Both the position numbers and the translations under genes were made by a program. From Candidatus Bathyarchaeota archaeon (lineage in GTDB: Archaea; Thermoproteota; Bathyarchaeia; Bathyarchaeales; Bathycorpusculaceae): 64,000 nt of DNA. The notes beneath the pieces are model-generated. The model made no database searches. It was not told where the DNA came from and saw nothing but the letters and a program-made list of their open reading frames with translations. The DNA is taken from assembly GCA_018396875.1 (NCBI GenBank), contig JAGTQG010000002.1, forward strand, positions 3,638 to 67,637, given 5' to 3'. Positions 1 to 64,000 of this stretch are shown here, piece after piece; position 1 is the first letter of the stretch; the number at the start of each line of letters is the position of its first letter.

Positions 1-138
1 CATCTTGAATTCTTCCACGGTTTTCTTAACTCTCGCCAAATAAAAGTCAACAAAACATTTAGAACACAGGCTCATACGGGCATATGGAATTTGCACTTCA
101 ACATTAGCTGAACGACATTTCCCACATGTTAGAGGCAT
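1..138 (-). CDS. PP-loop ATPase of the TtuA/NcsA (Ncs6) tRNA 2-thiolation type, N-terminal fragment (gene continues beyond window start)
   Basis: Minus-strand ATG at 138 reads MPLTCGKCRSANVEVQIPYARMSLCSKCFVDFYLARVKKTVEEFKM and runs off the window. A CxxC...CxxC zinc finger followed by RVKKTV is the usual N-terminus of this family. It is absent from the ORF track because it is truncated. Confidence 0.4.
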   Translation of the reverse strand, partial: MPLTCGKCRSANVEVQIPYARMSLCSKCFVDFYLARVKKTVEEFKM

Positions 139-280
139 AACAGCATCAACCGCTCAATAATTCTTTGGTCAATAAAAAACATTTTTACATCTGTAAGGGC
201 ACTGAAACCCAAAATGGTTTTATAGAATCTAAACATTATCTAGAACCTCTGCACGGTTTAGTCGTAACGAGGTTTATGCT

Positions 281-1651
281 ATGTTTAAGGATGACCTATC
301 ATGCTCTACCAACGGTAAAAAACGCGTCATCATAATGGGGGCCGCTGGTAGGGACTTTCACAACTTTAACGTCTACTTCAGAGATAACGAAGCCTACGAA
401 GTTGTTGCCTTTACGGCAACCCAAATCCCGGGCATAGAAGGCAGAATATATCCGCCTGAGCTAGCTGGCAAAAATTATCCAAACGGCATACCCATCCACC
501 CAGAAGAAGATTTAGAAAGGCTAATAAGGGAATACGATATCGACGAAGTTGTCTTTGCTTATAGCGATGTGTCCCACGAATACGTAATGCACAGAGCATC
601 CATAGCATTAGCCAACGGAGCAGACTTCAGACTGATGGGACCGAAAACGACAATGTTAAAGGCCAACGTTCCAGTCGTGTCCGTAGGAGCTGTCAGAACT
701 GGTTGTGGAAAAAGCCAAACTTCAAGGCAAATTGCAAAGATTTTGAAAAATAAAGGCTTGAACGTGGTCGTGGTTAGGCATCCAATGCCCTACGGAGATT
801 TGCGAAAGCAGATATGCCAACGCTTCGCCACCTATGAGGACCTAGATCGGTACAATTGCACAATAGAAGAAAGGGAAGAATACGAACCACACTTGGATAA
901 TGGAGTCATAGTCTACGCCGGTGTAGATTACGAAAAAATTCTAAGGGAGGCGGAAAAGGAAGCAGACGTTATTGTTTGGGATGGAGGAAACAATGACATA
1001 CCCTTCTACAAACCAGACCTTCACATAGTCGTCGCTGACCCTCACAGGGTTGGACATGAGTTGACATATCATCCAGGAGAGGCCAATCTGCGAATGGCAA
1101 ACGTTGTCATAATAAACAAGGTTGACACGGCACCAGCAGAAAACGTTTGCCATGTTAAGGAAAACATTAAAAAAGTAAACCCCAACGCCATAGTTTTAGA
1201 GGCAGCATCACCAATAACGGCTGACAACCCAGAACTCATAAAAGGCAAACGGGTCTTAGTCATTGAAGATGGCCCCACATTAACCCATGGAAACATGCCC
1301 TACGGTGCCGCAACAATATTGGCCAAGCAGCTTGGCGCCAGCGAACTAGTGGACCCAAGGCCTTACGCTGTTGGCTCTATAAAAGAAGCATACAAGGAAT
1401 ACCCGCATTTGGGCGCTGTGCTTCCAGCATTAGGCTACGGCGAAAAACAGATAGCAGAATTGGATGAAACCATTTCCCGCACACCATGTGACGTTGTTGT
1501 TATTGGGACCCCCGTTGACTTGAGAAGAGTTATAAAGATAGACAAGCCAACTGTTAGGGTGAAATATGAATTGAAAGTTTTGGGGCCAGTATCGCTGGAA
1601 CAAGTTTTAGATGAGTTTCTCGCTGAGAAGGGACATAAGTATGGAAAATGA
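281..1651 (+). CDS. cyclic 2,3-diphosphoglycerate synthetase (CpgS)-family P-loop protein, often annotated only as GTPase
   Basis: 456-aa ORF with N-terminal KRVIIMGAAGRDFHNF and central P-loop AVRTGCGKSQTS. Length and layout match my recollection of the CpgS family. Confidence 0.55.
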   Translation: MFKDDLSCSTNGKKRVIIMGAAGRDFHNFNVYFRDNEAYEVVAFTATQIPGIEGRIYPPELAGKNYPNGIPIHPEEDLERLIREYDIDEVVFAYSDVSHEYVMHRASIALANGADFRLMGPKTTMLKANVPVVSVGAVRTGCGKSQTSRQIAKILKNKGLNVVVVRHPMPYGDLRKQICQRFATYEDLDRYNCTIEEREEYEPHLDNGVIVYAGVDYEKILREAEKEADVIVWDGGNNDIPFYKPDLHIVVADPHRVGHELTYHPGEANLRMANVVIINKVDTAPAENVCHVKENIKKVNPNAIVLEAASPITADNPELIKGKRVLVIEDGPTLTHGNMPYGAATILAKQLGASELVDPRPYAVGSIKEAYKEYPHLGAVLPALGYGEKQIAELDETISRTPCDVVVIGTPVDLRRVIKIDKPTVRVKYELKVLGPVSLEQVLDEFLAEKGHKYGK

Positions 1652-2024
1652 AAAAGTGGAAATTTCAAGAGTTAGAATAAAATTCGTAGTTGAGGGTTTA
1701 GGCGAGGCTGAAGGCGAACTAGTTCGCCATTTAGCTCCAAGAACCGTGGAAATGGTCGTTCGGAAACTTCCGTTTGAAGGAAGAGCAGCTCTCTGGAAGG
1801 AAGAGGTTTACTTTGAAATACCCGTAAAAATGGGGGAGGAAAAAGCTAAAAGCGTTGTTGAAAAGGGTACAATAGCCTATTGGCCTATGGGAAGCGCCCT
1901 CTGCATATTTTATGGAGAATCTCAACCATATAGTCCAGTAAACGTTCTCGGAAGGGTGACGAAAAATCTCGAACTTTTTAGCAAAGTGAAAAGCGGTACG
2001 GTGATAAGAGTTGAGAAGCTATAG
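1641..2024 (+). CDS. cyclophilin-like fold protein (TM1367 / Cyclophil_like family)
   Basis: LPFEGRAALWKEEVYFEIPV ... GTIAYWPMGSALCIFYG ... VNVLGRV matches the TM1367-type pattern. ATG 1641 (MENEKVE) is preferred over 1611 and overlaps the upstream stop by 11 nt. Confidence 0.75.
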   Translation: MENEKVEISRVRIKFVVEGLGEAEGELVRHLAPRTVEMVVRKLPFEGRAALWKEEVYFEIPVKMGEEKAKSVVEKGTIAYWPMGSALCIFYGESQPYSPVNVLGRVTKNLELFSKVKSGTVIRVEKL

Positions 2025-2507
2025 GTACACGCTTTCAGCCCAACTTTTTAGCAGTCTTTCACACTCTTCTTTAATCTCACGCTTTCTACTCTTAGCCTTT
2101 AACACTTCAAGGAACTCTATGCGTTTTTGAACGGATCGTCTTTCAGCTTCACCTCCAAAATACATTTTACCTTCAAGGTATTCCTTCATATGATTCGCCT
2201 TTTGAACGAATAGACTAGCAGCGTCCACGGGATTGGCAACGGCATATTTATTCGCCCAAATAATGGCTTCAGCCTCACGGAGCTGTGTGAAGCCATCAAT
2301 TTCGGATATTTCCCGAATATAAGTTCGAAGAAAATCGTAATAGCCCGCCGTTTTAATGAGCTTAAGGGCTTCCCTCACTTTTTGCTTAAACTCAGAGCTT
2401 CCTTTAACTCTTAAACGGCGCTTACAACCCTTTCCAGTGAACTTTTTCCTTTTGACATCCTCTTCTGTTTGAGTCCCTTCAGAAGGGGGCAACAAAATTC
2501 TCCTCAA
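2019..2507 (-). CDS. hypothetical protein with basic N-terminus
   Basis: 162-aa ORF lying 18 nt downstream of eS25 on the same strand. TTG is the only start candidate near the 5' end. The N-terminus is KRKKFTGKGCKRRLRVKG, followed by a helical body. No family recognised. Confidence 0.45.
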   Translation of the reverse strand: MRRILLPPSEGTQTEEDVKRKKFTGKGCKRRLRVKGSSEFKQKVREALKLIKTAGYYDFLRTYIREISEIDGFTQLREAEAIIWANKYAVANPVDAASLFVQKANHMKEYLEGKMYFGGEAERRSVQKRIEFLEVLKAKSRKREIKEECERLLKSWAESVYL

Positions 2508-2525
2508 ACAAAGCTTGACTGACCG

Positions 2526-2849
2526 CTAATCCACCGTCTTGTATATTTTGATGTCGTGGTTTCCAGATACTAGCTGGACTAAACCGTCGTTTTCAAGTTG
2601 TTCAAGTAAATCTTTTGCGGCGCTGATCCTTATGTTAAACTTAGATGCGACAGCGTAGGGCGTTATAACACGCATCTTTTTCAATTCCTCTAACATTCTC
2701 CCACCTTTAATGTCTGGAATCAATATTCCTGCTGGTTTTTTCTCTTTTGGCGCCGCCTTTTCTTTTTCTTTTTTCTTTTTCTCTTCTTCGTCTTTGCGCA
2801 TTTGCATGCGTTCCATCTGTTTCAATGTTAGTTTCTTTTTCCCGCCCAT
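2526..2849 (-). CDS. rps25e: 30S ribosomal protein eS25
   Basis: Lys/Glu-rich N-terminus followed by VITPYAVASKFNIRISAAKDLLEQLENDGLV, a winged-helix typical of S25e. ATG 2849 sits 6 nt after GGAGGGG and is preferred over GTG 2855. Confidence 0.85.
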   Translation of the reverse strand: MGGKKKLTLKQMERMQMRKDEEEKKKKEKEKAAPKEKKPAGILIPDIKGGRMLEELKKMRVITPYAVASKFNIRISAAKDLLEQLENDGLVQLVSGNHDIKIYKTVD

Positions 2850-2923
2850 AAACACCCCTCCATTTTAGCAAATATTCCGCCGCGTTCCTTATATCTATTA
2901 CTAGCGCCAGATTCCAAAGTTGT

Positions 2924-2938
2924 AAAAAGAAGAAAAGA
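2924..2938 (-). terminator. oligo-T tract (minus strand) downstream of the histone gene
   Basis: Plus strand aaaaagaagaaaaga corresponds to a T-rich run on the coding strand 13-27 nt after the histone stop. Archaeal RNAP terminates at oligo-T. Confidence 0.3.
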
Positions 2939-2950
2939 GGGCTTGAAGTT

Positions 2951-3172
2951 TTATCTGCCCATAACTTTTCGGGCGGCGATTTCTATATCCTCAGCTTTTA
3001 TTGTCTTTCGTCCGGTGTGCATGGCAAAGTCTAAAGCCTCTTTGGCTATTTTGATTCCAATTTCCTCTAAAGCCTTGGCAAGCTCTTTTGCGGCTGCCTC
3101 GCTTACTCTCTCGGCGCCAGCCTTCTTGCAGATTCTATGCATAGGAGCTATTGCCAACTCTAAATCTGCCAT
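2951..3172 (-). CDS. archaeal histone (HMf-type histone fold)
   Basis: 73 aa. [66 protein letters not shown] is a canonical archaeal histone sequence. Confidence 0.9.
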
Positions 3173-3329
3173 AAAGGCTCCTCCATGGCTCTTTTTGTAT
3201 TTGAAACAATATTTAACGTTTATTGCACCCTATCTTCCAAAAATAAACTTTAAAGTTCGGTCTTCTTGATTCAAAATAGGAAATTATAAAAATTTTAGGC
3301 TGTGTAGTTTATGCTCAAAGTGAGCAACA

Positions 3330-4139
3330 ATGAAAACGTTGAGATTTGTTGACGCCCACATCCACCTATCTGACGAAGAATATGCGGAAAAAGTTGAGGA
3401 CATCATTTCAGAAGCAAAAAGTTCCAATGTTGTTGCGTTAGTCTCCAATTCAATGGACCTTGAAACCAGCATTAGAAGTCTAGAGCTAGCTACACGATAT
3501 AAAGCCAAGGGAGTTTACGCTGCTTTAGGGATTCATCCTTGGAGTGTGAACAACTTGACGGGGGATGCGTTACAGCAAACATGCGAGTTCATTATCGAAC
3601 AGAGACTGAACAAAGCGGTCGTGGCTATCGGTGAAGTGGGGTTAGACTACAAGTATGAGAAGATATGGGATAAACAGTTGAAGGTCTTCGATGAGATGCT
3701 TAAGTTAGCTGAAAAAATGGAGTTGCCAGTTATAATTCATTCTCGCGGAACTACGGCAAAAATCGTGGAAATGCTTCCATCTTACCGGTTGAAAAAGGTT
3801 TTGTTGCACTGGTTTAGCAACCCCATCAGCGTATTGTCCAAAGCTATAGATCACGGGTACTACATTAGCGAGGGACCACCTGTCGCCTATTCCGAAGGCA
3901 TTCGGGAGGTTGTTAGACGTGTCCCTCTAGAAAATCTCTTAACAGAAACAGATGGACCAGTGCGTTATTTTAAGAGCCCTTTCAACGGCAAGCTGACCAG
4001 CCCAGCCTTTTTGCCAACGGTCGTTAACGCAATAGCGGAAGTTAAGAAAAAAAGCGTCGTTGAAGTTGCGGAACAAATACTGAAAAACTTCGAAGAATTT
4101 TTCGGATTGAAGTTGAATTTAGAGGAAGTAAACGCGTAA
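3330..4139 (+). CDS. tatD: TatD-family metal-dependent hydrolase
   Basis: FVDAHIHLSDEEY N-terminal HxH motif, IGEVGLDY, VIIHSR, ETDGP. Confidence 0.85.
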   Translation: MKTLRFVDAHIHLSDEEYAEKVEDIISEAKSSNVVALVSNSMDLETSIRSLELATRYKAKGVYAALGIHPWSVNNLTGDALQQTCEFIIEQRLNKAVVAIGEVGLDYKYEKIWDKQLKVFDEMLKLAEKMELPVIIHSRGTTAKIVEMLPSYRLKKVLLHWFSNPISVLSKAIDHGYYISEGPPVAYSEGIREVVRRVPLENLLTETDGPVRYFKSPFNGKLTSPAFLPTVVNAIAEVKKKSVVEVAEQILKNFEEFFGLKLNLEEVNA

Positions 4140-4228
4140 AGTTAAATTAGGTTCGTGTCATGAAATGACTCATTCTTACTTAAAAGGGAGCAGTAAAGCA
4201 ATGCTAAACTCAGTGCGGAGGAAAATGG

Positions 4229-4456
4229 TTGGGAAAAGTTCGGACAGAACAGATTAAGCGTATAGCCAGAGAGCTCATCAGACGTTTTCCCAACAAGTTT
4301 TCTGGAAATTTTGAGGAGAACAAACGTGTTGTTGCATTGCTTGTGCCCGGAGCAACGACGAGAGTGCGAAACCAAATTGCGGGCTATATAACACACTTTT
4401 ATGGTGGTATTGAGCCAGCATCCTCTTCTAGTGAAGGCAGGGAAGAAAGCGAGTAG
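4229..4456 (+). CDS. rps17e: 30S ribosomal protein eS17
   Basis: MGKVRTEQIKRIARELIRRFPNKFSGNFEENKRVV is typical of eS17. The start is TTG; the nearby ATG is out of frame. Confidence 0.85.
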   Translation: MGKVRTEQIKRIARELIRRFPNKFSGNFEENKRVVALLVPGATTRVRNQIAGYITHFYGGIEPASSSSEGREESE

Positions 4457-4501
4457 CTTATTAAACGCCTTTACATTTTAGAAAGCTGGAGTGAACAAAC
4501 G

Positions 4502-4876
4502 ATGATAGACCACTATAGACGTGGGTGGGCTTTACGGTATCTACGGGAGGCAAAGGCAGAACTAGAAGCCGCAAGAAAACTGCCGTACATGGCTCCGAGC
4601 CTTGTTATGGAAGCGGTAAGGAAAGCTAGGAACGCCATATACTACAGCCTAGGCGAACCAGCCTTCATTGAAAGTGTTGTAAGAGAAGCCATAGAAAAAG
4701 CCCAGACAAGAAACGACCCCATACTAAAATGCTTAGCGGAAATTGAAGAAATCATGCAGCAGCTAGCACAGGTGGAGGAAATAGATGAAGAAAAGGCCAT
4801 CAAAAAAGCAGATATTTTGGTTCAAACGGCATCGGAAATTGTTGAAACCATCCTTGGAGAAAAAGTGGAAGGTTAA
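4502..4876 (+). CDS. hypothetical all-helical protein (weakly HEPN/PaREP1-like)
   Basis: 124 aa with RYLREAKAELEAARKL ... AVRKARNAIYYSL. The helical-bundle flavour is the only clue. Confidence 0.4.
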   Translation: MIDHYRRGWALRYLREAKAELEAARKLPYMAPSLVMEAVRKARNAIYYSLGEPAFIESVVREAIEKAQTRNDPILKCLAEIEEIMQQLAQVEEIDEEKAIKKADILVQTASEIVETILGEKVEG

Positions 4877-6045
4877 CGTTTTTCAAGGGCTTTTTCTATT
4901 CTTTTTAAGGCTTCCTTGATGTTCTCGATAGAGTTGGCAAAAGATATGCGTAAATATCCCTCACCATACTTCCCGAAAGAAGTGCCGGGCAACACTGCTA
5001 CACCAGCCTCGTTAAGGAGGAAATCTGAAAGCTCTTTTGAACGCATGCCAGTGCCAGTTATGTTGGGGAAAACATAGAATGCTCCTTTAGGCTTCTTACA
5101 TGTTATGCCCTTGATCCTATTTAGACCTTCGACTATTACCTCTCTGCGTTTTCTGAACTCTGTAACCATACGGTCCACGGAGTCTTGAGGACCCTTTAGG
5201 GCTTCTATGCCAGCCATTTGGACGAAAGCGCATGTACACGAGTTAGAGTTGACCATCAACTGGGTGATTTTCTCCGCCAAGTCTTTTCGCATTACACCAT
5301 AGCCAAGTCTCCATCCCGTCATAGCGTAAGTTTTAGAAAAACCATCGAGAATTATGGTCTTCTCCTTCATTCCGGGAAGTGAGGCGATGCTTTCATGGGT
5401 TCCTTCATATATGATGCGACTGTAAATTTCGTCTGAAAGAACTATTACGTCGTCCCTGTTGGCTATGCAGTCCGCTATGACCTTCAAATCTTCCCTTGTC
5501 AGAACACCACCAGTGGGGTTTTCGGGCGAATTTAGGATTATCATCTTTGTCCTTTTAGTTATCTTCTTTTTGACATATTCATGGTCAAGTCTAAAGTCAT
5601 TCTCTTCTTTAAGCGGAATTGGCACGGGTTTGGCTCCAACAAAATTTATCATCGATTCATAAATTGGAAAGCCCGGGTTTGGGTATAAAACCTCCTCGCC
5701 GGGATTGACGCATGCCAATATCGCAAAAAACATTATTGGCTTTGCACCCGGCGTAACGACAACCTCTTCCGGATCAACTGGAATATTCCTAGTTTTAGAA
5801 ATGTATTCAGCTATGGCTTCGCGGAGCTCCGGTATGCCGGCGGCTGGCACATAATGGGTGTAGCCGGAATAAAGAGCTTTAACCGCCGCTTCCTTTATGT
5901 TCTGAGGTGTGTCGAAGTCCGGTTCCCCTATTTCTAGGTGTATAATGTTTTTCCCCTGCCTTTCAAGGGCTTTCGCCCTAGCAAGCACTTCAAAAGCTGT
6001 TTCTGTCCCGAGAACAGCCATTCTATCTGCAAATATGGAAGGCAT
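4873..6045 (-). CDS. class I/II PLP-dependent aminotransferase (aspartate aminotransferase-like)
   Basis: GEPDFDTP, NSPENPTGG and DGFSKTYAMTGWRLGY (PLP-Lys context). ATG 6045 (MPSIFADRM) is preferred over 6081. Confidence 0.85.
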   Translation of the reverse strand: MPSIFADRMAVLGTETAFEVLARAKALERQGKNIIHLEIGEPDFDTPQNIKEAAVKALYSGYTHYVPAAGIPELREAIAEYISKTRNIPVDPEEVVVTPGAKPIMFFAILACVNPGEEVLYPNPGFPIYESMINFVGAKPVPIPLKEENDFRLDHEYVKKKITKRTKMIILNSPENPTGGVLTREDLKVIADCIANRDDVIVLSDEIYSRIIYEGTHESIASLPGMKEKTIILDGFSKTYAMTGWRLGYGVMRKDLAEKITQLMVNSNSCTCAFVQMAGIEALKGPQDSVDRMVTEFRKRREVIVEGLNRIKGITCKKPKGAFYVFPNITGTGMRSKELSDFLLNEAGVAVLPGTSFGKYGEGYLRISFANSIENIKEALKRIEKALEKR

Positions 6046-6124
6046 AAAACCACCACTTTGGAGATTGTTGAGGTAACACATTGGAATATTTAACCGTTAC
6101 ACTTTGCGGCGTCTCAAAACATGA

Positions 6125-7132
6125 TTAAAAGAGCCTTGATAATGGACGTATTTTGATAACCTCAGGATTCACAAGATTTGGCGGTTGCCTTCCTTCAAAG
6201 AAGGCTACGAGGTTTTCAGCCACCATCTCAGCCATTTTTGAGCGAGTCTCATAACTTGCACTTGCTATGTGTGGAGCCACTACAATATTATCGAGCTTAA
6301 GCAACGGATTATCCATGGGGGTTGGCTCCTGCTCAAAAACGTCTAAAGCCGCGCCTGCGATCCAACCTTCCTTCAACGCTTTATAGAGGGCTTTTTCGTC
6401 AACAACTGGTCCTCTGGATGTGTTGATGATGTAGGCTGTTTTCTTCATTAGTCTAAGTTTCTCCTCATTGACAATATGGTATGTCTCTTTTGTTAGAGGC
6501 ACATGTATGCTTAGGAAGTCGGCTTCTCGAAAAAGCGTGTCTAAATCGACTCGCCTGGCGCCAAGCTCTTTTTCCACTTCTGGCGGCATTGGTATAACAT
6601 CGTAGTAGATTATTTTCATGTTGAAGCCTTTGGCTCTTCTGGCAACAGCTGTTCCAATTCTGCCCGCACCTAAAATGCCTAAAGTAGCGCCGTGAACGTC
6701 TCTGCCGAGCATCATGCTCGGGTGCCAACTCACCTTCCACTGTCCTGACCGCACATATTTGTCTGCTTCGACAACACGTCTTGCAATCGCCATAAGTAAA
6801 GCCCAAGCGAAGTCCGCTGTTGTTTCCGTCAAAACGCCAGGCGTGTTGGTTACATATATGCCTCTTTTTGTGGCTTCAGCCACGTCTATGTTGTCGTAGC
6901 CGACAGCCATCTGAGCAATTATCTTAAGCTTCGGAGCTGCATCAAAAACTTCAGCATCAATCTTGTCGGACAAAAGCGTGACTAGGGCGTCAGCATCTCT
7001 TGCTTTTCTTATTATCTCGTCCTTTGGAGGTGGCCCATACTCAGGCCAAACCTCTGCGTCGAAACGTTCCTTGATTATTTTCATGCCTCTTTCTGGAAGC
7101 TCGCGGGTCACGTAAACTTTTGGTTTCGCCAT
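6125..7132 (-). CDS. gyaR: glyoxylate/hydroxypyruvate reductase (D-2-hydroxyacid dehydrogenase)
   Basis: MAKPKVYVTRELPE start, GILGAGRIGTAVARR NAD-binding loop and NTSRGPVVDE ... PHIASAS catalytic region, as in Thermococcales GyaR. Confidence 0.8.
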   Translation of the reverse strand: MAKPKVYVTRELPERGMKIIKERFDAEVWPEYGPPPKDEIIRKARDADALVTLLSDKIDAEVFDAAPKLKIIAQMAVGYDNIDVAEATKRGIYVTNTPGVLTETTADFAWALLMAIARRVVEADKYVRSGQWKVSWHPSMMLGRDVHGATLGILGAGRIGTAVARRAKGFNMKIIYYDVIPMPPEVEKELGARRVDLDTLFREADFLSIHVPLTKETYHIVNEEKLRLMKKTAYIINTSRGPVVDEKALYKALKEGWIAGAALDVFEQEPTPMDNPLLKLDNIVVAPHIASASYETRSKMAEMVAENLVAFFEGRQPPNLVNPEVIKIRPLSRLF

Positions 7133-7225
7133 ACAGTTCACCAACTATATGTTGCAAACAATTTATTAGCGCTAGGCTTATTACATTTACTACTCCGCTT
7201 CCCGCAAAGTTATGATGGGGAAAAC

Positions 7226-8605
7226 ATGACGGCAGCCATAAAGAATTTAGAACGGCTTATTCAGAACGGGCAAACTCAAGCAGATAAGAAAGCAAGAAAA
7301 CTCGCCCTAAAAAGCCTTGAAGCCGCTGTTGAAGCCGTAGACCCCAAAAAATTAATACTATCAAAGCTGACGTTAAAAGACTCCATTTTGAAGGTTAACG
7401 GCTACACATTCGACCTCAACCAGTTCAGAAACATATATGTTATTGGAGGGGGAAAAGCCAGCGGCTCGATGGCTGAAGCACTAGAAACAGTTTTGGGCAA
7501 TAGGATAAATGAAGGCTTTGTCAACGTGCCAAAAGGCAGCAAACATAAAACAGCTGTCGTGAAGCTTCACGAGGCAAGCCATCCAATCCCAGACGATTCG
7601 GGGGTCCAAGGCGTCAAACATATGCTTGAAATCGCAGAAAAAGCTGGGGAAAAGGACCTAATAATATGCTTGATATCTGGAGGTGGTTCCAGCCTGATGC
7701 CGCTGCCAAGAAACGGTATAACATTGGCAGACAAGAGGAAAATCACCGAAGACCTCCTCAAATGCGGCGCGACAATAAACGAGATAAACACTGTAAGAAA
7801 GCATATTTCAGGGTTTAAGGGCGGATGGTTGGCGAAAAAGGCCTATCCAGCCACCGTCCTGAACCTTGTTCTTTCAGACGTTCTGGGCGACCCCCTTGAT
7901 TTCATTGCCTCTGGGCCAACTGTTCCAGACTCGACAACGTTCAGCGACGCCATAAAAATCTTGAAAAAGTATGGGTTGTGGGAGAAAACTCCTGAATCGA
8001 TTAAAAAGATTTTGATCGACGGCGAAAGGGGGTTGATTCCTGAAACTCCAAAGGCGGGTGACGAAGTCTTCAAGAGGGTTTTTAACGTTGTGATTGGTAA
8101 CTGCAGAGACGCATGTATTGCAGCATGTGAAACCCTAAAGTCTGAAGGGCTAAACACTCTCTTTTTGACTTCACTTCTCGAAGGGGAGGCACGGCACGTT
8201 GGGACAGTTTTAGCTTCATTGGCACGAGAGATCGCTGCCTCTGGAAGCCCTGTACAAAAGCCTGCAGCCCTGGTGGTTGGAGGAGAAACAACCGTGACAG
8301 TTGTTGGCAAGGGTAAAGGTGGAAGGAATCAGGAAATAGCCTTAGCCGCCGCATTAAAAATTAAAAGCCTAGACGGATGTGTCGTTGCCTCGCTGAGCAC
8401 AGATGGGGTGGACGGCCCAACAGACGCTGCTGGAGCTTTGGCTGACGGAAAGACTGTGGCAAGGGCTGAATCGGCTGGATTTAGAGCGGAAGACTTTCTC
8501 GCCGAAAATGACTCCTACAATTTCTTCTCAAAACTTGATGACTTAATATTCACCGGCCCAACGGGGACGAATGTAAATGATATATCCGTCGTCATAGTCC
8601 TATAG
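7226..8605 (+). CDS. glycerate 2-kinase (DUF4147 + MOFRL family)
   Basis: VIGGGKASGSMAEALE, ISGGGSSLM, GGETTVTV.GKGKGGRNQE and STDGVDGPTDAAGA are hallmark MOFRL glycerate kinase segments. Confidence 0.8.
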   Translation: MTAAIKNLERLIQNGQTQADKKARKLALKSLEAAVEAVDPKKLILSKLTLKDSILKVNGYTFDLNQFRNIYVIGGGKASGSMAEALETVLGNRINEGFVNVPKGSKHKTAVVKLHEASHPIPDDSGVQGVKHMLEIAEKAGEKDLIICLISGGGSSLMPLPRNGITLADKRKITEDLLKCGATINEINTVRKHISGFKGGWLAKKAYPATVLNLVLSDVLGDPLDFIASGPTVPDSTTFSDAIKILKKYGLWEKTPESIKKILIDGERGLIPETPKAGDEVFKRVFNVVIGNCRDACIAACETLKSEGLNTLFLTSLLEGEARHVGTVLASLAREIAASGSPVQKPAALVVGGETTVTVVGKGKGGRNQEIALAAALKIKSLDGCVVASLSTDGVDGPTDAAGALADGKTVARAESAGFRAEDFLAENDSYNFFSKLDDLIFTGPTGTNVNDISVVIVL

Positions 8606-8619
8606 GGGATGGGAGAAGC

Positions 8620-8910
8620 TTGAGCGCAAGCATAACTGTGAGGTTTGTTGGCAGTCTACGCAACGCAATCGGGAAAAGCAAGGTTACATTCAATATTGAA
8701 GAGGCAAAGACGCTGAAAGAGCTTGTGGAAGCGATTGTTAAAAAATTCCCTGAGACAAAGAGACTTCTCATAGACCCAGAGTTGAGGGACCCCAGACCAA
8801 ATACTTTGATAATCGTAAATGATAGGGAGGTAAGTGTTCTAGGAGGGTTGGAAACTATTCTCCAAGATGGAGACAAAGTGGTTTTTGTTCCAGTTTCTCA
8901 TGGCGGATGA
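8620..8910 (+). CDS. MoaD/ThiS-family ubiquitin-like small modifier/sulfur carrier (SAMP-like) with C-terminal GG
   Basis: 96 aa with a beta-grasp-like pattern, ending ...DGDKVVFVPVSHGG-stop. TTG start. Confidence 0.75.
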   Translation: MSASITVRFVGSLRNAIGKSKVTFNIEEAKTLKELVEAIVKKFPETKRLLIDPELRDPRPNTLIIVNDREVSVLGGLETILQDGDKVVFVPVSHGG

Positions 8911-8913
8911 AAA

Positions 8914-9717
8914 GTGGAAAGGGAAAGCCCAATAATAACGTTGACGACCGATTTCGGGTTGGCAGACCCTTACATTGCAGAGATGAAAGCAATCATTTTG
9001 GGGATAAATCCCAACGCGAGAATCGTGGATGTAACCCACCAAGTAGAGAAATTCAACGTTAGAAATGGCGCATTTATTCTTGCCGCTGCAGCCCAATACT
9101 TTCCTAAAGGCACGATACATGTGGCGGTTGTTGACCCGGGTGTTGGAACAAAACGTCGACCCATACTGATTAAAACAAGAAAGGACTTCTTTATCGGACC
9201 AGACAACGGTGTATTAGCCCTAGCAGCGAAAAATCAAGGCATAAGACATGTTTATGAAATAGCAAACCCGAGGTTTATGCTTCCAAAAATCTCTCAAACC
9301 TTTCATGGAAGAGATATTTTCGCCCCAGCGGCTGCGCACCTTTCGAGAGGTGTCAAACCGTCAGAGTTTGGGCCAGAAATTCGCAGAATCTTTGTGCCCA
9401 AATTTGCAAAAGTAACTAAGAGAAATGGCGCATTAATAGGCGAAGTCATCCATATTGACAGTTTTGGAAACATAATCACAAACTTCACAGCGAAGAATCT
9501 TGAGGATTTAGGCATAAAGGATTCTGTGAACATAAAGCTCGGAGATAAAAGGCTAACGTTGAAGCTTTGCAAAGCCTACGCAGAAGTAGAAGCGGGAAAA
9601 CCTCTTGCCATAACTGGAAGCCACGATTTTCTAGAAATCTCCGTAAACATGGGTAATGCAGCCCAAGCCTTCAAGGTAAGGGTTGGGGATCCCGTTATAC
9701 TTTATCGGTCTTTGTAA
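8914..9717 (+). CDS. SAM hydroxide adenosyltransferase / SAM hydrolase family protein (DUF62)
   Basis: ITLTTDFGLADPYIAEMKAIILG, VVDPGVG, FHGRDIFAP; 267 aa. Confidence 0.8.
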   Translation: MERESPIITLTTDFGLADPYIAEMKAIILGINPNARIVDVTHQVEKFNVRNGAFILAAAAQYFPKGTIHVAVVDPGVGTKRRPILIKTRKDFFIGPDNGVLALAAKNQGIRHVYEIANPRFMLPKISQTFHGRDIFAPAAAHLSRGVKPSEFGPEIRRIFVPKFAKVTKRNGALIGEVIHIDSFGNIITNFTAKNLEDLGIKDSVNIKLGDKRLTLKLCKAYAEVEAGKPLAITGSHDFLEISVNMGNAAQAFKVRVGDPVILYRSL

Positions 9718-10219
9718 GGTCTTTGAGCCTTTCAACGCCACCAATTTCTTTTATAAATTCTGCCACGCTTTTGGGGACTAGTTCCTCCCAGTTTTCCTCT
9801 TTCAATATTCTTTCCCTTATCTCTGTGGCTGAGTAGACTTCACGCTTATGAAAACGTATCGCCTTAACTTCATACCCAGCCTCTATAAAGAGCCTCCGTG
9901 TGAGTGGTTCGTTAGAATACACCACGTTAAAACGTGGAGTGTAACCCTCAACCGTTGAAACCCAAACCATGTGAACGTGCACGTCGGGCACCGGCACAAT
10001 CCATATGCGGCTTAGGTCTATCTTCGCTTCTTCAAGGGCTTTCCTTATCATCACGAGCCTTTCACCAGCCGTGAAAGGGTTGTCAAGGCGGTGACTGTAT
10101 TGGGCGCTGCCCACAGCGATAACAAGCTCATCCACTTCGTTTAGAATCTCTTTAACTACTTGAAGGTGTCCTTTATGGAAGGGTTGAAATCTGCCAACAA
10201 AAAGTCCGCGTTTAACCAT
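9695..10219 (-). CDS. nicotinamide-nucleotide adenylyltransferase (archaeal NMNAT)
   Basis: RGLFVGRFQPFHKGHL nucleotidyltransferase motif, SATEIR; 174 aa. Confidence 0.85.
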   Translation of the reverse strand: MVKRGLFVGRFQPFHKGHLQVVKEILNEVDELVIAVGSAQYSHRLDNPFTAGERLVMIRKALEEAKIDLSRIWIVPVPDVHVHMVWVSTVEGYTPRFNVVYSNEPLTRRLFIEAGYEVKAIRFHKREVYSATEIRERILKEENWEELVPKSVAEFIKEIGGVERLKDLTKTDKV

Positions 10220-10221
10220 GA

Positions 10222-10851
10222 TTATCCCTTCACAGATTTAGGCGTCAAGCTTTTATTACTTGCGCTGTTACCCAAACGCTTCAAAACAAATTCCACGGGG
10301 AACGCTTGCAAAATACTTTTGTTCATCTTAATTTCCTTGATTGACGTGTAACCTCGACTTTCCCGTCGGAGAATTTCAAGCTTAACTTGTACGCCTCCGC
10401 CGTAGCCGCCCAAAGAAAGGTCTGAATTTACAACTCTGTGGCATGGGATAATAAGCGGGAAAGGGTTTGAAGCCATAACCCTTCCAACAGCTCTTGGACT
10501 TCCGCCAACAGCTTTCGCCACAGAGCCGTAAGAAGCAACATAACCGGTAGGAATTAGGGAAACCGTCTTGAGAACTTTTTGGGCGTAGCTGGACAAGTAA
10601 TCCATGGCGAGAGAAAAACTTTCAGTGCATTCTCGACCATGATAGATGCTCGCCAACGAAGAAATAACTTTCTCAGCGAACCATGTTGGCTTTTCTGAAT
10701 GCTGAAAGGAAACATTGAAAGGAATATTTTTAAGCAAATTTTGCAAAGCTCGGCTTCCGTCGAAGGCAAAGGCTGTAGCAAAAACCGTTTCATTTTCGTG
10801 CGCAACGCCAAACCAGACGTTTTCAACTGAGTCAACGCAGAGTGTCAGCAT
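10222..10851 (-). CDS. ogt: methylated-DNA--protein-cysteine methyltransferase family protein
   Basis: The C-terminal half has GYVASYGSVA ... NPFPLIIPCHRVV, the PCHRV active-site motif. Confidence 0.75.
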   Translation of the reverse strand: MLTLCVDSVENVWFGVAHENETVFATAFAFDGSRALQNLLKNIPFNVSFQHSEKPTWFAEKVISSLASIYHGRECTESFSLAMDYLSSYAQKVLKTVSLIPTGYVASYGSVAKAVGGSPRAVGRVMASNPFPLIIPCHRVVNSDLSLGGYGGGVQVKLEILRRESRGYTSIKEIKMNKSILQAFPVEFVLKRLGNSASNKSLTPKSVKG

Positions 10852-10917
10852 TTCGCTGCCTCGTTAAAGCGTTTTAAAATCTTTCAGCTATTTTAATCCT
10901 GTGGAGGAAAAGCTGTT

Positions 10918-11598
10918 TTGGATGAGGTTGAAAGAAAAACCATATACTTTAAATACTGTGGCGAAGCAAACACTGAAAGGGTCCTTTTGGCGGTTAGGCG
11001 CCGCTGCAAAGAGGCGAAAATAGACAAGGTTGTAATAGCCTCTGAAACTGGAAGAAGCGCACTAAAAGCTCTCAAAATATTTGACGGAGCGAAAATCCAA
11101 ATAGTAGTTGTAACACACTATCCAGCTGAGACTTGGGGACCGAAGGGAAGCATACCCATAGGATTAAAGCGGAAAGAATATGCGGAGAATCTGAAGAAGC
11201 TCGTGGAAAGCGGTTGTAGGATTGTTCAAGGCACAAGACCCCTTGCTCCACCTTCCCGTTCCATAGGCTGGGATTACCCTACACCAGAAGGCGTCATTGA
11301 CAAAACTCTTGAAATTTTTGGGGCGGGCACGAAAATAGCCATAGAAGCAGCGGTTATGGCGACAGACTCTGGAGAAGTGGATGAGGGCGAAGAAATAGTG
11401 TCATGCGCTGGCACCTACAAGGGCTTGGACACTGCGCTGCTCGTGAAGACGGCTTACAGCATGAACTTCTTCAAGAAGTTCGAGGTTCGAGAGGTTATAG
11501 CTAAACCCTTATGCCGTGTCAAGAAACTTCCAGAATTTGAATGTGAGAACTGGAAGGGCAATTTGGAAGACTATTACATGCAGCTTGGGAGACATTAA
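10918..11598 (+). CDS. pyruvate kinase C-terminal (alpha/beta) domain-like protein, function unknown
   Basis: 226 aa. KVVIASETGRSALKAL and VSCAGTYKGLDTALLVK resemble stand-alone PK_C-like archaeal proteins. TTG start. Confidence 0.45.
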   Translation: MDEVERKTIYFKYCGEANTERVLLAVRRRCKEAKIDKVVIASETGRSALKALKIFDGAKIQIVVVTHYPAETWGPKGSIPIGLKRKEYAENLKKLVESGCRIVQGTRPLAPPSRSIGWDYPTPEGVIDKTLEIFGAGTKIAIEAAVMATDSGEVDEGEEIVSCAGTYKGLDTALLVKTAYSMNFFKKFEVREVIAKPLCRVKKLPEFECENWKGNLEDYYMQLGRH

Positions 11599-11660
11599 GT
11601 TTAATAGGCTGCGCTCATATATCACGTGGAAAGGTGAAAAGCTTGGAAAGGGAAGGACAA

Positions 11661-12263
11661 ATGCCCCAGTACCTATGGGTTCCCGGCGCCACAACCGTTG
11701 GCATCGTCTGCAGGGACGGCGTTATACTGGCTTCTGAAAAACGTGTGTCCTACGGGTATTTAGTTGTCAGCAGAGGGGGTAAAAAGGTTTTCAAGATAAC
11801 GGATCATATAGGTGCGGCTTGCGCTGGGCTTGTTTCAGACATGCAGATTCTGGTTCGTGAAGTGGAAGCCTACGCTAACCTTTACAGCATGGACGTTGGC
11901 AGACCCATATCGGTTAGGTCTGCAGCCAAGCTCATGTCTAACCTGCTTTTCGCTAATAGGCTGGCTCCCTTGATAACCCAAACAATAGTGGGAGGCATAG
12001 ACGACGAAGGCGCCTCGCTGTACGTCTTAGACGTTTTAGGCTCAGTGATACCAGACAGGTATGCAGTTGTGGGTTCAGGCACGGAAATCGCCATGGGAGT
12101 CCTCGAGGAAGGCTACCGTGAAGGCTTAAGCATAGAAGAGGGAAGAGACTTAGTTGTCAGAGCCATAAAATCCGCCATCAGCAGAGACATCATGAGCGGC
12201 GACGGCATTGACTTCCTCTACATAACAAAAGACGGAGCCTGTGAAGAATCCATAAAGTTCTAG
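11661..12263 (+). CDS. psmB: 20S proteasome beta subunit
   Basis: A short propeptide precedes GA/TTVGIVCRDGVILASEKR (N-terminal nucleophile Thr context). ATG 11661 is preferred; GTG 11634 is an alternative. Confidence 0.9.
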   Translation: MPQYLWVPGATTVGIVCRDGVILASEKRVSYGYLVVSRGGKKVFKITDHIGAACAGLVSDMQILVREVEAYANLYSMDVGRPISVRSAAKLMSNLLFANRLAPLITQTIVGGIDDEGASLYVLDVLGSVIPDRYAVVGSGTEIAMGVLEEGYREGLSIEEGRDLVVRAIKSAISRDIMSGDGIDFLYITKDGACEESIKF

Positions 12264-12277
12264 GAAGGCTAAACGCA

Positions 12278-12898
12278 TTGTCTTTTGACCTAAGCCTAGA
12301 AGAAGGAACACTGTTGGTTAGGCTTGCCAGAAACGCTGTAGAAGAATATTTGAAAACCAGAAAACACATCCGCGTGCCAGAGGGATTCCCCAAGAAGCTT
12401 ATGCAGCCTTGCGGGGTTTTCGTAACAATAAACACTGTTCGAAACGGAGAAAAGGAACTGCGTGGATGCATTGGATTACCATATCCGACGACACCGTTGG
12501 CGGAAGCTGTTATAGAATCTGCCATAAGCTCGGCAACCCAAGACCCAAGATTTTACCCCCTATCCCTCGAAGAACTGGACAGCGTGGTTTTCGAAGTCAG
12601 CGTACTCACGCCCCCACAATTGGTGGAGGTGAAAAACCCAAGCGAATATCCCTCAAAAATAAAGGTTGGCGTTGACGGACTAATCATAGAAAGAGGTTTC
12701 TACAAAGGACTGTTGCTGCCACAAGTGCCAGTGGAATGGAACTGGGACGAAGAGGAGTTTTTATGCCAATGCTGTTTAAAGGCTGGACTCCCGCCTGACT
12801 GCTGGCTCATGAAAGGCACGAAAGTTTACAAGTTTCAAGCCATAATATTCGAGGAAGAAAAACCAAAGGGCGAAGTTAAACGTAAAAAGCTCATTTAG
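12278..12898 (+). CDS. AMMECR1 domain protein
   Basis: CGVFVT ... LRGCIG ... LLPQV motifs; 206 aa; TTG start. Confidence 0.85.
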   Translation: MSFDLSLEEGTLLVRLARNAVEEYLKTRKHIRVPEGFPKKLMQPCGVFVTINTVRNGEKELRGCIGLPYPTTPLAEAVIESAISSATQDPRFYPLSLEELDSVVFEVSVLTPPQLVEVKNPSEYPSKIKVGVDGLIIERGFYKGLLLPQVPVEWNWDEEEFLCQCCLKAGLPPDCWLMKGTKVYKFQAIIFEEEKPKGEVKRKKLI

Positions 12899-14055
12899 CC
12901 CTGTTTACCTAAACTTTCATGTGCAACTTCTTCAATTATTTCCACAGTTTTATCAGCGCCTCTAAACTTGCTGGCATACCGGCTTAGCCTTTGCACGTTT
13001 CTTCGGTACACGTCGATATCTTTTTCCATCTCGCGAATGGCTTGCATCAACTGATCCTTGTTTTTAGCAATAATGGAACACCACATGTCTTGCAATTTCT
13101 TAGCATTTGCAAACTGTTCAGGCTGAGTTGGAATGCAAATGCTCGGTTTCGCATACTTCACGACCTCAAGACACGTGTTGTGGCCGCCGCTGAAAATTAC
13201 TAGTTTAGCGTTTGCCATAAAATTGCTTCTCTCCCGCGATGAAAGCCACGTGTATATGGTGCAGTTTCCAGCCTTTACCACCTTTCTTTCACCATATTCC
13301 CCAAGGCTGACTACACTTTTCGTTTCTAGACGGCTCAAAACGGGAATGATAACATTTTTCAACCAAGACCGCGGCCCACTTGGCCCGCTTATCGGAGCAA
13401 AAATGTGGTGTTCACCGCTTTCTAACGACGCTACGTCAGAAAAACTTCCGACAAACTTTGTTTTATCTGCAACCCCAATGTCTTCTAAGTCGCCAAGATT
13501 ATACTCGCAAATAGTGTATGGTGGAGGTAGATCCGGAACAATTATTTTTGAGCAGTTTCTTACATAGCGTTCAGTGAAACGTTCGCCCGGAATAAGCACC
13601 GGAGAAAAACCATAACTTGGACGGATCACATTTGTTATGTACACCGACGGATAGTGCCATCTTGAGGCTAAGCGCAAAGCGTGAAGATCGCCATCTGACA
13701 CGATTACGTGTGGTTTTATTTTCAAAATGTTCCTTCTGAGGTCATAGTAGCGGTGTATGGTTTCTAAGCCGCTTGAGGACTTAACTTCAAGCTTTCCACC
13801 TTCTGGGTTAATGCGCGGTAACGGAAAGAGGATGTTCAAAATAGATGCGGATACAACTATCCCACGAGCGTTTTCATACCAGCTTACGGGAGTGCAATAA
13901 TAGACATTTTTAAACTCTCTTTTTAGGATAGTGTAAGCGTTTCCTCCAGAGAAAAAGTGGAGCTCGTTTCCCCTTGCCTCAAGCTTTTTCCCTAAAACCG
14001 TAAGTCTGGAAACATGTCCCAAGCCGAGTTCTGAGCAGCTTAACATTAAACGCAT
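12895..14055 (-). CDS. glycosyltransferase (GT1/GT28, MurG-like fold)
   Basis: N-terminal SELGLGHVSR and C-terminal SGGHNTCLEV ... IPTQPEQFANAKKL pattern. Confidence 0.6.
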   Translation of the reverse strand: MRLMLSCSELGLGHVSRLTVLGKKLEARGNELHFFSGGNAYTILKREFKNVYYCTPVSWYENARGIVVSASILNILFPLPRINPEGGKLEVKSSSGLETIHRYYDLRRNILKIKPHVIVSDGDLHALRLASRWHYPSVYITNVIRPSYGFSPVLIPGERFTERYVRNCSKIIVPDLPPPYTICEYNLGDLEDIGVADKTKFVGSFSDVASLESGEHHIFAPISGPSGPRSWLKNVIIPVLSRLETKSVVSLGEYGERKVVKAGNCTIYTWLSSRERSNFMANAKLVIFSGGHNTCLEVVKYAKPSICIPTQPEQFANAKKLQDMWCSIIAKNKDQLMQAIREMEKDIDVYRRNVQRLSRYASKFRGADKTVEIIEEVAHESLGKQG

Positions 14056-14142
14056 AATTCATAGTGATTACGCTGCCACTTATTTTGGTTGCTCTGCAAA
14101 ATTGTTAAATAAAAAGCGAAGAAATGGAGAAAACAGAAAGCC

Positions 14143-15009
14143 ATGTTCCTTCCTAAAAAAGTTCTCGAAAAGAAGCTCCTGCAAATGCTTGCGGAAGACC
14201 TTGGGCAAGGCGACATAACAACATCTCTGCTGGCTCCAGATGGTTGCACAGTAGAGGCGGATATAATAGCCAAAGAAGCAGGAGTAATCGCTGGAATAGA
14301 GGAGGCAACTGTGCTTCTTGAAAGTTTAGGCTTAAGATTTGAAGCTTACGTCAAAGACGGGGACGAAATAAAGCCTAAACAAGTTTTGATAAGAGTTTGT
14401 GGAGACGCGCGAACCATACTTTCGGCTGAGCGCACGATTCTTAACATAATGTCGCGGATGAGCGGCATAGCCACAGCCACACGAAAACTTGTCGAAAAAA
14501 TTCAAAAGGCAGGGTATAAAACGAAGGTTGCTTGCACAAGGAAAACAGCGCCAGGACTGCTCTACTTTGATAAGAAGGCTGTCGCCATTGGTGGCGGCGA
14601 TACACATAGATTCCACTTGGATGACATGATCCTAATTAAGGATAATCATATTGCAATAGCGGGCAGTGTGGAGAAAGCTGTTAGAACAGCTCGAGAAAAA
14701 GCCTCCTTCAGCAAGAAAATCGAGGTTGAAGCGGCTAAAGTTGAAGATGTTCTAAGGGCAGCTGAAGTTGGAGTGGACATGGTGATGTTGGACAACTTCT
14801 CGCCCAAACAAGTGGAAGAGGCTGTTAAGCTCTTGAAAAAAGCCGGATATTATGGAAAAGTGATGTTGGAAGCCAGTGGTGGAATAACAGCCGAAAACAT
14901 CCTTGAGTATGCCTCCAAAGGAGTGGACATAATAAGTTTGGGCGAAATAACTCACAGCGTAAAAGCCTTGGATATAAGCCTAGAAATCACAAAGGTTAAG
15001 ATTGAGTGA
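14143..15009 (+). CDS. nadC: nicotinate-nucleotide pyrophosphorylase (quinolinate phosphoribosyltransferase)
   Basis: ERTILNIMSRMSGIAT, ACTRKTAPGL, IKDNHI, MLDNFSP, ASGGIT. Confidence 0.9.
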   Translation: MFLPKKVLEKKLLQMLAEDLGQGDITTSLLAPDGCTVEADIIAKEAGVIAGIEEATVLLESLGLRFEAYVKDGDEIKPKQVLIRVCGDARTILSAERTILNIMSRMSGIATATRKLVEKIQKAGYKTKVACTRKTAPGLLYFDKKAVAIGGGDTHRFHLDDMILIKDNHIAIAGSVEKAVRTAREKASFSKKIEVEAAKVEDVLRAAEVGVDMVMLDNFSPKQVEEAVKLLKKAGYYGKVMLEASGGITAENILEYASKGVDIISLGEITHSVKALDISLEITKVKIE

Positions 15010-15562
15010 ACGTTTTTATTAGAGCCATTTCAATGAAAGCGGCCAACAATAGAGTCACGGCACATATAGAGATCATAACACACATGTTTATGATTTCCCG
15101 TCTCCAGCCACCCTTCATAATACGCCAGACCAGCCAAGCACTTTCGGCGAAGGCCGCAGAGTACGCCAAAAATTCAAGCCAAGCGAATGGAAAAATGAAA
15201 AGCGACAGAAACGCAAGGTGTGGGTTTACGCCATTACAAATGCTTTGAGCCGCAATCACGATGCCCGTGCTATAAAGTACATAAAATCCGAAAAGAGGCC
15301 CTATGAAGGGGATAAAAAAGGACAGACATAAGACAAAATTGTTGCCGAAGATTAAGGTTGTTCCACGAAACATATCAACTTTTGAAATGTAATCCTGCGT
15401 TTCGCCAATCTCCTTGTTTATCTCAGATGCTTCCTCGCTAGTAAGCGGGGTTGAGACGCCAGCTATTGTTACTGCGATTGAGAAGAGAAAGAACATTAGG
15501 ATTGTGAGGATACGCTTTATTCTTGTTGGAAATTGTTTCCACAAACTCGAAACCATAGCCAT
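14996..15562 (-). CDS. integral membrane protein, SpoIIM/DUF95-like
   Basis: 188 aa with several hydrophobic helices. The layout resembles archaeal stage II sporulation protein M-like proteins; the assignment is weak. Confidence 0.4.
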   Translation of the reverse strand: MAMVSSLWKQFPTRIKRILTILMFFLFSIAVTIAGVSTPLTSEEASEINKEIGETQDYISKVDMFRGTTLIFGNNFVLCLSFFIPFIGPLFGFYVLYSTGIVIAAQSICNGVNPHLAFLSLFIFPFAWLEFLAYSAAFAESAWLVWRIMKGGWRREIINMCVMISICAVTLLLAAFIEMALIKTFTQS

Positions 15563-15566
15563 TTCC

Positions 15567-16274
15567 TCACGTCGTGGTTAGAGGGGTTATTTTTAAGGTT
15601 CTGAAGCCTCTTGCGCATGGGTTTAACATTTCCACAATATTAACCTTTTCCAAAACTTTGTCAACGTCTGTTGCATAACCTGAAACATCATGCTCCGCCG
15701 CCATTAAAGAGTAAACATGTACCTTATTACCCAAAATTTTTGGTTGACACTTGGATGGAAGCCCGAGCATCAGCGGCTCCTTTTGTTTCAAGGCTTTTTC
15801 AGAAGCATATATTATGGCGTGGGCTCCCGCTGTTAATTCGGCTATTCTTACAGGTATGCTTTCCTTACCTATGGCCAGAACCTCTATTCCATGCTTTTGG
15901 GAGATTTCCCCTGAAATTTTCCTAAGTTTTGGAAGAATCTTTACGAGGTTGCTTCTCGCCTTGTTGGAGATTTTCATGTTGGAAAATTGTATTGGAGAAA
16001 GCTGTTCAAGGGAGACTGCTCCGAGGGACATGTCAAGATGAACAACGTCCGCTTCCACCTTTTCAAGCAGCTGCTTGCACAGCTCAGCCTCATACACTAT
16101 AACTTCGTGACTGTTTTCAGCATCTGCAAAAATTGGCTTAGCCAAAAATTCGCTTGGTTCCCTATATGGCGGTTTCACAAGAACCGCAGCAGTCGCCACA
16201 ATAGCTAAAGGCTCAAATTTCTCATTTAAAATGGCTGAGGAAGAATCGGCGGCGATCACCTTCAAATAATTCAC
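15567..16274 (-). CDS. conserved archaeal hypothetical protein (DUF4152-like)
   Basis: 235 aa with acidic segments VIAADSS, YEAEL and VHLDMSL. No confident family assignment. Confidence 0.4.
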   Translation of the reverse strand: MNYLKVIAADSSSAILNEKFEPLAIVATAAVLVKPPYREPSEFLAKPIFADAENSHEVIVYEAELCKQLLEKVEADVVHLDMSLGAVSLEQLSPIQFSNMKISNKARSNLVKILPKLRKISGEISQKHGIEVLAIGKESIPVRIAELTAGAHAIIYASEKALKQKEPLMLGLPSKCQPKILGNKVHVYSLMAAEHDVSGYATDVDKVLEKVNIVEMLNPCARGFRTLKITPLTTT

Positions 16275-16315
16275 CTTTCTCTAGTAAACCTTACACGAAT
16301 TTAGCTTTACTGCTT

Positions 16316-16942
16316 CTAGTTCTTAGAATACTCTGAAGTTTTAAGGCAGAGGCCTAAAACAAAGAGTTCGGCGCTCTTCGCCCTACTAGCTTTTGGCTTT
16401 ATAACTCTCACATCTTTGAAATGCTGTTTGACCTTGCCTACGAAGTCTTCAAGTAGGTCTCCTTGAAAAACCTTCACGAAAAAGTTTCCGCGAGGCCTGA
16501 GCACTTTGAGGGCTATTTCCAGAGCTTTTTGAGCCAAGTCTATCTGGCGGGCGTGGTCTAATTCCCAAATTCCAGAAATGTTGGGGGAAGCATCTGAAAC
16601 AACCACGTCGGCTTTGCGTGGAAGAATCTCTAAAATCTGGTTGACTGTTTCTTCCTCTGTTATGTCGCCAATAATCGTCTTAACATTACGCTCTTCAAAA
16701 GGTTCCATGGGTTTTAAGTCGACGCTCAAAACAAAACCTCGGGGTCCAACGATCCTTCGTGAAGCTTGTGTCCAGCCGCCGGGTGCCGCACCGAGGTCCA
16801 CGACAACATCACCTTCCTTCATAAAACGGTATTTTCCAACTGCTTGAAAGAGTTTGTAGGCTGCTCTTGAACGGTAATTTTCCTCTTTCGCCTTCCTATA
16901 ATAGTAGTCTTTCTTGCGCTCTTGAATCCACGCTTTGGGCAA
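16316..16942 (-). CDS. rlmE: 23S rRNA 2'-O-ribose methyltransferase RlmE/FtsJ
   Basis: YRSRAAYKL, VVDLGAAPGGW (SAM motif I), VVSDASPNISG. TTG start 2 nt after the upstream stop. Confidence 0.85.
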   Translation of the reverse strand: MPKAWIQERKKDYYYRKAKEENYRSRAAYKLFQAVGKYRFMKEGDVVVDLGAAPGGWTQASRRIVGPRGFVLSVDLKPMEPFEERNVKTIIGDITEEETVNQILEILPRKADVVVSDASPNISGIWELDHARQIDLAQKALEIALKVLRPRGNFFVKVFQGDLLEDFVGKVKQHFKDVRVIKPKASRAKSAELFVLGLCLKTSEYSKN

Positions 16943-16944
16943 AA

Positions 16945-17322
16945 CTAACTGTCACCTAAAATGTCTTGTGTGGATTCAGCGGCGTGGAAAAGCCATTCAG
17001 TTAGTCTCTCACAATTCTGCGGCGTAACATTGCCTGCTGGTCCACATTTTGGGCTGTCGGGGCACATAACACACGGGCAGTCGGCTATGGAATCCATGGA
17101 GGCTGGAAGCCTTTTGGGGTAAAGCCTATAAGTCCACCTTCCGTTGCGAAGCTCCCTTTCACGTCTTATAAGCCCCTTACTTTCAAGTTTCAGAGCTATC
17201 CTTGAGCCTTCCCTACTGCTTGCACCAAGCTTTCTCCATAACTCAGACTGCAGTAAGCCGCTGTTTCCAGCGCTCATTATTATTTGCAAGGCTTTCTGTT
17301 CTAAGTCGTTTGGCTTAGGCAT
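16945..17322 (-). CDS. winged-helix protein with C-terminal Cys cluster, TFE-beta / RPC34-like
   Basis: The wHTH segment is LLQSELWRKLGASSREGSRIALKLESKGLIRRE, followed by CPCVMCPDSPKCGPAGNVTPQNC (5 Cys). ATG 17322 is preferred over 17361. Confidence 0.5.
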   Translation of the reverse strand: MPKPNDLEQKALQIIMSAGNSGLLQSELWRKLGASSREGSRIALKLESKGLIRRERELRNGRWTYRLYPKRLPASMDSIADCPCVMCPDSPKCGPAGNVTPQNCERLTEWLFHAAESTQDILGDS

Positions 17323-17405
17323 CTTCTTCTCTAGTCTCCACGCAAATATATAGATATCCAAAAATAAAATAATTTAGGTTGCAGTTGAGGTTAAGGCTCG
17401 GTAAA

Positions 17406-18428
17406 ATGAAGTCCCAAAAAGTTGGTGAGGGCTACTGTTTAGGAATTGAAAGTACAGCCGACGACTTCAGCGTTGGAATCGCCACATTCAAAGGCGAAAT
17501 ATTAGCCAACATAATAGATGCTTACATTCCGCCAGAGGGAGGAATCCACCCAAGAGAGGCAGCGCGGCATCACGCTGAAGTTGCAGACAAAGTTATCGAA
17601 GAAGCCTTCAAAACGGCGGGCATAAAACCGAAAGACCTAACGGTCGTTGCGTTTTCGCAGGGTCCCGGTCTTGGACCGTGTTTGAGAACTGGTGCCACAG
17701 TGGCGCGGACGTTGGCTTCCTATCTTCGTGTTCCACTTGTTGGAGTCAACCACTGTGTAGCCCACATTGAAATTGGAAAACTGAAGACGGGGGCTGTGGA
17801 CCCTGTTACGCTTTATGTTTCTGGTGGAAACACTATTGTGGCGGCTTTTGACGCTGGACGCTATAGGGTTTTTGGCGAGACGTTGGATATAGCGCTTGGA
17901 AACTGTCTAGATGTTTTTGCAAGGGAAGCCGGGCTTAGACAGAAGGCTGGAGAGCCTTTTGGAGCGGTTGTCGAGAAACTTGCGAAAAGTGGAAAGCGGC
18001 TCGTGCCGCTACCTTACACGGTTAAGGGCATGGACATGTCTTTTAGTGGACTTTTAACAGCCGCCATAAAAGCCCTCAGGGAAGGTGGGTACAAGCTGGA
18101 AGACTTGTGTTATAGTCTCCAAGAAACAGCTTTTTCTATGGTTGTCGAGGTTACTGAAAGAGCCCTAGCCCACACAGAGAAAAGGGAAGTCTTGTTGACG
18201 GGAGGGGTTGCCGCAAATAAAAGGCTTCAGGAGATGGTGCGTGCTATAGCTGAGGAGCACAACGCAAAGTTTTGCACGGTGCCAAGTGAATACGCCATTG
18301 ACAATGGAGCCATGATCGCGTGGACGGGTGTTTTAGCGTTTACCCATGGAGCTATAACACCCATTGAAGAAAGCTTTGTGCGACTGAGGTGGCGACTAGA
18401 AGAGGTTGAAGTTCCTTGGATGGGGTAA
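17406..18428 (+). CDS. kae1: tRNA N6-adenosine threonylcarbamoyltransferase Kae1
   Basis: CLGIESTADD, GVNHCVAHIE metal-binding His pair, YVSGGNT, IDNGAMIAW. Confidence 0.9.
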   Translation: MKSQKVGEGYCLGIESTADDFSVGIATFKGEILANIIDAYIPPEGGIHPREAARHHAEVADKVIEEAFKTAGIKPKDLTVVAFSQGPGLGPCLRTGATVARTLASYLRVPLVGVNHCVAHIEIGKLKTGAVDPVTLYVSGGNTIVAAFDAGRYRVFGETLDIALGNCLDVFAREAGLRQKAGEPFGAVVEKLAKSGKRLVPLPYTVKGMDMSFSGLLTAAIKALREGGYKLEDLCYSLQETAFSMVVEVTERALAHTEKREVLLTGGVAANKRLQEMVRAIAEEHNAKFCTVPSEYAIDNGAMIAWTGVLAFTHGAITPIEESFVRLRWRLEEVEVPWMG

Positions 18429-19081
18429 ACCAGCCGCTTCTCATCAAAAAGGGTGCGGAGGCATATTTATTCCTAGCGGAGTGGCATGGCAAAAAAGTGG
18501 TTTTAAAGAGACGCTTGCCTAAAAGGTATAGAGTCCCAACGTTAGACGAGCAGATCAGAACGTATAGGACAATTCATGAAGCTCAGTTGATGCATGAAGC
18601 CAAAAAAGCTGGAGTGCCAACCCCGACGATCTACTTTGTTGACATGAGAGACTCCACAATCATAATGGAGTTTATCGAAGGAAAACAATTAAAGCAGTTG
18701 CTCGGCGAAATTTCCGCCGAAAACAGACAGCACTTGTGCCGCAAAGTAGGCGAGTTGATTGGAAAGCTTCACAAATATGGGATTGTTCACGGCGACTTAA
18801 CAACCTCAAACATGATCCAAGCCCGTGATGGGAAAATTTTCTTTGTGGATTTTGGGTTAGGTGAAAAGACGAGGGAGTTGGAAGCGAAAGGCGTTGACCT
18901 CCATTTAATGAAGAGGGCGCTGCAAAGCACTCATTTCAAGTTTGCGGAGGAATGCTTCAAAAGCGTGATTGAGGGGTACTCAAGAGTTTTGGACGGTGAA
19001 ACAGTGAAAAACGTTTTAGATAAAATTGGAGAAATAGAGAGAAGAGGCCGATATATAGCCGAAAGGAGAAACGAAATGTGA
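18416..19081 (+). CDS. bud32: Kae1-associated kinase Bud32
   Basis: IKKGAEA ... VVLKRR ... IVHGDLTTSNM ... FVDFGL atypical small kinase motifs. The TTG start overlaps the kae1 end by 13 nt. Confidence 0.85.
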   Translation: MDGVNQPLLIKKGAEAYLFLAEWHGKKVVLKRRLPKRYRVPTLDEQIRTYRTIHEAQLMHEAKKAGVPTPTIYFVDMRDSTIIMEFIEGKQLKQLLGEISAENRQHLCRKVGELIGKLHKYGIVHGDLTTSNMIQARDGKIFFVDFGLGEKTRELEAKGVDLHLMKRALQSTHFKFAEECFKSVIEGYSRVLDGETVKNVLDKIGEIERRGRYIAERRNEM

Positions 19082-19488
19082 TAAAGACTGTTTGGTGTAT
19101 AACCTTCTACGTTTCAGACTTGAAGAGGGCGGCTCATTTTTATGGGGAAATTCTTGGCTTAGAAAAGAAATATGAATATTCCAGCTATGTTGGTTTTGAG
19201 TGCGGTGGGATCGAAATAGGTTTAATTCCAAAACTTAAAGGAGGGGAACACGTCGCTCCAACATCGCCCTCTGTAGAGTTCCTCGTGGAGGATGTTGAAA
19301 AATCATACAACGAGTTGAAAAGCAAAGGTGTGAAGTTTGTTAAAGAGTTGCATGAAGAACCTTGGGGTGGAAAACAAGCCACCTTCACAGACCCTGACGG
19401 AAATATTTTAGAAATTGTGCAGATTAACTGGGAAAAATACTTTAGTGTGTCTGCTGAAGGAGCTAGAAAGAAACGTGAACAGTCATGA
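19078..19488 (+). CDS. VOC (glyoxalase/bleomycin-resistance/dioxygenase) family protein
   Basis: FYVSDLKRAAHFYGEILGL ... TFTDPDGNILEI. GTGA start/stop overlap with bud32. Confidence 0.8.
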   Translation: MIKTVWCITFYVSDLKRAAHFYGEILGLEKKYEYSSYVGFECGGIEIGLIPKLKGGEHVAPTSPSVEFLVEDVEKSYNELKSKGVKFVKELHEEPWGGKQATFTDPDGNILEIVQINWEKYFSVSAEGARKKREQS

Positions 19489-20072
19489 GCTTCCAATTGA
19501 AAGGCAAAGTTGTATTCTTTGCCACAAACAACATTAACAAGTTCAACGAAGCCCGCAAGGTTTTAGGCAGCTATAAAATAGCTGTTGGCATGTTAAGAGT
19601 GAAAAACCTTGAAATTCAAAGCGAAAGCCTAGAAGAAATCGCGAAAACAAGCGTTATCCACGCTTTTCAGCAGTGCCGTCTCCCAGTCATAGTTGAGGAT
19701 GCTGGTCTATTTATAGAAGCCTTAAATGGTTTTCCCGGACCATATGCCTCATACGTTTACAAAACCATCGGGAACGAGGGTTTACTAAAACTTATGAAGG
19801 GAGTAACCAACAGAAAAGCCTGCTTTCAGTCTGTCGTCGCTTATTTCTCCGAAGAATTAGACACACCTGTCTGTTTTGATGGAGAAGCCTCTGGTGAAAT
19901 AACGGAGGATGTTCGAAAAGGATGTTCAGGTTTCGGTTTCGACCCCATTTTTAAGCCTTATGGCAGCGAGAAAACTTTTGCTGAAATGAGCATAGACGAA
20001 AAGAACAAGTATTCGCATAGGGCTAAAGCTTTCCGCAAATTTGCCAAATGGTATAAAGGCTTTAAAGGCTGA
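19485..20072 (+). CDS. rdgB: non-canonical purine NTP pyrophosphatase (Ham1/RdgB)
   Basis: FFATNNINKFNEA, EDAGLFIEALNGFPGPYASY, FGFDPIF, SHRAKA. Confidence 0.85.
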   Translation: MSFQLKGKVVFFATNNINKFNEARKVLGSYKIAVGMLRVKNLEIQSESLEEIAKTSVIHAFQQCRLPVIVEDAGLFIEALNGFPGPYASYVYKTIGNEGLLKLMKGVTNRKACFQSVVAYFSEELDTPVCFDGEASGEITEDVRKGCSGFGFDPIFKPYGSEKTFAEMSIDEKNKYSHRAKAFRKFAKWYKGFKG

Positions 20073-20206
20073 TTAAGAAGTGCAACCGCACAGGCGGCAG
20101 GCAAACTGTTAATTTGCCGCGTGTGCACAGTTTAGGCTGAAGGTTTAAATCGAAGGTCTTAAATATCCGTCTATCCTCGCTCTTACAGAGTTTAGACGGG
20201 GTATGC

Positions 20207-20647
20207 ATGCCGAAACAAGATAAGGGAAAGTCTCATTCAACAAGACCCGTTAGCAAGCGTCCTCCGAGCTGGTGTAAGTATCAACCTGAAGAAGTGGAGG
20301 CGCTGGTTATCAAGCTTGCTAGGGAAGGGCATTCGCCCAGCCGTATAGGAACGATTCTCAGAGATCAATATGCCATACCGCTTGTTAAACCCTTAACGGG
20401 GAAAACTATAACGCAGATTCTTAAAGAGGCTGGTCTCGCCCCCTCCATACCGGAAGATCTGGAAAACTTGCTTAAGAAGGCGGCGAAGCTTTCAGCGCAC
20501 CTTGAAAAACATAGGAAAGACTTGCATAATAAAAGGGCTCTACAGCTTGTTGAAGCCAAGATTCACAGACTTGTGGAATATTACAAGCAAGAGGGAGTTT
20601 TACCCCCAGATTGGAAATATGAGCCAAAAGCTGCCTCAATAGCGTAG
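20207..20647 (+). CDS. rps15: 30S ribosomal protein uS15
   Basis: The N-terminal S13/S15 extension is followed by HLEKHRKDLHNKRALQLVEAKIHRLVEYY. Confidence 0.9.
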   Translation: MPKQDKGKSHSTRPVSKRPPSWCKYQPEEVEALVIKLAREGHSPSRIGTILRDQYAIPLVKPLTGKTITQILKEAGLAPSIPEDLENLLKKAAKLSAHLEKHRKDLHNKRALQLVEAKIHRLVEYYKQEGVLPPDWKYEPKAASIA

Positions 20648-20699
20648 GGATTAAATTCTAAAACGCACATTTGAACCATCAAGAAAACCTTAAAGAACC

Positions 20700-22154
20700 G
20701 TGATAGAAATGGAGCTAAGCGAGCGGGCAGCGGACTTTTTCGAAAGCGTTTCAAAGGCAGCCAACGCCATAAGAGAAGCTGTAAAGCAGGATAATTACAT
20801 TTATGTTTTTTCACATTTGGATGCTGATGGAGTAGCGGCTGCGGGGATTATTGGCAAGGCACTGTATCGTTTGGATGCAAGATTCCGAATTAGAATAACC
20901 CAGTGGGTTGATGAGAAAATTGTAAACGAAATACTTGAAGAAAAGCCTCAAATGGTCATTTTCACAGACCTAGGAACCGACTACGCATCTTTGTTAAGGC
21001 AGAAAGCCCCGGAAATCAAAGTTGTGGCTTTAGACCACCACCAAATCAGCGAGCCTCACGATGATTTTCCATGTGTTAACCCTCACGTTTATGGCATTGA
21101 CGGAGCACGGGAAATAAGCAGTTCGGGGATAGCCTACTTCGTCGCCAAAGCCATTGACGAGACGAATGTGGAATTAGCGCCAATAGCTGTTGTAGGCGCC
21201 CTCGGAGACTTGCAGGACAAATATGAACAACGAAGTCTCGGAGGCTTAAACGAGAAAATAGTTGAAGATGCAAAAAGCCAAGGACTTTTAACAGTCGAGA
21301 AAGATTTGATACTTTTCGGAAGGGAAACACGCCCAATTCATAAGGCTTTAGCATCCACAACAAACCCGTTCATCCCAGGTATAAGCGGGGAAGAGGGCAA
21401 AAGTTTTGCATTTCTGGAAAATCTTGGCATCAAAACAAAAGTGAATGATAGATGGCGAGCTTTAAGGGATTTAACCGATGAGGAGAAAAGAAGGCTCTGC
21501 TCGGCTCTTGCGGAATACCTAATCTCAAAGGGACTGCACTATGAAGTATCAAACCTGATAGGTTATGTTTACACATTGGTCAAAGAAGATTCTTGGACAC
21601 CTCTTAGAGACGCGAGAGAGTTTGCCGTTTTGTTAAATGCTACTGGACGGATGAACAAGCCAGGAGTTGGCATTGCAATATGTATGGGCGACAGAGGTGC
21701 AGCCCTTGAAGAAGCCAACAAAATCCTAGAAGAATATAGACGGACCATTAACGAATACCTTGAATGGATTATGGAGAAACCTGGACGCTTAAAGGAGTTG
21801 GAGAACATTTATGTTGTTTACGGTGAAGACCGCATAGACGACAAAATAGTCGGCGCCATATCCTCCATCCTTTCAACTTCACTTCCAAACCCGGAAAAAC
21901 CGCTAATTGCATATGCAGATGTTAAGGAAGAAGGGTTAGTGAAAGTTTCCGCAAGAACTGTGGACGCTGTTGTTGCGAAAGGTGTCAACCTTGGAGAGAT
22001 AATGCAGATAGCCGCCGAAAAATGTTTAGGGAAGGGTGGAGGTCACAACGTGGCAGCTGGAGCGCAGATACCCATTGAAAATGTGGAAGTTTTCATCAAA
22101 CTGGTCAACGAGCTTGTTGGAAAGCGTTTAGCTGGTGAAAAAATTGGAGGCTGA
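20700..22154 (+). CDS. DHH/DHHA1 phosphoesterase, archaeal RecJ/Cdc45-like (GAN-type)
   Basis: SHLDADGVAA (DxD), VVALDHHQ (DHH) and GKGGGHNVAAGA (GGGH). The start is GTG 20700 or ATG 20709. Confidence 0.75.
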   Translation: MIEMELSERAADFFESVSKAANAIREAVKQDNYIYVFSHLDADGVAAAGIIGKALYRLDARFRIRITQWVDEKIVNEILEEKPQMVIFTDLGTDYASLLRQKAPEIKVVALDHHQISEPHDDFPCVNPHVYGIDGAREISSSGIAYFVAKAIDETNVELAPIAVVGALGDLQDKYEQRSLGGLNEKIVEDAKSQGLLTVEKDLILFGRETRPIHKALASTTNPFIPGISGEEGKSFAFLENLGIKTKVNDRWRALRDLTDEEKRRLCSALAEYLISKGLHYEVSNLIGYVYTLVKEDSWTPLRDAREFAVLLNATGRMNKPGVGIAICMGDRGAALEEANKILEEYRRTINEYLEWIMEKPGRLKELENIYVVYGEDRIDDKIVGAISSILSTSLPNPEKPLIAYADVKEEGLVKVSARTVDAVVAKGVNLGEIMQIAAEKCLGKGGGHNVAAGAQIPIENVEVFIKLVNELVGKRLAGEKIGG

Positions 22155-22392
22155 AATCACAATAGTCTATGAGGATGAGAGGAAAGCCCAAGCAGTTGTG
22201 GAGGCTGTTTCTCCAGACAACTTCAAGGTGCCGACTGGGCTGTATGTGAAAACTGAGAGAAGAGACAACGGTGTTTGGACGTACATAAAATGTGATAGGG
22301 GAATTCAAACGTTCATAGCAACGATTGATGATTTGCTTTTTGCCATATCCACGGCGGAGAAAATCTTAAAGACTGCGCGGAAACTTGAATAA
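22135..22392 (+). CDS. pcc1: KEOPS complex subunit Pcc1
   Basis: 85 aa. AEITIVYEDERKAQAVVEAVSPDN ... IATIDDLLFAISTAEKIL fits the Pcc1/CTAG pattern. The GTG start overlaps the recJ-like end by 20 nt. Confidence 0.6.
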   Translation: MKKLEAEITIVYEDERKAQAVVEAVSPDNFKVPTGLYVKTERRDNGVWTYIKCDRGIQTFIATIDDLLFAISTAEKILKTARKLE

Positions 22393-22442
22393 GAACATGT
22401 GCACTTCTGTAATAGGCTGAAAAAGGGCAGGCAGCGAAGAAA

Positions 22443-23732
22443 ATGTTGGACATAAAACTCATCAGAGAAAAACCTGAATTCGTTAGAGAAAACCTTGCAA
22501 GAAGGGGTGACCCGGAATACCTCAAAATGTTAGACGAACTTATTGAATGTGACAAGCTTTGGCGTCAAAATTTAACCAAGCTCAATGAGTTGCGCCGAGA
22601 AAGGAACCGAATAACTGCTGAAATCGCATCTTTGAAGAAGAAGGGCGAAAACGTTGCAGCTGTTGTTTCGAGGGCTAAGGCGGTTGATGAGGAAATCACC
22701 AAGCTGGAGAAGCTTGTAGTTGAGTATGAGGAGAAAGTGCGCAACTATCTTATGATGCTTCCAAATCTCCTCCACGAGTCTGTCCCAGTAGGCAGAGATG
22801 AAAACGACAACGTTGTTGTCAGAATATGGGGAAAGCCGCCTAAATTCAGCTTTCCGCCGAAAGACCACATAGAGTTGGGCTTGAGCCTAGACATAATGGA
22901 TGTTGAAAGGGCGGGAAAAATCGCTGGATCCAGATTTTTCTATTTGAAAAATGAAGGCGTTTTATTGGACATGGCTTTAATGAACTTCGCCTTGGAAGAA
23001 ATGGTTAAGAAAGGTTATACGCCCATAGAGCCTCCCTTTCTTATGAGGCGTAAACCCTACGAGGGCGTTATAGCTCTTAGCGACTTTGAAAGCGACCTAT
23101 ACAAGGTTGAAGGCGAAGATTTGTATTTGATTGCGACTTCGGAGCACCCCATGGCAGCCATGTTTATGGATGAAGTTTTGAACGCCGAAAAACTTCCCAT
23201 AAAATTTGTTGGAATAAGCACAAACTTTAGAAAGGAGGCTGGCGCCCACGGAAAAGACACACGGGGGATTTTCCGCACCCACCAGTTCAACAAGGTTGAA
23301 CAGTTCGTTTTCTGCAAACCGGAAGACTCTTGGAAAATCCACGAGGAACTTTTGAGGAACGCCGAGGAACTAGTGCAGAAGCTTGGCTTGCCATATCGGG
23401 TTGTTAACGTTTGCACCGGCGACATCGGTAAGGTTGCCGCCAAAAAATACGACATAGAAGCATGGATGCCGGCGCAAAATGCTTACCGAGAAATAATCTC
23501 ATGCAGCAACTGCACCGATTATCAAGCGAGAAGGCTTAACATTCGCTACCGAGAAAAGGAAGGAGAACCGCCAAAAGGCTTCGTGCACACCTTAAACTCC
23601 ACAGCACTAGCCACCGGAAGAACAATTGTAGCCATATTGGAGAACTACCAGCAAGAGGATGGCTCAGTGGTTATACCGGAAGTTTTAAGAAAGTATATGA
23701 TGGGCATAGAAAGAATCTCCCCGAAAAAGTAA
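22443..23732 (+). CDS. serS: seryl-tRNA synthetase
   Basis: An N-terminal coiled-coil arm is followed by class II motifs (FRKEAGAHGKDTRGIFRTHQFNKVEQF, GLPYRVVNVCTGDIG, TLNSTALATGRT). Confidence 0.95.
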   Translation: MLDIKLIREKPEFVRENLARRGDPEYLKMLDELIECDKLWRQNLTKLNELRRERNRITAEIASLKKKGENVAAVVSRAKAVDEEITKLEKLVVEYEEKVRNYLMMLPNLLHESVPVGRDENDNVVVRIWGKPPKFSFPPKDHIELGLSLDIMDVERAGKIAGSRFFYLKNEGVLLDMALMNFALEEMVKKGYTPIEPPFLMRRKPYEGVIALSDFESDLYKVEGEDLYLIATSEHPMAAMFMDEVLNAEKLPIKFVGISTNFRKEAGAHGKDTRGIFRTHQFNKVEQFVFCKPEDSWKIHEELLRNAEELVQKLGLPYRVVNVCTGDIGKVAAKKYDIEAWMPAQNAYREIISCSNCTDYQARRLNIRYREKEGEPPKGFVHTLNSTALATGRTIVAILENYQQEDGSVVIPEVLRKYMMGIERISPKK

Positions 23733-23783
23733 AGTTTAATACCCTACAATGAAACTTTTCTTCGCCTAATCGGGAGGGCTCTT

Positions 23784-24404
23784 GTGTCTGCCAAAAAAGT
23801 TCGGGATAAGTGGCGCAGCAAAGCATGGTACACCGTGCTGGCTCCACCATACTTTGGAAACGTGGAGCTTGGCTCAATTCCAGCAGATGAACCGGCAAAA
23901 CTGCTCGGAAGGGTTATCGAGGCAACCCTTTACGACATCACGGGAGACTTTGCCCACCAATACATGAAAATCTACTTCCAAATAGTGAACATTGAAGGAA
24001 AAACAGCCCATACAGTGTTCAAGGGACACGAATATTCAAGGGATTATCTGCGAAGCCTTATACGCAGGAGAACAACAAAAGTTGACGGCATATTCAACGT
24101 AACAACAAAAGACGGATATAGGCTCAGAGTCGCCGTGTGCGCCTTCACCCTCTCAAGAATTAAAACTTCGCAGGAAACAGCCATCCGTAAAATCATGGCA
24201 AAAATCGTTGAAGAAAAAAGTAAAGCCCTAACACTGGACCAGTTCGCCCAAGAAATGGTTCTCGGAAAAATCGCCTCAGACGTTTACAACGAAGCCAAAA
24301 AAATTGTTCCACTAAGACACGTTGGTGTTAGAAAATCAAAGCTTCTGACGCCGGTGGTTCAACTGCAAACGCAAACGCCACTGCCAGAGGCTGAACAAAG
24401 TTAG
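23784..24404 (+). CDS. rps3ae: 30S ribosomal protein eS1 (S3Ae)
   Basis: KWRSKAWYTVLAPPYFG ... RVIEATLYDITGDF. GTG start. Confidence 0.9.
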   Translation: MSAKKVRDKWRSKAWYTVLAPPYFGNVELGSIPADEPAKLLGRVIEATLYDITGDFAHQYMKIYFQIVNIEGKTAHTVFKGHEYSRDYLRSLIRRRTTKVDGIFNVTTKDGYRLRVAVCAFTLSRIKTSQETAIRKIMAKIVEEKSKALTLDQFAQEMVLGKIASDVYNEAKKIVPLRHVGVRKSKLLTPVVQLQTQTPLPEAEQS

Positions 24405-24946
24405 CCTTCAACAAGCTTCCTGCCATATTCATAGCCAATTTCAAAAGCTTTTAGGTTTAACTCCTCAGTGCCCTTCGGAACATTCGCTTTAATCGATTCT
24501 TTTAAGGCTTCCTTATCCACAATCCCAGTTATTGCAGCAAAAGCTCCAAGCATGACCACGTTTGCGACAATTCTTCTTCCAAGCTCCTCAGCCATCCTTG
24601 TAGCTGGAACCCTGAAAATCCTCACGCCTTCAATTTCCCTTTCGTTAGGAATCATGTCTGGATCTAGGATTATCATTCCGCCCTTTTTGACGGTTTCCGC
24701 GTACTCGTTGTAAGCGTGCTGTGACATTAAAACCAGAATGTCAGGCTCCGTAACCTTCGGAAAATCTATTTCCACTTCTGAAATTATAACTTCTGACCTA
24801 CAAGCGCCTCCTCTAGACTCCGGTCCATAAGACTGAGTTTGCACGGCGTGCTTTCCGCCGTAGATGCACGCCGCCATGGCTGTTATGATCCCAGACTTTA
24901 TTATTCCCTGCCCGCCGAAACCAGCAAAGCGTATCTCTATCCGCAT
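24401..24946 (-). CDS. 2-oxoacid:ferredoxin oxidoreductase, gamma subunit
   Basis: IRFAGFGGQGIIKSG N-terminus; 181 aa; last gene of the operon. Confidence 0.85.
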   Translation of the reverse strand: MRIEIRFAGFGGQGIIKSGIITAMAACIYGGKHAVQTQSYGPESRGGACRSEVIISEVEIDFPKVTEPDILVLMSQHAYNEYAETVKKGGMIILDPDMIPNEREIEGVRIFRVPATRMAEELGRRIVANVVMLGAFAAITGIVDKEALKESIKANVPKGTEELNLKAFEIGYEYGRKLVEG

Positions 24947-24956
24947 GTTCCCACCT

Positions 24957-25793
24957 TCACTCTGATTCTTCCTTCATTAATTTAGCCATCTTTTCATAGA
25001 GCAGCTGTTCGTAGGTTGGCTTTTCAATGTCTACAAATTCTCCAACAACTATTTTCTCCGGTGTTATTTCCGCCTTTGCAGGGTCTGAGAAGTTCGCTAT
25101 CACTGAGGCTTCTCTAAACCATTCCATCATTTCAAGTCCTGTCCGCATTTTATTGTGGCGTCCGTAGATTTCTGGGCATGGTGATACAACTTCTATGAAG
25201 GAGAAACCCTTCCTTTGAAGCAACTTCTTTATGGATGCTGTTAACATGCGCACGTGAAGTGTTGTCCACCTAGCCACGTATGTCGCTCCAGAAGCCGCTG
25301 CCAAATGAACTAGGTTGAAGGGATGCTCTATATTGCCATAAGGAGTTGTGGTTGTCAAAGCTTCCAGCGGAGTTGTTGGACCGACTTGTCCACCAGTCAT
25401 CCCATAGTTGAAGTTGTTGGCGCAAATCACTTTTATGCCAATGTTTCTTCTAGCCGCATGAATAAAGTGGTTTCCGCCTATGGCGAATAAGTCGCCGTCG
25501 CCGCTTATAACAACCACTTCCAGTTCTGGTTTTGCAAGCTTAACTCCTGTGGCAAAGGCTATTGGACGCCCATGGGTTGTGTGGAACGAATCCGCGTTTA
25601 TGTACCCGGCTGCTCGTCCAATGCAACCTATCCCGGAAACAACCACAAGTTTGTTCAAGTCTATTTGTAGCTCATCCAAGGCGTGTACAAAAGCGTTTAA
25701 GATTATGCCGTTTCCACAACCAGAGCACCAAATGTGAGGTATCATGGCAGCTCTTAAATACTTTAAAAGCGGATGCTCAACAGCCTCCATCAT
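24957..25793 (-). CDS. 2-oxoacid:ferredoxin oxidoreductase, beta (TPP-binding) subunit
   Basis: WCSGCGNG and VISGDGDLFAIGGNHF (GDGD TPP/Mg motif). The 278-aa length is closer to KorB-type than PorB/VorB-type, but specificity is undetermined. Confidence 0.9.
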   Translation of the reverse strand: MMEAVEHPLLKYLRAAMIPHIWCSGCGNGIILNAFVHALDELQIDLNKLVVVSGIGCIGRAAGYINADSFHTTHGRPIAFATGVKLAKPELEVVVISGDGDLFAIGGNHFIHAARRNIGIKVICANNFNYGMTGGQVGPTTPLEALTTTTPYGNIEHPFNLVHLAAASGATYVARWTTLHVRMLTASIKKLLQRKGFSFIEVVSPCPEIYGRHNKMRTGLEMMEWFREASVIANFSDPAKAEITPEKIVVGEFVDIEKPTYEQLLYEKMAKLMKEESE

Positions 25794-26944
25794 TAACTAT
25801 GCCTCCTTATAGCTTCAAGAATTTCCAATGGTGTGTGAGGTTCCTCTCCAAGCTTCGGAAGATGATAGGCAGGTGTCGTTTTCGCGGCCCTTTCAACTTC
25901 TCGCACCATCTGGCCGCAGTTCATTTCCGGCACGATTATGGCTTTTGTTTTTTCAGCAGCCCTAGCCACGTGTTTCTCTGGAAAAGGCCAAAGGGTAATC
26001 AAGCGGACAAGTCCTGCTTTTATGCCTTGTTCTCTGGCTTTTTTCACAGCACTCAGCGCCGCCCTTGCCACGATTCCGTATGCCACAACAACAACTTCTG
26101 CATCGTCTATCATCACTTCCTCAACACGGACTATCTTGTCAGCGTTCTTTCTTATTTTGTCACAAAGCCTTTTAACGAGCCTCATTTGCACGTCTGAATC
26201 CTGCGTTCTCGGATAGCCGTGTTCATCGTGAGTTAAGCCAGTGGCATGAAAACGGTAACCCTCGCCGAAACACGCCATAGGCGGAACCAAGTCGTCGTCG
26301 GGCATGAAAGGCGCATAATTACCCGGTGGAGCGTTAGGCTTCTTGCGATTAACAATTTTAATTTCCTCAGCGGGAGGTATTACCACCTTCTCCCACATGT
26401 GAGCTACAACCTCATCAGCCATCAACAACGTTGGAACACGATACATTTCGGCCAAGTTAAAGGCTTCAACGGTTAAATCAAACATCTCCTGAACGGAGGA
26501 GGGCGACAAAGCTATGATTTCGTAATCTCCATGAGAGCCCCACTTGGCCTGCATGACGTCTTGTTGCCCGGGAAGGGTTGGTTGTCCAGTGCTGGGTCCC
26601 CCACGCATAACATCTACAATCACGCATGGAGCCTCTGTCATAACCGCCAAACCGATGTTTTCCTGCATTAGGCTGAAGCCCGGCCCAGAGGTTGCAGTCA
26701 TAGCTTTTAAACCGGCGTAAGAAGCCCCTATAACCGCCGCTATGGAGGCGATTTCATCCTCCATTTGAATGTATATTCCGCCAACCTTCGGCATTCTAGC
26801 GGCTATGTGCTCAGCTATTTCGGTTGCCGGCGTTATTGGATACCCGGCAAAGAACCTGCATCCAGCAGCTATGGCGCCCTCGGCGCATGCGATGTCGCCG
26901 CTCATGAAGTGCACGCCTGTTAAGACAGCCTTTTTCTCCGCCAT
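25793..26944 (-). CDS. 2-oxoacid:ferredoxin oxidoreductase, alpha subunit
   Basis: GDIACAEGAIAAGCRFFAGYPITPATEI and TATSGPGFSLM; 383 aa. Confidence 0.9.
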   Translation of the reverse strand: MAEKKAVLTGVHFMSGDIACAEGAIAAGCRFFAGYPITPATEIAEHIAARMPKVGGIYIQMEDEIASIAAVIGASYAGLKAMTATSGPGFSLMQENIGLAVMTEAPCVIVDVMRGGPSTGQPTLPGQQDVMQAKWGSHGDYEIIALSPSSVQEMFDLTVEAFNLAEMYRVPTLLMADEVVAHMWEKVVIPPAEEIKIVNRKKPNAPPGNYAPFMPDDDLVPPMACFGEGYRFHATGLTHDEHGYPRTQDSDVQMRLVKRLCDKIRKNADKIVRVEEVMIDDAEVVVVAYGIVARAALSAVKKAREQGIKAGLVRLITLWPFPEKHVARAAEKTKAIIVPEMNCGQMVREVERAAKTTPAYHLPKLGEEPHTPLEILEAIRRHS

Positions 26945-27223
26945 TTAACATCCATCCTTACACTGTTTCTCCTTAACGAATATTGCAAAGTCTGGACAAA
27001 CGGCTGTACAAAAGCTACATAACACACAGTTCTTTTCATCAACAACTCTTGGAGGGTGAACTCCTCTGGCGTTAATTTCATCGGATTCCTCTAAAACTTT
27101 TTTGGGACAGTAATGAATGCAGAAACCGCAACCCTTACATTGGTCCTTTAATATGTAAATTTCAGCCTTCGGTCTTGATATTTTTTCAACGTCCAATGGG
27201 GTTCTCCAAAGCCTCTCAGGCAT
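26945..27223 (-). CDS. 2-oxoacid:ferredoxin oxidoreductase, delta subunit (2x[4Fe-4S] ferredoxin)
   Basis: CKGCGFCIHYCP and CVLCSFCTAVCP. ATG 27223 is preceded by GGAGGTG and lies 1 nt after the hdrA stop; it is preferred over 27262. Confidence 0.8.
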   Translation of the reverse strand: MPERLWRTPLDVEKISRPKAEIYILKDQCKGCGFCIHYCPKKVLEESDEINARGVHPPRVVDEKNCVLCSFCTAVCPDFAIFVKEKQCKDGC

Positions 27224-27224
27224 T

Positions 27225-29630
27225 TCAAGCACCTCCAGCTTTTGAAAAAACTTTTTTAGCACGCTCGATCTCCTCGGGAGTTATGCTTTCCACAATCTTT
27301 TGCATCTCGTAAATTTTTGAGGCAAATCTTTCCCCTTCAGCGGCTGAAGCCCATAAGAGCTGAAGCCTCTCTTTGTTCAACCCGTTTTGTTCCATTTTCT
27401 TCCATAAGCGTTCCACCCGCCTTTGAGTGTGATAGTTGGCGTTGATGTAGTGGCAGTCTCCAGGGTGACAGCCAGCCACGAGAACTGCGGCGGCTCCTCT
27501 TGCAAAGGCTCTCTCGACAAATTTGGGGGCTACCCTTCCAGAACACATAGTCCTTATTATCCGGACGCTTGGTGGATACTGCATTCTGCTGACCCCAGCG
27601 AAATCTGCGCCCGCATATGCACACCAGTTGCAACAAAAAGCGACAATTTTTTTGTCGGCGTCGTATTCTGTAACGGCGTCTATTTGGGCTATTATCTGTT
27701 CATCGGTGAAGTGGTTCTGGGTTAACGCGTCGGATGGACATTCTGCAGCGCATGTTCCGCAGCCTCCACATGCAGCTTCGACAATTTCAACGCGTTTAAG
27801 CTCCTTGTTAAGGGTTATAGCGTTGTATGGGCAAACTTTCGCGCAAAGCCCGCAAGCCTTACACTTTTCCACATCTAAAATTGGGGTAATAGCCTCAACC
27901 GTAACCTTGCCCTTAGCCATCAATATGCCAGCTCTGGCAGCAGCCGCACTGGCTTGTGTCACGCTGTCCTTTATGTCTTTGGGAGATTCGGCGCATCCGG
28001 CGAAAAATATGCCTCCCGTGGCAGCGTCCACTGGCCGAAGTTTCGGGTGAGCTTCCATGAAAAATCCATCCTGTGTTCTTGAAAGCGTTAGCAGCCTTTG
28101 TATTATTTCACTGTCTTTTCGCGGTTCAAGTCCAACGGATAAGATGACCATGTCAAATTCCATTTTGTAAGGCTCTTTTAGAAGCGTGTTTTCGCCTATA
28201 AGCCAAAGATTGCGAGTTTTCTTGTCCTCAATGATTTCTGCTGGGAGACCCCGAATGAATATCACACCTTCCTTCTTAGCCCTCTTATATAAGTCTTCGA
28301 AGCCTTTCCCATATGCGCGAATATCCACGTAAAAAACGTAGATTTCTGTTTCAGGCCAATGTTCTTTGATTAAAAGACTATCCTTTATTGTGTTCATACA
28401 GCAAACATTGCTACAGTAGGTTCGCCCAGTTTTATTGGAGCGGGAGCCGACGCATTGTATGAAAGCCACACGCCTTGGAACTTTCATGTCGCTGGGTCTA
28501 ATCAGTCGCCCTCCAGAAGGCCCACCAGCATTAATCAGTCTTTCAAATTCAAGAGATGTAATGACGTTTGGGTATTTGCCATAACCATACTGGGGTAATG
28601 TTGAAGGATCGAAAACGTCTGCACCAGTGGCAACGATGATTGTACCTACCTCTAACTCTACAGCTTCGGGTTTCATTGTGAAATCTATGGCTTGCCTTTC
28701 ACATGCTTTAATGCATCTGTCGCACACTATTACGCCATCCTTGTTGAGGCATAGGTTCATGTCAACTATGTAGGTGGATGGAACTGCTTGAGCGAAAGGC
28801 GTGTAAATGGCGTGTCGCAGGGCTAATCCGGCGTCAAACTCGTTGGGCGCTGTCATGGGACAGACTTTTGAGCATTCGCCGCATGCTGAACAATCCTTCT
28901 TTACATAACGTGGTTTCTTTAACACTTTTACTCGAAAGTTGCCAATGTACCCCTTTACGTCGATAACTTCGCTGTTGGTTAATAGTTCGATATTTGGGTG
29001 ACGCCCAACATCAGACATCTTCGGGGCAAGAATGCATATGGAGCAGTCCATTGTTGGGAAAGTTTTGTCCAGCCTTGCCATCATTCCGCCGATGCTAGGC
29101 TCCCTCTCCACCAAATAAACCTTATAGCCTGTGTCAGCAAGATCCAATGCCGCTTGAATCCCAGCAACACCACCGCCGATAACCAGCGCCTTTCGTATAA
29201 CTGGCACTTCAATATCGCTAGCTGGTTTCAGCAACGCAGCCTTTGCCACAGCCATTTTCACAAGGTCTTTCGCCTTTTCGGTTGCAGCCCTCCTATCGTG
29301 AAGGTGAACCCAACTACACTGCTCCCGTATATTAGCCATCTCAAAAAGGTACTTGTTTAACCCAGCTTCTTCACAAGCCTTTCTAAACGTAGGCTCGTGG
29401 AGACGGGGAGAACATGAAGCAACAACCACACGATTAAGCCTATATTCTCTGATATCGTTCTTGATGAGTTCTTGCCCTTGATCTGAACATGTGTAACGGT
29501 AATCCCTCGCCAAAACAACATGAGGAAGCGTGGAAGCAAACTCAGCAACTTCTTCACAATCAACGGAGCCAGCAATATTCAAACCACAATGGCAAACATA
29601 AACCCCTATGCGTATTTCCTCTCTAGACAT
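27225..29630 (-). CDS. hdrA: heterodisulfide reductase subunit A-like flavoprotein fused to an MvhD-like C-terminal domain
   Basis: HdrA N-domain (IGVYVCHCGLNIAG), FAD site (ALVIGGGVAGIQAALDLA, TMDCSICILAPKM), and ferredoxin inserts (CSACGECSKVCP, CKACGLCAKVCP, CGGCGTCAAECP). The C-terminus is MvhD-like: VAFCCNWCAYAGAD ... RTMCSGRV ... VAGCHPGDCHY. Confidence 0.85.
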   Translation of the reverse strand: MSREEIRIGVYVCHCGLNIAGSVDCEEVAEFASTLPHVVLARDYRYTCSDQGQELIKNDIREYRLNRVVVASCSPRLHEPTFRKACEEAGLNKYLFEMANIREQCSWVHLHDRRAATEKAKDLVKMAVAKAALLKPASDIEVPVIRKALVIGGGVAGIQAALDLADTGYKVYLVEREPSIGGMMARLDKTFPTMDCSICILAPKMSDVGRHPNIELLTNSEVIDVKGYIGNFRVKVLKKPRYVKKDCSACGECSKVCPMTAPNEFDAGLALRHAIYTPFAQAVPSTYIVDMNLCLNKDGVIVCDRCIKACERQAIDFTMKPEAVELEVGTIIVATGADVFDPSTLPQYGYGKYPNVITSLEFERLINAGGPSGGRLIRPSDMKVPRRVAFIQCVGSRSNKTGRTYCSNVCCMNTIKDSLLIKEHWPETEIYVFYVDIRAYGKGFEDLYKRAKKEGVIFIRGLPAEIIEDKKTRNLWLIGENTLLKEPYKMEFDMVILSVGLEPRKDSEIIQRLLTLSRTQDGFFMEAHPKLRPVDAATGGIFFAGCAESPKDIKDSVTQASAAAARAGILMAKGKVTVEAITPILDVEKCKACGLCAKVCPYNAITLNKELKRVEIVEAACGGCGTCAAECPSDALTQNHFTDEQIIAQIDAVTEYDADKKIVAFCCNWCAYAGADFAGVSRMQYPPSVRIIRTMCSGRVAPKFVERAFARGAAAVLVAGCHPGDCHYINANYHTQRRVERLWKKMEQNGLNKERLQLLWASAAEGERFASKIYEMQKIVESITPEEIERAKKVFSKAGGA

Positions 29631-29637
29631 TCGCCAT

Positions 29638-31071
29638 TCACCTCAAGGACCTTAAATAACAATCAATGGAGGAGGCAGCCATCCTTCCGGCATAAATAGC
29701 CTCAACTATTGAGGCTGGACCTGTTACGGCGTCTCCTCCGGCGAAAACACCTTTAAGGGTTGTCTCCATAGTTAGTGGGTTAACCCATATTGTTCCATCC
29801 TCATTTAGTTCAATCTCCTTCGGTATAAAGGAAAGGTCTGGAGCCTCGCCTATTGCCAAAATCACCATGTCAGCGTCTTTAACAAATTCGGAACCTTCTA
29901 TTGGAACCGGTTTTCTTCTTCCGGTTTCATCTAACTCGCCAAGCTTCATTCGAACAAATTCTACAGCGGAAACGTTTTCGCCGCTGCCTAAAATTCTCTT
30001 GGGAGAAATCAAAAATTCGATTTTTACACCTTCATCTTCTGCCTCTTTGACTTCCCATGGGTTTGCAGGCATCTCCTCCCTAGACCTTCGATAGAATATT
30101 GTTACTTCTTTAGCTCCACATTTAAGGGCGGTTTTTGCGGAGTCAACAGCAACATTTCCACCACCAATAACAGCGACACGTTTGTCCTCAACATTTAGCG
30201 CCTTTTCAGAATTAAACATACAAAGAAAATCCAGAGCATGCACAACGCCCTTCAAGCCGGCGCCCTCGATTCTTAATTCTTGCCCCTTATGAGCACCTAC
30301 ACCGATAAATACGGCATCGTAGCGACTTCGCAAACTGCTAAAATCAACATCTTTACCAACCACGACGCTTGTCTCTATTTCTACACCAAGATCTTTCAAC
30401 GCTTGTATGTCCATGTCTAAAAGTTCTCTTGGAAGACGATAGGCTGGTAAACACTTTCTCAACATTCCACCGGGCTCTTTCATAGCCTCAAAAACCGTAG
30501 CCTCATAGCCCTTTAGAATTAAATCATGCGCAACAGTTAGCCCAGCTGGTCCAGAGCCTATGACCGCAACTTTTCCCTTTATCGACTCCGCCTTAATCGC
30601 CCTCTTTTCCTCATCCAACAATTCCTTCCTTATTTTTTCAGCTTCCTTTACGATTCTGTCTAAGCCTAAACCTGCACGCTCAGGATGGAAACATGCAAGG
30701 ATTGTTACCAAGGGGAGGGGGGATGCCCTAACAATTTTTTGGATGATATTTTCAAACGCTTGTTTACGCTCAGTCTCAACTGCAAACTTTTTGGCATGGA
30801 AGAATATTTCTGGCGGTTTTAATGCTTGGGGGCAACGTTTGTAACAACGGTAGCACCAAGCACAGAGCCAAATCTCATCTGAAACCAATACGTCTTCAAC
30901 ATTTAAGAAAATTTTTTCGAGAACATTCCTTGGATTATATTCTCCTTTTAGAAGACCTGCCATGGGACAGCTTGCCGTGCATATGCCACATTCAAAGCAG
31001 AACTTAATTTTCTCAGCGTCAGGGTATTCAGCGAGAACTTCTCTGTAGGTTATAGGTTTCCCGGCACTCAA
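29638..31071 (-). CDS. GltD/NfnB(SudA)-like NAD(P)H-dependent FAD oxidoreductase with N-terminal HdrC-like 2x[4Fe-4S] domain
   Basis: N-terminal CFECGICTASCP and CAWCYRCYKRCP. These are followed by VAVIGSGPAGLTVAHDL, EAMKEPGGMLRKCLPAYRLP, VAVIGGGNVAVDSA and FAGGDAVTGP. Confidence 0.8.
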   Translation of the reverse strand: MSAGKPITYREVLAEYPDAEKIKFCFECGICTASCPMAGLLKGEYNPRNVLEKIFLNVEDVLVSDEIWLCAWCYRCYKRCPQALKPPEIFFHAKKFAVETERKQAFENIIQKIVRASPLPLVTILACFHPERAGLGLDRIVKEAEKIRKELLDEEKRAIKAESIKGKVAVIGSGPAGLTVAHDLILKGYEATVFEAMKEPGGMLRKCLPAYRLPRELLDMDIQALKDLGVEIETSVVVGKDVDFSSLRSRYDAVFIGVGAHKGQELRIEGAGLKGVVHALDFLCMFNSEKALNVEDKRVAVIGGGNVAVDSAKTALKCGAKEVTIFYRRSREEMPANPWEVKEAEDEGVKIEFLISPKRILGSGENVSAVEFVRMKLGELDETGRRKPVPIEGSEFVKDADMVILAIGEAPDLSFIPKEIELNEDGTIWVNPLTMETTLKGVFAGGDAVTGPASIVEAIYAGRMAASSIDCYLRSLR

Positions 31072-31109
31072 TTCAGCCGCCCTCCTATTATTGGAAAGCT
31101 CATAGATAT

Positions 31110-31131
31110 AAACTTTACAAATGTAAAGTTT
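31110..31131. promoter_or_regulatory. perfect 10+10 bp palindrome AAACTTTACA-AA-TGTAAAGTTT in divergent promoter region (candidate operator)
   Basis: Read directly from the sequence. It lies 39-60 nt upstream of the gltD-like start (31071, minus) and 63-84 nt upstream of the 31194 plus-strand gene, flanked by TATA-like ATAGATATA and TTATAGATA. Confidence 0.4.
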
Positions 31132-31193
31132 TAAACCAGCACCAAACCTCTTATAGATAACGTGTTATCATAACTAAAACCTGAGGGTTCCCA

Positions 31194-32222
31194 ATGGAAG
31201 AGGTTAAGGTTGTCTCGTATGGAGTTGGAGCCGTTGGAAGTTTAATCGCGAAAACTCTTCTTGAAAAAAGTGGCGTGAAAGTGGTTGGCGCAATTGACGT
31301 GGCAAAGGATAAAGTGGGCAGGGACTTGGGCGAATTTTTAGGCTTAAAAAAGCTGGGTATAACCATTTCAAACGACACGGACACCGTGCTTTCAAAAACG
31401 AAACCAGACATAGTCGTCCACGCAACTTCATCCTATCTTAAGGACACTTATTCCCAGATAGCTTCTATTGTCAAACATGGCGTAGACGTGATATCCACAT
31501 GTGAGGAACTTTCATATCCCTACCATTCAGAGCCGAAACTTGCAAAGGAGCTGGATGAACTGGCTAAAAAACACGGCGCAACGGTTGTTGGCACTGGAAT
31601 AAATCCGGGCTTTCTGATGGATACGCTTGTGATAACGCTGACGGCGGTCTGCCAAAAAATAGAGAAGATTGAGGCTGTTAGGGTTATGAACGCTGCGACA
31701 AGACGGTTGCCGTTCCAGAGAAAGATTGGCGCAGGCTTAACGGTGGAGGAATTTCGACAGAAAATTGAAGGGGGAGAAATAACCGGGCACGTGGGTCTTG
31801 AACAGTCTATCGCGATGATTGCAGACGCCCTAGCGTGGAAGCTTGACGGGATAAGGGCTGAGCCGGTTGAACCGGTTATAGCCAAACAACCTGTGAAAAG
31901 CGACTTCATAACTGTGGAAACTGGCAAGGTTGCAGGTTTGAGGCAAAGGGCGAAAGGCATGGTGAAAGGCAGGGAGGTCATAGTCTTGGACTTTCAAGCG
32001 TATATCGGGGCGGAGGAGGAGTATGACGCCATAACAATAACCGGTGTGCCAACCGTTAGACAAAAAATACAGCCGTGCATTCACGGAGACACAGGCACAG
32101 TTGCCATGGTTATTAATGCTATTCCAAAGGTGCTTAACGCTCCTGCAGGCTTGCTTACAATGAAGGATTTGCCGGTTCCCTCCGCTGCACTTGAGGATAT
32201 GCGGAAATACTTGAAGGCTTAG
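31194..32222 (+). CDS. NAD(P)H-dependent amine dehydrogenase family protein (2,4-diaminopentanoate dehydrogenase / DapB-like)
   Basis: N-terminal Rossmann segment VVSYGVGAVGSLIAKTLL, CEELSYPY and GTGINPGF resemble the Ord/native amine dehydrogenase family. Confidence 0.55.
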   Translation: MEEVKVVSYGVGAVGSLIAKTLLEKSGVKVVGAIDVAKDKVGRDLGEFLGLKKLGITISNDTDTVLSKTKPDIVVHATSSYLKDTYSQIASIVKHGVDVISTCEELSYPYHSEPKLAKELDELAKKHGATVVGTGINPGFLMDTLVITLTAVCQKIEKIEAVRVMNAATRRLPFQRKIGAGLTVEEFRQKIEGGEITGHVGLEQSIAMIADALAWKLDGIRAEPVEPVIAKQPVKSDFITVETGKVAGLRQRAKGMVKGREVIVLDFQAYIGAEEEYDAITITGVPTVRQKIQPCIHGDTGTVAMVINAIPKVLNAPAGLLTMKDLPVPSAALEDMRKYLKA

Positions 32223-32239
32223 CATGTTTGGTGTGTGCC

Positions 32240-33013
32240 TTGAAGTTTTGGGTTGACATAAACTGCGATTTAGGTGAAAGTTACGGCAACTTCAAAGTTG
32301 GAAGCGACGCCGAAATAATGCCATACATAACTTCCGCGAATGTTGCATGCGGCTTTCACGGCGGGGATCCTGTGACGATTGCGCAGACAATAGCCCTTGC
32401 GAAAAAGCACGGGGTAGCTGTCGGCGCTCACCCCGGATACCCTGACCTCATGGGATTTGGGAGAAGAGAAATGCAACTTACATATAATGAAGCGAAAACC
32501 TACGTAATCTATCAGGTTGGTGCCCTCCAAGGCTTCGCAAAAGTTTTCGGTGCACCCCTTCAGCATGTGAAGCCTCACGGCGCCATGTACAACATGGCTT
32601 TAAAGGATGAGGCGCTTGCCAGAGCCATAACCGAAGCCGTACTGGAGCTGGACCATAACCTAATAGTTTTTGCACCGCCAAAATCAGTGCTAGCGAAAAA
32701 AGCCGCAGATGCTGGGCTCCGCGTCGCCCACGAGTTTTTCGCTGATAGAGCATATAACCCGGATGGAAGTCTAGTCTCCCGGAGATTAGCCGGCGCCGTA
32801 ATTGAGGAGCCAGATAAAGTTGTTGGGAGAGCTGTTAAAGCCGTGAAGGAGGGTGTGGTGGAAGCTGTCAACGGGGAACTTGTGGAGCTTGGCACAGTGC
32901 ACACTATTTGTGTTCATGGCGACACTCCGACAGCCCTAAAACTCGCTAGGGCTTTGAGAAGCGGGCTTGTCAAGGCGGGCATAGAGGTTGAAGCCGTAAG
33001 TCGGTTCATTTGA
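32240..33013 (+). CDS. pxpA: 5-oxoprolinase subunit A (LamB/YcsF family)
   Basis: DINCDLGESYG, ACGFHGGDP, KPHGAMYN, VHGDTP. The start is uncertain (TTG 32228, GTG 32231 or TTG 32240). Confidence 0.85.
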   Translation: MKFWVDINCDLGESYGNFKVGSDAEIMPYITSANVACGFHGGDPVTIAQTIALAKKHGVAVGAHPGYPDLMGFGRREMQLTYNEAKTYVIYQVGALQGFAKVFGAPLQHVKPHGAMYNMALKDEALARAITEAVLELDHNLIVFAPPKSVLAKKAADAGLRVAHEFFADRAYNPDGSLVSRRLAGAVIEEPDKVVGRAVKAVKEGVVEAVNGELVELGTVHTICVHGDTPTALKLARALRSGLVKAGIEVEAVSRFI

Positions 33014-33029
33014 TCAAAGGGAGTTAGAC

Positions 33030-33767
33030 TTGGAGCATATTTATCCATCTGCCCGCTACCTGCCCTTCGGCGACACCGCCCTAGTGGTTGAGTTCGGCAA
33101 CATAATAGACTTGACTGTAAACCGCAAGGTCATAGCTCTAAACGAGGCGATTCTGGAGGCAAACATCATTGGAGTTGAAGAAACCGTTCCCACCTATAGG
33201 TCGCTGCTCATCCGCTACAACCCTGAGAAAATAGCCTACGAACATTTGGTTGAACAAATTAAGGAAATCGAGAAAAGGTTGAGGGACACACCGCCTCCAA
33301 AAAAGACGAGAAAATTCACCATTCCAGTTGTTTATGGAAGCATTTACGGACCTGATTTAAAGGATGTAGCCGAATACCACGGCTTGACAGAAAACCAAGT
33401 GGTTGAAATTCACTCTAGAAAAGAGTATAGAGTCTACATGATCGGCTTTGTTGCCGGTTTCCCGTATCTAGGGGAAGTGCCTGAAGAAATCGCAACTCCA
33501 CGCCTTCCAACTCCACGCTTAAAGGTTCCGGCGGGCTCCGTTGGCATTGCGGAAAGGCAGACGGGCATATATCCATGCGAGGCGCCTGGTGGATGGCGCA
33601 TTATAGGTAGAACACCCATTAAGCTTTTCGATGCCGACTGGAGGCCGCCAGCCCTCCTCAAACCCGGAGACATTGTAAGGTTTATGCCAATTTCAGAAGA
33701 AGAATTCAAAAGAATTGAGGAGCTTGTTAAGTCTGGAGCCTATAAACTGGAGTTTAGAGAAGAATGA
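33030..33767 (+). CDS. pxpB: 5-oxoprolinase subunit B (KipI / allophanate hydrolase subunit 1 family)
   Basis: YLPFGDTALVVEFG, VPTYRSLLIRYNP, GFVAGFPYLG, GGWRIIGRTP. TTG start. Confidence 0.85.
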   Translation: MEHIYPSARYLPFGDTALVVEFGNIIDLTVNRKVIALNEAILEANIIGVEETVPTYRSLLIRYNPEKIAYEHLVEQIKEIEKRLRDTPPPKKTRKFTIPVVYGSIYGPDLKDVAEYHGLTENQVVEIHSRKEYRVYMIGFVAGFPYLGEVPEEIATPRLPTPRLKVPAGSVGIAERQTGIYPCEAPGGWRIIGRTPIKLFDADWRPPALLKPGDIVRFMPISEEEFKRIEELVKSGAYKLEFREE

Positions 33768-34714
33768 ACCTTTTCCACGTGTTGAGGGCTGGATTCTTCA
33801 CAACAGTGCAGGATTTGGGTAGATGCGGCTACCTCAAATATGGAGTCCCAATTTCAGGCGCCATGGACACTTTTTCCATGGTTGCAGCAAACTTGCTGGT
33901 GGCAAACAACCCCAACGACGCATGCCTGGAAATAACCCTGATCGGACCGGAATTGCAGGCACTGAGAGACACACAAATCGCTGTGACCGGCGGAAAGCTT
34001 TCCATAAAAATTGATGGAAAAGAGGCGCCCATGTGGCAGACGCTAACCATACACGAGGGCGAAACAATTACGCTTGGAAAAGTTGAAAGAGGTTGTAGAA
34101 GCTACCTTGCCGTTAGAGGAGGCATAAATACACCATTGATTCTCGGAAGCAGATCCACATACACACGGGGCAAGCTCGGCGGGATTGAGGGTAGACAATT
34201 AAAGCCTGGAGACATCATATGCGGGTTTAATGTCCCTTTTTTGGAAGCTTGTTTTAAATTGCCGGAAAACATGGTGCCCCAATTTTCCAACGACTTCACA
34301 GTCCATGTTGTTTTGGGACCACAATCAGACATGTTCACAGACAAAGGCATTGAAACCTTTCTTTCAAGCCAATACAAGGTTACGATTGAATCAGACCGCA
34401 TGGGTTACCGCCTTGACGGACCATCAATAGAGCATAAAGACAAAGCGGAAATTGTTTCAGACGCGCTTCTCCCCGGAGCGGTTCAAGTGCCAAGGGATGG
34501 AAAGCCGATCGTAATCATGAAGGACGCCCAGACAACGGGAGGCTACCCAAAAATAGCTGCAGTGATAACTCCAGACCTAGACATGCTTGGACAGGCAAAG
34601 CCAAACGACACGGTTAGGTTTTTTGAAATAACACTTGAAGAAGCCCATGAAAGACTTTTGGAATACCGTAGAAAGCTTTCAAGCCTAACTCAAAAACTGG
34701 TTAGAATAAGTTGA
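33764..34714 (+). CDS. pxpC: 5-oxoprolinase subunit C (KipA / allophanate hydrolase subunit 2 family)
   Basis: TVQDLGRCGYLKYGVPISGAMD, SDRMGYRLDG, DAQTTGGYPKIA. ATGA overlap with pxpB. Confidence 0.85.
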   Translation: MNLFHVLRAGFFTTVQDLGRCGYLKYGVPISGAMDTFSMVAANLLVANNPNDACLEITLIGPELQALRDTQIAVTGGKLSIKIDGKEAPMWQTLTIHEGETITLGKVERGCRSYLAVRGGINTPLILGSRSTYTRGKLGGIEGRQLKPGDIICGFNVPFLEACFKLPENMVPQFSNDFTVHVVLGPQSDMFTDKGIETFLSSQYKVTIESDRMGYRLDGPSIEHKDKAEIVSDALLPGAVQVPRDGKPIVIMKDAQTTGGYPKIAAVITPDLDMLGQAKPNDTVRFFEITLEEAHERLLEYRRKLSSLTQKLVRIS

Positions 34715-34754
34715 AAAAGTTTTAAAACATCATAGTGCACTGTTGTACCACGTG

Positions 34755-35216
34755 ATGTCAATGCCCAACAAACATGTTCATGAGAAAGGCACATTTTCCA
34801 TTGAAAAATTGATTGCCGACGTGAAAAGCAAGCCTGATTTCCGTAAAGCTGGAGCTATAGCAATTTTCATCGGGGTTGTCCGTGGAGAAAACCCTAACGG
34901 AGATAGGGTTCAAAAATTGGAGATTGAGGCTTACGAAGAAAAAGCGGATGAGGTCTTGTCAGAGATATGTCAAGAATTAAAAAGGAGAAAGGGTGTGGTG
35001 GACGTTCAAATACACCATTTCCTGGGCGAGTTTAACGTAAGCGAAGATCTCGTATACGTATTGGTTGCAGGCGCCCACAGGGAAAATGTCTTTCCAGTTT
35101 TAAAGGAAGCCGTTGAGAGGTACAAAAGGGAGACGCCAATATTCAAGAAGGAGCATGTCTTAACCAAGAATGGGGAAATCAAATCTTACTGGGTTGCTGA
35201 AAGAGAAGAAGGCTAA
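34755..35216 (+). CDS. moaE: molybdopterin synthase catalytic subunit MoaE
   Basis: AGAIAIFIGVVRGEN ... LEIEAYEEKADEVL ... VLVAGAHRENVFPVLKEAVERYKRETPIFKKE. Confidence 0.8.
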   Translation: MSMPNKHVHEKGTFSIEKLIADVKSKPDFRKAGAIAIFIGVVRGENPNGDRVQKLEIEAYEEKADEVLSEICQELKRRKGVVDVQIHHFLGEFNVSEDLVYVLVAGAHRENVFPVLKEAVERYKRETPIFKKEHVLTKNGEIKSYWVAEREEG

Positions 35217-35273
35217 ATTTGAAAAGTGTTATTAAGCGAATCACAAAACTATGTGAAGGTGAGATGAAGAGTC

Positions 35274-35942
35274 TTGGAAAGCAAAAGCTACACATGGTTT
35301 GAGAGGCGTCGAAGAGCTAAAGCCCTTGACTTGGCGCAGGAACAGATAACAAAAGCCCTCGACACCGTGACGCTTCTCCATCAAGCCATGCAAAAAATGG
35401 CTGAAAACAACAAGAAAGAGGCTTTGCAACACATAGACAACATTTTTAAGGTTGAGAAGGAAGTGGACAGGTTGCGTACAGAAGTTTTCAAGGAACTATC
35501 GAAGGGTGTAGCGCTCTTTGCGGAGTACCGTGAGGACCTCATGCACCTTGTAAAAAGGCTTGACACGCTTGCAGATCATGTGAAAGATGCTGCAAGATGC
35601 ATTAAAATGCTTGAAGAAGCTAAAATACCGAAGGAATTGTGGGAGGAGACTGCTCGCACAACGGCTTATCTCGTGGAATGTGCCCACGCCTTAAGGGGAA
35701 GCATTGAAAAAATTGCTGTTGACTCCGCCGCAGCCATAAACGGAGCGAAAAAAGTTGAAGAAATTGAGAAGAAGATAGATGACGAATACTTGAAGATGAA
35801 AGCATTGTTCATCAAATATGGAAGGGATATGGACAGCGGCTCCATGGTTATTTTCGACGATCTTATAGAGTTTATTGAGCATGCTGCAGACATGTGTGCA
35901 GACACAGCCGACTACATTGTGATTCTCGCAAGCAGAGAATAG
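35274..35942 (+). CDS. DUF47 (TIGR00153, PhoU-like) family protein
   Basis: WFERRRRAKALDL ... EKEVDRLRTEV ... and a C-terminal helical repeat. TTG start. Confidence 0.7.
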   Translation: MESKSYTWFERRRRAKALDLAQEQITKALDTVTLLHQAMQKMAENNKKEALQHIDNIFKVEKEVDRLRTEVFKELSKGVALFAEYREDLMHLVKRLDTLADHVKDAARCIKMLEEAKIPKELWEETARTTAYLVECAHALRGSIEKIAVDSAAAINGAKKVEEIEKKIDDEYLKMKALFIKYGRDMDSGSMVIFDDLIEFIEHAADMCADTADYIVILASRE

Positions 35943-35961
35943 TTCGCTTTTTCCCTCTATT

Positions 35962-36234
35962 TTAGCTGGTTTTAGATAACGCCTTACCAAGGGCAAACGA
36001 CAAGGCTAGAACAAGAAAGGTTCCAAAGAGACCTGCAAGCAACGTTGACAGGTATGGATTTTCGATTGTTGGAAGGGTATAGTCCGGCATTAGCCCTCTC
36101 CATAAAGGCTCGCTTTCCCCTACGCCGAGCGTTTCAGCCACCGTTTCTAACCCGTCTGGATATGTGGACGCCAGAGGCAGCATAACCGCAAAACCGACTA
36201 GTATTAAAACTAGGGCTTTGATGTAACCTTTCAA
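35962..36234 (-). CDS. PDGLE domain membrane protein (CbiN/NikN-like partner of CbiM)
   Basis: Contains the literal YPDGLE motif between two TM helices. The TTG at 36234 overlaps the cbiM stop (TTGA). The 165-aa track ORF 35962..36459 is an over-extension inside cbiM. Confidence 0.6.
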   Translation of the reverse strand: MKGYIKALVLILVGFAVMLPLASTYPDGLETVAETLGVGESEPLWRGLMPDYTLPTIENPYLSTLLAGLFGTFLVLALSFALGKALSKTS

Positions 36235-36893
36235 AAGGCACCCTCCTTTAAGAGGGCTAACCCGTTTAAGACCGCTGGCTGAAGCCTGTGGAGTTGAGTT
36301 ATAAACGCTGTTGTTATCGCTGCTTCGGCGAGTCCTATTAAAGTGTGCCAGAAAAGCATGGCTGGAACAGTTACGGCTATTCCGCCAACCTGCGAAAAAA
36401 CCGGAGACACGCCTATCTCCAGACCACATGCCAGCGCTCCGAGAACAACGGAAAGCCAAGATGCAACAAAGACGGCTGTGGTGAAGCGTTTGCCCTGCAC
36501 AGAGTTGCCTGCAATAAACTTCACAAGGAAAAAGCTTAATCCACCTATTATAGCCATGTTAAAGATGTTTGCGCCTAGAGCGGATATGCCGCCATCCGCA
36601 AAGAATAAAGCTTGCATTATTAAGACTATGGTCATGCTTAAAACCGCCGCATACGGCCCCAACACAACAGCGAGAAATGTGCCGCCCACTAGGTGTCCGC
36701 TGGTTCCATAGGTTATTGGAAAGTTGATCATTTGTGCCACAAAAACAAAGGCACTTGAAACCGCCAGTAAGGACGCGAAAGATTTTGGATATGTTGCTTT
36801 AGCTTTTTTCCAACATAAAACAAGGAAAGACGCGGATACGATGCTCATTAAAAGGGAGACTTCAAGGCTTAGGTAGCCGTCTGGTATGTGCAT
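36231..36893 (-). CDS. cbiM: cobalt/nickel ECF-type transporter substrate-capture component CbiM/NikM
   Basis: MHIPDGYLS N-terminus (metal-binding MHIPDG), multiple TM helices, 220 aa. Confidence 0.85.
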   Translation of the reverse strand: MHIPDGYLSLEVSLLMSIVSASFLVLCWKKAKATYPKSFASLLAVSSAFVFVAQMINFPITYGTSGHLVGGTFLAVVLGPYAAVLSMTIVLIMQALFFADGGISALGANIFNMAIIGGLSFFLVKFIAGNSVQGKRFTTAVFVASWLSVVLGALACGLEIGVSPVFSQVGGIAVTVPAMLFWHTLIGLAEAAITTAFITQLHRLQPAVLNGLALLKEGAF

Positions 36894-36965
36894 TTCAAAG
36901 CCTCAGTATTACTTTTCAAAATAAAAGTATTACCTTATAAATCTTCCGCTAGAACCGCAGCATTT

Positions 36966-36986
36966 CTACACGTGGGGAACGTGTAG
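36966..36986. promoter_or_regulatory. inverted repeat CTACACGT-GGGGA-ACGTGTAG between cbiM and glmM
   Basis: Perfect 8-bp arms with a 5-nt spacer, read directly. It lies 51-71 nt upstream of the first glmM ATG (37037) and 73-93 nt upstream of cbiM (36893). Confidence 0.3.
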
Positions 36987-37051
36987 CTTAAAAGGACTGA
37001 ATCGTAATTAACCATCTAGCACAACAGCATCGGGTAATGTTGGGAAACAGC

Positions 37052-38419
37052 ATGAGGTTGTTTGGCAGTTCTGGAGTAAGAGGCTTGGTTGGCGCTGAGT
37101 TAACTCCAACATTGGCGGCTAAAGTGGGGATGGCTGTCGGCACCTTCACGAAAGCTGGACGAGTTCTTGTAGCCAGAGACACTAGAACTTCCAGTTTAAT
37201 GCTTGAAAACGCCCTAGTTTCAGGACTGCAATCATGCGGTGCCAAAGTTTATTGTCTAGGAGTAGCACCAACCCCGGTTTTAGCATATTTAACAAGGGTT
37301 TTAGGCGCCGACGCTGGAGTGATGATTACAGCTTCGCATAACCCGCCAGAATATAACGGAATAAAACTTTTTGACGGAACGGGAATGGCTTACGGTGATG
37401 AACACCAAGAGGAAATAGAACGTTTGGTTATGTATGAAAACTTTCGTTTGGCAGACTGGCAAAACATAGGCGAAATCACACCAGTAAACGAAACCAGCAC
37501 ATACATCAAAATGGTATTGGAAAGCGTTCAGCTCAAAAAAAGATGGCAAGTTGTGGTTGATCCCGGATGCGGGGCGACAAGCCAAATAGCGCCAGTCATC
37601 TTCAAGAGGTTAGGGTGCAAAGTCATAGCCGTGAACGCCCAGCCGGACGGGTTCTTTCCCGGAAGAAGCCCAGAGCCTAGTGCTGAATCCCTCCAAGGTT
37701 TGGCTGAAACTGTGAAGGCCTTAGGTGCTGATGTTGGCGTGGCTTATGATGGTGACGGTGATAGGGTTGCCTTCGTAGACGAGAATGGTATTTTCGTGAA
37801 TTTGGATCGAATTTTGGCGGCTTACGCATCCTACGCCATAAAGAAAAGCCGTGGAAAGGATAGGCTTGTTGTCACAAATGTTGAGGCTTCCATGTGTGTT
37901 GAGCGTACGGTGGAGCCTTTAGGCGGCAGAGTTGTAAGAGTCAAAGTTGGCGATGTTTATGTTGCCGAAGCTGTGAAAAAGTTTGACGCTGTTTTTGGCG
38001 GAGAACCTTGCGGCGCATGGATACACCCACAACATCACTATTGCCCAGATGGAATCCTTTCTTCAACGCTTTTGCTGAAAGCCCTAGAGGACGAGGACAA
38101 AAGGCTTTCAGAGTTCGTCGCCCACGTTCCAGTTTTCCAAGTTTTAAGGAGGAACATCCGCTGCAGAAATGAGATAAAGCATGCCGTCATTGAAAGGGCG
38201 GCAGATCATCTTAAAGCAAGTTTTCCAGACTGTAGGGATCTTTCCACAGTTGATGGTGTCCGCTTAACGTTTGAAGACGGATGGGTTTTGGTTAGGGCGT
38301 CTGGCACCGAGCCTCTTGTGCGTTTAACCGTGGAAGGTGAATCTTTAAAAGTTGCTGAAAAGATAATGGAAAAAGCCGCAAACGTGATAGCGAATGTATT
38401 GGAGGATTTTGAAAGGTGA
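37052..38419 (+). CDS. glmM: phosphoglucosamine mutase / phosphohexomutase
   Basis: MRLFGSSGVRG, ITASHNPPEYNGIK (phospho-Ser loop), AYDGDGDRV, GGEPCG. ATG 37052 is preferred; 37037 is possible. Confidence 0.85.
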   Translation: MRLFGSSGVRGLVGAELTPTLAAKVGMAVGTFTKAGRVLVARDTRTSSLMLENALVSGLQSCGAKVYCLGVAPTPVLAYLTRVLGADAGVMITASHNPPEYNGIKLFDGTGMAYGDEHQEEIERLVMYENFRLADWQNIGEITPVNETSTYIKMVLESVQLKKRWQVVVDPGCGATSQIAPVIFKRLGCKVIAVNAQPDGFFPGRSPEPSAESLQGLAETVKALGADVGVAYDGDGDRVAFVDENGIFVNLDRILAAYASYAIKKSRGKDRLVVTNVEASMCVERTVEPLGGRVVRVKVGDVYVAEAVKKFDAVFGGEPCGAWIHPQHHYCPDGILSSTLLLKALEDEDKRLSEFVAHVPVFQVLRRNIRCRNEIKHAVIERAADHLKASFPDCRDLSTVDGVRLTFEDGWVLVRASGTEPLVRLTVEGESLKVAEKIMEKAANVIANVLEDFER

Positions 38420-39693
38420 AGGCTGTAGTTTTAGCTGCCGGTGAAGGAGTCAGGCTTCAACCGTTAACCTTCACTCGTCCAAAACACATGATCAGCATTG
38501 GTGGAAAACCAGTTCTTGAACATTGCTTAAACGCCATTAAGGCTTGCGGGATAAACCACGTGGCAATTGTTGTCCATTATATGGCTGAGGTCATCCGCCG
38601 CCATTTTGGTTCAGGCGAAAAATTTGGACTTAAAATAGAATATGTGGAGCAGCCCAGTGTTCTCGGAACAGGAAACGCTGCGGGCACCGTCGAACCATTC
38701 GTAGAAGACGATTTTGTGCTCGTTTACGGTGACCTACTTTTCACACCGGAAGCCTTAAAGAGGGTTCTCGATTTACATGGCACGAAAAGACCGGCTGCAA
38801 CTTTGGCTGTTGTTCCCGTGGATAAGCCGGAAGACTACGGTGTTGTGGAGCTTGGAGAGGACGGTTCTGTAAAGCGCATCGTTGAGAAGCCAGCCCACGG
38901 AGAAGCGCCTTCAAACATGGCTAACGCCGGATTATACGTTTTTTCCACGGAAATTTTCGAGAAAATAAGGAAGATCAAAGCATCTTCAAGGGGAGAATGG
39001 GAAGTCACGGACGCCATCGAACTATTGATCGAAGAGGGCAAGCCTGTTTTTGCAGTTAACATCGCCCGCACCGACTGGCTTGACATTGGCAGACCATGGG
39101 ATCTTCTGGAGGCTAACAGTTGGATTCTAAACCGAATGGAACACAAAATATTGGGGCACGTGGAGGTGGGTGCCCACATAACCGGCCCAGTCACGGTGGC
39201 GGAGACAGCCCGCATTCGCTCTGGAGCCTACGTTGAAGGGCCAGCATACATAGGCGAGCACAGCGACATTGGACCTAACTGTTACATAAGGCCTTGCACG
39301 AGCATAGGGCGGAAGGTGCGCATTGGAAACGCATGCGAAATAAAAAACAGCATAATAATGGATGGCGTGCACATTGGCCACTTGTCCTACGTGGGCGACA
39401 GTGTCATAGGCGAAAACTGCAACTTGGGCGCTGGAACCATAACCGCCAATTACCGCTTTGACGCTGGAACCGTCAAAATGATGGTTAGGGACAAGCTTGT
39501 GGACAGCGGCAGAACAAAGCTTGGCGCAATTTTAGGTGACAACGTGAAAACGGGGATAAACGCGCTCTTAATGCCCGGCGTAAAAGTTGGAAACAACTGT
39601 TGGATAGGCCCAAACGTTGTGGTTTATCGGGATGTGCCGCCGAACACGGCTGTTTTTCTGAAACAGGAACAGGAAGAGAAAAGGCTAGGCTAG
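38416..39693 (+). CDS. glmU: bifunctional sugar-1-phosphate nucleotidylyltransferase/acetyltransferase (archaeal GlmU-like)
   Basis: LAAGEGVRLQPLT nucleotidyltransferase motif plus C-terminal hexapeptide-repeat left-handed beta-helix. GTGA overlap with glmM. Confidence 0.85.
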   Translation: MKAVVLAAGEGVRLQPLTFTRPKHMISIGGKPVLEHCLNAIKACGINHVAIVVHYMAEVIRRHFGSGEKFGLKIEYVEQPSVLGTGNAAGTVEPFVEDDFVLVYGDLLFTPEALKRVLDLHGTKRPAATLAVVPVDKPEDYGVVELGEDGSVKRIVEKPAHGEAPSNMANAGLYVFSTEIFEKIRKIKASSRGEWEVTDAIELLIEEGKPVFAVNIARTDWLDIGRPWDLLEANSWILNRMEHKILGHVEVGAHITGPVTVAETARIRSGAYVEGPAYIGEHSDIGPNCYIRPCTSIGRKVRIGNACEIKNSIIMDGVHIGHLSYVGDSVIGENCNLGAGTITANYRFDAGTVKMMVRDKLVDSGRTKLGAILGDNVKTGINALLMPGVKVGNNCWIGPNVVVYRDVPPNTAVFLKQEQEEKRLG

Positions 39694-40745
39694 CCGATCA
39701 TTATCGATGTCCCGCAATATTCGCATTGCACAGACGTTTGTCCTTTGTAGATTTCTTTTGTGTACGGGGCGCCACAGTGGGGACAGCGGATAACCCGTAT
39801 TGTTGGCGCCTCTTTAGGTGTTATGCCTCTTATTGTGGCTATGTCTCTGTCCGCCTCCCCGCCGATGATGTATTGGAAGAATCTGGTTATAACGTCGGCT
39901 TCCCAGTCTTTAACGTCGAAGGGTGTTTCCTCCATTTGGACGCTTGGTTTAAAGCGTATGTAGACGCCTGTCCAAGCGATTAACCCAACCCTTCCCTTGG
40001 AGATTTCTTGTAGGGCGCCTATGGGCTGTTCGATTAGGACTGTGCGTTCCGTTTTCTTTTTGGTGGCTATGAAAAGCTTCTTTTCAAGAACCACTTCCCG
40101 TTTTCCTTCAAAAACAAACCTTTGATTCGTGAAGTACAAGGTGCCTTCACACTTGTCTTTCGTCATGATTTTTCCTTCGATAGCTAGGACCGGGCTTTCC
40201 TCAGGTTTTAGCGGAAACGAAGCGAAGGAGAAAAGCTCCATGGTTTTCTCTGCAATTTTTAGGTCTCTGTCTATGGCGTTTATGCTTCCGAGAAACTCGC
40301 CGAGGGAAGTGCTTACTCTCGCGGTTTCGGCGGCAACCCGCGCCCTTAAAGTTGAGGCTTCCACTGAAAGGCGGCTTGCCAAACCCCAACAGAAAGCCGT
40401 GTTTCCACGGTTTATCTCCGCCCTTAACCTGTTTGCATCCGCTTGGAGTATGCGAATTTGGGCTGTTAGGGGTTGAACATTGTTATAGAACGCTTGTTTA
40501 ATGGTTGGGGAAGCTTCCATCCACTTCTTAGTCAAAATGTCTATGCTCTTTTCAAGATGCCCCATGGCGGCATAACCACGTCCTCGAACCGTTGCAAGTC
40601 TACTTGGCAGAGAAGCCATAGCACTGTCAATGTAGGCTAATTTGCCCTCCACGTCGCTTATGGATGCAGAAGCCCCAGACAAGTCAGATTCAATTGACCG
40701 CAGCCTAGCATAAAGGGCTTCCCGTTCTCTATCAGCATGCGCCAT
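39690..40745 (-). CDS. hypothetical protein: helical N-terminal half, PH/GRAM-like middle domain, C-terminal zinc ribbon
   Basis: 351 aa. The N-terminal ~170 aa are Ala/Ser/Arg-rich helices. The middle has EGTLYFTNQRFVFEGK (GRAM/bacterial-PH-like signature). The C-terminus is CPHCGAP...CEYCGT. Confidence 0.55.
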   Translation of the reverse strand: MAHADREREALYARLRSIESDLSGASASISDVEGKLAYIDSAMASLPSRLATVRGRGYAAMGHLEKSIDILTKKWMEASPTIKQAFYNNVQPLTAQIRILQADANRLRAEINRGNTAFCWGLASRLSVEASTLRARVAAETARVSTSLGEFLGSINAIDRDLKIAEKTMELFSFASFPLKPEESPVLAIEGKIMTKDKCEGTLYFTNQRFVFEGKREVVLEKKLFIATKKKTERTVLIEQPIGALQEISKGRVGLIAWTGVYIRFKPSVQMEETPFDVKDWEADVITRFFQYIIGGEADRDIATIRGITPKEAPTIRVIRCPHCGAPYTKEIYKGQTSVQCEYCGTSIMIG

Positions 40746-40853
40746 TATCTCGCCACAAAGCTAAATCTTCGCTTGACACAACTAAATAACCCTTGTGTAG
40801 TTTAAATCCTAAAATACGGGTATCGCATACTTTAAGGCTAGAGGAGGATAAGC

Positions 40854-41276
40854 TTGTCAGCAGCTCAGAGAAGATACTACACCGAAGTTTCAGCCCTTGT
40901 AGATAAAAGCGTTATAGTGATAACCACAACTGGCAAAACTTATAACGGAACTTTGGTGGGCATAAACCCGGACAACTTGAGCCTTTGCTTGGCTGACGCG
41001 AAAGACGAGGAGGGCAAAAAACTTCACAGAGTGTTTTTGAACGGGGCTGTTGTCGCCCAAATATTAAGCGTGGAGAAACCTTTTGACTTGAAGGCTCTGG
41101 CTGAACGTCTTGAAAGGGTTTTCCCAACAATGGTTAAACTTTACGAAGATAAAGGGTTCATATGGGTTATGGACAAAATTAAAGTAACCGAAAAAGGTGT
41201 TGTGGAAGGCTCGGGACCCGCCGCTGAAAGAGTGCAAAAAGTTTATGAGCAGTTTGTCAGCGAAACCAGAGGCTAG
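40854..41276 (+). CDS. Sm-like (LSm) protein with C-terminal extension domain (SmAP3-like)
   Basis: The Sm1/Sm2-like segment is VIVITTTGKTYNGTLVGINPDNLSLCLADA ... RVFLNGAVVAQI, followed by ~70 extra residues. The TTG start is preceded by GAGGAGGA. Confidence 0.6.
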   Translation: MSAAQRRYYTEVSALVDKSVIVITTTGKTYNGTLVGINPDNLSLCLADAKDEEGKKLHRVFLNGAVVAQILSVEKPFDLKALAERLERVFPTMVKLYEDKGFIWVMDKIKVTEKGVVEGSGPAAERVQKVYEQFVSETRG

Positions 41277-42022
41277 ACAAACCAGCGGAACTCTTCCCTT
41301 TTCTTTTCCTCTTCCTTAACCGTTCTAACCCAGCCGAAAGACTCCAAGATCTTTGCGGTTTTTTCAGCCGCCAAGTCAAGCCTTGACAAGTCAACCTTCA
41401 ACCCCAGATACTTGTTTAGGGCGGAGAGAGCATAACGTGCAGCGTTTGCATCGGGATAAGTGCCCAAAGTCTCAACCAGAAGCGAAAAGCCTCTGAAACC
41501 TCTGAGGGCGCCAAGCCCTATTAGGATGCCGGCCACGCCGAAAATGTTTCCAACCATTATCTTTGCGCCCAGAGCCAACGCCTCCTTCAATGTTTCAACG
41601 TCTGAAGCCGCGCAATAGATTTCCGGAACCTCTTTTACCTCCTCCTGTTTGAAGCCGCCAACTGTTATGAGGAAGCGACACCCCATTTCTTCGGCGATGT
41701 CTAACACGCGTCCGCAAAGTTCATATTGCCCGAAAGTTGTTAGGGCTTGGGTGTTTCCATACCATATGATCAAGTCTCGACCTTCGCCGCTGCCCTTGTA
41801 GTAATACAGTTCATTTATTGGTGAGCGGGGTTCTCCGGTTTCAGTTGTCACCGCCAAGTCTTGAAACGAGTCTGATAAGATTCTCGCGAAACGTTTAGCC
41901 TTTAACTCGTGGATTAAATGTAAGGCTACTATGTTGGCTACAAAGCCTATTCCCGGAAGCCCCTCAATCAACACTGGGTTGTTGAGTTTCGGCTTTTCCT
42001 CTATTTGAATCGTTAACGGCAT
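41273..42022 (-). CDS. PAC2-family proteasome assembly chaperone-like protein
   Basis: NPVLIEGLPGIGFVANIVALHLI ... LITVGGF pattern; 249 aa. Confidence 0.75.
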   Translation of the reverse strand: MPLTIQIEEKPKLNNPVLIEGLPGIGFVANIVALHLIHELKAKRFARILSDSFQDLAVTTETGEPRSPINELYYYKGSGEGRDLIIWYGNTQALTTFGQYELCGRVLDIAEEMGCRFLITVGGFKQEEVKEVPEIYCAASDVETLKEALALGAKIMVGNIFGVAGILIGLGALRGFRGFSLLVETLGTYPDANAARYALSALNKYLGLKVDLSRLDLAAEKTAKILESFGWVRTVKEEEKKREEFRWFV

Positions 42023-42118
42023 GATTTTTCCTCCAGCATAGAAGAAACTGGCGAGATAATTAAGCTTGCAGCTTCACATTTTATAAACTTGTTTAACCGA
42101 TTTTGATTAGACCAAGGG

Positions 42119-43744
42119 ATGAGCTTCGAAGTAAAAGATAAAGATTTGCTGGCGAGGATCGGGAAACTGCAAACAAAAAGCGGTGTAGTGGAAACTCCGC
42201 TTCTTTTTCCAGTCGTAAACCCAACCGTGCAGCCAATTCCACCAAAGAGGATTCGCGAAGAGTTTGGCTTTGAAGCGCTTATAACAAACGCCTACATCTT
42301 GAAAAAACGTTTCAAAAACGAGCCTGTGGAAAAAGGTTTACACAATTTTTTAGGTTTTAACGGCGTTGTAATGACTGATTCGGGAGCCTACCAAATACTG
42401 GTTTATGGGGATATTGAAACAACCCCAGAGGAAATAGTAGCCTACCAAGAACAGATTGGATCGGACATAGCCACCATACTGGATTGGCCGACGGGCTGGA
42501 AGGCTACAAGAAAACATGCGGAACAAACGGTGGAAGAAACGCTGAAGAGGGCACACGCGCTGTTCCAGACAAAAACTAGGGATGACGTTCTATGGGTTGG
42601 GCCTGTTCAAGGAGGGCGCTATCTGGATCTCGTGGCAAAGTCAGCCCGAGAAATGGGTGCCCTTCCCTTTCACATCCACGCGCTTGGCAGCCCAACAGAG
42701 GTTATGGAGAATTACCGGTTTGACGTTTTAGTTGACATGATTTTAACCGCTAAAATGAACTTGCCAATTGAAAGGCCTCTCCACCTTTTTGGGGCTGGAC
42801 ACCCATTCATGTTTGTGTTGGCGGTTGCTTTAGGATGCGACATGTTTGACTCGGCAGCCTACGCCATATACGCCAAGGAAGGCCGTTATATGACGGAGAC
42901 TGGAACGGCAAGGCTTGAAGAGCTTGAATATTTCCCATGCTCATGCCCAAAATGTTCGGGTAAGACTCCAAAGGATGTTGCGGAAATGCCTCCAAGCGAG
43001 AGGCACGTTTTCCTCGCCGAACACAACCTTTACGCTTGCCTTTCAGAGATCAGGCGGATAAAGCAGGCTATAAGGGAGGGACGTCTCTGGGAACATTTGG
43101 AGCTTAGGGCACATGGGCATCCGGCGCTTTTGCAAGCCTTGAAAAAGCTGAAGAAATACGAGGATTTCATTGAAAAACACAGTCCTGCAAGTAAGCCAAG
43201 CGGAGTTTTCTTTTTCAGTCAGGTGGGCTTGTCGCGTCCTGAGGTTGTGCGCCACAGACTTAGGCTTTCTGAACGTTTCACGCCTCCTTTAGAGGCTGAA
43301 ATCCTTATCTTGGCGCCTCAGACGAAGACCAAGCCTTACCACAGGTCTGGGTTTTACAAGAAACTGGCTAAAACTTTCCGTAAAATTCTAAACGCAGAGG
43401 AATTAGCCAAGGTTCATGTTTGCTTTTACGAGGCTCCCTTCGGCATAGTTCCCGTAGAGCTTGACGAAGTTTATCCGCTTTCCCAGCATGAGATTGCTCT
43501 CCCACCAGACGTGGAAACAGTTGAGTATGTTGCCGCCCAAGTGGCGAACTACATAAATCGAACAACCTACAAAACCGTAATTTTTCTTAATGACCGAGAA
43601 ACTTGGGGTGAAAAAGTTTTAGAGGCATGTAAAAAAGCCTGCATGGAGAAAAACGCAATTTTCAAAAGTTTTGATGTTGAAGGAGATTGGACCAAGTCTC
43701 TAGCTGACTTTTTAAAGAACCCCGTGAGAAGTGAAGTGCCTTGA
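42119..43744 (+). CDS. tgtA: tRNA-guanine(15) transglycosylase (archaeosine TGT)
   Basis: FEVKDKDLLARIGKL, VVMTDSGAYQ and CDMFDSAAY (catalytic Asp contexts), zinc site CSCPKC ... EHNLY. Confidence 0.8.
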   Translation: MSFEVKDKDLLARIGKLQTKSGVVETPLLFPVVNPTVQPIPPKRIREEFGFEALITNAYILKKRFKNEPVEKGLHNFLGFNGVVMTDSGAYQILVYGDIETTPEEIVAYQEQIGSDIATILDWPTGWKATRKHAEQTVEETLKRAHALFQTKTRDDVLWVGPVQGGRYLDLVAKSAREMGALPFHIHALGSPTEVMENYRFDVLVDMILTAKMNLPIERPLHLFGAGHPFMFVLAVALGCDMFDSAAYAIYAKEGRYMTETGTARLEELEYFPCSCPKCSGKTPKDVAEMPPSERHVFLAEHNLYACLSEIRRIKQAIREGRLWEHLELRAHGHPALLQALKKLKKYEDFIEKHSPASKPSGVFFFSQVGLSRPEVVRHRLRLSERFTPPLEAEILILAPQTKTKPYHRSGFYKKLAKTFRKILNAEELAKVHVCFYEAPFGIVPVELDEVYPLSQHEIALPPDVETVEYVAAQVANYINRTTYKTVIFLNDRETWGEKVLEACKKACMEKNAIFKSFDVEGDWTKSLADFLKNPVRSEVP

Positions 43745-44346
43745 TAAGGGCAGACCTCCACGTTCACACAAATTTTTCGCCGGACTCTTCCATCCCGCCG
43801 AAAACATTGGTAAACATGCTTCTAGCCCATCCATTCATAAAGGCGGTGGCGGTTACAGACCACAACACGGTTAGAGGCTATTTTAAAGTGCGTGAGTTAG
43901 CTTCCGCCTACCCGGACCTGCTTATCATTCCGGGTGTTGAAGTAAGCACCATAGAGGGCGACGTGATTCTTTTGGGAGTTGCGGAAGTGCCGCCTCAACC
44001 GTGGACTGTGGAAAACGTGATTGATTTTGCCAGAAGCAGGGGAGGTTTGGTGGTCGCAGCCCACCCCTATAGAGCATTTGGCTTAGGTGATTCTGCAAGG
44101 AAATACCCTATAGACGCCATAGAAATTTTGAATGGAGGTTGCCCTCGTCAACTTAACGTGCTGGCTGAAGAGCTTGCCAAAGCGATGAGTGTTCCGGGTA
44201 TAGCGGGAAGCGACGCCCATAGAGTAGATGAACTTTGGACTGTTTATAACGAGATTCAAGCTTCCACCAATTTAGATGACATTTTAAATGCTGTAAAGCG
44301 GGGTTTTGTCAGAGCGTCTTATAGTGAAAAGTCAATACGTTTTTAA
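43741..44346 (+). CDS. PHP (polymerase/histidinol phosphatase) domain protein
   Basis: RADLHVHTNFSPDS, VAVTDHN, AAHPYR, GSDAH. The TTG start overlaps the tgtA stop (TTGA). Confidence 0.8.
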   Translation: MIRADLHVHTNFSPDSSIPPKTLVNMLLAHPFIKAVAVTDHNTVRGYFKVRELASAYPDLLIIPGVEVSTIEGDVILLGVAEVPPQPWTVENVIDFARSRGGLVVAAHPYRAFGLGDSARKYPIDAIEILNGGCPRQLNVLAEELAKAMSVPGIAGSDAHRVDELWTVYNEIQASTNLDDILNAVKRGFVRASYSEKSIRF

Positions 44347-44375
44347 AATAGCAGTGCAAATGTTTACTGCGTTAA

Positions 44376-45656
44376 ATGGTTGAAGTGGAAATGAGTCCTT
44401 TGCAGATAAAGTTTCTGGGCGCAACCCATGAGGTTGGCAGGGCGGCAATCGCCGTTAAAACTTCGAAGACTCAGGTTTTGCTAGACTACGGTGTAATGCT
44501 AAACCATGAGCCAGGCTTTCCGATGCATGTTCCGCCAAAAGAGGTTGACGCCATAATCTTGGGACACAGCCACCTTGATCATTCAGGGGCGATCCCAATA
44601 TTTTTTATCCATGGAAAGAAGCCCGTCTACACAAACAAGCTCACGGCAGAGTTAACCCAACTGTTGATTTCAGACTTCATCCACCTTTCAAGCTATTACC
44701 TTCCATACGAGTATCTGGAACTCCGAGCCATGATGAGAAATGTTAGACATTTGGATTTTGGCGTTAAAGAAACCATAGGCGATTTAACCTTCGAGTTTCG
44801 CAACGCTGGACATATTCCCGGAAGCGTCCAAGTACTCTTGGAAGCGGAAGGCAGGAGACTCCTATACACTGGCGATTTCAACCTAATAGATACGAGGCTT
44901 TTAGAAGGCGCAAAAATGGATTATGGGGACCTGGACGCCGTCATAATTGAGAGTACATACGCCAACGAAGACCACCCGGACCGAATGGAGCTTGAAAAAA
45001 ACTTTGTTGAAGAAGTAACAGAAGTCGTGGAGAGAGGTGGAACCGTTCTCGTGCCAGCCTTCAGCATTGGAAGAGCCCAAGAAATTGCGTGCATTCTCGC
45101 CGCCCACCATTTCGAGCATCCAGTCTACTTCGACGGGATGGCGCGGGAAGCAAGCCGACTTATGATGAACCATCTAAAGTTTCTGAAGGATCCCAAACTA
45201 TTCATGGACGCCATTCATTCAGTCAGTTGGGTGGAGGGTTGGAGGGACCGCAGGAAAGCGACGAAAATGCCATGCGTGATAATATCGCCGGCTGGAATGC
45301 TTAAGGGTGGTCCAGCAGCCTTTTACGTTTCAAAAATTGGTAAAAAACCTCAAAACGCAATTTTCCTAGTAAGCTACCAGATTCCTGGAACGCCGGGACG
45401 GGAGCTTTTAGAGAAGGGAGTCTGCGTTATTGACGGAAAACTTAGAAAGGTTAAGGCAACCGTTAAACACTTCGACTTCTCATCTCACTGTGGCGCAAGA
45501 GAGCTTAAGGAAGCCATCCGCAAGATCAACGGCAAAGCAAAAATCTACGTGATCCATGGTGCAGAAGGAAACTGCGAGCTTCTGGCAAAGTGGGCTGAGA
45601 AAGAAATGGGACTGGAAGCCGTGGCGCCAAAACCAGGAGCCACCTTCGAGGTTTAG
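44376..45656 (+). CDS. MBL-fold beta-CASP ribonuclease (aCPSF2-type, no KH domains)
   Basis: LGHSHLDHSG (HxHxDH), YTGDFN, ESTYA, PAFSIGRAQE, SSHCG, VIHGA. Confidence 0.8.
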   Translation: MVEVEMSPLQIKFLGATHEVGRAAIAVKTSKTQVLLDYGVMLNHEPGFPMHVPPKEVDAIILGHSHLDHSGAIPIFFIHGKKPVYTNKLTAELTQLLISDFIHLSSYYLPYEYLELRAMMRNVRHLDFGVKETIGDLTFEFRNAGHIPGSVQVLLEAEGRRLLYTGDFNLIDTRLLEGAKMDYGDLDAVIIESTYANEDHPDRMELEKNFVEEVTEVVERGGTVLVPAFSIGRAQEIACILAAHHFEHPVYFDGMAREASRLMMNHLKFLKDPKLFMDAIHSVSWVEGWRDRRKATKMPCVIISPAGMLKGGPAAFYVSKIGKKPQNAIFLVSYQIPGTPGRELLEKGVCVIDGKLRKVKATVKHFDFSSHCGARELKEAIRKINGKAKIYVIHGAEGNCELLAKWAEKEMGLEAVAPKPGATFEV

Positions 45657-45663
45657 CGCAGCA

Positions 45664-46206
45664 ATGAAAATTGGAATACTGCGGGTTGGAAAAACTCCAA
45701 CAAACGTTTTGGATAGACTAAGAGAAAACTTGAGCATGGCTTTCCCAGAGGCGTTGTGCCAACTAATTTCCGATGTTCCAGCCTTGCCCGGTCAGGCCTT
45801 CGACAAGGCGAGGGGACAATACCGTTCAGACATGATTCTCAGCTTAGTTAAAGACTATGCATATAGAACAAATGTTTTCAGCCACGTTTTAGGTGTCGTG
45901 GACGTCGACATTTACGTTCCAGGGTTAAACTTTGTCTTTGGAGAGGCTGAATGTCCCGGAAAAGCAGCCCTCATATCATTATGGAGACTTAGACCCGAAT
46001 TTTATGGAAAGCCTCGGAACATTGAAGTTCTCGTTGAAAGAGCCACAAAAGAGGCTGTTCATGAGCTTGGTCACAATTTGGGCTTGGGACATTGCGTTAA
46101 TCCTTTTTGTGTTATGTATTTTTCCAACTCCATATTCGAAACGGATAGAAAGAAAAGTTTATTCTGCAACAAATGTTATGCGAAGGTTCAGATAAGCCTT
46201 GTCTAA
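45664..46206 (+). CDS. amzA: archaemetzincin
   Basis: HELGHNLGLGHC zinc motif plus C-terminal CxxC (CNKC). ATG 45664 (MKIGILRVGK) is preferred; the 45556 extension overlaps the upstream gene. Confidence 0.85.
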   Translation: MKIGILRVGKTPTNVLDRLRENLSMAFPEALCQLISDVPALPGQAFDKARGQYRSDMILSLVKDYAYRTNVFSHVLGVVDVDIYVPGLNFVFGEAECPGKAALISLWRLRPEFYGKPRNIEVLVERATKEAVHELGHNLGLGHCVNPFCVMYFSNSIFETDRKKSLFCNKCYAKVQISLV

Positions 46207-46224
46207 GTTTGGCGGGGAGAATCT

Positions 46225-47049
46225 TTGAGTGAAGGTTTTAAGGCTGGGCTCATCCATTTGGCGCCTGTTGTTGTAAGCTTACTCTTTAGCGTCGGATGCG
46301 CCTATCTTTTTATGGCTTCTGAGATAGAGCTTTTCAATGTAACGCCTTTTCAAGAAGGAGACCCTGTAGGCCCTATTGGCAACGCGATATATTTTGTTTT
46401 CTTAGTTGGTTTAGGTGCTTTAGTTCTGCTCTTTCTTTTGAAAAGGGGAAGTTTTAGGCTCATTGTTCTGGTTACGGGATTCGCTTTGGTTTCAGCGGTT
46501 TTTCTTCTTTCAATGGTATATTTTTACGCTTTTTTCATGATCTTGATGCCTTTACCGATGGAGATCCTAGTTTTACTTTCCGCAGCGGCAACGGTTTCGG
46601 TTGGCTATATAATTTTCGGGACAAGGAGCAAAATTGGCGATTTCCTAGTTCTGTTGCTGGGTGGAGCGCTGGGAACGCTGCTGGGAGCATGCATCCAAAC
46701 TTTGAGCACCGTGTTAATCCTATGTTTTTTAGCGGTTTACGACACTTTTGCCGTTTACCATGGCCCCGTTGGAAAAATAGCCCAAGTGGGACTTGAAAAA
46801 CTAAGAGGACTGAGTTTTTCCTTCAGAGGAATCCAAATGGGATTAGGCGATTTAACATTCTACTCAATGCTTGTGGGACACATGCTACTTCATTTTGGCC
46901 TTGTTCCCTGTTTAGCCTCCTTGACCGGTGTTTTAGTTGGTTGTTTTTTGGCTTTTAGAATGCTGGAGCGTAAGGGAGTTTTCCCCGGACTCCCCATCCC
47001 AATTTTTGTAGGTTTAGCTTTGGGTTTTCTCGCCGTAGTTTTGGTTTAG
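46225..47049 (+). CDS. presenilin/signal-peptide-peptidase-like intramembrane aspartyl protease
   Basis: Polytopic membrane protein with LAVYDTFAVY (YD) and MGLGDLTFYS (GxGD) catalytic motifs. TTG start. Confidence 0.7.
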   Translation: MSEGFKAGLIHLAPVVVSLLFSVGCAYLFMASEIELFNVTPFQEGDPVGPIGNAIYFVFLVGLGALVLLFLLKRGSFRLIVLVTGFALVSAVFLLSMVYFYAFFMILMPLPMEILVLLSAAATVSVGYIIFGTRSKIGDFLVLLLGGALGTLLGACIQTLSTVLILCFLAVYDTFAVYHGPVGKIAQVGLEKLRGLSFSFRGIQMGLGDLTFYSMLVGHMLLHFGLVPCLASLTGVLVGCFLAFRMLERKGVFPGLPIPIFVGLALGFLAVVLV

Positions 47050-47225
47050 GCGCCAGCCAAGACAAGTTTAGTGGCGTTTACGTCCACTTCCACTATCTTA
47101 CAATTTTTGAACTCCTTTGATTGACCAGCCACATCCCTAAGGATCACTTTATTGCCATCAGCCTTTGCATAAATGACGTCGCTCCAAACCTCTTTCCCGT
47201 TTAGGATCACTTTAAACTCGCACAT
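47046..47225 (-). CDS. cooT: CooT-family nickel-binding protein
   Basis: MCEFKVILNGKEV ... KVILRDVAGQSKEF ... IVEVDVNATKLVL matches the ~60-aa CooT pattern with Cys2. The 44-codon upstream extension in the ORF track is unsupported. Confidence 0.7.
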   Translation of the reverse strand: MCEFKVILNGKEVWSDVIYAKADGNKVILRDVAGQSKEFKNCKIVEVDVNATKLVLAGA

Positions 47226-47367
47226 ATTATCCCGCCAGCTGGATTTTAGGAGAGAGCGTTGACTATTATAATTTTCTGGTTCTGACAGCCTTTGTTTTAT
47301 AATTTTCAATATTGATTCTAGATTCATAACCCTATTATTTTGAGATTGCAGAACCAAGTGTGCTGGT

Positions 47368-47694
47368 GTGCATAAGTTGACCCTATGGCATGAAATTGAA
47401 GATCTTCAGAAAAAGAAGGCTGAGCTAGAGTTTCAGCTTCGCTCGTTAGAAGAGAAAGAGAAAACCCTTGAAGAAAGGGCGCGGTTGCTGGAAGAGAAGC
47501 TTGCCATCAAAGAGCTTGAACAAAAGCTCAAGATAAAGGCTGAAAGCATAGAAAAGCTTGAAGCCCGCATAAACGATCTAGAGCAGAGGCTTAGCGCTTC
47601 CGGAGAATTTGTGGCAATTCCAGAGTTGGAAAAACAAACAAGTAATCTTCACGGTGAAAACAGCTACCATTTGAGAAAGCTTTTCGGCGAATGA
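47368..47694 (+). CDS. hypothetical coiled-coil protein
   Basis: 108 aa, heptad-rich (KKKAELEFQLRSLEEKEKTLEERARLLEEKLAIKELEQKLK). GTG start. No family recognised. Confidence 0.4.
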   Translation: MHKLTLWHEIEDLQKKKAELEFQLRSLEEKEKTLEERARLLEEKLAIKELEQKLKIKAESIEKLEARINDLEQRLSASGEFVAIPELEKQTSNLHGENSYHLRKLFGE

Positions 47695-47816
47695 AGCGCT
47701 TTCGCTGGTCAACGTTAATAAAGTTTGATCTGTTTAAATAGGTGATTCCATATTTCTAGCAAGTGGAACGGTTATTAATCCTCAGAAAACCTATACTCTT
47801 TTAGAGCAGCGTCAAG

Positions 47817-48305
47817 ATGAACTGGATGGAAAAAGGAGCAAAGCACAGCGGAGCAGTTTCAACGGATATCTTTAGCCTGCTTCTTGAAACAAGCGAAAAG
47901 GAGAGGCGTAAACGTCGAGAAGAGCTTCTGGCACCGTTGGGTATTAAAGAGTTCTTCGTTGACGGAAGAATAACAATTGACAAACGCACATGTAAAGGCG
48001 TGGAATGCAAGCTTTGCATTAAAGCTTGCCCCACGAACGCCCTATACTGGAAAAGCAGTGGCGAAGTCGGTGTAACAGAGGAACTCTGCATTTACTGTGG
48101 AGCATGCGTGTTAAACTGCATGGTGGACGATTGCATTAAGATTGAAAGGAGACGGGAAGACGGCACCGTGGAAAAATTTAGCACTCCCCGCGCCTTCACA
48201 ATACTTGAGCACAACACAAACACTAAAAAGCGGCTTGAAAGAGTTAAAGCCGTTTTCCCATCAACTGCAGATTACTTGAAACTGTACAAGCCTACATTAA
48301 CGTAA
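47817..48305 (+). CDS. 4Fe-4S dicluster domain protein
   Basis: CKLCIKACP and CIYCGACVLNC motifs; 162 aa. Confidence 0.65.
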   Translation: MNWMEKGAKHSGAVSTDIFSLLLETSEKERRKRREELLAPLGIKEFFVDGRITIDKRTCKGVECKLCIKACPTNALYWKSSGEVGVTEELCIYCGACVLNCMVDDCIKIERRREDGTVEKFSTPRAFTILEHNTNTKKRLERVKAVFPSTADYLKLYKPTLT

Positions 48306-48313
48306 AACATAGT

Positions 48314-49000
48314 TCAACGAGGCTTTGAAAAGTTAACCTGCTCTATCAAGACTGGTATGTCGGTGATCGACGTCACCAGAAAGTCTGCCCCAGCATCCAT
48401 AAGCTCTCTCGGTGTAGACACACCGGTCGGTATGCCTACAGCCATTACGCCCAAATCCTTTGCACACCGCATGTCGGCTTGGCTATCCCCCACAACCAAA
48501 GCTTCTTGGGGGTCTACCCCTAACGCTTCTAAAGTTTTTCGCAAATGCTCCACATTTGGTTTCACGTACTTAACATGCTCCCTCGAGACCACAGCGCTAA
48601 AGAATTCTTTTATACCGAATCTTTCAAGCACGTAATCCGCCGATTTTTGGCTGTTAACGGTGCATATGCCAATCTTCAAACCCATCTCCCTTAAAGCCTT
48701 CAAAACCTCTATTACACCGGGCTGAATACTCGTTGTCTTAGCAGCTTCAAGCTCGTATTTTTCAGCTATCGCAAGGGCTTTTTTCCGAAGAGCCTCAACT
48801 GCAGCAGCGGATTTACCGCTGTTTTTCATAAAAATTTCAGCCTTCTTCAACATCTCAAAAATGCTTTCATTGACGAATAAAATTGAAGCAGGTACGCCTT
48901 GATCTATGAGAAAGCCCCTAACTTCAGCCCTAACCGTTCGAAAATCGATGTTAAATTTGACTATTGTTCCATCCAAGTCGAAGATTACAGCTTTAATCAT
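48314..49000 (-). CDS. HAD-superfamily hydrolase (phosphoglycolate phosphatase-like)
   Basis: IFDLDGTIV (motif I), TVNS, VGDSQADMRCAKDLG (motif IV). Confidence 0.85.
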   Translation of the reverse strand: MIKAVIFDLDGTIVKFNIDFRTVRAEVRGFLIDQGVPASILFVNESIFEMLKKAEIFMKNSGKSAAAVEALRKKALAIAEKYELEAAKTTSIQPGVIEVLKALREMGLKIGICTVNSQKSADYVLERFGIKEFFSAVVSREHVKYVKPNVEHLRKTLEALGVDPQEALVVGDSQADMRCAKDLGVMAVGIPTGVSTPRELMDAGADFLVTSITDIPVLIEQVNFSKPR

Positions 49001-49104
49001 CCATGAACCTTCACAATGCTTTGAGTTTCTAGGCTAATGCTTCGTTAAAAATAAACTTTACCTCAACAAATTTCTTTACAACCTTCACGTGGAGGATTTA
49101 TGAA

Positions 49105-49647
49105 ATGGAAGTGTTTGAAGCTGTTCAAGCGCGACGTTCCATACGCGCCTATGAACCAACGCCTGTGCCGAAAGAAAAACTTGAAAGAATCTTGGAGGCT
49201 GCAAGGCTTGCTCCCTCCGCGGAGAACATCCAGCCATGGCACTTCATAGTTGTGACAGACCATGAAAAGCGGGTAAAACTTGCGAAAGCTCCCTTTGCAG
49301 GTTTCCTTAAAGAGGCGCCTGTCGTTATTGTCGGCTGCGGCGACCAGAAGGCTTCCCCAAAATGGTTTATGGTGGATGTGGCGATAGCCATGCAGAACAT
49401 GGTTTTAACAGCTACAGGTGAGGGGCTAGGCACATGCTGGGTTGGAAGCTTCGACGAAAACCAAGTGAGGGAACTGTTGAAAATTCCAGAGAACTACCGT
49501 GTTGTGGCTCTTTTAGCCCTAGGCTACCCAAGAAAGAAGATCGATATTCAAGGCAAGCTTCTTCATGCAATAAGGCGACGGAAAAAATTGGAGAAAATAG
49601 TTAGTTTTGAAGAATTTGGACGCCCGTTTAGGGCGACAGAGACATAG
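49105..49647 (+). CDS. nitroreductase family protein
   Basis: ARRSIRAYEP, RLAPSAENIQPWHFIVV, LGTCWVG. Confidence 0.85.
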   Translation: MEVFEAVQARRSIRAYEPTPVPKEKLERILEAARLAPSAENIQPWHFIVVTDHEKRVKLAKAPFAGFLKEAPVVIVGCGDQKASPKWFMVDVAIAMQNMVLTATGEGLGTCWVGSFDENQVRELLKIPENYRVVALLALGYPRKKIDIQGKLLHAIRRRKKLEKIVSFEEFGRPFRATET

Positions 49648-49690
49648 GTTAAAATTATTTTGATGACAATGATAAATTCCTGGATAAGCT

Positions 49691-49915
49691 ATGAGTCTTG
49701 AAGAATATGTGAAAGAAAAGCTCTGGCCAATCCTTGTAGAGACTGTGCATGCCATGGTTATGTATCCATACCACAAGGCTTACACGAGGGATGTTTTGCT
49801 CCATGAGAAGCCAGACCTGACGCCACATGAACTGGCCTCCAGGCTTGGCATTCCCTTAGGCGAAGCTCTGGTCATTCTTTACGAGTTGAAAAATGAGGCG
49901 AAGCCTAGGGTTTAG
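49691..49915 (+). CDS. small hypothetical protein
   Basis: 74-aa ORF with a possible HTH segment (LTPHELASRLGIPLGEALVILYEL). Its 3' end overlaps the convergent tauE-like gene by 11 nt. Confidence 0.35.
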   Translation: MSLEEYVKEKLWPILVETVHAMVMYPYHKAYTRDVLLHEKPDLTPHELASRLGIPLGEALVILYELKNEAKPRV

Positions 49916-50711
49916 TAATCATACGAACAGTTGCCAAAACAAGGATTACGCCAAGCAACACTTTAAGGACTTCTTTTTCCACAACACCCGCATAAGATGC
50001 CCCTATAAAGGCGCCTACCACAGAGCCTGCACCCATGGTGATTGCAACGACACCTACGTTTTTGTTCATGTGTCCCATGTTGTGATGTTTTAAAAAGCCT
50101 GAAGCTACAGTTGGAATAGAAACCAAAAGACTGGTGGTTCCAGCAGCTATAATATCAAGACCAAAGAGGTATATCAAGGCGGGGATGCGGAACTCGCCGC
50201 CTGCAACTCCAAGAGATCCGGAAATGATCCCTATTGCCAAACCGATCAAGGCGGCTAGCAGGATTTCTTCGGTAACCCCCCAAGTGAAAGTGAACGCCAC
50301 GGGAAATTCGACGAAAGGTTCAAGTCCGATTTTCAAGCCGACAACCACCAGGAAAACTGCTAAAGTTCGCTTCAACGGTTTTTCTGGGATCTTGCCGGTT
50401 AAAAGCGCCCCAAAATAGGCGCCGACGATAGACGTCGCAGACATCGCCAAGGCGACGTTTATGCTGTGTCCATTCAACAAGCCAAGCTGAAAACGCCTTA
50501 AAAAGGAGACGGTTACCGTCAGTAAACCCACAAGCAAGTTTACAGCTATAGCCGAAACAACTGGAAGCCCAACAACATAAAGTAGCACAGGCATTCTGAA
50601 CTCGCCTCCGCCAACACCTATTAAACCCGCTGCTATTCCAAGAAGTAAACCGAAGATGATCGACGTCAAAGCCTTGAAAGCTGACAGCCTAAACTTGTCT
50701 TCCAAGACCAT
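49905..50711 (-). CDS. TauE/SafE family sulfite/anion exporter membrane protein
   Basis: Two homologous halves each carry G.GGGEFR.P (GVGGGEFRMP, GVAGGEFRIP); 268 aa, polytopic. Confidence 0.8.
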   Translation of the reverse strand: MVLEDKFRLSAFKALTSIIFGLLLGIAAGLIGVGGGEFRMPVLLYVVGLPVVSAIAVNLLVGLLTVTVSFLRRFQLGLLNGHSINVALAMSATSIVGAYFGALLTGKIPEKPLKRTLAVFLVVVGLKIGLEPFVEFPVAFTFTWGVTEEILLAALIGLAIGIISGSLGVAGGEFRIPALIYLFGLDIIAAGTTSLLVSIPTVASGFLKHHNMGHMNKNVGVVAITMGAGSVVGAFIGASYAGVVEKEVLKVLLGVILVLATVRMITKP

Positions 50712-50779
50712 CCCGATGTGCTTCCTTATTCATAACGAAATAAGCTTATAAAAATAGCGCAATAAATACCAAGAATGGA

Positions 50780-51112
50780 ATGCGGAACGAATCAAAACAT
50801 AAACTATCATTTAAGATATGGCTAGAACACAACGGAAAGCCACTCATAGGCAAGGGAGGAGCTCAAATCCTAGAACAAATAGAAAAAGAGCAGTCAATTT
50901 CAAAAGCTGCAAAAAAGCTTGGAATGTCCTACCGCTATGTCTGGAGCTACATAAAAAGAATTGAAAAAACATTAGGTCGGTCGGTGGCAGAAACTCGACG
51001 AGGAGGCAAAGCCGGTGGAGGAGCAAAACTTACAAGGTTTGGAAAAGAGCTTCTCAAGGAGTACAAGCGTGCGGAAAACCTCTTCAACAAGGTTCTGACA
51101 TGCAATAGGTGA
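50780..51112 (+). CDS. ModE N-terminal-domain-like winged-helix regulator
   Basis: IGKGGAQILEQIEKEQSISKAAKKLGMSYRYVWSYIKRIEK ... GGKAGGGAKLT is the ModE/LysR-type HTH pattern without Mop domains. Confidence 0.7.
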   Translation: MRNESKHKLSFKIWLEHNGKPLIGKGGAQILEQIEKEQSISKAAKKLGMSYRYVWSYIKRIEKTLGRSVAETRRGGKAGGGAKLTRFGKELLKEYKRAENLFNKVLTCNR

Positions 51113-51142
51113 CTTACAGCCAATAAAGGGAGGACTTGTGCT

Positions 51143-51694
51143 CTATTCCACGACGTATCTGTAGGCTATGTGTTCGCCCGCTGTGGGGCTTTTTCGGATT
51201 ATGCGTATTATGTCGCCGGGTTTTGCGCCTATGGCTTTGGCTGCTGGGTCTGAAGCCTTTATTTGTGGAAGCTGGTATGGCTTAACCCGGTATTGGGCTA
51301 GGACTTTTTCGCGTTCTTCTGGAGTTAATATTTCATGTTTTGGCACAAGCACGTGTTCAAATATGTCGAAGACTGGGAAAGTTTTTGGCAATAGTTCTAT
51401 GTGTTTTTTCTTTGCTGTTTGTTTTGCAGCGTTGGTGTAGCGTCCGCTTGCTATAAGGATTCCATGTTCTATTTGGGCTTCTTTCATGGCTTTTGCCATG
51501 CGGTTTACGGTTTGTATGCCGACGGTTTCGTCTGGAACACACCATATTAAGATTTGTTTTTTCTCTCCATTTTTTAGTTCTTCGACGGTGTAGCTTGCCA
51601 CGTTTTTGGTTTTCTCTTTTTTGGCAAGTTTGTAGCCTCTAAGTCTGATTAGAATTTTCGCCTTACGCTCTTCTAGGGTTTCTTCCTCGCTCAA
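51143..51694 (-). CDS. rpoH: DNA-directed RNA polymerase subunit Rpo5/RpoH with an unusual ~100-aa N-terminal extension (Rpb5 N-domain / Mrr-like)
   Basis: The C-terminal 75 aa are [69 protein letters not shown], which is canonical RpoH. The ORF opens at TTG 51694 directly after an in-frame TAA, with GAGG 8 nt upstream. The first in-frame ATG is codon 66. Confidence 0.8.
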
Positions 51695-51824
51695 ACTTTA
51701 AACCTCTTAATTGAGCTGAAGCATTCGAACTCTAGCCTAGTGAAAGCCTTAAACTTTACGCTTGCCAAAGCTTAAAATCTGGAACGGAATAATCTAACTG
51801 TTCTGACGGAAAGTGGTGTGTGGA

Positions 51825-53273
51825 ATGTCTGTGGATTTTGGAAAAATAGCTCTCGAAGAAGCTGCAAAAAAGGGTGCATCCTACGCTGACATAAGAATCA
51901 GCGAAATTCTTAACGAAAATTTAACGGCAAAAAACGGTGAGCCGGAAACCATATCATTTTCGCAGATGAAAGGGTTTGGAGTAAGAGTAATAGTTGACGG
52001 TGCTTGGGGTTTCGCGGGCTCCGTTGACATAACAAGGGACGAGATTAAACGCTGTGTTGACTTGGCTGTCAAAATTGCTAAGGCTAGTGCCATGCTGAAA
52101 AAGCGGGAAGTTGTCCTAGCAAGGGAAAAAGCTTACCGCGAAAAGTATGCCACAAGCTTTAAGAAAGACCCCTTTAAGGTTTCGCTTGAGGAAAAGCTTA
52201 AAGTTCTTGTTGAGGCTAGCCGCTTTTTGAAAGAGTTTTCGCCGTTAGTGAATGTTTCTTACGCCCATTATCGGGGTTACCGTGAAAACAAGCTTTTCAT
52301 GAACAGCGAGGGCGCAGAGATACATCAACAAATAACATGGTGTGGCGGCGGAATATCAGCCATAGCCATCAAAGGCTCAGAGGTTCAGGTTAGGTCTTAT
52401 CCGTCGGCTTTCCGCGGTGACTTCGCAACATGTGGCTACGAATTCTTCGAGTCCCTAGCCCTAACAGACCACGCCCAAACAGTTGGAAAGGAGCTTCTCC
52501 AGCTTTTTGAGGCTGAGAAGTGTCCGTCTGGCGAAATGGACTTGATTTTGCGTGGCGACCAATTGGCTTTGCAGATTCACGAGAGCTGTGGACATCCAAC
52601 AGAGCTTGACAGGGTTCTGGGCACGGAAGCCGACTATGCTGGGACAAGTTTTCTAACGCCTGAAAAACTTGGAAAATTCCGTTACGGTTCCGAAAAAGTG
52701 AATATTGTTGCGGATGCCACAGTGCCGCTTGGACTTGGAACCTTCGGCTTTGACGATGAAGGAGTAAAAGCGAAGAAAGTTTACTTGGTTAAAGAGGGCG
52801 TCTTTGTGGGTTATCAAAGTTCAAGGGAAACTGCTGCTCAGCTTGGACTTAAAGAAAGTAGCGGGGGCATGCGTGCCGACTCGCCTTTGGCTTTGCCAAT
52901 CATAAGGATGACAAACATTAACTTGCTTCCGGGCGATTTCAAGGCGGAGGAAATAATCGAAGACACAAAGGAGGGCGTTTTGATGATGACGAACCGGTCT
53001 TGGAGCATAGACGACAAACGCATAAACTTCCAGTTTGGCACGGAGATAGGATGGCTAATAAAGAATGGAAGCCTCGAGAAGATGGTTAAAAACCCGACAT
53101 ACATGGGTATAACGCCTCAGTTCTGGGGTTCATGCGACGCCGTAAGCAAAGACGACTGGAAAATGTGGGGTACACCGAACTGTGGCAAAGGCGTGCCCGG
53201 ACAAGTAATGTATGTGGGGCACGGTTGTGGAACCGCCCGCTTCCGCAAAGTTCGTGTTGGACTCATGAGGTAG
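51825..53273 (+). CDS. tldD: TldD metalloprotease
   Basis: HESCGHPTELD zinc motif and YADIR N-terminal region. ATG 51825 is preferred over GTG 51813. Confidence 0.85.
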   Translation: MSVDFGKIALEEAAKKGASYADIRISEILNENLTAKNGEPETISFSQMKGFGVRVIVDGAWGFAGSVDITRDEIKRCVDLAVKIAKASAMLKKREVVLAREKAYREKYATSFKKDPFKVSLEEKLKVLVEASRFLKEFSPLVNVSYAHYRGYRENKLFMNSEGAEIHQQITWCGGGISAIAIKGSEVQVRSYPSAFRGDFATCGYEFFESLALTDHAQTVGKELLQLFEAEKCPSGEMDLILRGDQLALQIHESCGHPTELDRVLGTEADYAGTSFLTPEKLGKFRYGSEKVNIVADATVPLGLGTFGFDDEGVKAKKVYLVKEGVFVGYQSSRETAAQLGLKESSGGMRADSPLALPIIRMTNINLLPGDFKAEEIIEDTKEGVLMMTNRSWSIDDKRINFQFGTEIGWLIKNGSLEKMVKNPTYMGITPQFWGSCDAVSKDDWKMWGTPNCGKGVPGQVMYVGHGCGTARFRKVRVGLMR

Positions 53274-53285
53274 GAGGGGGACTGT

Positions 53286-54662
53286 ATGGATGTGGATAGG
53301 CTTAGGGAAATAGCCCAAAAAACAGTTGACTATGCTTTAAAGCAGAAGGTTAGTCAAGCGCAAGCCGTAGCCTTCATGGCTGACAACTCTTTAACGCGTT
53401 TTGCGAATTCGCAGATTCACCAGAACGTTTCCCAGAAAATTGGCGGAGTATCAATAAAAGTTGTTTTAGGGGATAAGCGAATAAGCACTGTTCAAGCCAA
53501 CACGCTTGAAGAAAAAGGCGTAAAGGAGGCTGTTGAACAAGCGGTTAAAATTGCAAAGGCTTCCTCGCCAAACAAGGAGTTCAAGAGCCTACCAGAGCCT
53601 GAAGCTTGGAAGCCGGTGCGCGGAGCCATCGACAAGCAGACAGCCACGTGTACTCCAGATTTTAGGGCTGAAAGGGTTAAGGAAGCCATTGAAGCAGCCC
53701 ATTCGAAATCGCCTAAAGTGGACGCTGTCGCCGGATACTTGTGCACTGGCGCTTTGGGCTATGCCGTTGCAAACTCTTTGGGAGTTTCAGCTTGGGCTCA
53801 GCTTTCCGTGGCTTATATGAAAACAACGGTTATAGCAAGGGACGGGGAGTCAGAAGGCTTCGGAGCAGCCCAGCAATATTCTAGAAAGGTTAAGGACCTC
53901 AAGCCGGAGGTTTTGGCTGAAGACGCTGCAGAAAAGGCTGTGCGCAGTCTTCACCCCGTCAAAATAGAGCCAGGCGAATACGAAGTTGTTTTGTCGCCTT
54001 TAGCTGTAGCCGTGATCCTAGAATACATGGGCTATGTAGGCTTTTCAGCTAGACCATACCAAGATGGGCAGTCTTTCGTCAAGTTCTATGCAAACCAGCA
54101 GGTTTTCGACGGCAAACTCAACGTCGTGGACGATGCTAGGAACCCGAAAACATTCTACGCGGTGCCAGTTGACGGCGAGGGCGTTCCCAAAAAGCCTTTA
54201 GAGCTCATAGCAAACGGCGTGGTTTCAGAGAAAAGCATATGCTACAACTCTTTCACCGCTGGCAAGGAAGGAAAGAAAAGCACTGGACACGCGCTTCCAC
54301 CGTTGGGCGATTTCTATGGAGAAATGCCCCTACCATACAACATGATAATGAAGCCTGGAGACGCCACTGTGGAAGAGGCAATTGAAGATACGAAATACGG
54401 CTTGTTCGTCAATACGTTCCACTATGTTAACCCTGTCGAGCCTACAAAACTCGTGTTAACTGGACTGACACGGGACGGAACATTCCTTATCGAAAAAGGC
54501 GAAATAACAAAACCCATTGTCAACATGCGCTTCACAGACAGCATGCTCTCAGCCTTGAAAGAAATTCCAATGATTGGAAAGGAGCTTCTAACCCTAGAAA
54601 CGGCAACAGTTCCTATGGTTAAACTGAAAAAGCTACGCTTTGTAGGCGTATCCGCCTACTAA
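53286..54662 (+). CDS. pmbA: PmbA/TldE family protein (TldD partner)
   Basis: Same fold family without HExxxH; it lies 12 nt after tldD; 458 aa. Confidence 0.8.
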   Translation: MDVDRLREIAQKTVDYALKQKVSQAQAVAFMADNSLTRFANSQIHQNVSQKIGGVSIKVVLGDKRISTVQANTLEEKGVKEAVEQAVKIAKASSPNKEFKSLPEPEAWKPVRGAIDKQTATCTPDFRAERVKEAIEAAHSKSPKVDAVAGYLCTGALGYAVANSLGVSAWAQLSVAYMKTTVIARDGESEGFGAAQQYSRKVKDLKPEVLAEDAAEKAVRSLHPVKIEPGEYEVVLSPLAVAVILEYMGYVGFSARPYQDGQSFVKFYANQQVFDGKLNVVDDARNPKTFYAVPVDGEGVPKKPLELIANGVVSEKSICYNSFTAGKEGKKSTGHALPPLGDFYGEMPLPYNMIMKPGDATVEEAIEDTKYGLFVNTFHYVNPVEPTKLVLTGLTRDGTFLIEKGEITKPIVNMRFTDSMLSALKEIPMIGKELLTLETATVPMVKLKKLRFVGVSAY

Positions 54663-54675
54663 CGCCCTTCCATTT

Positions 54676-55365
54676 TTATACGCGAAGAACAACGTTCCCC
54701 ACGTATTTTCTCAGCATTTCAGCGAATCCGGCAAGCACATCCGGCGGGTATGGTTGTAGGTTTTTGTATTCTTCGCTTAACGTGTCGCCTGGTATGAACT
54801 GTTGTAAGGCGTAGTTTTTGGCGCCTTTGGCTATTTCGCCCATGCGGGTTATGTCTGCCTCCTCAACGATTTTTGGCACAACAGTGGTTCTGAACTCGTA
54901 TTCAACTTTTCCAGCTTTCAGCAGCTCAATGGTTTTTAGAAGCGCGCTTGTTTCCTCCGTTCCCAAAAGGTGGTATTTTTCCGGCGAGGTTTTGAGGTCT
55001 AAAGCCACATAATCCAAGTAGGGAAGGCATTCTTCCAGCACTGTTGGGTTTAAGCCGTTCGTGTCCAGCTTAACAGCGAAACCGCGCTCCTTAAGCCTTC
55101 TTAAGAAGCGGGGCAGCTCTTTGTGGATGGTTGGCTCGCCGCCTGTCACGACAACGGCGTCCACATATTTCTTGCGTTCATCCAAGATTTGGAGGGCTGC
55201 TTCCTCGTTAAGGAAGGGTGGCTGTGGGTTGACTACTATACGCCAGTTATAGCAGTATGGGCAACGCAAATTGCAGCCCGGCGTGAACAAAACCGCTGCC
55301 ACTCGATCCGGATAGTCTATTAGGCTTGTTTTTTGCAGCCCACTGAACTTCATTTGGGCGGTCAC
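54676..55365 (-). CDS. nrdG: anaerobic ribonucleoside-triphosphate reductase activating protein (radical SAM)
   Basis: GCNLRCPYCYN CxxxCxxC motif, VVTGGEP. ATGA-type 4-nt overlap with nrdD. Confidence 0.85.
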   Translation of the reverse strand: MTAQMKFSGLQKTSLIDYPDRVAAVLFTPGCNLRCPYCYNWRIVVNPQPPFLNEEAALQILDERKKYVDAVVVTGGEPTIHKELPRFLRRLKERGFAVKLDTNGLNPTVLEECLPYLDYVALDLKTSPEKYHLLGTEETSALLKTIELLKAGKVEYEFRTTVVPKIVEEADITRMGEIAKGAKNYALQQFIPGDTLSEEYKNLQPYPPDVLAGFAEMLRKYVGNVVLRV

Positions 55366-57485
55366 CGGGCTGCCACGGCTTGAGGCGTAATAACAGCTTT
55401 TTCAAATGTTCTGCGTATGGCGAATTCAGCTTGTTTCCCGTCGTTCCACTGGTCTACTGGGCGGAGGTAGCCCACAACCCTCGAGTAAACTTCGCAGCGG
55501 GCTCCACACTTGGGGCATTGCTTGTGTTCTCCACTCATGTAGCCATGGGTTGGGCAGACGCTAAAGGTCGGCGTCAACGAGAAGTAGGGTATGCGGAAGT
55601 TCCATGTTACTTTGCGGATGAGTTCCGCCGCTGACTTCCAAGAGTGTAGGCGTTCGCCCAGATATATGTGAAAGACTGTTCCACCCGTGTAAAGGGGTTG
55701 AAGCTTATCCTGGTGTTCTAAAGCCTCAAAGAGATCTGCATCGTGGTCCACGGGTAGTTGTGAAGAGTTTGTGTAGAATGGTTCAGCGCCCTTAGCTAAA
55801 TACTTCTCATTCGCCACAATTATGTCTGGATATTTGCGCTTATCTATGCGGGCTAGACGGTAGCTGGCACCTTCAGCTGGGGTTGCCTCCAAATTGTAGA
55901 TGTTGCCCGTTTCCTCTTGAAAGTCGGCGAGTTTCTCCCTCATGAAGTTTAAAACTTTCACGGCGAATTCGAGGCCTTCTGGCGTGGCTATGCTGTAGCC
56001 GAAAAGGTTTAGAATAGCTTCATTCATGCCCACTAAGCCTATGGTTGAGAAGTGGTTTTTCCAGTATTTTCCAAAGGTTTCTTTCACGCCCCGGAGATAC
56101 CGCTTCGAGTACGGGTATAGGCCTTTCTCCGTGAACTGTTCCAAGACTTTGCGTTTTATTTCTAGGCTGTCCTTTGCGAGTTCCATGAGCGCCTCTAACC
56201 GTTCGAAGAATTCGTCTTCGTCTTTGGCTAGGTAGCCGATTCTTGGAAGGTTTAGGGTTACAACGCCAATGCTGCCTGTCAGCGGGTTAGCGCCAAAAAA
56301 GCCTCCGCCGCGTTTGCGGAGTTCCCTGTTGTCTATTCTTAGGCGGCAGCACATGCTGCGGACATCTTCGGGTTTCATGTCGCTGTTAACAAAATTCGAG
56401 AAGTAAGGCGCTCCATATTTCGCGGCTACTTCGAAGATTTTCTGGGAAACAGGCGAATCCCAGTCGAAATCCTTAGTTATGCAGTAAGTTGGAATTGGGA
56501 AGGTGAAAACTCTTCCTTTGGCGTCGCCTTTGCTGAGGACTTCTGCAAAAGCAAGGTTAAACATTTCCATCTCTTTTTCCATGTCGCCGTAAGTGGCGTC
56601 CATGACTTTCCCGCCAATTATGACGGGTTCGTCTTTCATGAACTCTGGCACTTCCAAGTCTAGAGTCACATTTGTGAAGGGTGTCTGAAAGCCCACACGG
56701 GTCGGCACATTCATGTTGAAGAAGAACTCTTGAAGGGATTGCTCCACCTCTTTCTGGCTTAAACCATCATAGCGAATGAAAGGCGCAAGGTAAGTGTCAA
56801 AGTTTGAAAAGGCTTGAGCGCCAGCCGCCTCGCCCTGCAACGTGTAGAAGAAGTTTACCACTTGACCTAGGGCTGTTCTAAAATGTTTAGCTGGAGTGCT
56901 TTCAATTTTGCCCGGCACGCCTCCGAAACCGGTTAACAGCAAGTCTTTTATGTCCCAGCCCACGCAGTACGGTCCAAGTACGCCTAAGTCGTGGATGTGA
57001 AAGTCGCCTGAAAAGTGGGCTTCAGCCACGTTGGGCGGGTATATGCGGCTTATCCAGTATTTGGCGATAACCGTAGACGACAAATAGTTGTTTAAGCCCT
57101 GCAACGAATAGCTCATGTTAGAGTTTTCTTTAACCCGCCAGTCCTCCATCTCCAAATACTGATCCACAAGGTCTGCTTGGCTTAGGAGGGCGGCTAATTC
57201 CCGTATGTCTTGGTGCTGTTTACGATATAGAATGTAGGCTTTGGCGGTTCTCGCGTGACCGTTCTCTATCAAAACCTTTTCCACAACGTCTTGGATTTCC
57301 TCAACTGTGGGGACGCCGTCCTCGCCGAACCGCTTCTTGAGTTCAGCAACCACCTGGTCGCTTAGTTTTTTGGCTAGTTCGCGGTCTTTTCCACCAACCG
57401 CCTTGGCAGCCTTCCAAATAGCATTTGTTATTCGTTCTTGGTCGAAGGGTTCGAGTCTTCCATCACGCTTTCTAACAAACTTCAA
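55362..57485 (-). CDS. nrdD: anaerobic (class III) ribonucleoside-triphosphate reductase
   Basis: N-terminal ATP-cone (VRKRDGRLEPFDQERI), C-terminal zinc ribbon CPTHG...CPKCG and glycyl-radical motif SRVVGYLRPV. The TTG start overlaps the nrdR stop (TTGA). Confidence 0.95.
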   Translation of the reverse strand: MKFVRKRDGRLEPFDQERITNAIWKAAKAVGGKDRELAKKLSDQVVAELKKRFGEDGVPTVEEIQDVVEKVLIENGHARTAKAYILYRKQHQDIRELAALLSQADLVDQYLEMEDWRVKENSNMSYSLQGLNNYLSSTVIAKYWISRIYPPNVAEAHFSGDFHIHDLGVLGPYCVGWDIKDLLLTGFGGVPGKIESTPAKHFRTALGQVVNFFYTLQGEAAGAQAFSNFDTYLAPFIRYDGLSQKEVEQSLQEFFFNMNVPTRVGFQTPFTNVTLDLEVPEFMKDEPVIIGGKVMDATYGDMEKEMEMFNLAFAEVLSKGDAKGRVFTFPIPTYCITKDFDWDSPVSQKIFEVAAKYGAPYFSNFVNSDMKPEDVRSMCCRLRIDNRELRKRGGGFFGANPLTGSIGVVTLNLPRIGYLAKDEDEFFERLEALMELAKDSLEIKRKVLEQFTEKGLYPYSKRYLRGVKETFGKYWKNHFSTIGLVGMNEAILNLFGYSIATPEGLEFAVKVLNFMREKLADFQEETGNIYNLEATPAEGASYRLARIDKRKYPDIIVANEKYLAKGAEPFYTNSSQLPVDHDADLFEALEHQDKLQPLYTGGTVFHIYLGERLHSWKSAAELIRKVTWNFRIPYFSLTPTFSVCPTHGYMSGEHKQCPKCGARCEVYSRVVGYLRPVDQWNDGKQAEFAIRRTFEKAVITPQAVAAR

Positions 57486-57949
57486 GTTTTATTCACCTCT
57501 TGGAGCACGCGACGGAAGTCTTCTGGCTCCTCAAATCTGCGGTATACGGAGGCGAAGCGCACATAGGCTACACGGTCAAGGTTTTTAAGGTGTTTCATGA
57601 CTAAGTCGCCGATTTCTTGGGAGGACACTTCTTCCTTGCCAAGCTGCATGAGTTCCTGTCTAACCCTCTCCGCTAGGGAGCGAATCTGCTCCATGGTTAC
57701 TGGCCGTTTTTCGCAGGCCTTCTGTAAACCTCTAATGATTTTGTTTAGGTCGAAGCGTTCAAGTCTGCCGTCGCGTTTCCGCACCATCAGCTCGATGGTT
57801 TCTATATACTCATATGTGGTGAAGCGTCTCCCACAGTTGCCGCATTCCTTGCGTCTTCTTATGGTGTTGTCTGCGGAATCGCGGGTTTCAAGGGTTTTAA
57901 TGTTTTCTGAGCCGCAGTATGGACATTTCATGGAGCCTTTACATCCCAT
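57482..57949 (-). CDS. nrdR: transcriptional repressor NrdR
   Basis: MKCPYCGS ... CGNCGRRFTTYE zinc ribbon plus ATP-cone (VRKRDGRLERFD). The start is ATG 57949 or ATG 57931 (MKCPYCG). Confidence 0.9.
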   Translation of the reverse strand: MGCKGSMKCPYCGSENIKTLETRDSADNTIRRRKECGNCGRRFTTYEYIETIELMVRKRDGRLERFDLNKIIRGLQKACEKRPVTMEQIRSLAERVRQELMQLGKEEVSSQEIGDLVMKHLKNLDRVAYVRFASVYRRFEEPEDFRRVLQEVNKT

Positions 57950-58004
57950 TAAGACTTCACGTCGCGTGCCAAATAAACTTTTAGTGTTTTAAAGCTAATT
58001 TCAT

Positions 58005-58020
58005 GCACTAAATGTAGTGG
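58005..58020. promoter_or_regulatory. candidate NrdR box upstream of nrdR-nrdD-nrdG
   Basis: GCACTAAATGTAGTGG matches 12 of 16 positions of the recalled NrdR consensus acaCwAtATaTwGtgt, including all strongly conserved positions. CACTA/TAGTG arms are separated by 4 nt. It lies 56-71 nt upstream of ATG 57949. Confidence 0.55.
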
Positions 58021-58224
58021 TGCTTTTAACAGTTTATGCAGCAAAAATTTAAAACAAAACATAAAACCAAAACCGAAAATATACAAAATTCAGTATCCTT
58101 ACAAACTAAAATAAAACCTAAAAATCATGTCTAAACGCAAGACTAGAACCGAAACAAAGCACAACGGTCAGAAAACCTTTTTAGAAATGTTTTCATGTAA
58201 GAGAAGCGCATAAACTCTTCGTAG

Positions 58225-58254
58225 AAAAACGAAAATTCATCAAAAAGTTAAAAG
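58225..58254 (-). terminator. cluster of oligo-T tracts (minus strand) after the ICMT-like gene
   Basis: Plus-strand runs aaaaa, aaaa, aaaaa and aaaa correspond to T4-T5 runs on the coding strand 27-56 nt after the stop at 58281. Confidence 0.35.
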
Positions 58255-58280
58255 CACAACGCAATTTGACAGCTAACCTT

Positions 58281-58970
58281 CTACGAGCTTCTGAAGACCG
58301 GAGGCGGTTCAGGGATAGACACGTAACATAAAATCATTACAAGGCTTAATGTTGTTATGTAAATGCACAAGACTGCTAGATATCTTCTGGTTTTCGACTT
58401 TGGAAATCTGACTGCTTGCTTGATAAATTTTGGTGTTTGGACGGGAAAGATAAACGGAACTTTCTGTCTGTATAAAAGGAATTTTTCTCCATATTTCTTT
58501 TCGAGGTCTCGCTCCTCATTGTCTGCCAACAAAACATAGCCGAAAACCAGCGTAATCCACATTATTAAAGAAGCTGGTCTAAGATTCATTAGGCTGAAGC
58601 CAAAAACGCCAACTATCAACCCGAAGTACTGGGGATGCCTCACAACAGAATACAAACCACGAGTTATAAGTCCCTTTCTCCGGTGTCTAAGAAACTGTAT
58701 GAACGACAAAAGGAACACTGTCACTCCTAACAGAGCAAGGATTCGTCCAACAATAGCCACATATGGGATGGTTATGTTACGCATGACAAGCCATCTGGTC
58801 TCCTCAAACCAGAGGAATGGGCTCCAAGGAGAAACTAGAAGAACATAAGCTCCAAATGGTGGAATCATCCATATAAGGTATGGGTTCATTGCACAAGCTA
58901 GGGCAGGGGACTGAAAAAACAACAACACTGCGGAGAATGTTCGCCTAAGCAGTCTCTTTAAATCCGACAA
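58281..58970 (-). CDS. isoprenylcysteine carboxyl methyltransferase (ICMT)/phospholipid methyltransferase-family membrane protein
   Basis: GLYSVVRHPQYFGLIVGVFGF plus a downstream EE...L..KYG..F..Y pattern. Polytopic membrane protein; TTG start. Confidence 0.65.
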   Translation of the reverse strand: MSDLKRLLRRTFSAVLLFFQSPALACAMNPYLIWMIPPFGAYVLLVSPWSPFLWFEETRWLVMRNITIPYVAIVGRILALLGVTVFLLSFIQFLRHRRKGLITRGLYSVVRHPQYFGLIVGVFGFSLMNLRPASLIMWITLVFGYVLLADNEERDLEKKYGEKFLLYRQKVPFIFPVQTPKFIKQAVRFPKSKTRRYLAVLCIYITTLSLVMILCYVSIPEPPPVFRSS

Positions 58971-59031
58971 ACGAGCGTCGCCCCCTACGGCCGTTCAGAA
59001 TTAACATGACGCAAGTGCCTATAAATCCAGA

Positions 59032-59108
59032 GTTTAGAACGGGAAAGATGTTCTAAACGACCATTATTGGGCGGAGTTTCCTGTAAAAGCATTTTCTTCG
59101 TTCTAAAC
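59032..59108. repeat. three copies of a 9-mer: GTTTAGAAC (59032-59040), its reverse complement GTTCTAAAC (59050-59058) and GTTCTAAAC again (59100-59108)
   Basis: Read directly. The first two copies form a perfect inverted repeat with a 9-nt spacer. All three sit in the divergent 206-bp spacer between 58970 (minus) and 59177 (plus). Confidence 0.4.
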
Positions 59109-59176
59109 TTTAGAATTATATACGATAATCGATCAACAATATTTGAGGAATTGAGCTGTCAGCGTCTAGCAAAATT

Positions 59177-59509
59177 TTGGTTTTCGTTATTCTAGCGGCT
59201 TTTTCGCTGTATGTAACGCTCTACACCATTTCAGCTTACCAGGTAGCCAATAGGTGGGCGTTTGACGGTAACTGGTTGTGTTCGGGAGGCGTAACATTTT
59301 TCCCGTGGCCTAGGGGCCCTCAAGGTGTTTATGTTCCGATAATTACCAAAATGAACCCTATGGACGAGTTCATCCATTTATACCTCATAAAGACGGGGGT
59401 CTTAGTCTTTGTTTGCTTGGTTTTATGGCTGGTCGCGGCGGTTTACTTCTTTAGGGCTGTTCTGCCTTTGATAGAAACTTGGAGAACAAGCAGGAGACAT
59501 GTGAGGTAA
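59177..59509 (+). CDS. small hypothetical membrane protein
   Basis: 110 aa with 3 hydrophobic segments. TTG start. No family recognised. Confidence 0.4.
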   Translation: MVFVILAAFSLYVTLYTISAYQVANRWAFDGNWLCSGGVTFFPWPRGPQGVYVPIITKMNPMDEFIHLYLIKTGVLVFVCLVLWLVAAVYFFRAVLPLIETWRTSRRHVR

Positions 59510-59515
59510 GCCTTG

Positions 59516-60694
59516 TCAGATTTTTTCTAGGGCTTGTTCTAGGTCGGCGATTATGTCTTCCGCGTCTTCTATGCCGAGGGCTAAACGCACAAGCTGGTCT
59601 GTTATGCCTAGCTTTTGGCGTTGTTCTGGGGTTATGAAGTAGTGGGACGAGGTGGCTGGTTGTGTAGCCAATGTTTCTGTTCCACCTAGGCTGGCGGCTA
59701 AAAGGCATAACTTAAGGTTTTCAACAAACCTCACAGTTTTTTCAAAGTCTCCTTTAATTTCGAAGCTTACGACTCCGCCGTAGCCGCGCATCTGTTTTTT
59801 GGCAAGTTCATGTTGCGGGTGGCTTGGCAGCCCGGGATAATAGACTTTGGCGATTTTTGGATGATTTGCCAAAAACTGGGCGACTTGCATGCCGTTTTGA
59901 TTGTGTTTTTCCATCCTTAGGGCTAGGGTTTTTAAGCCCCGCAACAACAGCCAAGCAGCCACTGGATCAAGGGTTCCGCCAAAAATTTTCCTTGTCTTTT
60001 TCAGTTTTTGGATGAACTCCCTCGAGCCGCAAACTATTCCGGCAGTCACATCGTTGTGTCCGCCGAGGTATTTGGTGGCGCTGTGTACAACCACGTCTAT
60101 GCCAAACTTTAGCGGTTGAAGATTGTAGGGCGACGCAAGCGTGCTGTCCACTATGGTGGTTATCCCTTTCTTTTTGGCTGCGACAGCCAGCCGATGCAAG
60201 TCCACAATCTTCAATGTAGGGTTTGTTGGAGTCTCAACATAAACAACCCGCGTGTTCCTTTTTATGGCGTTTTCCACCTCAATGTGGTTTGACGCATCCA
60301 CGAGGCTTACTTCAACGCCGAATTTTGGAAGGACCTCTTGGAAAAAGGTTAGGGTTCCACCGTAAAGGTCCATGGACGCCACAACGTGGTCGCCGCTTGA
60401 AACCAACGTTAAAATTGTGGTTGTTATTGCCGCCATGCCGGATGAAAAGGCTGCCGCGTCTTCCGCATTCTCCAGAATAGCCATCTTCTGCTCTACAGCC
60501 CTCACCGTGGGGTTGTCAAACCTTGTGTAAAGGTAGCCTTCCGCCTTCTCGCTTATAACATCAATAAGCCTTTTCGTGCTCGTGAAGGCAAAAACGGAGG
60601 TTTCGTAGATTGGCGTGGAAACAGCGCCAACACTGTCTGGTTTTTCTCCACCCCGCACAGCTTTCGTTGAAAAACCAAACTCTTTGGAAGCCAT
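59516..60694 (-). CDS. Cys/Met-metabolism PLP-dependent enzyme (cystathionine gamma-synthase / O-acetylhomoserine sulfhydrylase / methionine gamma-lyase family)
   Basis: VVHSATKYLGGHNDV (PLP-Lys), DLYGGT, LAASLGGTETL. ATG 60694 follows AAGGTG and is preferred over GTG 60703. Confidence 0.85.
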   Translation of the reverse strand: MASKEFGFSTKAVRGGEKPDSVGAVSTPIYETSVFAFTSTKRLIDVISEKAEGYLYTRFDNPTVRAVEQKMAILENAEDAAAFSSGMAAITTTILTLVSSGDHVVASMDLYGGTLTFFQEVLPKFGVEVSLVDASNHIEVENAIKRNTRVVYVETPTNPTLKIVDLHRLAVAAKKKGITTIVDSTLASPYNLQPLKFGIDVVVHSATKYLGGHNDVTAGIVCGSREFIQKLKKTRKIFGGTLDPVAAWLLLRGLKTLALRMEKHNQNGMQVAQFLANHPKIAKVYYPGLPSHPQHELAKKQMRGYGGVVSFEIKGDFEKTVRFVENLKLCLLAASLGGTETLATQPATSSHYFITPEQRQKLGITDQLVRLALGIEDAEDIIADLEQALEKI

Positions 60695-60801
60695 CAACAG
60701 CACCTTCTCGACAAGGTTTCATGCTTGTTTAAGAAATAACTTTTTAGGCTTGACGCAGATATTTTAGTCAAAAACTGGTTATACACGAGGGTTAGTACAG
60801 C

Positions 60802-62484
60802 ATGTTTGACAAGCAGAAGATTGAGGAAATAGCCAAAGAAAGAGAACGCTGGGAAAAATCAACACTGCCAAACTGGATTAAACAGTGTCCGGAACGCCAA
60901 AAAGAGTTCAAAAACCATTCAGGCATGACCATTAAGGGCTTGTACACGCCCGAAGACATCAAAGACATGGATTACATGCGGGATTTAGGGTTTCCAGGCG
61001 AATACCCGTTCACGCGGGGTTTGCACGCCACCATGTATCGTGGACGACTTTGGACAATGCGCATGTTCGCCGGATACGGCACAGCCGAAGACACAAACAA
61101 GCGGTTCAAATACTTGCTAAGCGAGGGTGAAACCGGGCTGAGCACGGCTTTTGACTATCCGACAATAATGGGTTATGATTCTGACCATCCCATGGCGCGA
61201 GGGGAAGTCGGCGTCTGCGGGGTAGCCATATCTTCTCTGCAGGACATGGAGATTCTGTTTGACGGCATACCCCTAGACAAGGTTACTACTTCCATGACTA
61301 TTAATGGTCCAGCCTCCGTTTTGCTGGCTATGTATGTTGCTGTCGGCGACAAGCAAGGTGTGCCACGCGAAAAGCTTGGAGGCACAACCCAAAACGACAA
61401 CCTGAAAGAGTTTTTCGCCCAAAAACTCTGCATTTTCCCGCCCAAACCATCCTTGAAGCTTTCAGTGGACGTTATCGAGTTTTGTGCTAGACACCTGCCT
61501 AAATGGAACCCCATCAGCATAAGCGGCTACCACATCCGCGAGGCAGGCGCCACCGCCGTTCAAGAGTTGGCGTTCACCCTCTGCGACGCTATAGCCTACG
61601 TGGAGGAAACCCTCAAGCGAGGCTTGAAAGTGGACGAGTTTGCACCGCGCCTATCGTTCTTCTTCGCGTCCCACAACGACTTTTTCGAGGAAATAGCCAA
61701 ATTCAGGGCGGCTAGGCGTTTGTGGGCTAGGATCATGAAGGAGCGCTTCCACGCCAAAAACCCGCGGTCAATGTGGATGCGCATGCACGTGCAAACTTCA
61801 GGCTGCACCTTGACGGCGCAGCAGCCCCTAAACAACATTGTCCGCACAACAATTCAGGCTTTAGCCGCCGTGCTGGGTGGAACCCAATCCTTGCACACAA
61901 ACTCTTTCGACGAGGCTTTATGCTTGCCCACAGAGGAATCCGTGCGCGTGGCGCTTAGAACCCAGCAGATAATCGCCTACGAAAGCGGTGTAGCAAACAC
62001 TGTAGATCCGCTTGCCGGCTCCTATTATGTGGAGGCTTTGACGAATGAGATGGAGGAGAAAGCCATGGAGTACATTCAAAAGGTGGACGACATGGGCGGC
62101 GCCATAGCTGCCATAGAAAAGGGGTTCTTCCAAAGGGAAATAGCCGACGCCGCTTACCGATACCAGAAGGAGATAGAGGAGAAAAAACGCATAATTGTGG
62201 GCGTAAACGAATACGTCGTAGAGGGCGAGGAAATTCCAATAAAGCTTTTGAGGGTTGACCCAAGCGTCGAGAAAAAGCAGATTGAACGACTCCAGAAACT
62301 GCGACGGGAACGTGACAACAGAAAAGTCAAAGAGGTACTTGAAAAGCTTCACTATGCTGCTGAGAAAGACGAAAATCTTATGCCGACGATTATTGAGGCT
62401 GTTAAGGCTTACGCCACCCTAGGCGAAATAATGGATGTGCTGCGAAAAGTTTACGGAGAATATAAAGAGCTAATTATAATTTGA
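60802..62484 (+). CDS. mcmA: methylmalonyl-CoA mutase, large (catalytic) subunit
   Basis: [64 protein letters not shown]. Confidence 0.95.
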
Positions 62485-62512
62485 AATCTTGATAGGGAAT
62501 GAGGGAGGAAAC

Positions 62513-62935
62513 ATGCAAAGCGAAGGTAAAAGCGAAAGAAAAATTCGAGTTTTGATAGCCAAACCGGGGCTGGACAGCCATGATAGAGGCGCCAAAGTTG
62601 TGGCTAGAGCTTTACGTGACGCTGGGATGGAAGTCATCTACACTGGGCTTAGGCAGACTCCGGAGCAGATAGTTGAAACGGCTTTGCAGGAAGACGTGGA
62701 CGTTATAGGCTTGAGCATTTTGTCAGGCGCCCACATGGCGCTTTTCCCAAGAATCATGGAGCTCCTCAAGGAAAAGGGCTTAACAGACGTGCTGGTGTTC
62801 GCTGGAGGCATAATTCCAGAAGAGGACATCCCCGAACTCAAAAAGATTGGAATAAGAGAGGTTTTTGGACCCGGAACCCCCACGGACAAAATTGTTAAAT
62901 ACGTTTTGGAGAACGCTCCGAAGAGAGAACACTAG
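62513..62935 (+). CDS. methylmalonyl-CoA mutase, small cobalamin-binding subunit
   Basis: [23 protein letters not shown] (DxHxxG B12-binding motif), [12 protein letters not shown] 62513 follows GAGGGAGG. Confidence 0.9.
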
Positions 62936-62948
62936 AAGAGTAAATGCC

Positions 62949-63896
62949 TTGTCAAAGGTTGAGGAAATAGCTAAAGGCGTGCTCGCCGGAGACAAACGAA
63001 GCATAGCCAAAGCCATAACCATAGTGGAAAACAAGCCAGAAGAAGCCCAAAGGCTCATTGCCGCCATTTACCCCCACACTGGAAAAGCCCACATTATTGG
63101 CTTAACTGGACCAGGCGGGGCTGGGAAAAGCACCCTCATCGAGAAAATGGTTCGCGAGTACAGGCGGAGAGGCAAAACTGTCGGCGTGATAGCTGTAGAC
63201 CCCACAAGCCCCTTCACCGGCGGCGCTTTCTTGGGCGATAGAATTCGCATGCAAGAACTAACCATGGACGAAGGCGTTTTTATACGGAGCATGGCGACCC
63301 GCAACAATCCGGGGGGCATAGCCAAAGCCACAAAGGACGCCGTGAAAATCTTGGATGCCGCTGGAAAAGACGTTATAATAGTGGAGACCGTGGGCGCCGG
63401 ACAGTCGGAAGTAGACATCGTCAAAGTCGCCCAGACGGTGGTTGTGGTGCACGCCCCTGGACTCGGCGACGAAATACAGGCAATCAAAGCGGGCTTAATG
63501 GAGATAGCCGACATATTCGTCGTGAACAAGGCGGATAGGGAAAACGCCGACAAAACCGTCATAGACATTCAAGCAGTGCTACAGCTCGACGACAGAGTGA
63601 AGGCTTGGAACCCGCCAATAGTGAAAACAGTCGCCGTAACGGGCGAAGGCGTACCACAACTTCTGGACAAGATAGAAGAGCACAGACAGTTCCTCCAGAG
63701 GGAGCTGTTGCAGAAAAGAAGCTGGGAAAAAGCCCAAGCCGAACTCGTCGAAGCGATAAGAGACAAAGTGACAAGCTCGATAATAGAGAAGCTTAAAAGG
63801 GAGAAACGGTTCGAGAAGATTCTCCAACAAATCGTTAACCGAGAAATAGACCCCGCCACAGCGGCGGAAAAACTTCTAAACCAAGAGATGGAGTAG
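62949..63896 (+). CDS. meaB: methylmalonyl-CoA mutase-associated GTPase MeaB/ArgK
   Basis: GLTGPGGAGKSTL P-loop, VETVGAGQSE, VVNKADR. The likely TTG start at 62949 lies 13 nt after the small-subunit stop; the 62865 extension overlaps the upstream gene. Confidence 0.9.
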   Translation: MSKVEEIAKGVLAGDKRSIAKAITIVENKPEEAQRLIAAIYPHTGKAHIIGLTGPGGAGKSTLIEKMVREYRRRGKTVGVIAVDPTSPFTGGAFLGDRIRMQELTMDEGVFIRSMATRNNPGGIAKATKDAVKILDAAGKDVIIVETVGAGQSEVDIVKVAQTVVVVHAPGLGDEIQAIKAGLMEIADIFVVNKADRENADKTVIDIQAVLQLDDRVKAWNPPIVKTVAVTGEGVPQLLDKIEEHRQFLQRELLQKRSWEKAQAELVEAIRDKVTSSIIEKLKREKRFEKILQQIVNREIDPATAAEKLLNQEME

Positions 63897-63901
63897 AGCG
63901 T

Positions 63902-64000
63902 ATGCCAAAACTTGAGAAAGGCCTCGTGCAAGTTTACACCGGAGACGGGAAAGGCAAAACTTCAGCCGCCTTCGGGCTAGCCCTAAGAGCTGTTGGAAGA
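63902..64000 (+). CDS. cobO: cob(I)yrinic acid a,c-diamide / cob(I)alamin adenosyltransferase (CobO/BtuR type), N-terminal fragment running off the window
   Basis: MPKLEKGLVQVYTGDGKGKTSAAFGLALRAVGR: the GxVxVYTGxGKGKT(S/T)AAxG P-loop is characteristic. Confidence 0.7.
   Translation, partial: MPKLEKGLVQVYTGDGKGKTSAAFGLALRAVGR

Follow-up and report, generated by a model that had tools for sequence, protein, structure and literature searches.

HdrA-type flavoproteins are built into several described electron-transfer assemblies. In the methanogen MvhAGD–HdrABC and Fdh/Mvh–Hdr–Fmd(Fwd) supercomplexes (PDB 5ODC, 7BKB, 8RVU and 9SW6), HdrA is joined by MvhD and an HdrC-type dicluster domain, and ferredoxin-like modules (the FmdF, FwdF and MvhB chains) connect the low-potential arm directly to an enzyme that fixes CO2; 7BKB and 9SW6 each combine HdrA, HdrC, MvhD and FmdF/MvhB. 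In HdrA2B2C2 of M. acetivorans, HdrA is fused to MvhD, hdrA2 lies apart from hdrB2C2 and beside an Fe–S protein gene, and F420H2/Fd and CoM-S-S-CoB are used through HdrB2C2, with HdrC relaying electrons from HdrA2 to HdrB2 (PMC5296606). Type III HdrA proteins (ANME-1 HdrA9–11 and Bathyarchaeota; PMC12054007, PMC9012536) bring an NAD(P)H-type GltD/NfnB module together with HdrA in archaea; there the GltD domain is inserted in the HdrA ferredoxin domain, and the genes cluster with mvhADG or with several hdrA copies. In the bacterial class II benzoyl-CoA reductase BamB-I (cryo-EM preprint, bioRxiv 10.64898/2026.04.10.717634), an HdrA-type bifurcating module has its low-potential arm hard-wired to the AOR-type tungsten enzyme BamBC; electrons arrive through the MvhD-type adaptor BamF, the second arm is an HdrC/D-type subunit, NADH/Fd enter by a HydBC-like module, and KGOR stays outside the complex, helping only by reducing ferredoxin. 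NAD(P)-linked 2-oxoacid:ferredoxin oxidoreductases (OFORs) such as phenylglyoxylate dehydrogenase PadEFGHI join an OFOR core to a pyridine-nucleotide-binding flavoprotein, without HdrA or MvhD. The Azoarcus 2-oxoglutarate:NADP+ oxidoreductase is likewise an NAD(P)-linked OFOR with a flavoprotein and lacks HdrA and MvhD.

To judge from its encoded domains, the locus described here is a variant on this known HdrA-type wiring, with the four-subunit OFOR Kor and an NADP(H) module as encoded partners. Unlike the methanogen supercomplexes, it lacks an HdrB/CCG site and instead carries an NfnB-like NADP(H) flavin domain on the HdrC-like domain; it encodes no hydrogenase or Fdh, MvhD is fused to HdrA, and in place of Fmd/Fwd as CO2 enzyme it has a TPP-dependent OFOR. 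It shares with HdrA2B2C2 the HdrA–MvhD fusion and a pass against the NCBIfam HdrA2 model, whereas its encoded partners are the NADP(H) module and the OFOR, with no HdrBC in 64 kb. In contrast to type III HdrA, the GltD-type domain resides on a separate protein with the HdrC-like domain, with Kor as the partner. A description of this operon was not found in the searchable literature.

Organization and conservation of the six-gene locus

The window, a 64-kb stretch from a hot-spring Bathyarchaeia MAG, carries the operon on its minus strand at positions 24401–31071, where the ORF listing and translations place six consecutive genes. These encode, in 5′ to 3′ gene order, an HdrC-like/NfnB-like fusion, an HdrA::MvhD fusion, KorD, KorA, KorB and KorG, separated by gaps of 7, 1, 0, −1 and 10 nt, and each of the six starts has a GGAGG-like motif upstream. 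At its stop, korG overlaps the tail end of rpS3Ae, which runs in the convergent direction. At the opposite end, a 122-nt divergent intergenic region contains a TATA-box-like TTTATAT (31106–31112, minus strand; AAAG directly before it), read from the sequence, which lies 35–41 nt upstream of the TTG start of gene 1 and is a candidate archaeal promoter for the operon. The divergent neighbour (31194–32222, plus strand) encodes a 2,4-diaminopentanoate-dehydrogenase-like NAD(P) amine dehydrogenase (DapB_N/DAP_DH_C; NF040740 at 351.6 bits, short of the cut-off of 400). This gene stands divergently upstream in 39 related loci and is possibly co-regulated with the operon; its membership in the system is uncertain.

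The arrangement recurs widely. The complete six-gene order is present in 34 of 41 evaluable species genomes, truncated contigs are also consistent with it, and hdrA lies directly upstream in 52 of 69 informative KorA-anchored metagenome loci. Junction lengths across the operon are conserved over 35–46 loci, the hdrA–korD gap being 3–14 nt in all 40 loci measured. The first-pass annotation had given the gene order and gaps exactly as the ORF listing has them; the synteny it proposed to look for in relatives is indeed conserved, and the junction lengths support its view of a single, tightly coupled unit. Because the arrangement recurs in dozens of species genomes, it is far beyond chance. Conserved order alone is nevertheless weaker evidence than it appears, since synteny is broad in this region of bathyarchaeial genomes, with rpS3Ae, SerRS and an Ord-like gene likewise conserved around the locus.

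No CCG-domain (HdrB), stand-alone HdrC, MvhA/G or formate dehydrogenase gene occurs among the ORFs of the 64-kb window, in which four ORFs of ≥150 aa had no Pfam match; this bears out the same claim of the earlier annotation, for the window only. CCG-domain and stand-alone HdrC genes were not found in the ~90 related loci either. Published Bathyarchaeia genomes have hdrBC elsewhere (PMC8407382, PMC11697101), so the absence of HdrBC is a local statement. A methylmalonyl-CoA mutase cluster, previously pointed out in the same window, is present at 60802–64000, 30 kb from the operon, and no evidence was found linking the two.

Domain architecture of the encoded proteins

Gene 1 (29638–31071, minus strand; 477 aa, TTG start) encodes a fusion protein defined by Pfam, NCBIfam and PDB matches. 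Its N-terminal HdrC-like 2×[4Fe-4S] domain (residues ~19–163, nt 30583–31017; Pfam Fer4_8/Fer4_17) aligns through residues 22–163 with positions 1–139 of the 144-position HdrC profile TIGR03290, and residues 20–99 match HdrC of PDB 5odc_C. The two CxxCxxCxxxC motifs expected of the helical dicluster domain are present as CFECGICTASC at residue 25 and CAWCYRCYKRC at residue 70. The score against the equivalog model TIGR03290 is 74 bits against a cut-off of 160, so the protein is not an HdrC equivalog; the domain is fused to a flavoprotein, without HdrB in the window. The C-terminal part is an NfnB/GltD-type FAD and NADP(H) domain (residues ~166–475, nt 29647–30576; Pyr_redox_2, 109 bits) with both FAD and NAD(P)H Rossmann domains. 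It matches 9bov_A, 9n5u_A, 5jca_L and 4ylf_B over residues 159–475 (278 bits for 5JCA_L, 264 bits for 4YLF_B), NfnB/GltD-type structures overall aligning at 250–300 bits over residues ~146–475, and scores 330 bits against NF009410; every NCBIfam NfnB/GltD family model scores below its cut-off. The nucleotide-binding motifs are GSGPAG and, at residue 303, GGGNVA followed by YRR, a GxGxxA-plus-YRR fingerprint for NADPH. Compared with NfnB and GltD, the N-terminal Fer4_20 dicluster domain is replaced by the HdrC-like domain: Pfam gives no match to PF14691 in gene 1, whereas a Desulfobacterales homologue does have it. Neither an NfnA nor a GltB partner gene occurs in the 64-kb window.

Gene 2 (27225–29630, minus strand; 801 aa) encodes HdrA fused to MvhD. 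The protein passes the NCBIfam HdrA2 model (1287 bits, cut-off 1100), and its HdrA part (residues 4–653, nt 27672–29621) aligns with residues 2–649 of M. thermolithotrophicus HdrA (5ODC_A) at 878.7 bits. The full HdrA domain set is present, comprising the N-terminal, TrxR-like FAD, inserted ferredoxin and C-terminal ferredoxin domains, together with four ferredoxin-type cysteine motifs at residues 247, 294, 590 and 621. In the 5ODC_A alignment, Lys and Glu are kept at the positions of K409 and E356, which stabilise the bifurcating FAD of HdrA (PMC12054007). The MvhD/FlpD part (residues 659–790, nt 27261–27656) matches PF02662 over residues 662–782 (E = 1.5e-49) and 5ODC_D over residues 659–788 (157 bits), which identifies it as MvhD/FlpD. 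By these sequence features the HdrA of gene 2 appears fully equipped for bifurcation; it stands without the HdrB/HdrC genes usually encoded with HdrA, both within the 64 kb and in the ~90 related loci. Across the class Bathyarchaeia this HdrA is 76–96% identical, and every related HdrA of this operon type keeps the MvhD domain. The inserted ferredoxin domain (residues 247–311, nt 28698–28892) carries an expanded cysteine loop, CLNKDGVIVC; the spacing is C-x7-8-C in Kor-linked HdrAs as against C-x2-C in methanogen and Fwd-linked HdrAs. The expanded loop is also found in polyferredoxin-linked HdrAs, and it may simply be phylogenetic.

Genes 3–6, all on the minus strand, encode the four-subunit OFOR. 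KorD (delta, 26945–27223; 92 aa, 2×[4Fe-4S]) is recognised by Pfam Fer4 families and two CxxCxxCxxxC motifs; the automatic ORF listing runs to a GTG at 27262, and the 92-aa call from an ATG is that of the public records. Its best NCBIfam match, OGOR_delta, reaches 66 bits against a cut-off of 125. KorA (alpha, 25793–26944; 383 aa, POR_N and PFOR_II) passes NF006412 (595.9 bits, cut-off 411) and matches P. furiosus 1YD7_A at 458 bits and 8YS5_A at 294 bits. KorB (beta, 24957–25793; 278 aa, TPP_enzyme_C) carries the TPP motif GDG...NN and four cluster cysteines; its best NCBIfam match is OGOR beta NF007207 (266.6 bits, below the cut-off of 364), and it scores 225 bits against 8YS5_C. KorG (gamma, 24401–24946; 181 aa, Pfam POR) passes NF006323 (246.5 bits, cut-off 235). 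Alpha, beta, gamma and delta subunits, TPP motif and cluster cysteines together correspond to a Kor/Oor-type four-subunit enzyme (PDB 1YD7, 8YS5 and 6N2N), and POR, VOR and IOR models score far below the OGOR models that fit the beta and delta subunits best. The domain assignments of the first-pass annotation are thus upheld by Pfam, NCBIfam and PDB matches, and its hint of a 2-oxoglutarate-type enzyme is backed by the best matches (NF006412 and 1YD7 for KorA, OGOR beta and 8YS5_C for KorB), which suggest that affinity. A Pad-type NAD(P)-dependent OFOR was rejected as an identity for these proteins, KorA, KorB and KorG scoring 87, 43 and 66 bits against Pad cut-offs of 700, 700 and 300.

Association of Kor with HdrA in related loci

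KorD begins with an N-terminal arm, MPERLWRTPLD (nt 27191–27223, minus strand), that is conserved in HdrA-linked operons. Scored with a broader pattern, the motif is found in 78 of 96 linked loci versus 3 of 15 unlinked loci (Fisher p = 6e-6); read by eye, the remaining linked sequences show the core motif in all but three, and the unlinked loci that keep it are L136, L148 and L150. The close relative L088 has the same flanking genes and a KorA that is 93% identical, and lacks both the gltD-like gene and hdrA; in its KorD, identity drops to 66% and the N-terminal motif is gone. Of 14 unlinked loci, 13 have a negative residual for KorD identity.

Kor and HdrA also adjoin in other gene orders: korDABG-hdrA-mvhD-mvhG-mvhA-hycI in L168 (L155 and L156 are of the same type), korDABG-hdrA in L154 and L161, and korDABG-FrdB-like-FrdA-like-hdrC-hdrB-hdrA in L157 and L163. 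Together with the KorD motif and the L088 deletion variant, these orders strengthen the earlier proposal that HdrA, the NAD(P)H site and the OFOR act together. Conversely, the pair formed by HdrC/NfnB and HdrA::MvhD adjoins FwdDB-FwdA-FwdC in a Hadarchaeota genome and FwdF-like polyferredoxins in other genomes, and occurs without Kor in Desulfobacterales as well; by gene context, it appears portable onto other modules operating near −500 mV.

This portability bears on an alternative in which Kor and Hdr form no physical complex. Gene 1 and HdrA::MvhD would then constitute an independent Nfn-like NADPH:ferredoxin oxidoreductase, with a further partner, that is only co-transcribed with a ferredoxin-dependent Kor drawing on the same ferredoxin pool, for example in amino-acid fermentation. 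The pair occurs without Kor, beside Fwd or polyferredoxins and in Desulfobacterales, and 11 loci, among them L088, have Kor but not the pair, so each part can stand by itself; in published reconstructions, moreover, the OFORs of Bathyarchaeia appear as free catabolic enzymes that reduce Fd (PMC7886697, PMC9534799). We consider this alternative unlikely: both the KorD motif and KorD divergence follow the presence or absence of HdrA, Kor–HdrA adjacency has arisen anew in no fewer than three distinct gene orders, the hdrA–korD junction is held at 3–14 nt in 40 loci, and other HdrA systems wire the low-potential arm straight to the consuming enzyme.

A possible HdrA-centred complex and its direction

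From gene content, domain homology and comparative linkage we infer, tentatively and at somewhat less than even likelihood, that the six genes encode one soluble, HdrA-centred complex performing flavin-based bifurcation or confurcation, with Kor on the low-potential arm and NADP(H) in the place of HdrBC; the physical association, the assignment of the arms, the substrate and the direction are all parts of this inference. The branching FAD would sit in HdrA. The HdrC-like domain of gene 1 would dock at the HdrC site and lead to the NfnB-like FAD, so that on the higher-potential arm NADP+/NADPH would take the place of HdrB and the heterodisulfide. The inserted ferredoxin domain of HdrA would exchange low-potential electrons with KorD in either direction, hard-wiring the Kor-type OFOR (acyl-CoA + CO2 / 2-oxoacid, about −500 mV) in the manner of Fmd or BamBC in known HdrA supercomplexes, and the fused MvhD domain would provide a port for a mid-potential partner encoded outside the operon, candidates being ferredoxin or an unlinked hydrogenase. 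The net reaction would be X_red (about −410 mV) + NADP+ + succinyl-CoA + CO2 ↔ NADPH + 2-oxoglutarate + CoA. Midway between −320 mV and about −500 mV lies about −410 mV, a value that fits H2 or ferredoxin. Forward, the complex would act as a bifurcation-powered 2-oxoacid synthase; in reverse, 2-oxoacid and NADPH would be co-oxidised, with all electrons passing into the ferredoxin/H2 pool.

The first-pass annotation had linked NAD(P)H, HdrA and a third partner, taking NAD(P)H as donor and the missing partner as high-potential. The linkage is supported, and the potentials are revised by analogy with known Hdr complexes: NADP(H) is placed on the high-potential arm, and the missing partner is more likely mid-potential, because the HdrC-like domain puts the NADP(H) flavin where HdrB sits and because the L168-type operon supplies Mvh at the MvhD position. 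This assignment from HdrC homology could be wrong, since in Nfn it is the NfnB-like flavin that does the bifurcating, and hdrBC encoded elsewhere could be the real partner of HdrA, as for M. acetivorans HdrA2.

The earlier assignment would have NAD(P)H as a two-electron donor entering via gene 1 and bifurcated at HdrA, with one electron driven uphill to Kor for reductive carboxylation and the other passed, via MvhD or elsewhere, to an acceptor of high potential, for instance HdrBC/HdrD encoded at another locus or a different disulfide reductase. The NADPH fingerprint (GGGNVA and YRR) is present in gene 1, and the solved structures closest to its product are bifurcating subunits that oxidise NADPH (NfnB, NfnI-L and Stn-type); H2, F420H2 and NADPH have similar potentials, making NADPH a natural substitute for the usual Hdr donors, and Yan et al. 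propose an NADPH-type donor for HdrA2 homologues (PMC5296606). In sister operons, moreover, the variable module may be interpreted as the donor, namely Mvh in L168, and HdrBC as the acceptor in L157; hdrBC also exists elsewhere in Bathyarchaeia. The architecture of gene 1 nonetheless makes this assignment improbable. The adaptor fused to the NADPH module is HdrC-like rather than MvhD-like, whereas in characterised Hdr-type systems MvhD-type adaptors are the entry point for donors and HdrC is the route to the high-potential site; an HdrC site filled by the HdrC-like domain would leave a separate HdrBC no place there, and the acceptor gene is absent from all ~90 loci of this six-gene type.

Very unlikely is a linear, non-bifurcating 2-oxoacid:NADP+ oxidoreductase in which electrons run from Kor through KorD, the HdrA clusters and FAD, the HdrC-like domain and the NfnB-like FAD to NADP+, with HdrA as a one-electron/two-electron converter and MvhD idle: the operon does encode every component needed, making a third partner superfluous, there are known NAD(P)-linked OFORs that carry an additional flavoprotein subunit (for example the NADH-dependent phenylglyoxylate dehydrogenase PadE-I) and Pad models match KorA, KorB and KorG weakly, but about 130–180 mV per electron would be wasted in organisms that live close to the thermodynamic limit, a wire would hardly call for an 801-aa HdrA that shows every hallmark of bifurcation and 76–96% class-wide identity, the MvhD domain is kept everywhere, and the L168-type operon with its Mvh hydrogenase shows use of a third redox partner.

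Within the favoured HdrA-centred complex, operation as the first electron-bifurcation-powered 2-oxoacid synthase, splitting mid-potential electrons so that one passes to NADP+ and one directly into Kor, is a rather doubtful prospect; the donor would be H2 via Mvh in the L168-type operon, and ferredoxin or an unlinked donor in the present one. If true, 2-oxoglutarate and NADPH, both substrates of glutamate synthesis, would be made without free low-potential ferredoxin, and the complex would parallel, with a TPP enzyme, the CO2-fixing Hdr–Fmd supercomplex of methanogens and would be a class-wide trait of Bathyarchaeia. Tightly packed and conserved across these abundant sediment archaea, the operon suggests an undescribed way to power or exploit very low-potential carbon chemistry.

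Organization and domain content of the operon

Six genes lie in a row on the minus strand (window 24401–31071) and encode proteins of 477, 801, 92, 383, 278 and 181 aa. Successive genes are spaced 7, 1, 0, −1 and 10 nt apart, and each of the six starts is preceded by a GGAGG-like motif. A TATA-like TTTATAT lies 35–41 nt upstream of the TTG start of gene 1, within a 122-nt divergent intergenic region, while korG, the last gene, abuts the convergent rpS3Ae at its end. Domain content was assigned by Pfam, NCBIfam and PDB sequence searches, and the rest of the window was annotated with Pfam.

The product of gene 1 (29638–31071) is a fusion protein: its HdrC-like dicluster domain is complete and is joined to an FAD/NADP(H) domain of the NfnB/GltD type. 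The HdrC-like part covers positions 1–139 of 144 in TIGR03290, contains two CxxCxxCxxxC motifs and matches 5ODC_C; the NfnB-like part scores 250–300 bits against 9BOV, 9N5U, 5JCA_L and 4YLF_B and carries the GGGNVA...YRR fingerprint. Pfam detects no Fer4_20 domain, typical of NfnB/GltD, in gene 1. Gene 2 (27225–29630) encodes a full-length HdrA (878.7 bits over residues 4–653 against M. thermolithotrophicus HdrA, 5ODC_A) that keeps the FAD Lys/Glu and every ferredoxin-type Cys motif, fused to MvhD (157 bits against 5ODC_D) and passing the NCBIfam HdrA2 model. Genes 3–6 encode the delta, alpha, beta and gamma subunits of a 2-oxoacid:ferredoxin oxidoreductase (OFOR) in the Kor/Oor clade. The alpha and gamma scores exceed the NCBIfam cut-offs, and PDB searches match the subunits best to the P. 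furiosus protein 1YD7 and the 2-oxoglutarate enzyme 8YS5; scores against POR, VOR and IOR models are far lower. The top PDB matches of KorD are polyferredoxins of Hdr and Fwd complexes; these reflect summed repeat scores and are unspecific. Past its eight cluster cysteines, the KorD C-terminus carries an extra CxxxC pair (CKDGC, window 26945–26959), which is seen in several relatives, unlinked ones included, and is missing in locus L039. Every component of the operon falls in a known family.

The first-pass annotation had described this six-gene layout, its domain assignments and its gap lengths, together with the lack of hdrB/C, mvhA/G and fdh genes in the 64 kb, and every particular is borne out, none of these genes being present in the window. 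It had also mentioned a methylmalonyl-CoA mutase cluster (large subunit, B12-binding subunit, MeaB and cob(I)alamin adenosyltransferase; window 60802–64000, plus strand), which lies 30 kb away and for which no evidence of linkage to the operon was found. An anaerobic ribonucleotide reductase set (NrdD, radical-SAM activase and NrdR; window 54676–57949, minus strand) likewise shows no sign of a link. Four ORFs of 162–456 aa in the window match no Pfam family at E ≤ 1e-5 (281–1651, plus strand; 2019–2507, 14996–15562 and 39690–40745, minus strand), and scanning the window for tRNA genes and Rfam families gives no match.

Conservation of the operon and co-variation of KorD with HdrA

Scanning one genome for each species with gene 1 as the anchor yielded 80 loci. 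The complete six-gene chain is present in 34 of the 41 archaeal-type loci whose contig reaches far enough; L061 is an additional locus, missed solely through two overlapping alignments, and truncated contigs agree with the six-gene order as far as their ends. Median junctions are 42 nt between gene 1 and hdrA, 8 nt between hdrA and korD (range 3–14, n = 40), and then 5, 2 and 13 nt. HdrA conservation is striking, with identities of 76–96%; those of gene 1 go as low as 53%. All of the nearest homologues of gene 1 bear the name Candidatus Bathyarchaeia or Bathycorpusculaceae, and several MAGs from Tengchong hot springs have contigs that encode an identical HdrA protein. In a KorA-anchored scan of metagenome contigs, hdrA stands immediately upstream in 52 of 69 informative loci. 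Contigs with the gltD-like gene also occur in bins labelled 'Anaerolineales bacterium' (L043) and 'Krumholzibacteriaceae bacterium' (L044). The latter carries the whole bathyarchaeial six-gene cluster, with an HdrA 82% identical, and the former stops about 1.3 kb past the gltD-like gene, leaving that gene alone visible; both are probably mis-binned archaeal contigs.

The flanks are fairly conserved too: rpS3Ae and SerRS lie downstream, and upstream, in divergent orientation, are an Ord-like amine dehydrogenase gene and pxpABC, so part of the operon conservation reflects general synteny; the six-gene block persists beyond the conservation of its flanks. By homology, the divergent neighbours (window 31194–34714, plus strand) are a 2,4-diaminopentanoate-dehydrogenase-like NAD(P) amine dehydrogenase, which scores under the equivalog cut-off and adjoins the operon in 39 loci, and the 5-oxoprolinase genes pxpABC, conserved after it in 21 loci.

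KorD proteins encoded next to HdrA (linked loci) share a common N-terminal arm, MPxR(L/I/T)(W/R/K)(R/H)xPLD. Counted with a broadened regular expression, the arm is present in 78 of 96 linked and 3 of 15 unlinked loci (Fisher p = 6e-6); inspection of the non-matching linked sequences by eye leaves just three without the core motif. Additionally, KorD divergence exceeds the prediction from KorA identity in 13 of 14 unlinked loci. In the inserted ferredoxin domain of HdrA, the one through which type I HdrA reduces ferredoxin (PMC12054007), all Kor-linked proteins have an expanded C-x7-8-C loop and the PDB methanogen HdrAs and a Fwd-linked Hadarchaeota HdrA have C-x2-C, a difference that is suggestive only because polyferredoxin-linked HdrAs also have the expanded loop. 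The comparative sequence evidence for a putative functional Kor–HdrA linkage is strong.

A natural minus-variant is L088 (6509–10517), a close relative flanked likewise by the Ord-like gene, rpS3Ae and SerRS and with a KorA 93% identical. This locus lacks gene 1 and hdrA, and its KorD is only 66% identical, with exactly the N-terminal MPxRLWRxPLD arm replaced.

Sister architectures

Kor and HdrA recur in further arrangements. L168 (7187–15326, GCA_022865705.1) has the order korD-korA-korB-korG-hdrA(653 aa)-mvhD-mvhG-mvhA-hycI, with L155 and L156 of the same type, combining a Kor-type OFOR, HdrA and a group-3c-type [NiFe] hydrogenase; hdrBC and the gltD-like gene are absent from these three operons. 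L154 and L161 carry korDABG-hdrA. At L157 (2062–10517) and L163 (1798–9451), genes for a 2Fe-2S/4Fe-4S protein and an FrdA/SdhA-like flavoprotein come after korDABG and precede hdrC-hdrB(CCG)-hdrA, an order that suggests fumarate reduction coupled to 2-oxoglutarate synthesis. Since L168 encodes MvhAG and lacks an HdrC-type arm, and L157 encodes HdrCB with the fumarate-reductase-like pair and lacks MvhD, each variant displays a different two of three arms, Kor being always present.

The pair of gene 1 and HdrA::MvhD also appears with other partners. In a Hadarchaeota MAG (L056, 4481–14474) it sits between mtd-ftr and fwdD/B-fwdA-fwdC, an arrangement that would attach an NADP(H)-linked HdrA module to formylmethanofuran dehydrogenase in place of Kor. 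Other Bathyarchaeia place the pair with an FwdF-like polyferredoxin, in one case next to AOR. What the archaeal partners have in common is a ferredoxin-dependent enzyme that works near −500 mV. A Desulfobacterales version (L067, 2827–13191, and about 18 other loci within L066–L085) encodes an OYE/enoate-reductase-like flavoprotein, an HdrA-like protein (450 aa), HdrA::MvhD (695 aa), a 585-aa protein combining HdrC-like, Fer4_20 and NfnB-like parts, and then an amidase; no OFOR is found in these loci carrying bacterial relatives of the module.

Proposed electron routes and significance

One wiring rule for HdrA systems is backed by the solved Hdr complexes 5ODC, 7BKB and 9SW6, whose PDB entries combine the chains concerned, by biochemistry of M. 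acetivorans HdrA2 (PMC5296606) and by a structure preprint on the class II benzoyl-CoA reductase BamB-I (10.64898/2026.04.10.717634). Under this rule, an MvhD-type adaptor delivers mid-potential electrons to the bifurcating FAD, the route to the higher-potential site runs through HdrC or an HdrD-type subunit, and the ferredoxin domains lead to ferredoxin or a hard-wired low-potential enzyme. Applied to the operon, NADP+/NADPH at the NfnB-like FAD, reached via the HdrC-like domain, would stand in for HdrB and the heterodisulfide, KorD–Kor would stand in for FmdF–Fmd, and the fused MvhD would be the port for a partner encoded outside the operon; MvhAG in L168 is exactly the piece lacking here. 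The predicted reaction would be X_red + NADP+ + succinyl-CoA + CO2 <-> NADPH + 2-oxoglutarate + CoA. Averaging −320 mV and about −500 mV gives about −410 mV, which fits H2 or ferredoxin, so the proposed reaction would run near equilibrium and be reversible. Energetics were estimated from standard potentials together with values quoted in PMC5296606.

The first-pass annotation had instead made NAD(P)H the donor, with a further, high-potential acceptor. This is possible, given that NfnB is an NADPH-oxidising bifurcating flavoprotein and that Bathyarchaeia carry hdrBC elsewhere (PMC8407382, PMC11697101), but it is at odds with the HdrC fusion of gene 1. A linear 2-oxoacid:NADP+ oxidoreductase is a rival that makes a third partner unnecessary, yet it wastes energy, leaves MvhD idle and does not explain the Mvh-containing sister operon. 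That Kor and HdrA form no physical complex and have only the ferredoxin pool in common is disfavoured: the occurrence of each part alone supports this reading, but the KorD co-variation and the recurrent Kor–HdrA adjacency speak against it. An F420H2 donor with NADP+ as the high-potential acceptor is ruled out, as −340 to −380 mV is insufficient for the −320/−500 mV pair.

With HdrA bifurcating between NADP+ and Kor, the forward direction would be a bifurcation-driven 2-oxoglutarate synthase with NADPH as its second yield, and the L157 architecture (Kor, Frd-like and HdrABC) fits such an anabolic reductive-TCA branch. Backwards, 2-oxoglutarate and NADPH would be co-oxidised into the ferredoxin pool, as would suit amino-acid fermentation, a reading with which the nearby genes for 5-oxoprolinase and amine dehydrogenase agree. 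Both directions are compatible with the arms as we infer them from homology.

No description of the gltD-like/hdrA-mvhD/korDABG operon, or of any Kor–HdrA linkage, was found by full-text searches, and an earlier mention is still possible; the Bathyarchaeia genomics papers examined treat HdrA, MvhD/HdrA, Mvh or OFORs each on their own. The attachment of an OFOR module to HdrA, its accompaniment by the HdrC-like/NfnB-like fusion, and the status of the operon, with its sister architectures, as a signature of the whole class Bathyarchaeia all appear undescribed. The hypothesis is readily testable, with just six soluble proteins, natural minus-variants such as L088, and sister architectures that provide the predicted missing arms (Mvh; HdrBC with Frd-like).

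Bathyarchaeia are among the most abundant archaea of anoxic sediments. Published reconstructions describe their redox balance as unresolved, the role of their Mvh-type hydrogenases has been called unclear (PMC9534799), and other papers list orphan MvhD/HdrA. If HdrA and Kor are directly coupled, these orphan HdrA and Mvh genes would gain a function, and OFORs would be added to Fmd/Fwd and BamBC, which so far make up the few enzymes known to be wired directly to a bifurcating flavin. Such coupling would also reveal how the reductive TCA branch can drive its thermodynamically hardest carboxylation, or alternatively how the energy of this step can be harvested in amino-acid fermentation, without a very reduced pool of free ferredoxin.

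Follow-up and report, generated by a model that had tools for sequence, protein, structure and literature searches.

The open reading frame on the minus strand at 51143-51694 of the window (the whole 64-kb stretch of DNA that was analysed) raises the question of whether an archaeal RNA polymerase (RNAP) can contain a full-length counterpart of the eukaryotic subunit Rpb5. Rpb5 (RPABC1/ABC27) is common to Pol I, II and III and to the NCLDV polymerases, and canonical rpoH usually opens the rpoH-rpoB-rpoA operon. Archaeal RpoH is said to lack the N-terminal domain of Rpb5, which is regarded as confined to eukaryotes (PMC6690254, PMC3906176, PMC3424549). This domain (Rpb5_N) is known to have a restriction-endonuclease fold and was recorded as eukaryote-only in a survey of PD-(D/E)XK proteins (PMC3424549). 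The eukaryote-only view has shaped ideas on the origin of the polymerase jaw and on its interactions with TFIIB, TFIIF, RSC and viral HBx. The data as a whole are best explained if the gene encodes a full-length, Rpb5-like Rpo5/H with a jaw N-domain that replaces the short rpoH, and if this architecture is older than eukaryotes (probability roughly 0.75).

The gene, its two domains and its upstream elements are located in the window as follows.

51143..51694, minus strand: complete coding sequence of the long RpoH/Rpo5 (183 aa; TTG start, TAG stop)
51380..51694, minus strand: N-terminal domain, residues 1-105, an inactivated Mrr-type PD-(D/E)XK fold homologous by sequence profile to Rpb5_N (the jaw)
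51146..51370, minus strand: C-terminal domain, residues 109-183, the canonical RpoH/Rpb5_C module (PF01191, NF007129)
51703..51706, minus strand: Shine-Dalgarno-like GAGG, 8 nt upstream of the TTG, assigned from the sequence and from conservation of the motif in the family
51747..51762, minus strand: conserved upstream element AGCGTAAAGTTTAAGG, a putative BRE/TATA-like promoter, 63 nt upstream of the start codon

An earlier sequence-only reading had proposed a minus-strand frame of 183 codons, and this frame was found as given (51143-51694), with the TTG at 51692-51694 and the TAG at 51143-51145. The same reading placed the TTG directly after an in-frame TAA; the TAA is present at 51698-51700, but one codon (AGT) lies between them. 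The TTG is the earliest possible start because this TAA is located two codons upstream. The GAGG was found at the claimed distance (51703-51706), no in-frame ATG occurs before the one at codon 66, in line with the claimed 65 open codons, and the alternative GTG at codon 32 is also present. The gene is convergent with a small HTH regulator gene (30-nt gap) and divergent from a TldD/PmbA gene (118-nt gap), with NrdG and NrdD genes further upstream. These neighbours agree with the isolated position that had been described between a ModE-like gene and tldD. No rpoB, rpoA or second RpoH module was detected within the 64-kb window, so that the absence of the usual rpoH-rpoB-rpoA context also held. 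The gene is thus not the first of an rpoH-rpoB-rpoA operon, and its product (183 aa, two domains) exceeds the 75-90 aa and single domain of canonical archaeal RpoH.

The C-terminal domain belongs to the RpoH/Rpo5/Rpb5 C-terminal family, with a match over the full length of the ~73-residue profile. PF01191 matches the protein with an E-value of 1.8e-32 and 111.3 bits (cut-off 23.5) over profile positions 1-73 of 73, and the NCBIfam RpoH equivalog NF007129 with an E-value of 6e-34 and 115.6 bits (cut-off 83), which bears out the claim of a canonical RpoH module in the last ~75 aa. In Foldseek alignments the C-domain is 62-65% identical to the Rpo5 chains of Thermococcus, Pyrococcus and S. acidocaldarius and 56-57% identical to that of Saccharolobus. 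It is also the most strongly constrained part of the protein (dN/dS 0.035). Canonical archaeal RpoH/Rpo5 (75-90 aa; 4qiw_H, 8cro_H, 7ok0_H and 2waq_H) matches the C-terminal 75 aa over its full length, whereas the long form adds an N-domain of 105 aa, an isolated gene and a conserved TTG or GTG start. A chimera with Pyrococcus H does not complement yeast rpb5 mutants (PMC3906176).

The N-terminal part was compared with Pfam, with sequence profiles and with structures. In Pfam it matches Mrr_cat (PF04471; E 1.7e-9; 36.6 bits for the full protein and 38.2 bits for the N-part alone, cut-off 21) and NA-iREase1 (PF22722; E 5e-10), in line with the Mrr-like sequence pattern that had been noticed upstream of the RpoH module. 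A Pfam check of residues 1-105 had been suggested against both Mrr_cat and RNA_pol_Rpb5_N (PF03871); the former matches, as does NA-iREase1, but PF03871 gives no match to the window protein and its gathering threshold is not reached. This result was not counted against homology because PF03871 is limited to residues 4-94 of the human protein and leaves out half of the shared beta-alpha-beta core.

Profiles that cover the whole domain connect it to Rpb5. The phmmer alignment of residues 34-182 with residues 53-205 of Arabidopsis NRPB5A (E 6e-27) is unbroken except for one 4-residue gap. Residues 45-181 align with human Rpb5 and residues 52-180 with yeast Rpb5, the protein to which the upstream segment had earlier been aligned by eye. 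As a single sequence the N-domain gave marginal Rpb5 matches in the PDB (E 0.14-1). An N-only profile of Bathyarchaeia sequences found eukaryotic Rpb5 as its seven best PDB entries (E 3.9e-5 to 2.8e-3), and the eleven best entries for a profile of 26 divergent archaeal N-domains were likewise Rpb5 (E 1.9e-8 to 3.3e-4), with all non-Rpb5 entries at E 0.012 or worse; these N-only profiles contained no residue of the C-domain. No chain of an Mrr-type nuclease in the PDB was found by the archaeal N-profiles at E<=10. When the archaeal N-domains (26 sequences) were compared with those of eukaryotic Rpb5 (27 sequences) by hhalign, a probability of 98.6% and an E-value of 7e-16 were obtained over 101 columns, which pair residues 4-105 of the window protein with human residues 9-133, whereas controls with reversed sequences and unrelated profiles gave probabilities of 0.2-0.4%. 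An HMM built from eukaryotic N-domains alone detects the N-domain of the window protein (E 5e-14) and all 120 close relatives; no short RpoH was matched by it, and the best reversed decoy scored E 0.48. On these profiles the N-domain of the long RpoH is homologous to eukaryotic Rpb5_N, and the similarity search proposed for residues 1-105 has come out in favour of the jaw domain. The N-domain, hinge and C-domain are collinear with those of Rpb5 in both phmmer and multiple alignments, as in a full-length protein of the Rpb5 type.

The predicted structure is consistent with these results. An AF2 model of the whole protein has a pLDDT of 84.5 and a pTM of 0.57, so that the orientation of the two domains is not confident; the model of the N-domain alone has a pLDDT of 92.5 and a pTM of 0.85. 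The order of its elements is H-E-E-E-H-E-H-E, corresponding to alpha1 (with the RGY motif), beta1-3, alpha2, beta4, alpha3 and beta5, and the alpha-beta-beta-beta-alpha-beta core of restriction endonucleases is recovered by the AF2 model, Foldseek and Mrr_cat. In a Foldseek search of the PDB with the whole model, ranks 1-33 are eukaryotic Rpb5 (E ~1e-15, up to ~200 aligned columns). MspJI follows at rank 50, and the alignments to short archaeal Rpo5 chains are confined to the C-domain. With the N-domain alone MspJI comes first (E 5e-5), and Rpb5, AspBHI and AF1548 are also found. The N-domain model superimposes on Rpb5 with TM-scores of 0.53-0.66 (rmsd 2.1-2.5 A over 70-80 core residues in many entries) and on the Mrr-type nucleases MspJI, AspBHI and AF1548 with Foldseek TM-scores of 0.54-0.64. 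The structural check thus ranks Rpb5 first for the full model, and the N-domain by itself resembles Rpb5_N and Mrr-type nucleases alike. Fold comparison does not discriminate between the two, whereas sequence profiles do.

Residues 1 to ~105 and 109-183 are an inactivated Mrr-type PD-(D/E)XK domain and a canonical RpoH C-domain, respectively, arranged collinearly with Rpb5. The long RpoH and eukaryotic Rpb5 have two domains in the same order with a PF01191 C-domain, an N-domain of PD-(D/E)XK fold without catalytic residues, an N-terminal RGY helix, a beta-'VG'-helix-beta-'T..AK'-beta core and a hinge of nearly equal length before the sequence 'H.LVP.H'. They differ in that the long RpoH is ~25 residues shorter, lacks the ~20-aa eukaryotic insertion between the first strands, is not matched by PF03871 and keeps a clear similarity to Mrr_cat that is almost lost in Rpb5. 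The C-domain of the long form is nearer to archaeal RpoH (62-65%), whereas identity to eukaryotic Rpb5 is 24-35% over the whole chain (Foldseek), and its host is an archaeon with a single RNAP. Mrr_cat/NA-iREase1, MspJI, AspBHI and AF1548 have the same fold as the N-domain, and the Pfam matches are significant (E 1e-9 to 1e-10). The N-domain differs from these nucleases in that it lacks the (D/E)xK, is fused to a housekeeping RNAP subunit and is conserved across an archaeal class; no solved nuclease of this type is found by its sequence profile, whereas Rpb5 is.

These comparisons bear on how the two-domain subunit arose. A dead restriction-endonuclease domain would have been recruited to RpoH before eukaryotes, giving the two-domain architecture, and the eukaryotic jaw may descend from this archaeal form. 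A wider proposal, whose chances appear evenly balanced, is that the two-domain Rpb5 and its jaw are an archaeal invention inherited by eukaryotes: an inactivated Mrr-type restriction endonuclease would have joined RpoH before eukaryogenesis, the product would be the sole RpoH in most Bathyarchaeia and occur in other lineages including Asgard, the short operon rpoH would be one of two states, and the long state would have been hidden by annotations trimmed to 80 aa. The strongest competitor of common inheritance is convergence, in which archaea and the eukaryotic stem acquired the fusion of a dead Mrr-type domain to RpoH in separate events, and the likeness to Rpb5_N reflects common descent from Mrr nucleases and not an inherited two-domain subunit. 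Pfam assigns 25 of the 26 divergent archaeal N-domains to Mrr_cat and one to Rpb5_N (E 7e-4, below the cut-off), which favours this reading, as do the Foldseek ranking of the N-domain alone, with MspJI first and AspBHI and AF1548 also found, and the mobility of the N-module in this gene family, in which variants with two or three tandem N-domains occur. It is nevertheless unlikely, since the archaeal N-profiles are nearer to Rpb5 (E 2e-8) than to any solved Mrr-type nuclease (E >10), and since domain order, RGY helix, loss of the (D/E)xK strand and hinge length are common to Rpb5 and the long RpoH. The weak matches to Mrr_cat and NA-iREase1 that persist in true Rpb5 proteins, together with the one weak Rpb5_N match in archaea, also speak against it: they suggest a continuum from Mrr_cat/NA-iREase1 to Rpb5_N with the archaeal domain in the middle. 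The archaeal N-domain looks like an intermediate in sequence that links Rpb5_N to the Mrr nucleases.

Common inheritance through archaea agrees with a wide distribution of the long form. A search of 5.8 billion proteins returned at least 1500 homologous clusters; the best 120 of these matches are 176-201 aa long, 67-96% identical and aligned from their first residues. In a scan of species-representative genomes, relatives were detected in at least 96 genomes, all but one labelled Bathyarchaeia or synonyms, and the best 80 of them are 58-94% identical to the window protein. The long form is also carried by complete Bathyarchaeia chromosomes (e.g., OY970072.1, OY969706.1 and CP070714.1). A HMMER search of 1.84 billion representatives added dozens of 50%-identity clusters of divergent long forms (176-195 aa; 35-49% identical, aligned over the whole query), which were followed in the list by eukaryotic Rpb5 (aligned from about residue 40) and then by short RpoHs. 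The named divergent clusters belong to Bathyarchaeia; an assignment of P0124 and P0130 to Thaumarchaeota was rejected, their cluster names being those of Bathyarchaeia. Rfam scans for rRNA at the divergent loci yielded nothing that would place them taxonomically. The gene is isolated in 80 of 80 loci, none of which contains a second RpoH module, and every divergent long form examined is isolated as well. A long form of 248 aa (L083) is located behind a proteasome-alpha/SBDS/Rrp4/Rrp41/Rrp42 cluster. Genes for presenilin and a Rab-like GTPase are present on the same contig, and among solved structures this GTPase is closest to a 'Thorarchaeota Rab' (E 5e-38). Judged by gene content only, this contig is probably Asgard. 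The long form is the prevailing RpoH type in Bathyarchaeia.

A short rpoH (84 aa) within an rpoH-rpoB-rpoA(fused)-L30e-NusA operon has been identified in a small group of Bathyarchaeia, many of them from rumen or gut, and the short rpoB-linked forms related to P0281 comprise ~22 clusters at 90% identity. With RpoB of this group as query, 80 metagenome rpoB loci were collected. A short rpoH lies 23-66 nt upstream of rpoB in all 46 loci whose RpoB is 71-100% identical to the query. No RpoH module is present anywhere in the 34 loci of the 63-64% tier, where unrelated NadA- and NikR-type genes are found upstream of rpoB; the nearest named RpoBs to this tier are from Bathyarchaeota/Bathyarchaeia (61-89%), with Nitrososphaerota at 54-58%. 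Three NCBI/ENA assemblies outside the set of 80 long-form loci were also inspected: L178 and L180 have no rpoH upstream of rpoB, and L179, like L090-L093, has a short rpoH in the rpoB operon. L180 comes from the same hot-spring MAG series as many of the long-form loci. A second, short rpoH upstream of rpoB, for which a search had been recommended, is therefore lacking from the rpoB operons of mainstream Bathyarchaeia (34/34 loci, L178 and L180). Between these sets of contigs, the long form and the short operon rpoH are complementary in distribution. Because of this and because RpoH must be encoded somewhere in the genome, the long form is probably the only RpoH in mainstream Bathyarchaeia, judging from the contigs compared. 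Three candidate short forms were discarded during this comparison: P0140, taken as an 'authentic short Bathyarchaeota RpoH', proved to be a truncated annotation, and P0374 and P0377, examined as potential forms of Bathyarchaeia, were considered euryarchaeal and uninformative because their rpoB genes are split.

Paralogue pairs of this subunit exist in plants (NRPB5/NRPE5) and trypanosomes (RPB5/RPB5z), and the long form might similarly be present beside an ordinary short RpoH, as an alternative or regulatory subunit or as a protein outside RNAP. The short rpoH in the canonical operon of some Bathyarchaeia, the absence of the long form from the rpoB operon at every locus examined and the two long copies in one MAG (L078 and L079) point in this direction. 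A Bathyarchaeota Rpo5 whose accession is two numbers from that of Rpo1, cited in a 2026 paper, does so as well (PMC13257274). The two arrangements nevertheless segregate by RpoB tier, with rpoH upstream at 71-100% and none at 63-64%, and ~22 short rpoB-linked clusters stand against at least 1500 clusters of the long form. Furthermore, at least four 'short' NCBI entries of Bathyarchaeia RpoH are truncated calls or are clustered (at 90%) with forms of 182-189 aa, and constraint is stronger on the C-domain than on the N-domain. Coexistence with a short RpoH is thus improbable, and replacement of the short rpoH by the long form remains the preferred reading. Because its C-domain is 62-65% identical to the Rpo5 chains of Thermococcus, Pyrococcus and S. 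acidocaldarius, and because mainstream Bathyarchaeia have no rpoH in their rpoB operons, the long RpoH would be a physical subunit of RNAP docked on the largest subunit. The interpretation of the sequence-only reading as a whole, a two-domain RpoH of the Rpb5 type, is supported by profiles, structure, conservation and rpoB operons.

The long form is proposed to take the place of the short rpoH of the rpoH-rpoB-rpoA operon. Its C-domain would attach the protein to Rpo1 at the lower jaw, an arrangement common to every solved polymerase of archaea and eukaryotes. The N-domain is basic (pI 9.65) and would project beside the downstream DNA channel as a jaw, like Rpb5_N in Pol I, II and III. By analogy, it may form the lower jaw adjoining downstream DNA, where it could contact or guide the duplex, or dock factors, without cutting DNA. 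A lineage-specific element of archaeal RNAP that lies beside Rpo5 and contacts downstream DNA is Rpo13 of Sulfolobales (PMC13257274, PMC3479171). In a comparison drawn from the literature alone, its spatial role is like the one suggested for the N-domain, whereas Rpo13 itself is small, helical and unrelated, and has a gene of its own.

Cleavage of DNA by the N-domain, as a working Mrr-type endonuclease tethered to RNAP for defence or transcription-coupled cleavage, is highly improbable. The significant Mrr_cat matches would fit such an activity, as would the '(Y/W)ID' retained by several of the divergent archaeal forms, at a place in the first half of the domain where the catalytic Asp of Mrr might be expected. 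The third strand, which carries (D/E)xK in the nucleases, reads ILIWCVP in the window family, with W51 nearly invariant and C52 invariant; no conserved acidic/Lys pair is present at this strand in the family alignment, the positions being assigned from the alignment and the model and not from superposition of active sites. The equivalent strand of human Rpb5 is MFVFFPE, and the divergent archaeal forms have xRx or hydrophobic residues there. The catalytic D...(D/E)xK of the PD-(D/E)XK superfamily is thus absent, consistent with the loss that had been read from ILIWCVP, and the best Pfam match is NA-iREase1, a family defined as inactive.

The upstream half of the frame codes for protein. At a common aligned position, the start codon is TTG in 67 of 80 loci, GTG in 13 and ATG in none, and frame, length and start position are kept in all 80. 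Of 81 family genes, 74 have an SD-like motif at -4 to -14. In 70 of 79 loci the start is preceded, at a distance of 58-68 nt, by the element AAAGTTTA[AT][AG]G, which usually follows AGCG; the element is specific to the long rpoH gene because 70 of its 83 occurrences in 2.5 Mb fall at these loci. The motif upstream of long rpoH (AAAGTTTAAGG) is BRE/TATA-like and may act as a promoter. A scan for sigma-70 promoters and intrinsic terminators found nothing; such models do not apply to archaea. The long rpoH gene is monocistronic, and both its promoter-like motif and its non-ATG start are conserved. Over 230 gene pairs, the N-domain has a median dN/dS of 0.10 and the C-domain one of 0.035. No conserved internal start is found at codons 88-117, with at most 21% of genes having a start codon at any single position; therefore, a short product made by internal initiation is not a conserved feature. 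A start near codon 100 and an extension absent or unconserved in relatives had both been named as grounds for doubt; the former has no conserved start codon, and the extension is conserved under purifying selection in every relative examined. The window sequence 51143-51694 (minus strand) is a real, single, constrained protein-coding gene of 183 aa. The view that only the last ~80 codons are translated and that the upstream frame is fortuitous, prompted by the TTG start and by NCBI annotation of MCW3980768.1 (80 aa) and OGD57471.1 (81 aa) as the C-domain alone, is effectively refuted by the constraint on the N-domain, the conserved frame, length and start with SD and promoter motif upstream of the N-domain, the lack of an internal start, the confident N-domain model and locus L082, in which an annotated 80-aa gene is preceded in frame by a full N-domain.

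Several relatives have NCBI entries that cover only the last 72-91 aa. A full N-domain with a GTG start is located in frame upstream of MCW3980768.1; OGD57471.1 and MGD0805021.1 (both 81 aa) are in a 90%-identity cluster with forms of 182 aa, and MFQ6074875.1 (91 aa) is in one with forms of 189-191 aa. Because translation truly begins at TTG or GTG, NCBI annotations often start the long RpoH at an internal ATG and so reduce it to ~80 aa. This systematic truncation affects comparative studies of RNAP subunits. A 2026 survey of small archaeal RNAP subunits discusses long forms of Rpo6 but not of Rpo5 (PMC13257274). In agreement with the first impression that no full-length Rpb5-type subunit was known from archaea, no description of a long archaeal RpoH was found in the searchable literature, in which coverage of subscription journals is incomplete. 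The long RpoH is at odds with a textbook-level statement and is relevant to how the jaw of eukaryotic polymerases originated. Being prevalent in a major archaeal class and probably present in Asgard, it would move the origin of the jaw into Archaea, and the basic function of the jaw becomes testable in a simpler system with a single polymerase. The Pfam architecture of the protein is already visible in public databases, as is the label 'RPABC1' given to one family member by the JGI pipeline.

An element upstream of the long rpoH gene, which encodes the 183-aa RpoH with an Rpb5-like N-domain, was identified in the window.

51747-51762, minus strand: upstream element AGCGYAAAGTTTAARGG, with the equivalent position in the best 80 long-form relatives (L001-L080)

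In 70 of 79 loci, this element is located 58-68 nt 5' of the start codon. Its core occurs 83 times in 2.5 Mb, and 70 of these copies are those long-rpoH upstream sites, which makes its specificity much higher than that of a generic TATA box. A regulatory site may lie within it.

Synteny of long rpoH with the genes encoding NrdD and its radical-SAM activase is also conserved. Both genes are found upstream and on the same strand in most Bathyarchaeia loci of L001-L080, ~1-6 kb from the long-rpoH match. The window itself contains a gene encoding NrdD (anaerobic ribonucleotide reductase, ~710 aa) and the activase gene at 54679-57488 (minus strand). No tRNA genes were found by ARAGORN in the full 64-kb window (1-64000).

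NCBI annotation often starts Bathyarchaeia RpoH at an internal ATG, leaving a truncated protein of 72-91 aa (e.g., MCW3980768.1, OGD57471.1, MGD0805021.1, MCX6655802.1 and MFQ6074875.1). In these entries the long frame is unbroken with a GTG or TTG start, and proteins >90% identical to them carry annotations of 182-189 aa. The evidence comes from the following locus and the protein clusters of P0130 and P0129 (RpoH-related).

L082 (JAOZGZ010000092.1), 389-943: rpoH locus with an annotated gene of 80 aa

Several long forms show variant architectures. P0160 (436 aa), P0161 (481 aa), P0246 (378 aa), P0164 and P0170 contain two to three tandem Mrr-like/NA-iREase N-domains followed by one RpoH C-domain; P0160 has two Mrr_cat stretches (E 1e-12), and three stretches of P0161 match the query. 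Some divergent long forms carry an extra, strongly acidic C-terminal tail of 50-60 aa beyond the RpoH domain.

L087, 8424-9143: acidic-tailed P0135
L083, 10001-10747: acidic-tailed P0144
L083, 4485-5066 and neighbours: region of note

Contig L083 contains a proteasome-alpha/SBDS/Rrp4/Rrp41/Rrp42 superoperon followed by long rpoH. It also encodes a presenilin homologue and a Rab-like GTPase whose best PDB match is Thorarchaeota Rab (E 5e-38), and is probably an Asgard contig.

Two long-form copies, each 63% identical to the query, were detected on separate contigs of one MAG (L078, CAWIYU010000013.1; L079, CAWIYU010000008.1). Either a duplication or strain heterogeneity could account for this, as could a binning artefact. 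Assemblies labelled as bacterial, namely 'Candidatus Sulfotelmatobacter sp.' and '[Eubacterium] cellulosolvens', also contain rpoH and rpoB genes of archaeal type (L064, DATGZD010000158.1; WP_455282280.1; P0432), likely through contamination or misbinning by Bathyarchaeia.

In the Bathyarchaeia rpoB loci (L090-L093, L143-L180), rpoB is unsplit (~1100-1130 aa) and rpoA is fused (~1274-1285 aa), with L30e and then NusA downstream. Many fragments are named 'subunit B'', partial' by NCBI, and rpoB is split by frameshifts in long-read MAGs (L178 and L179).
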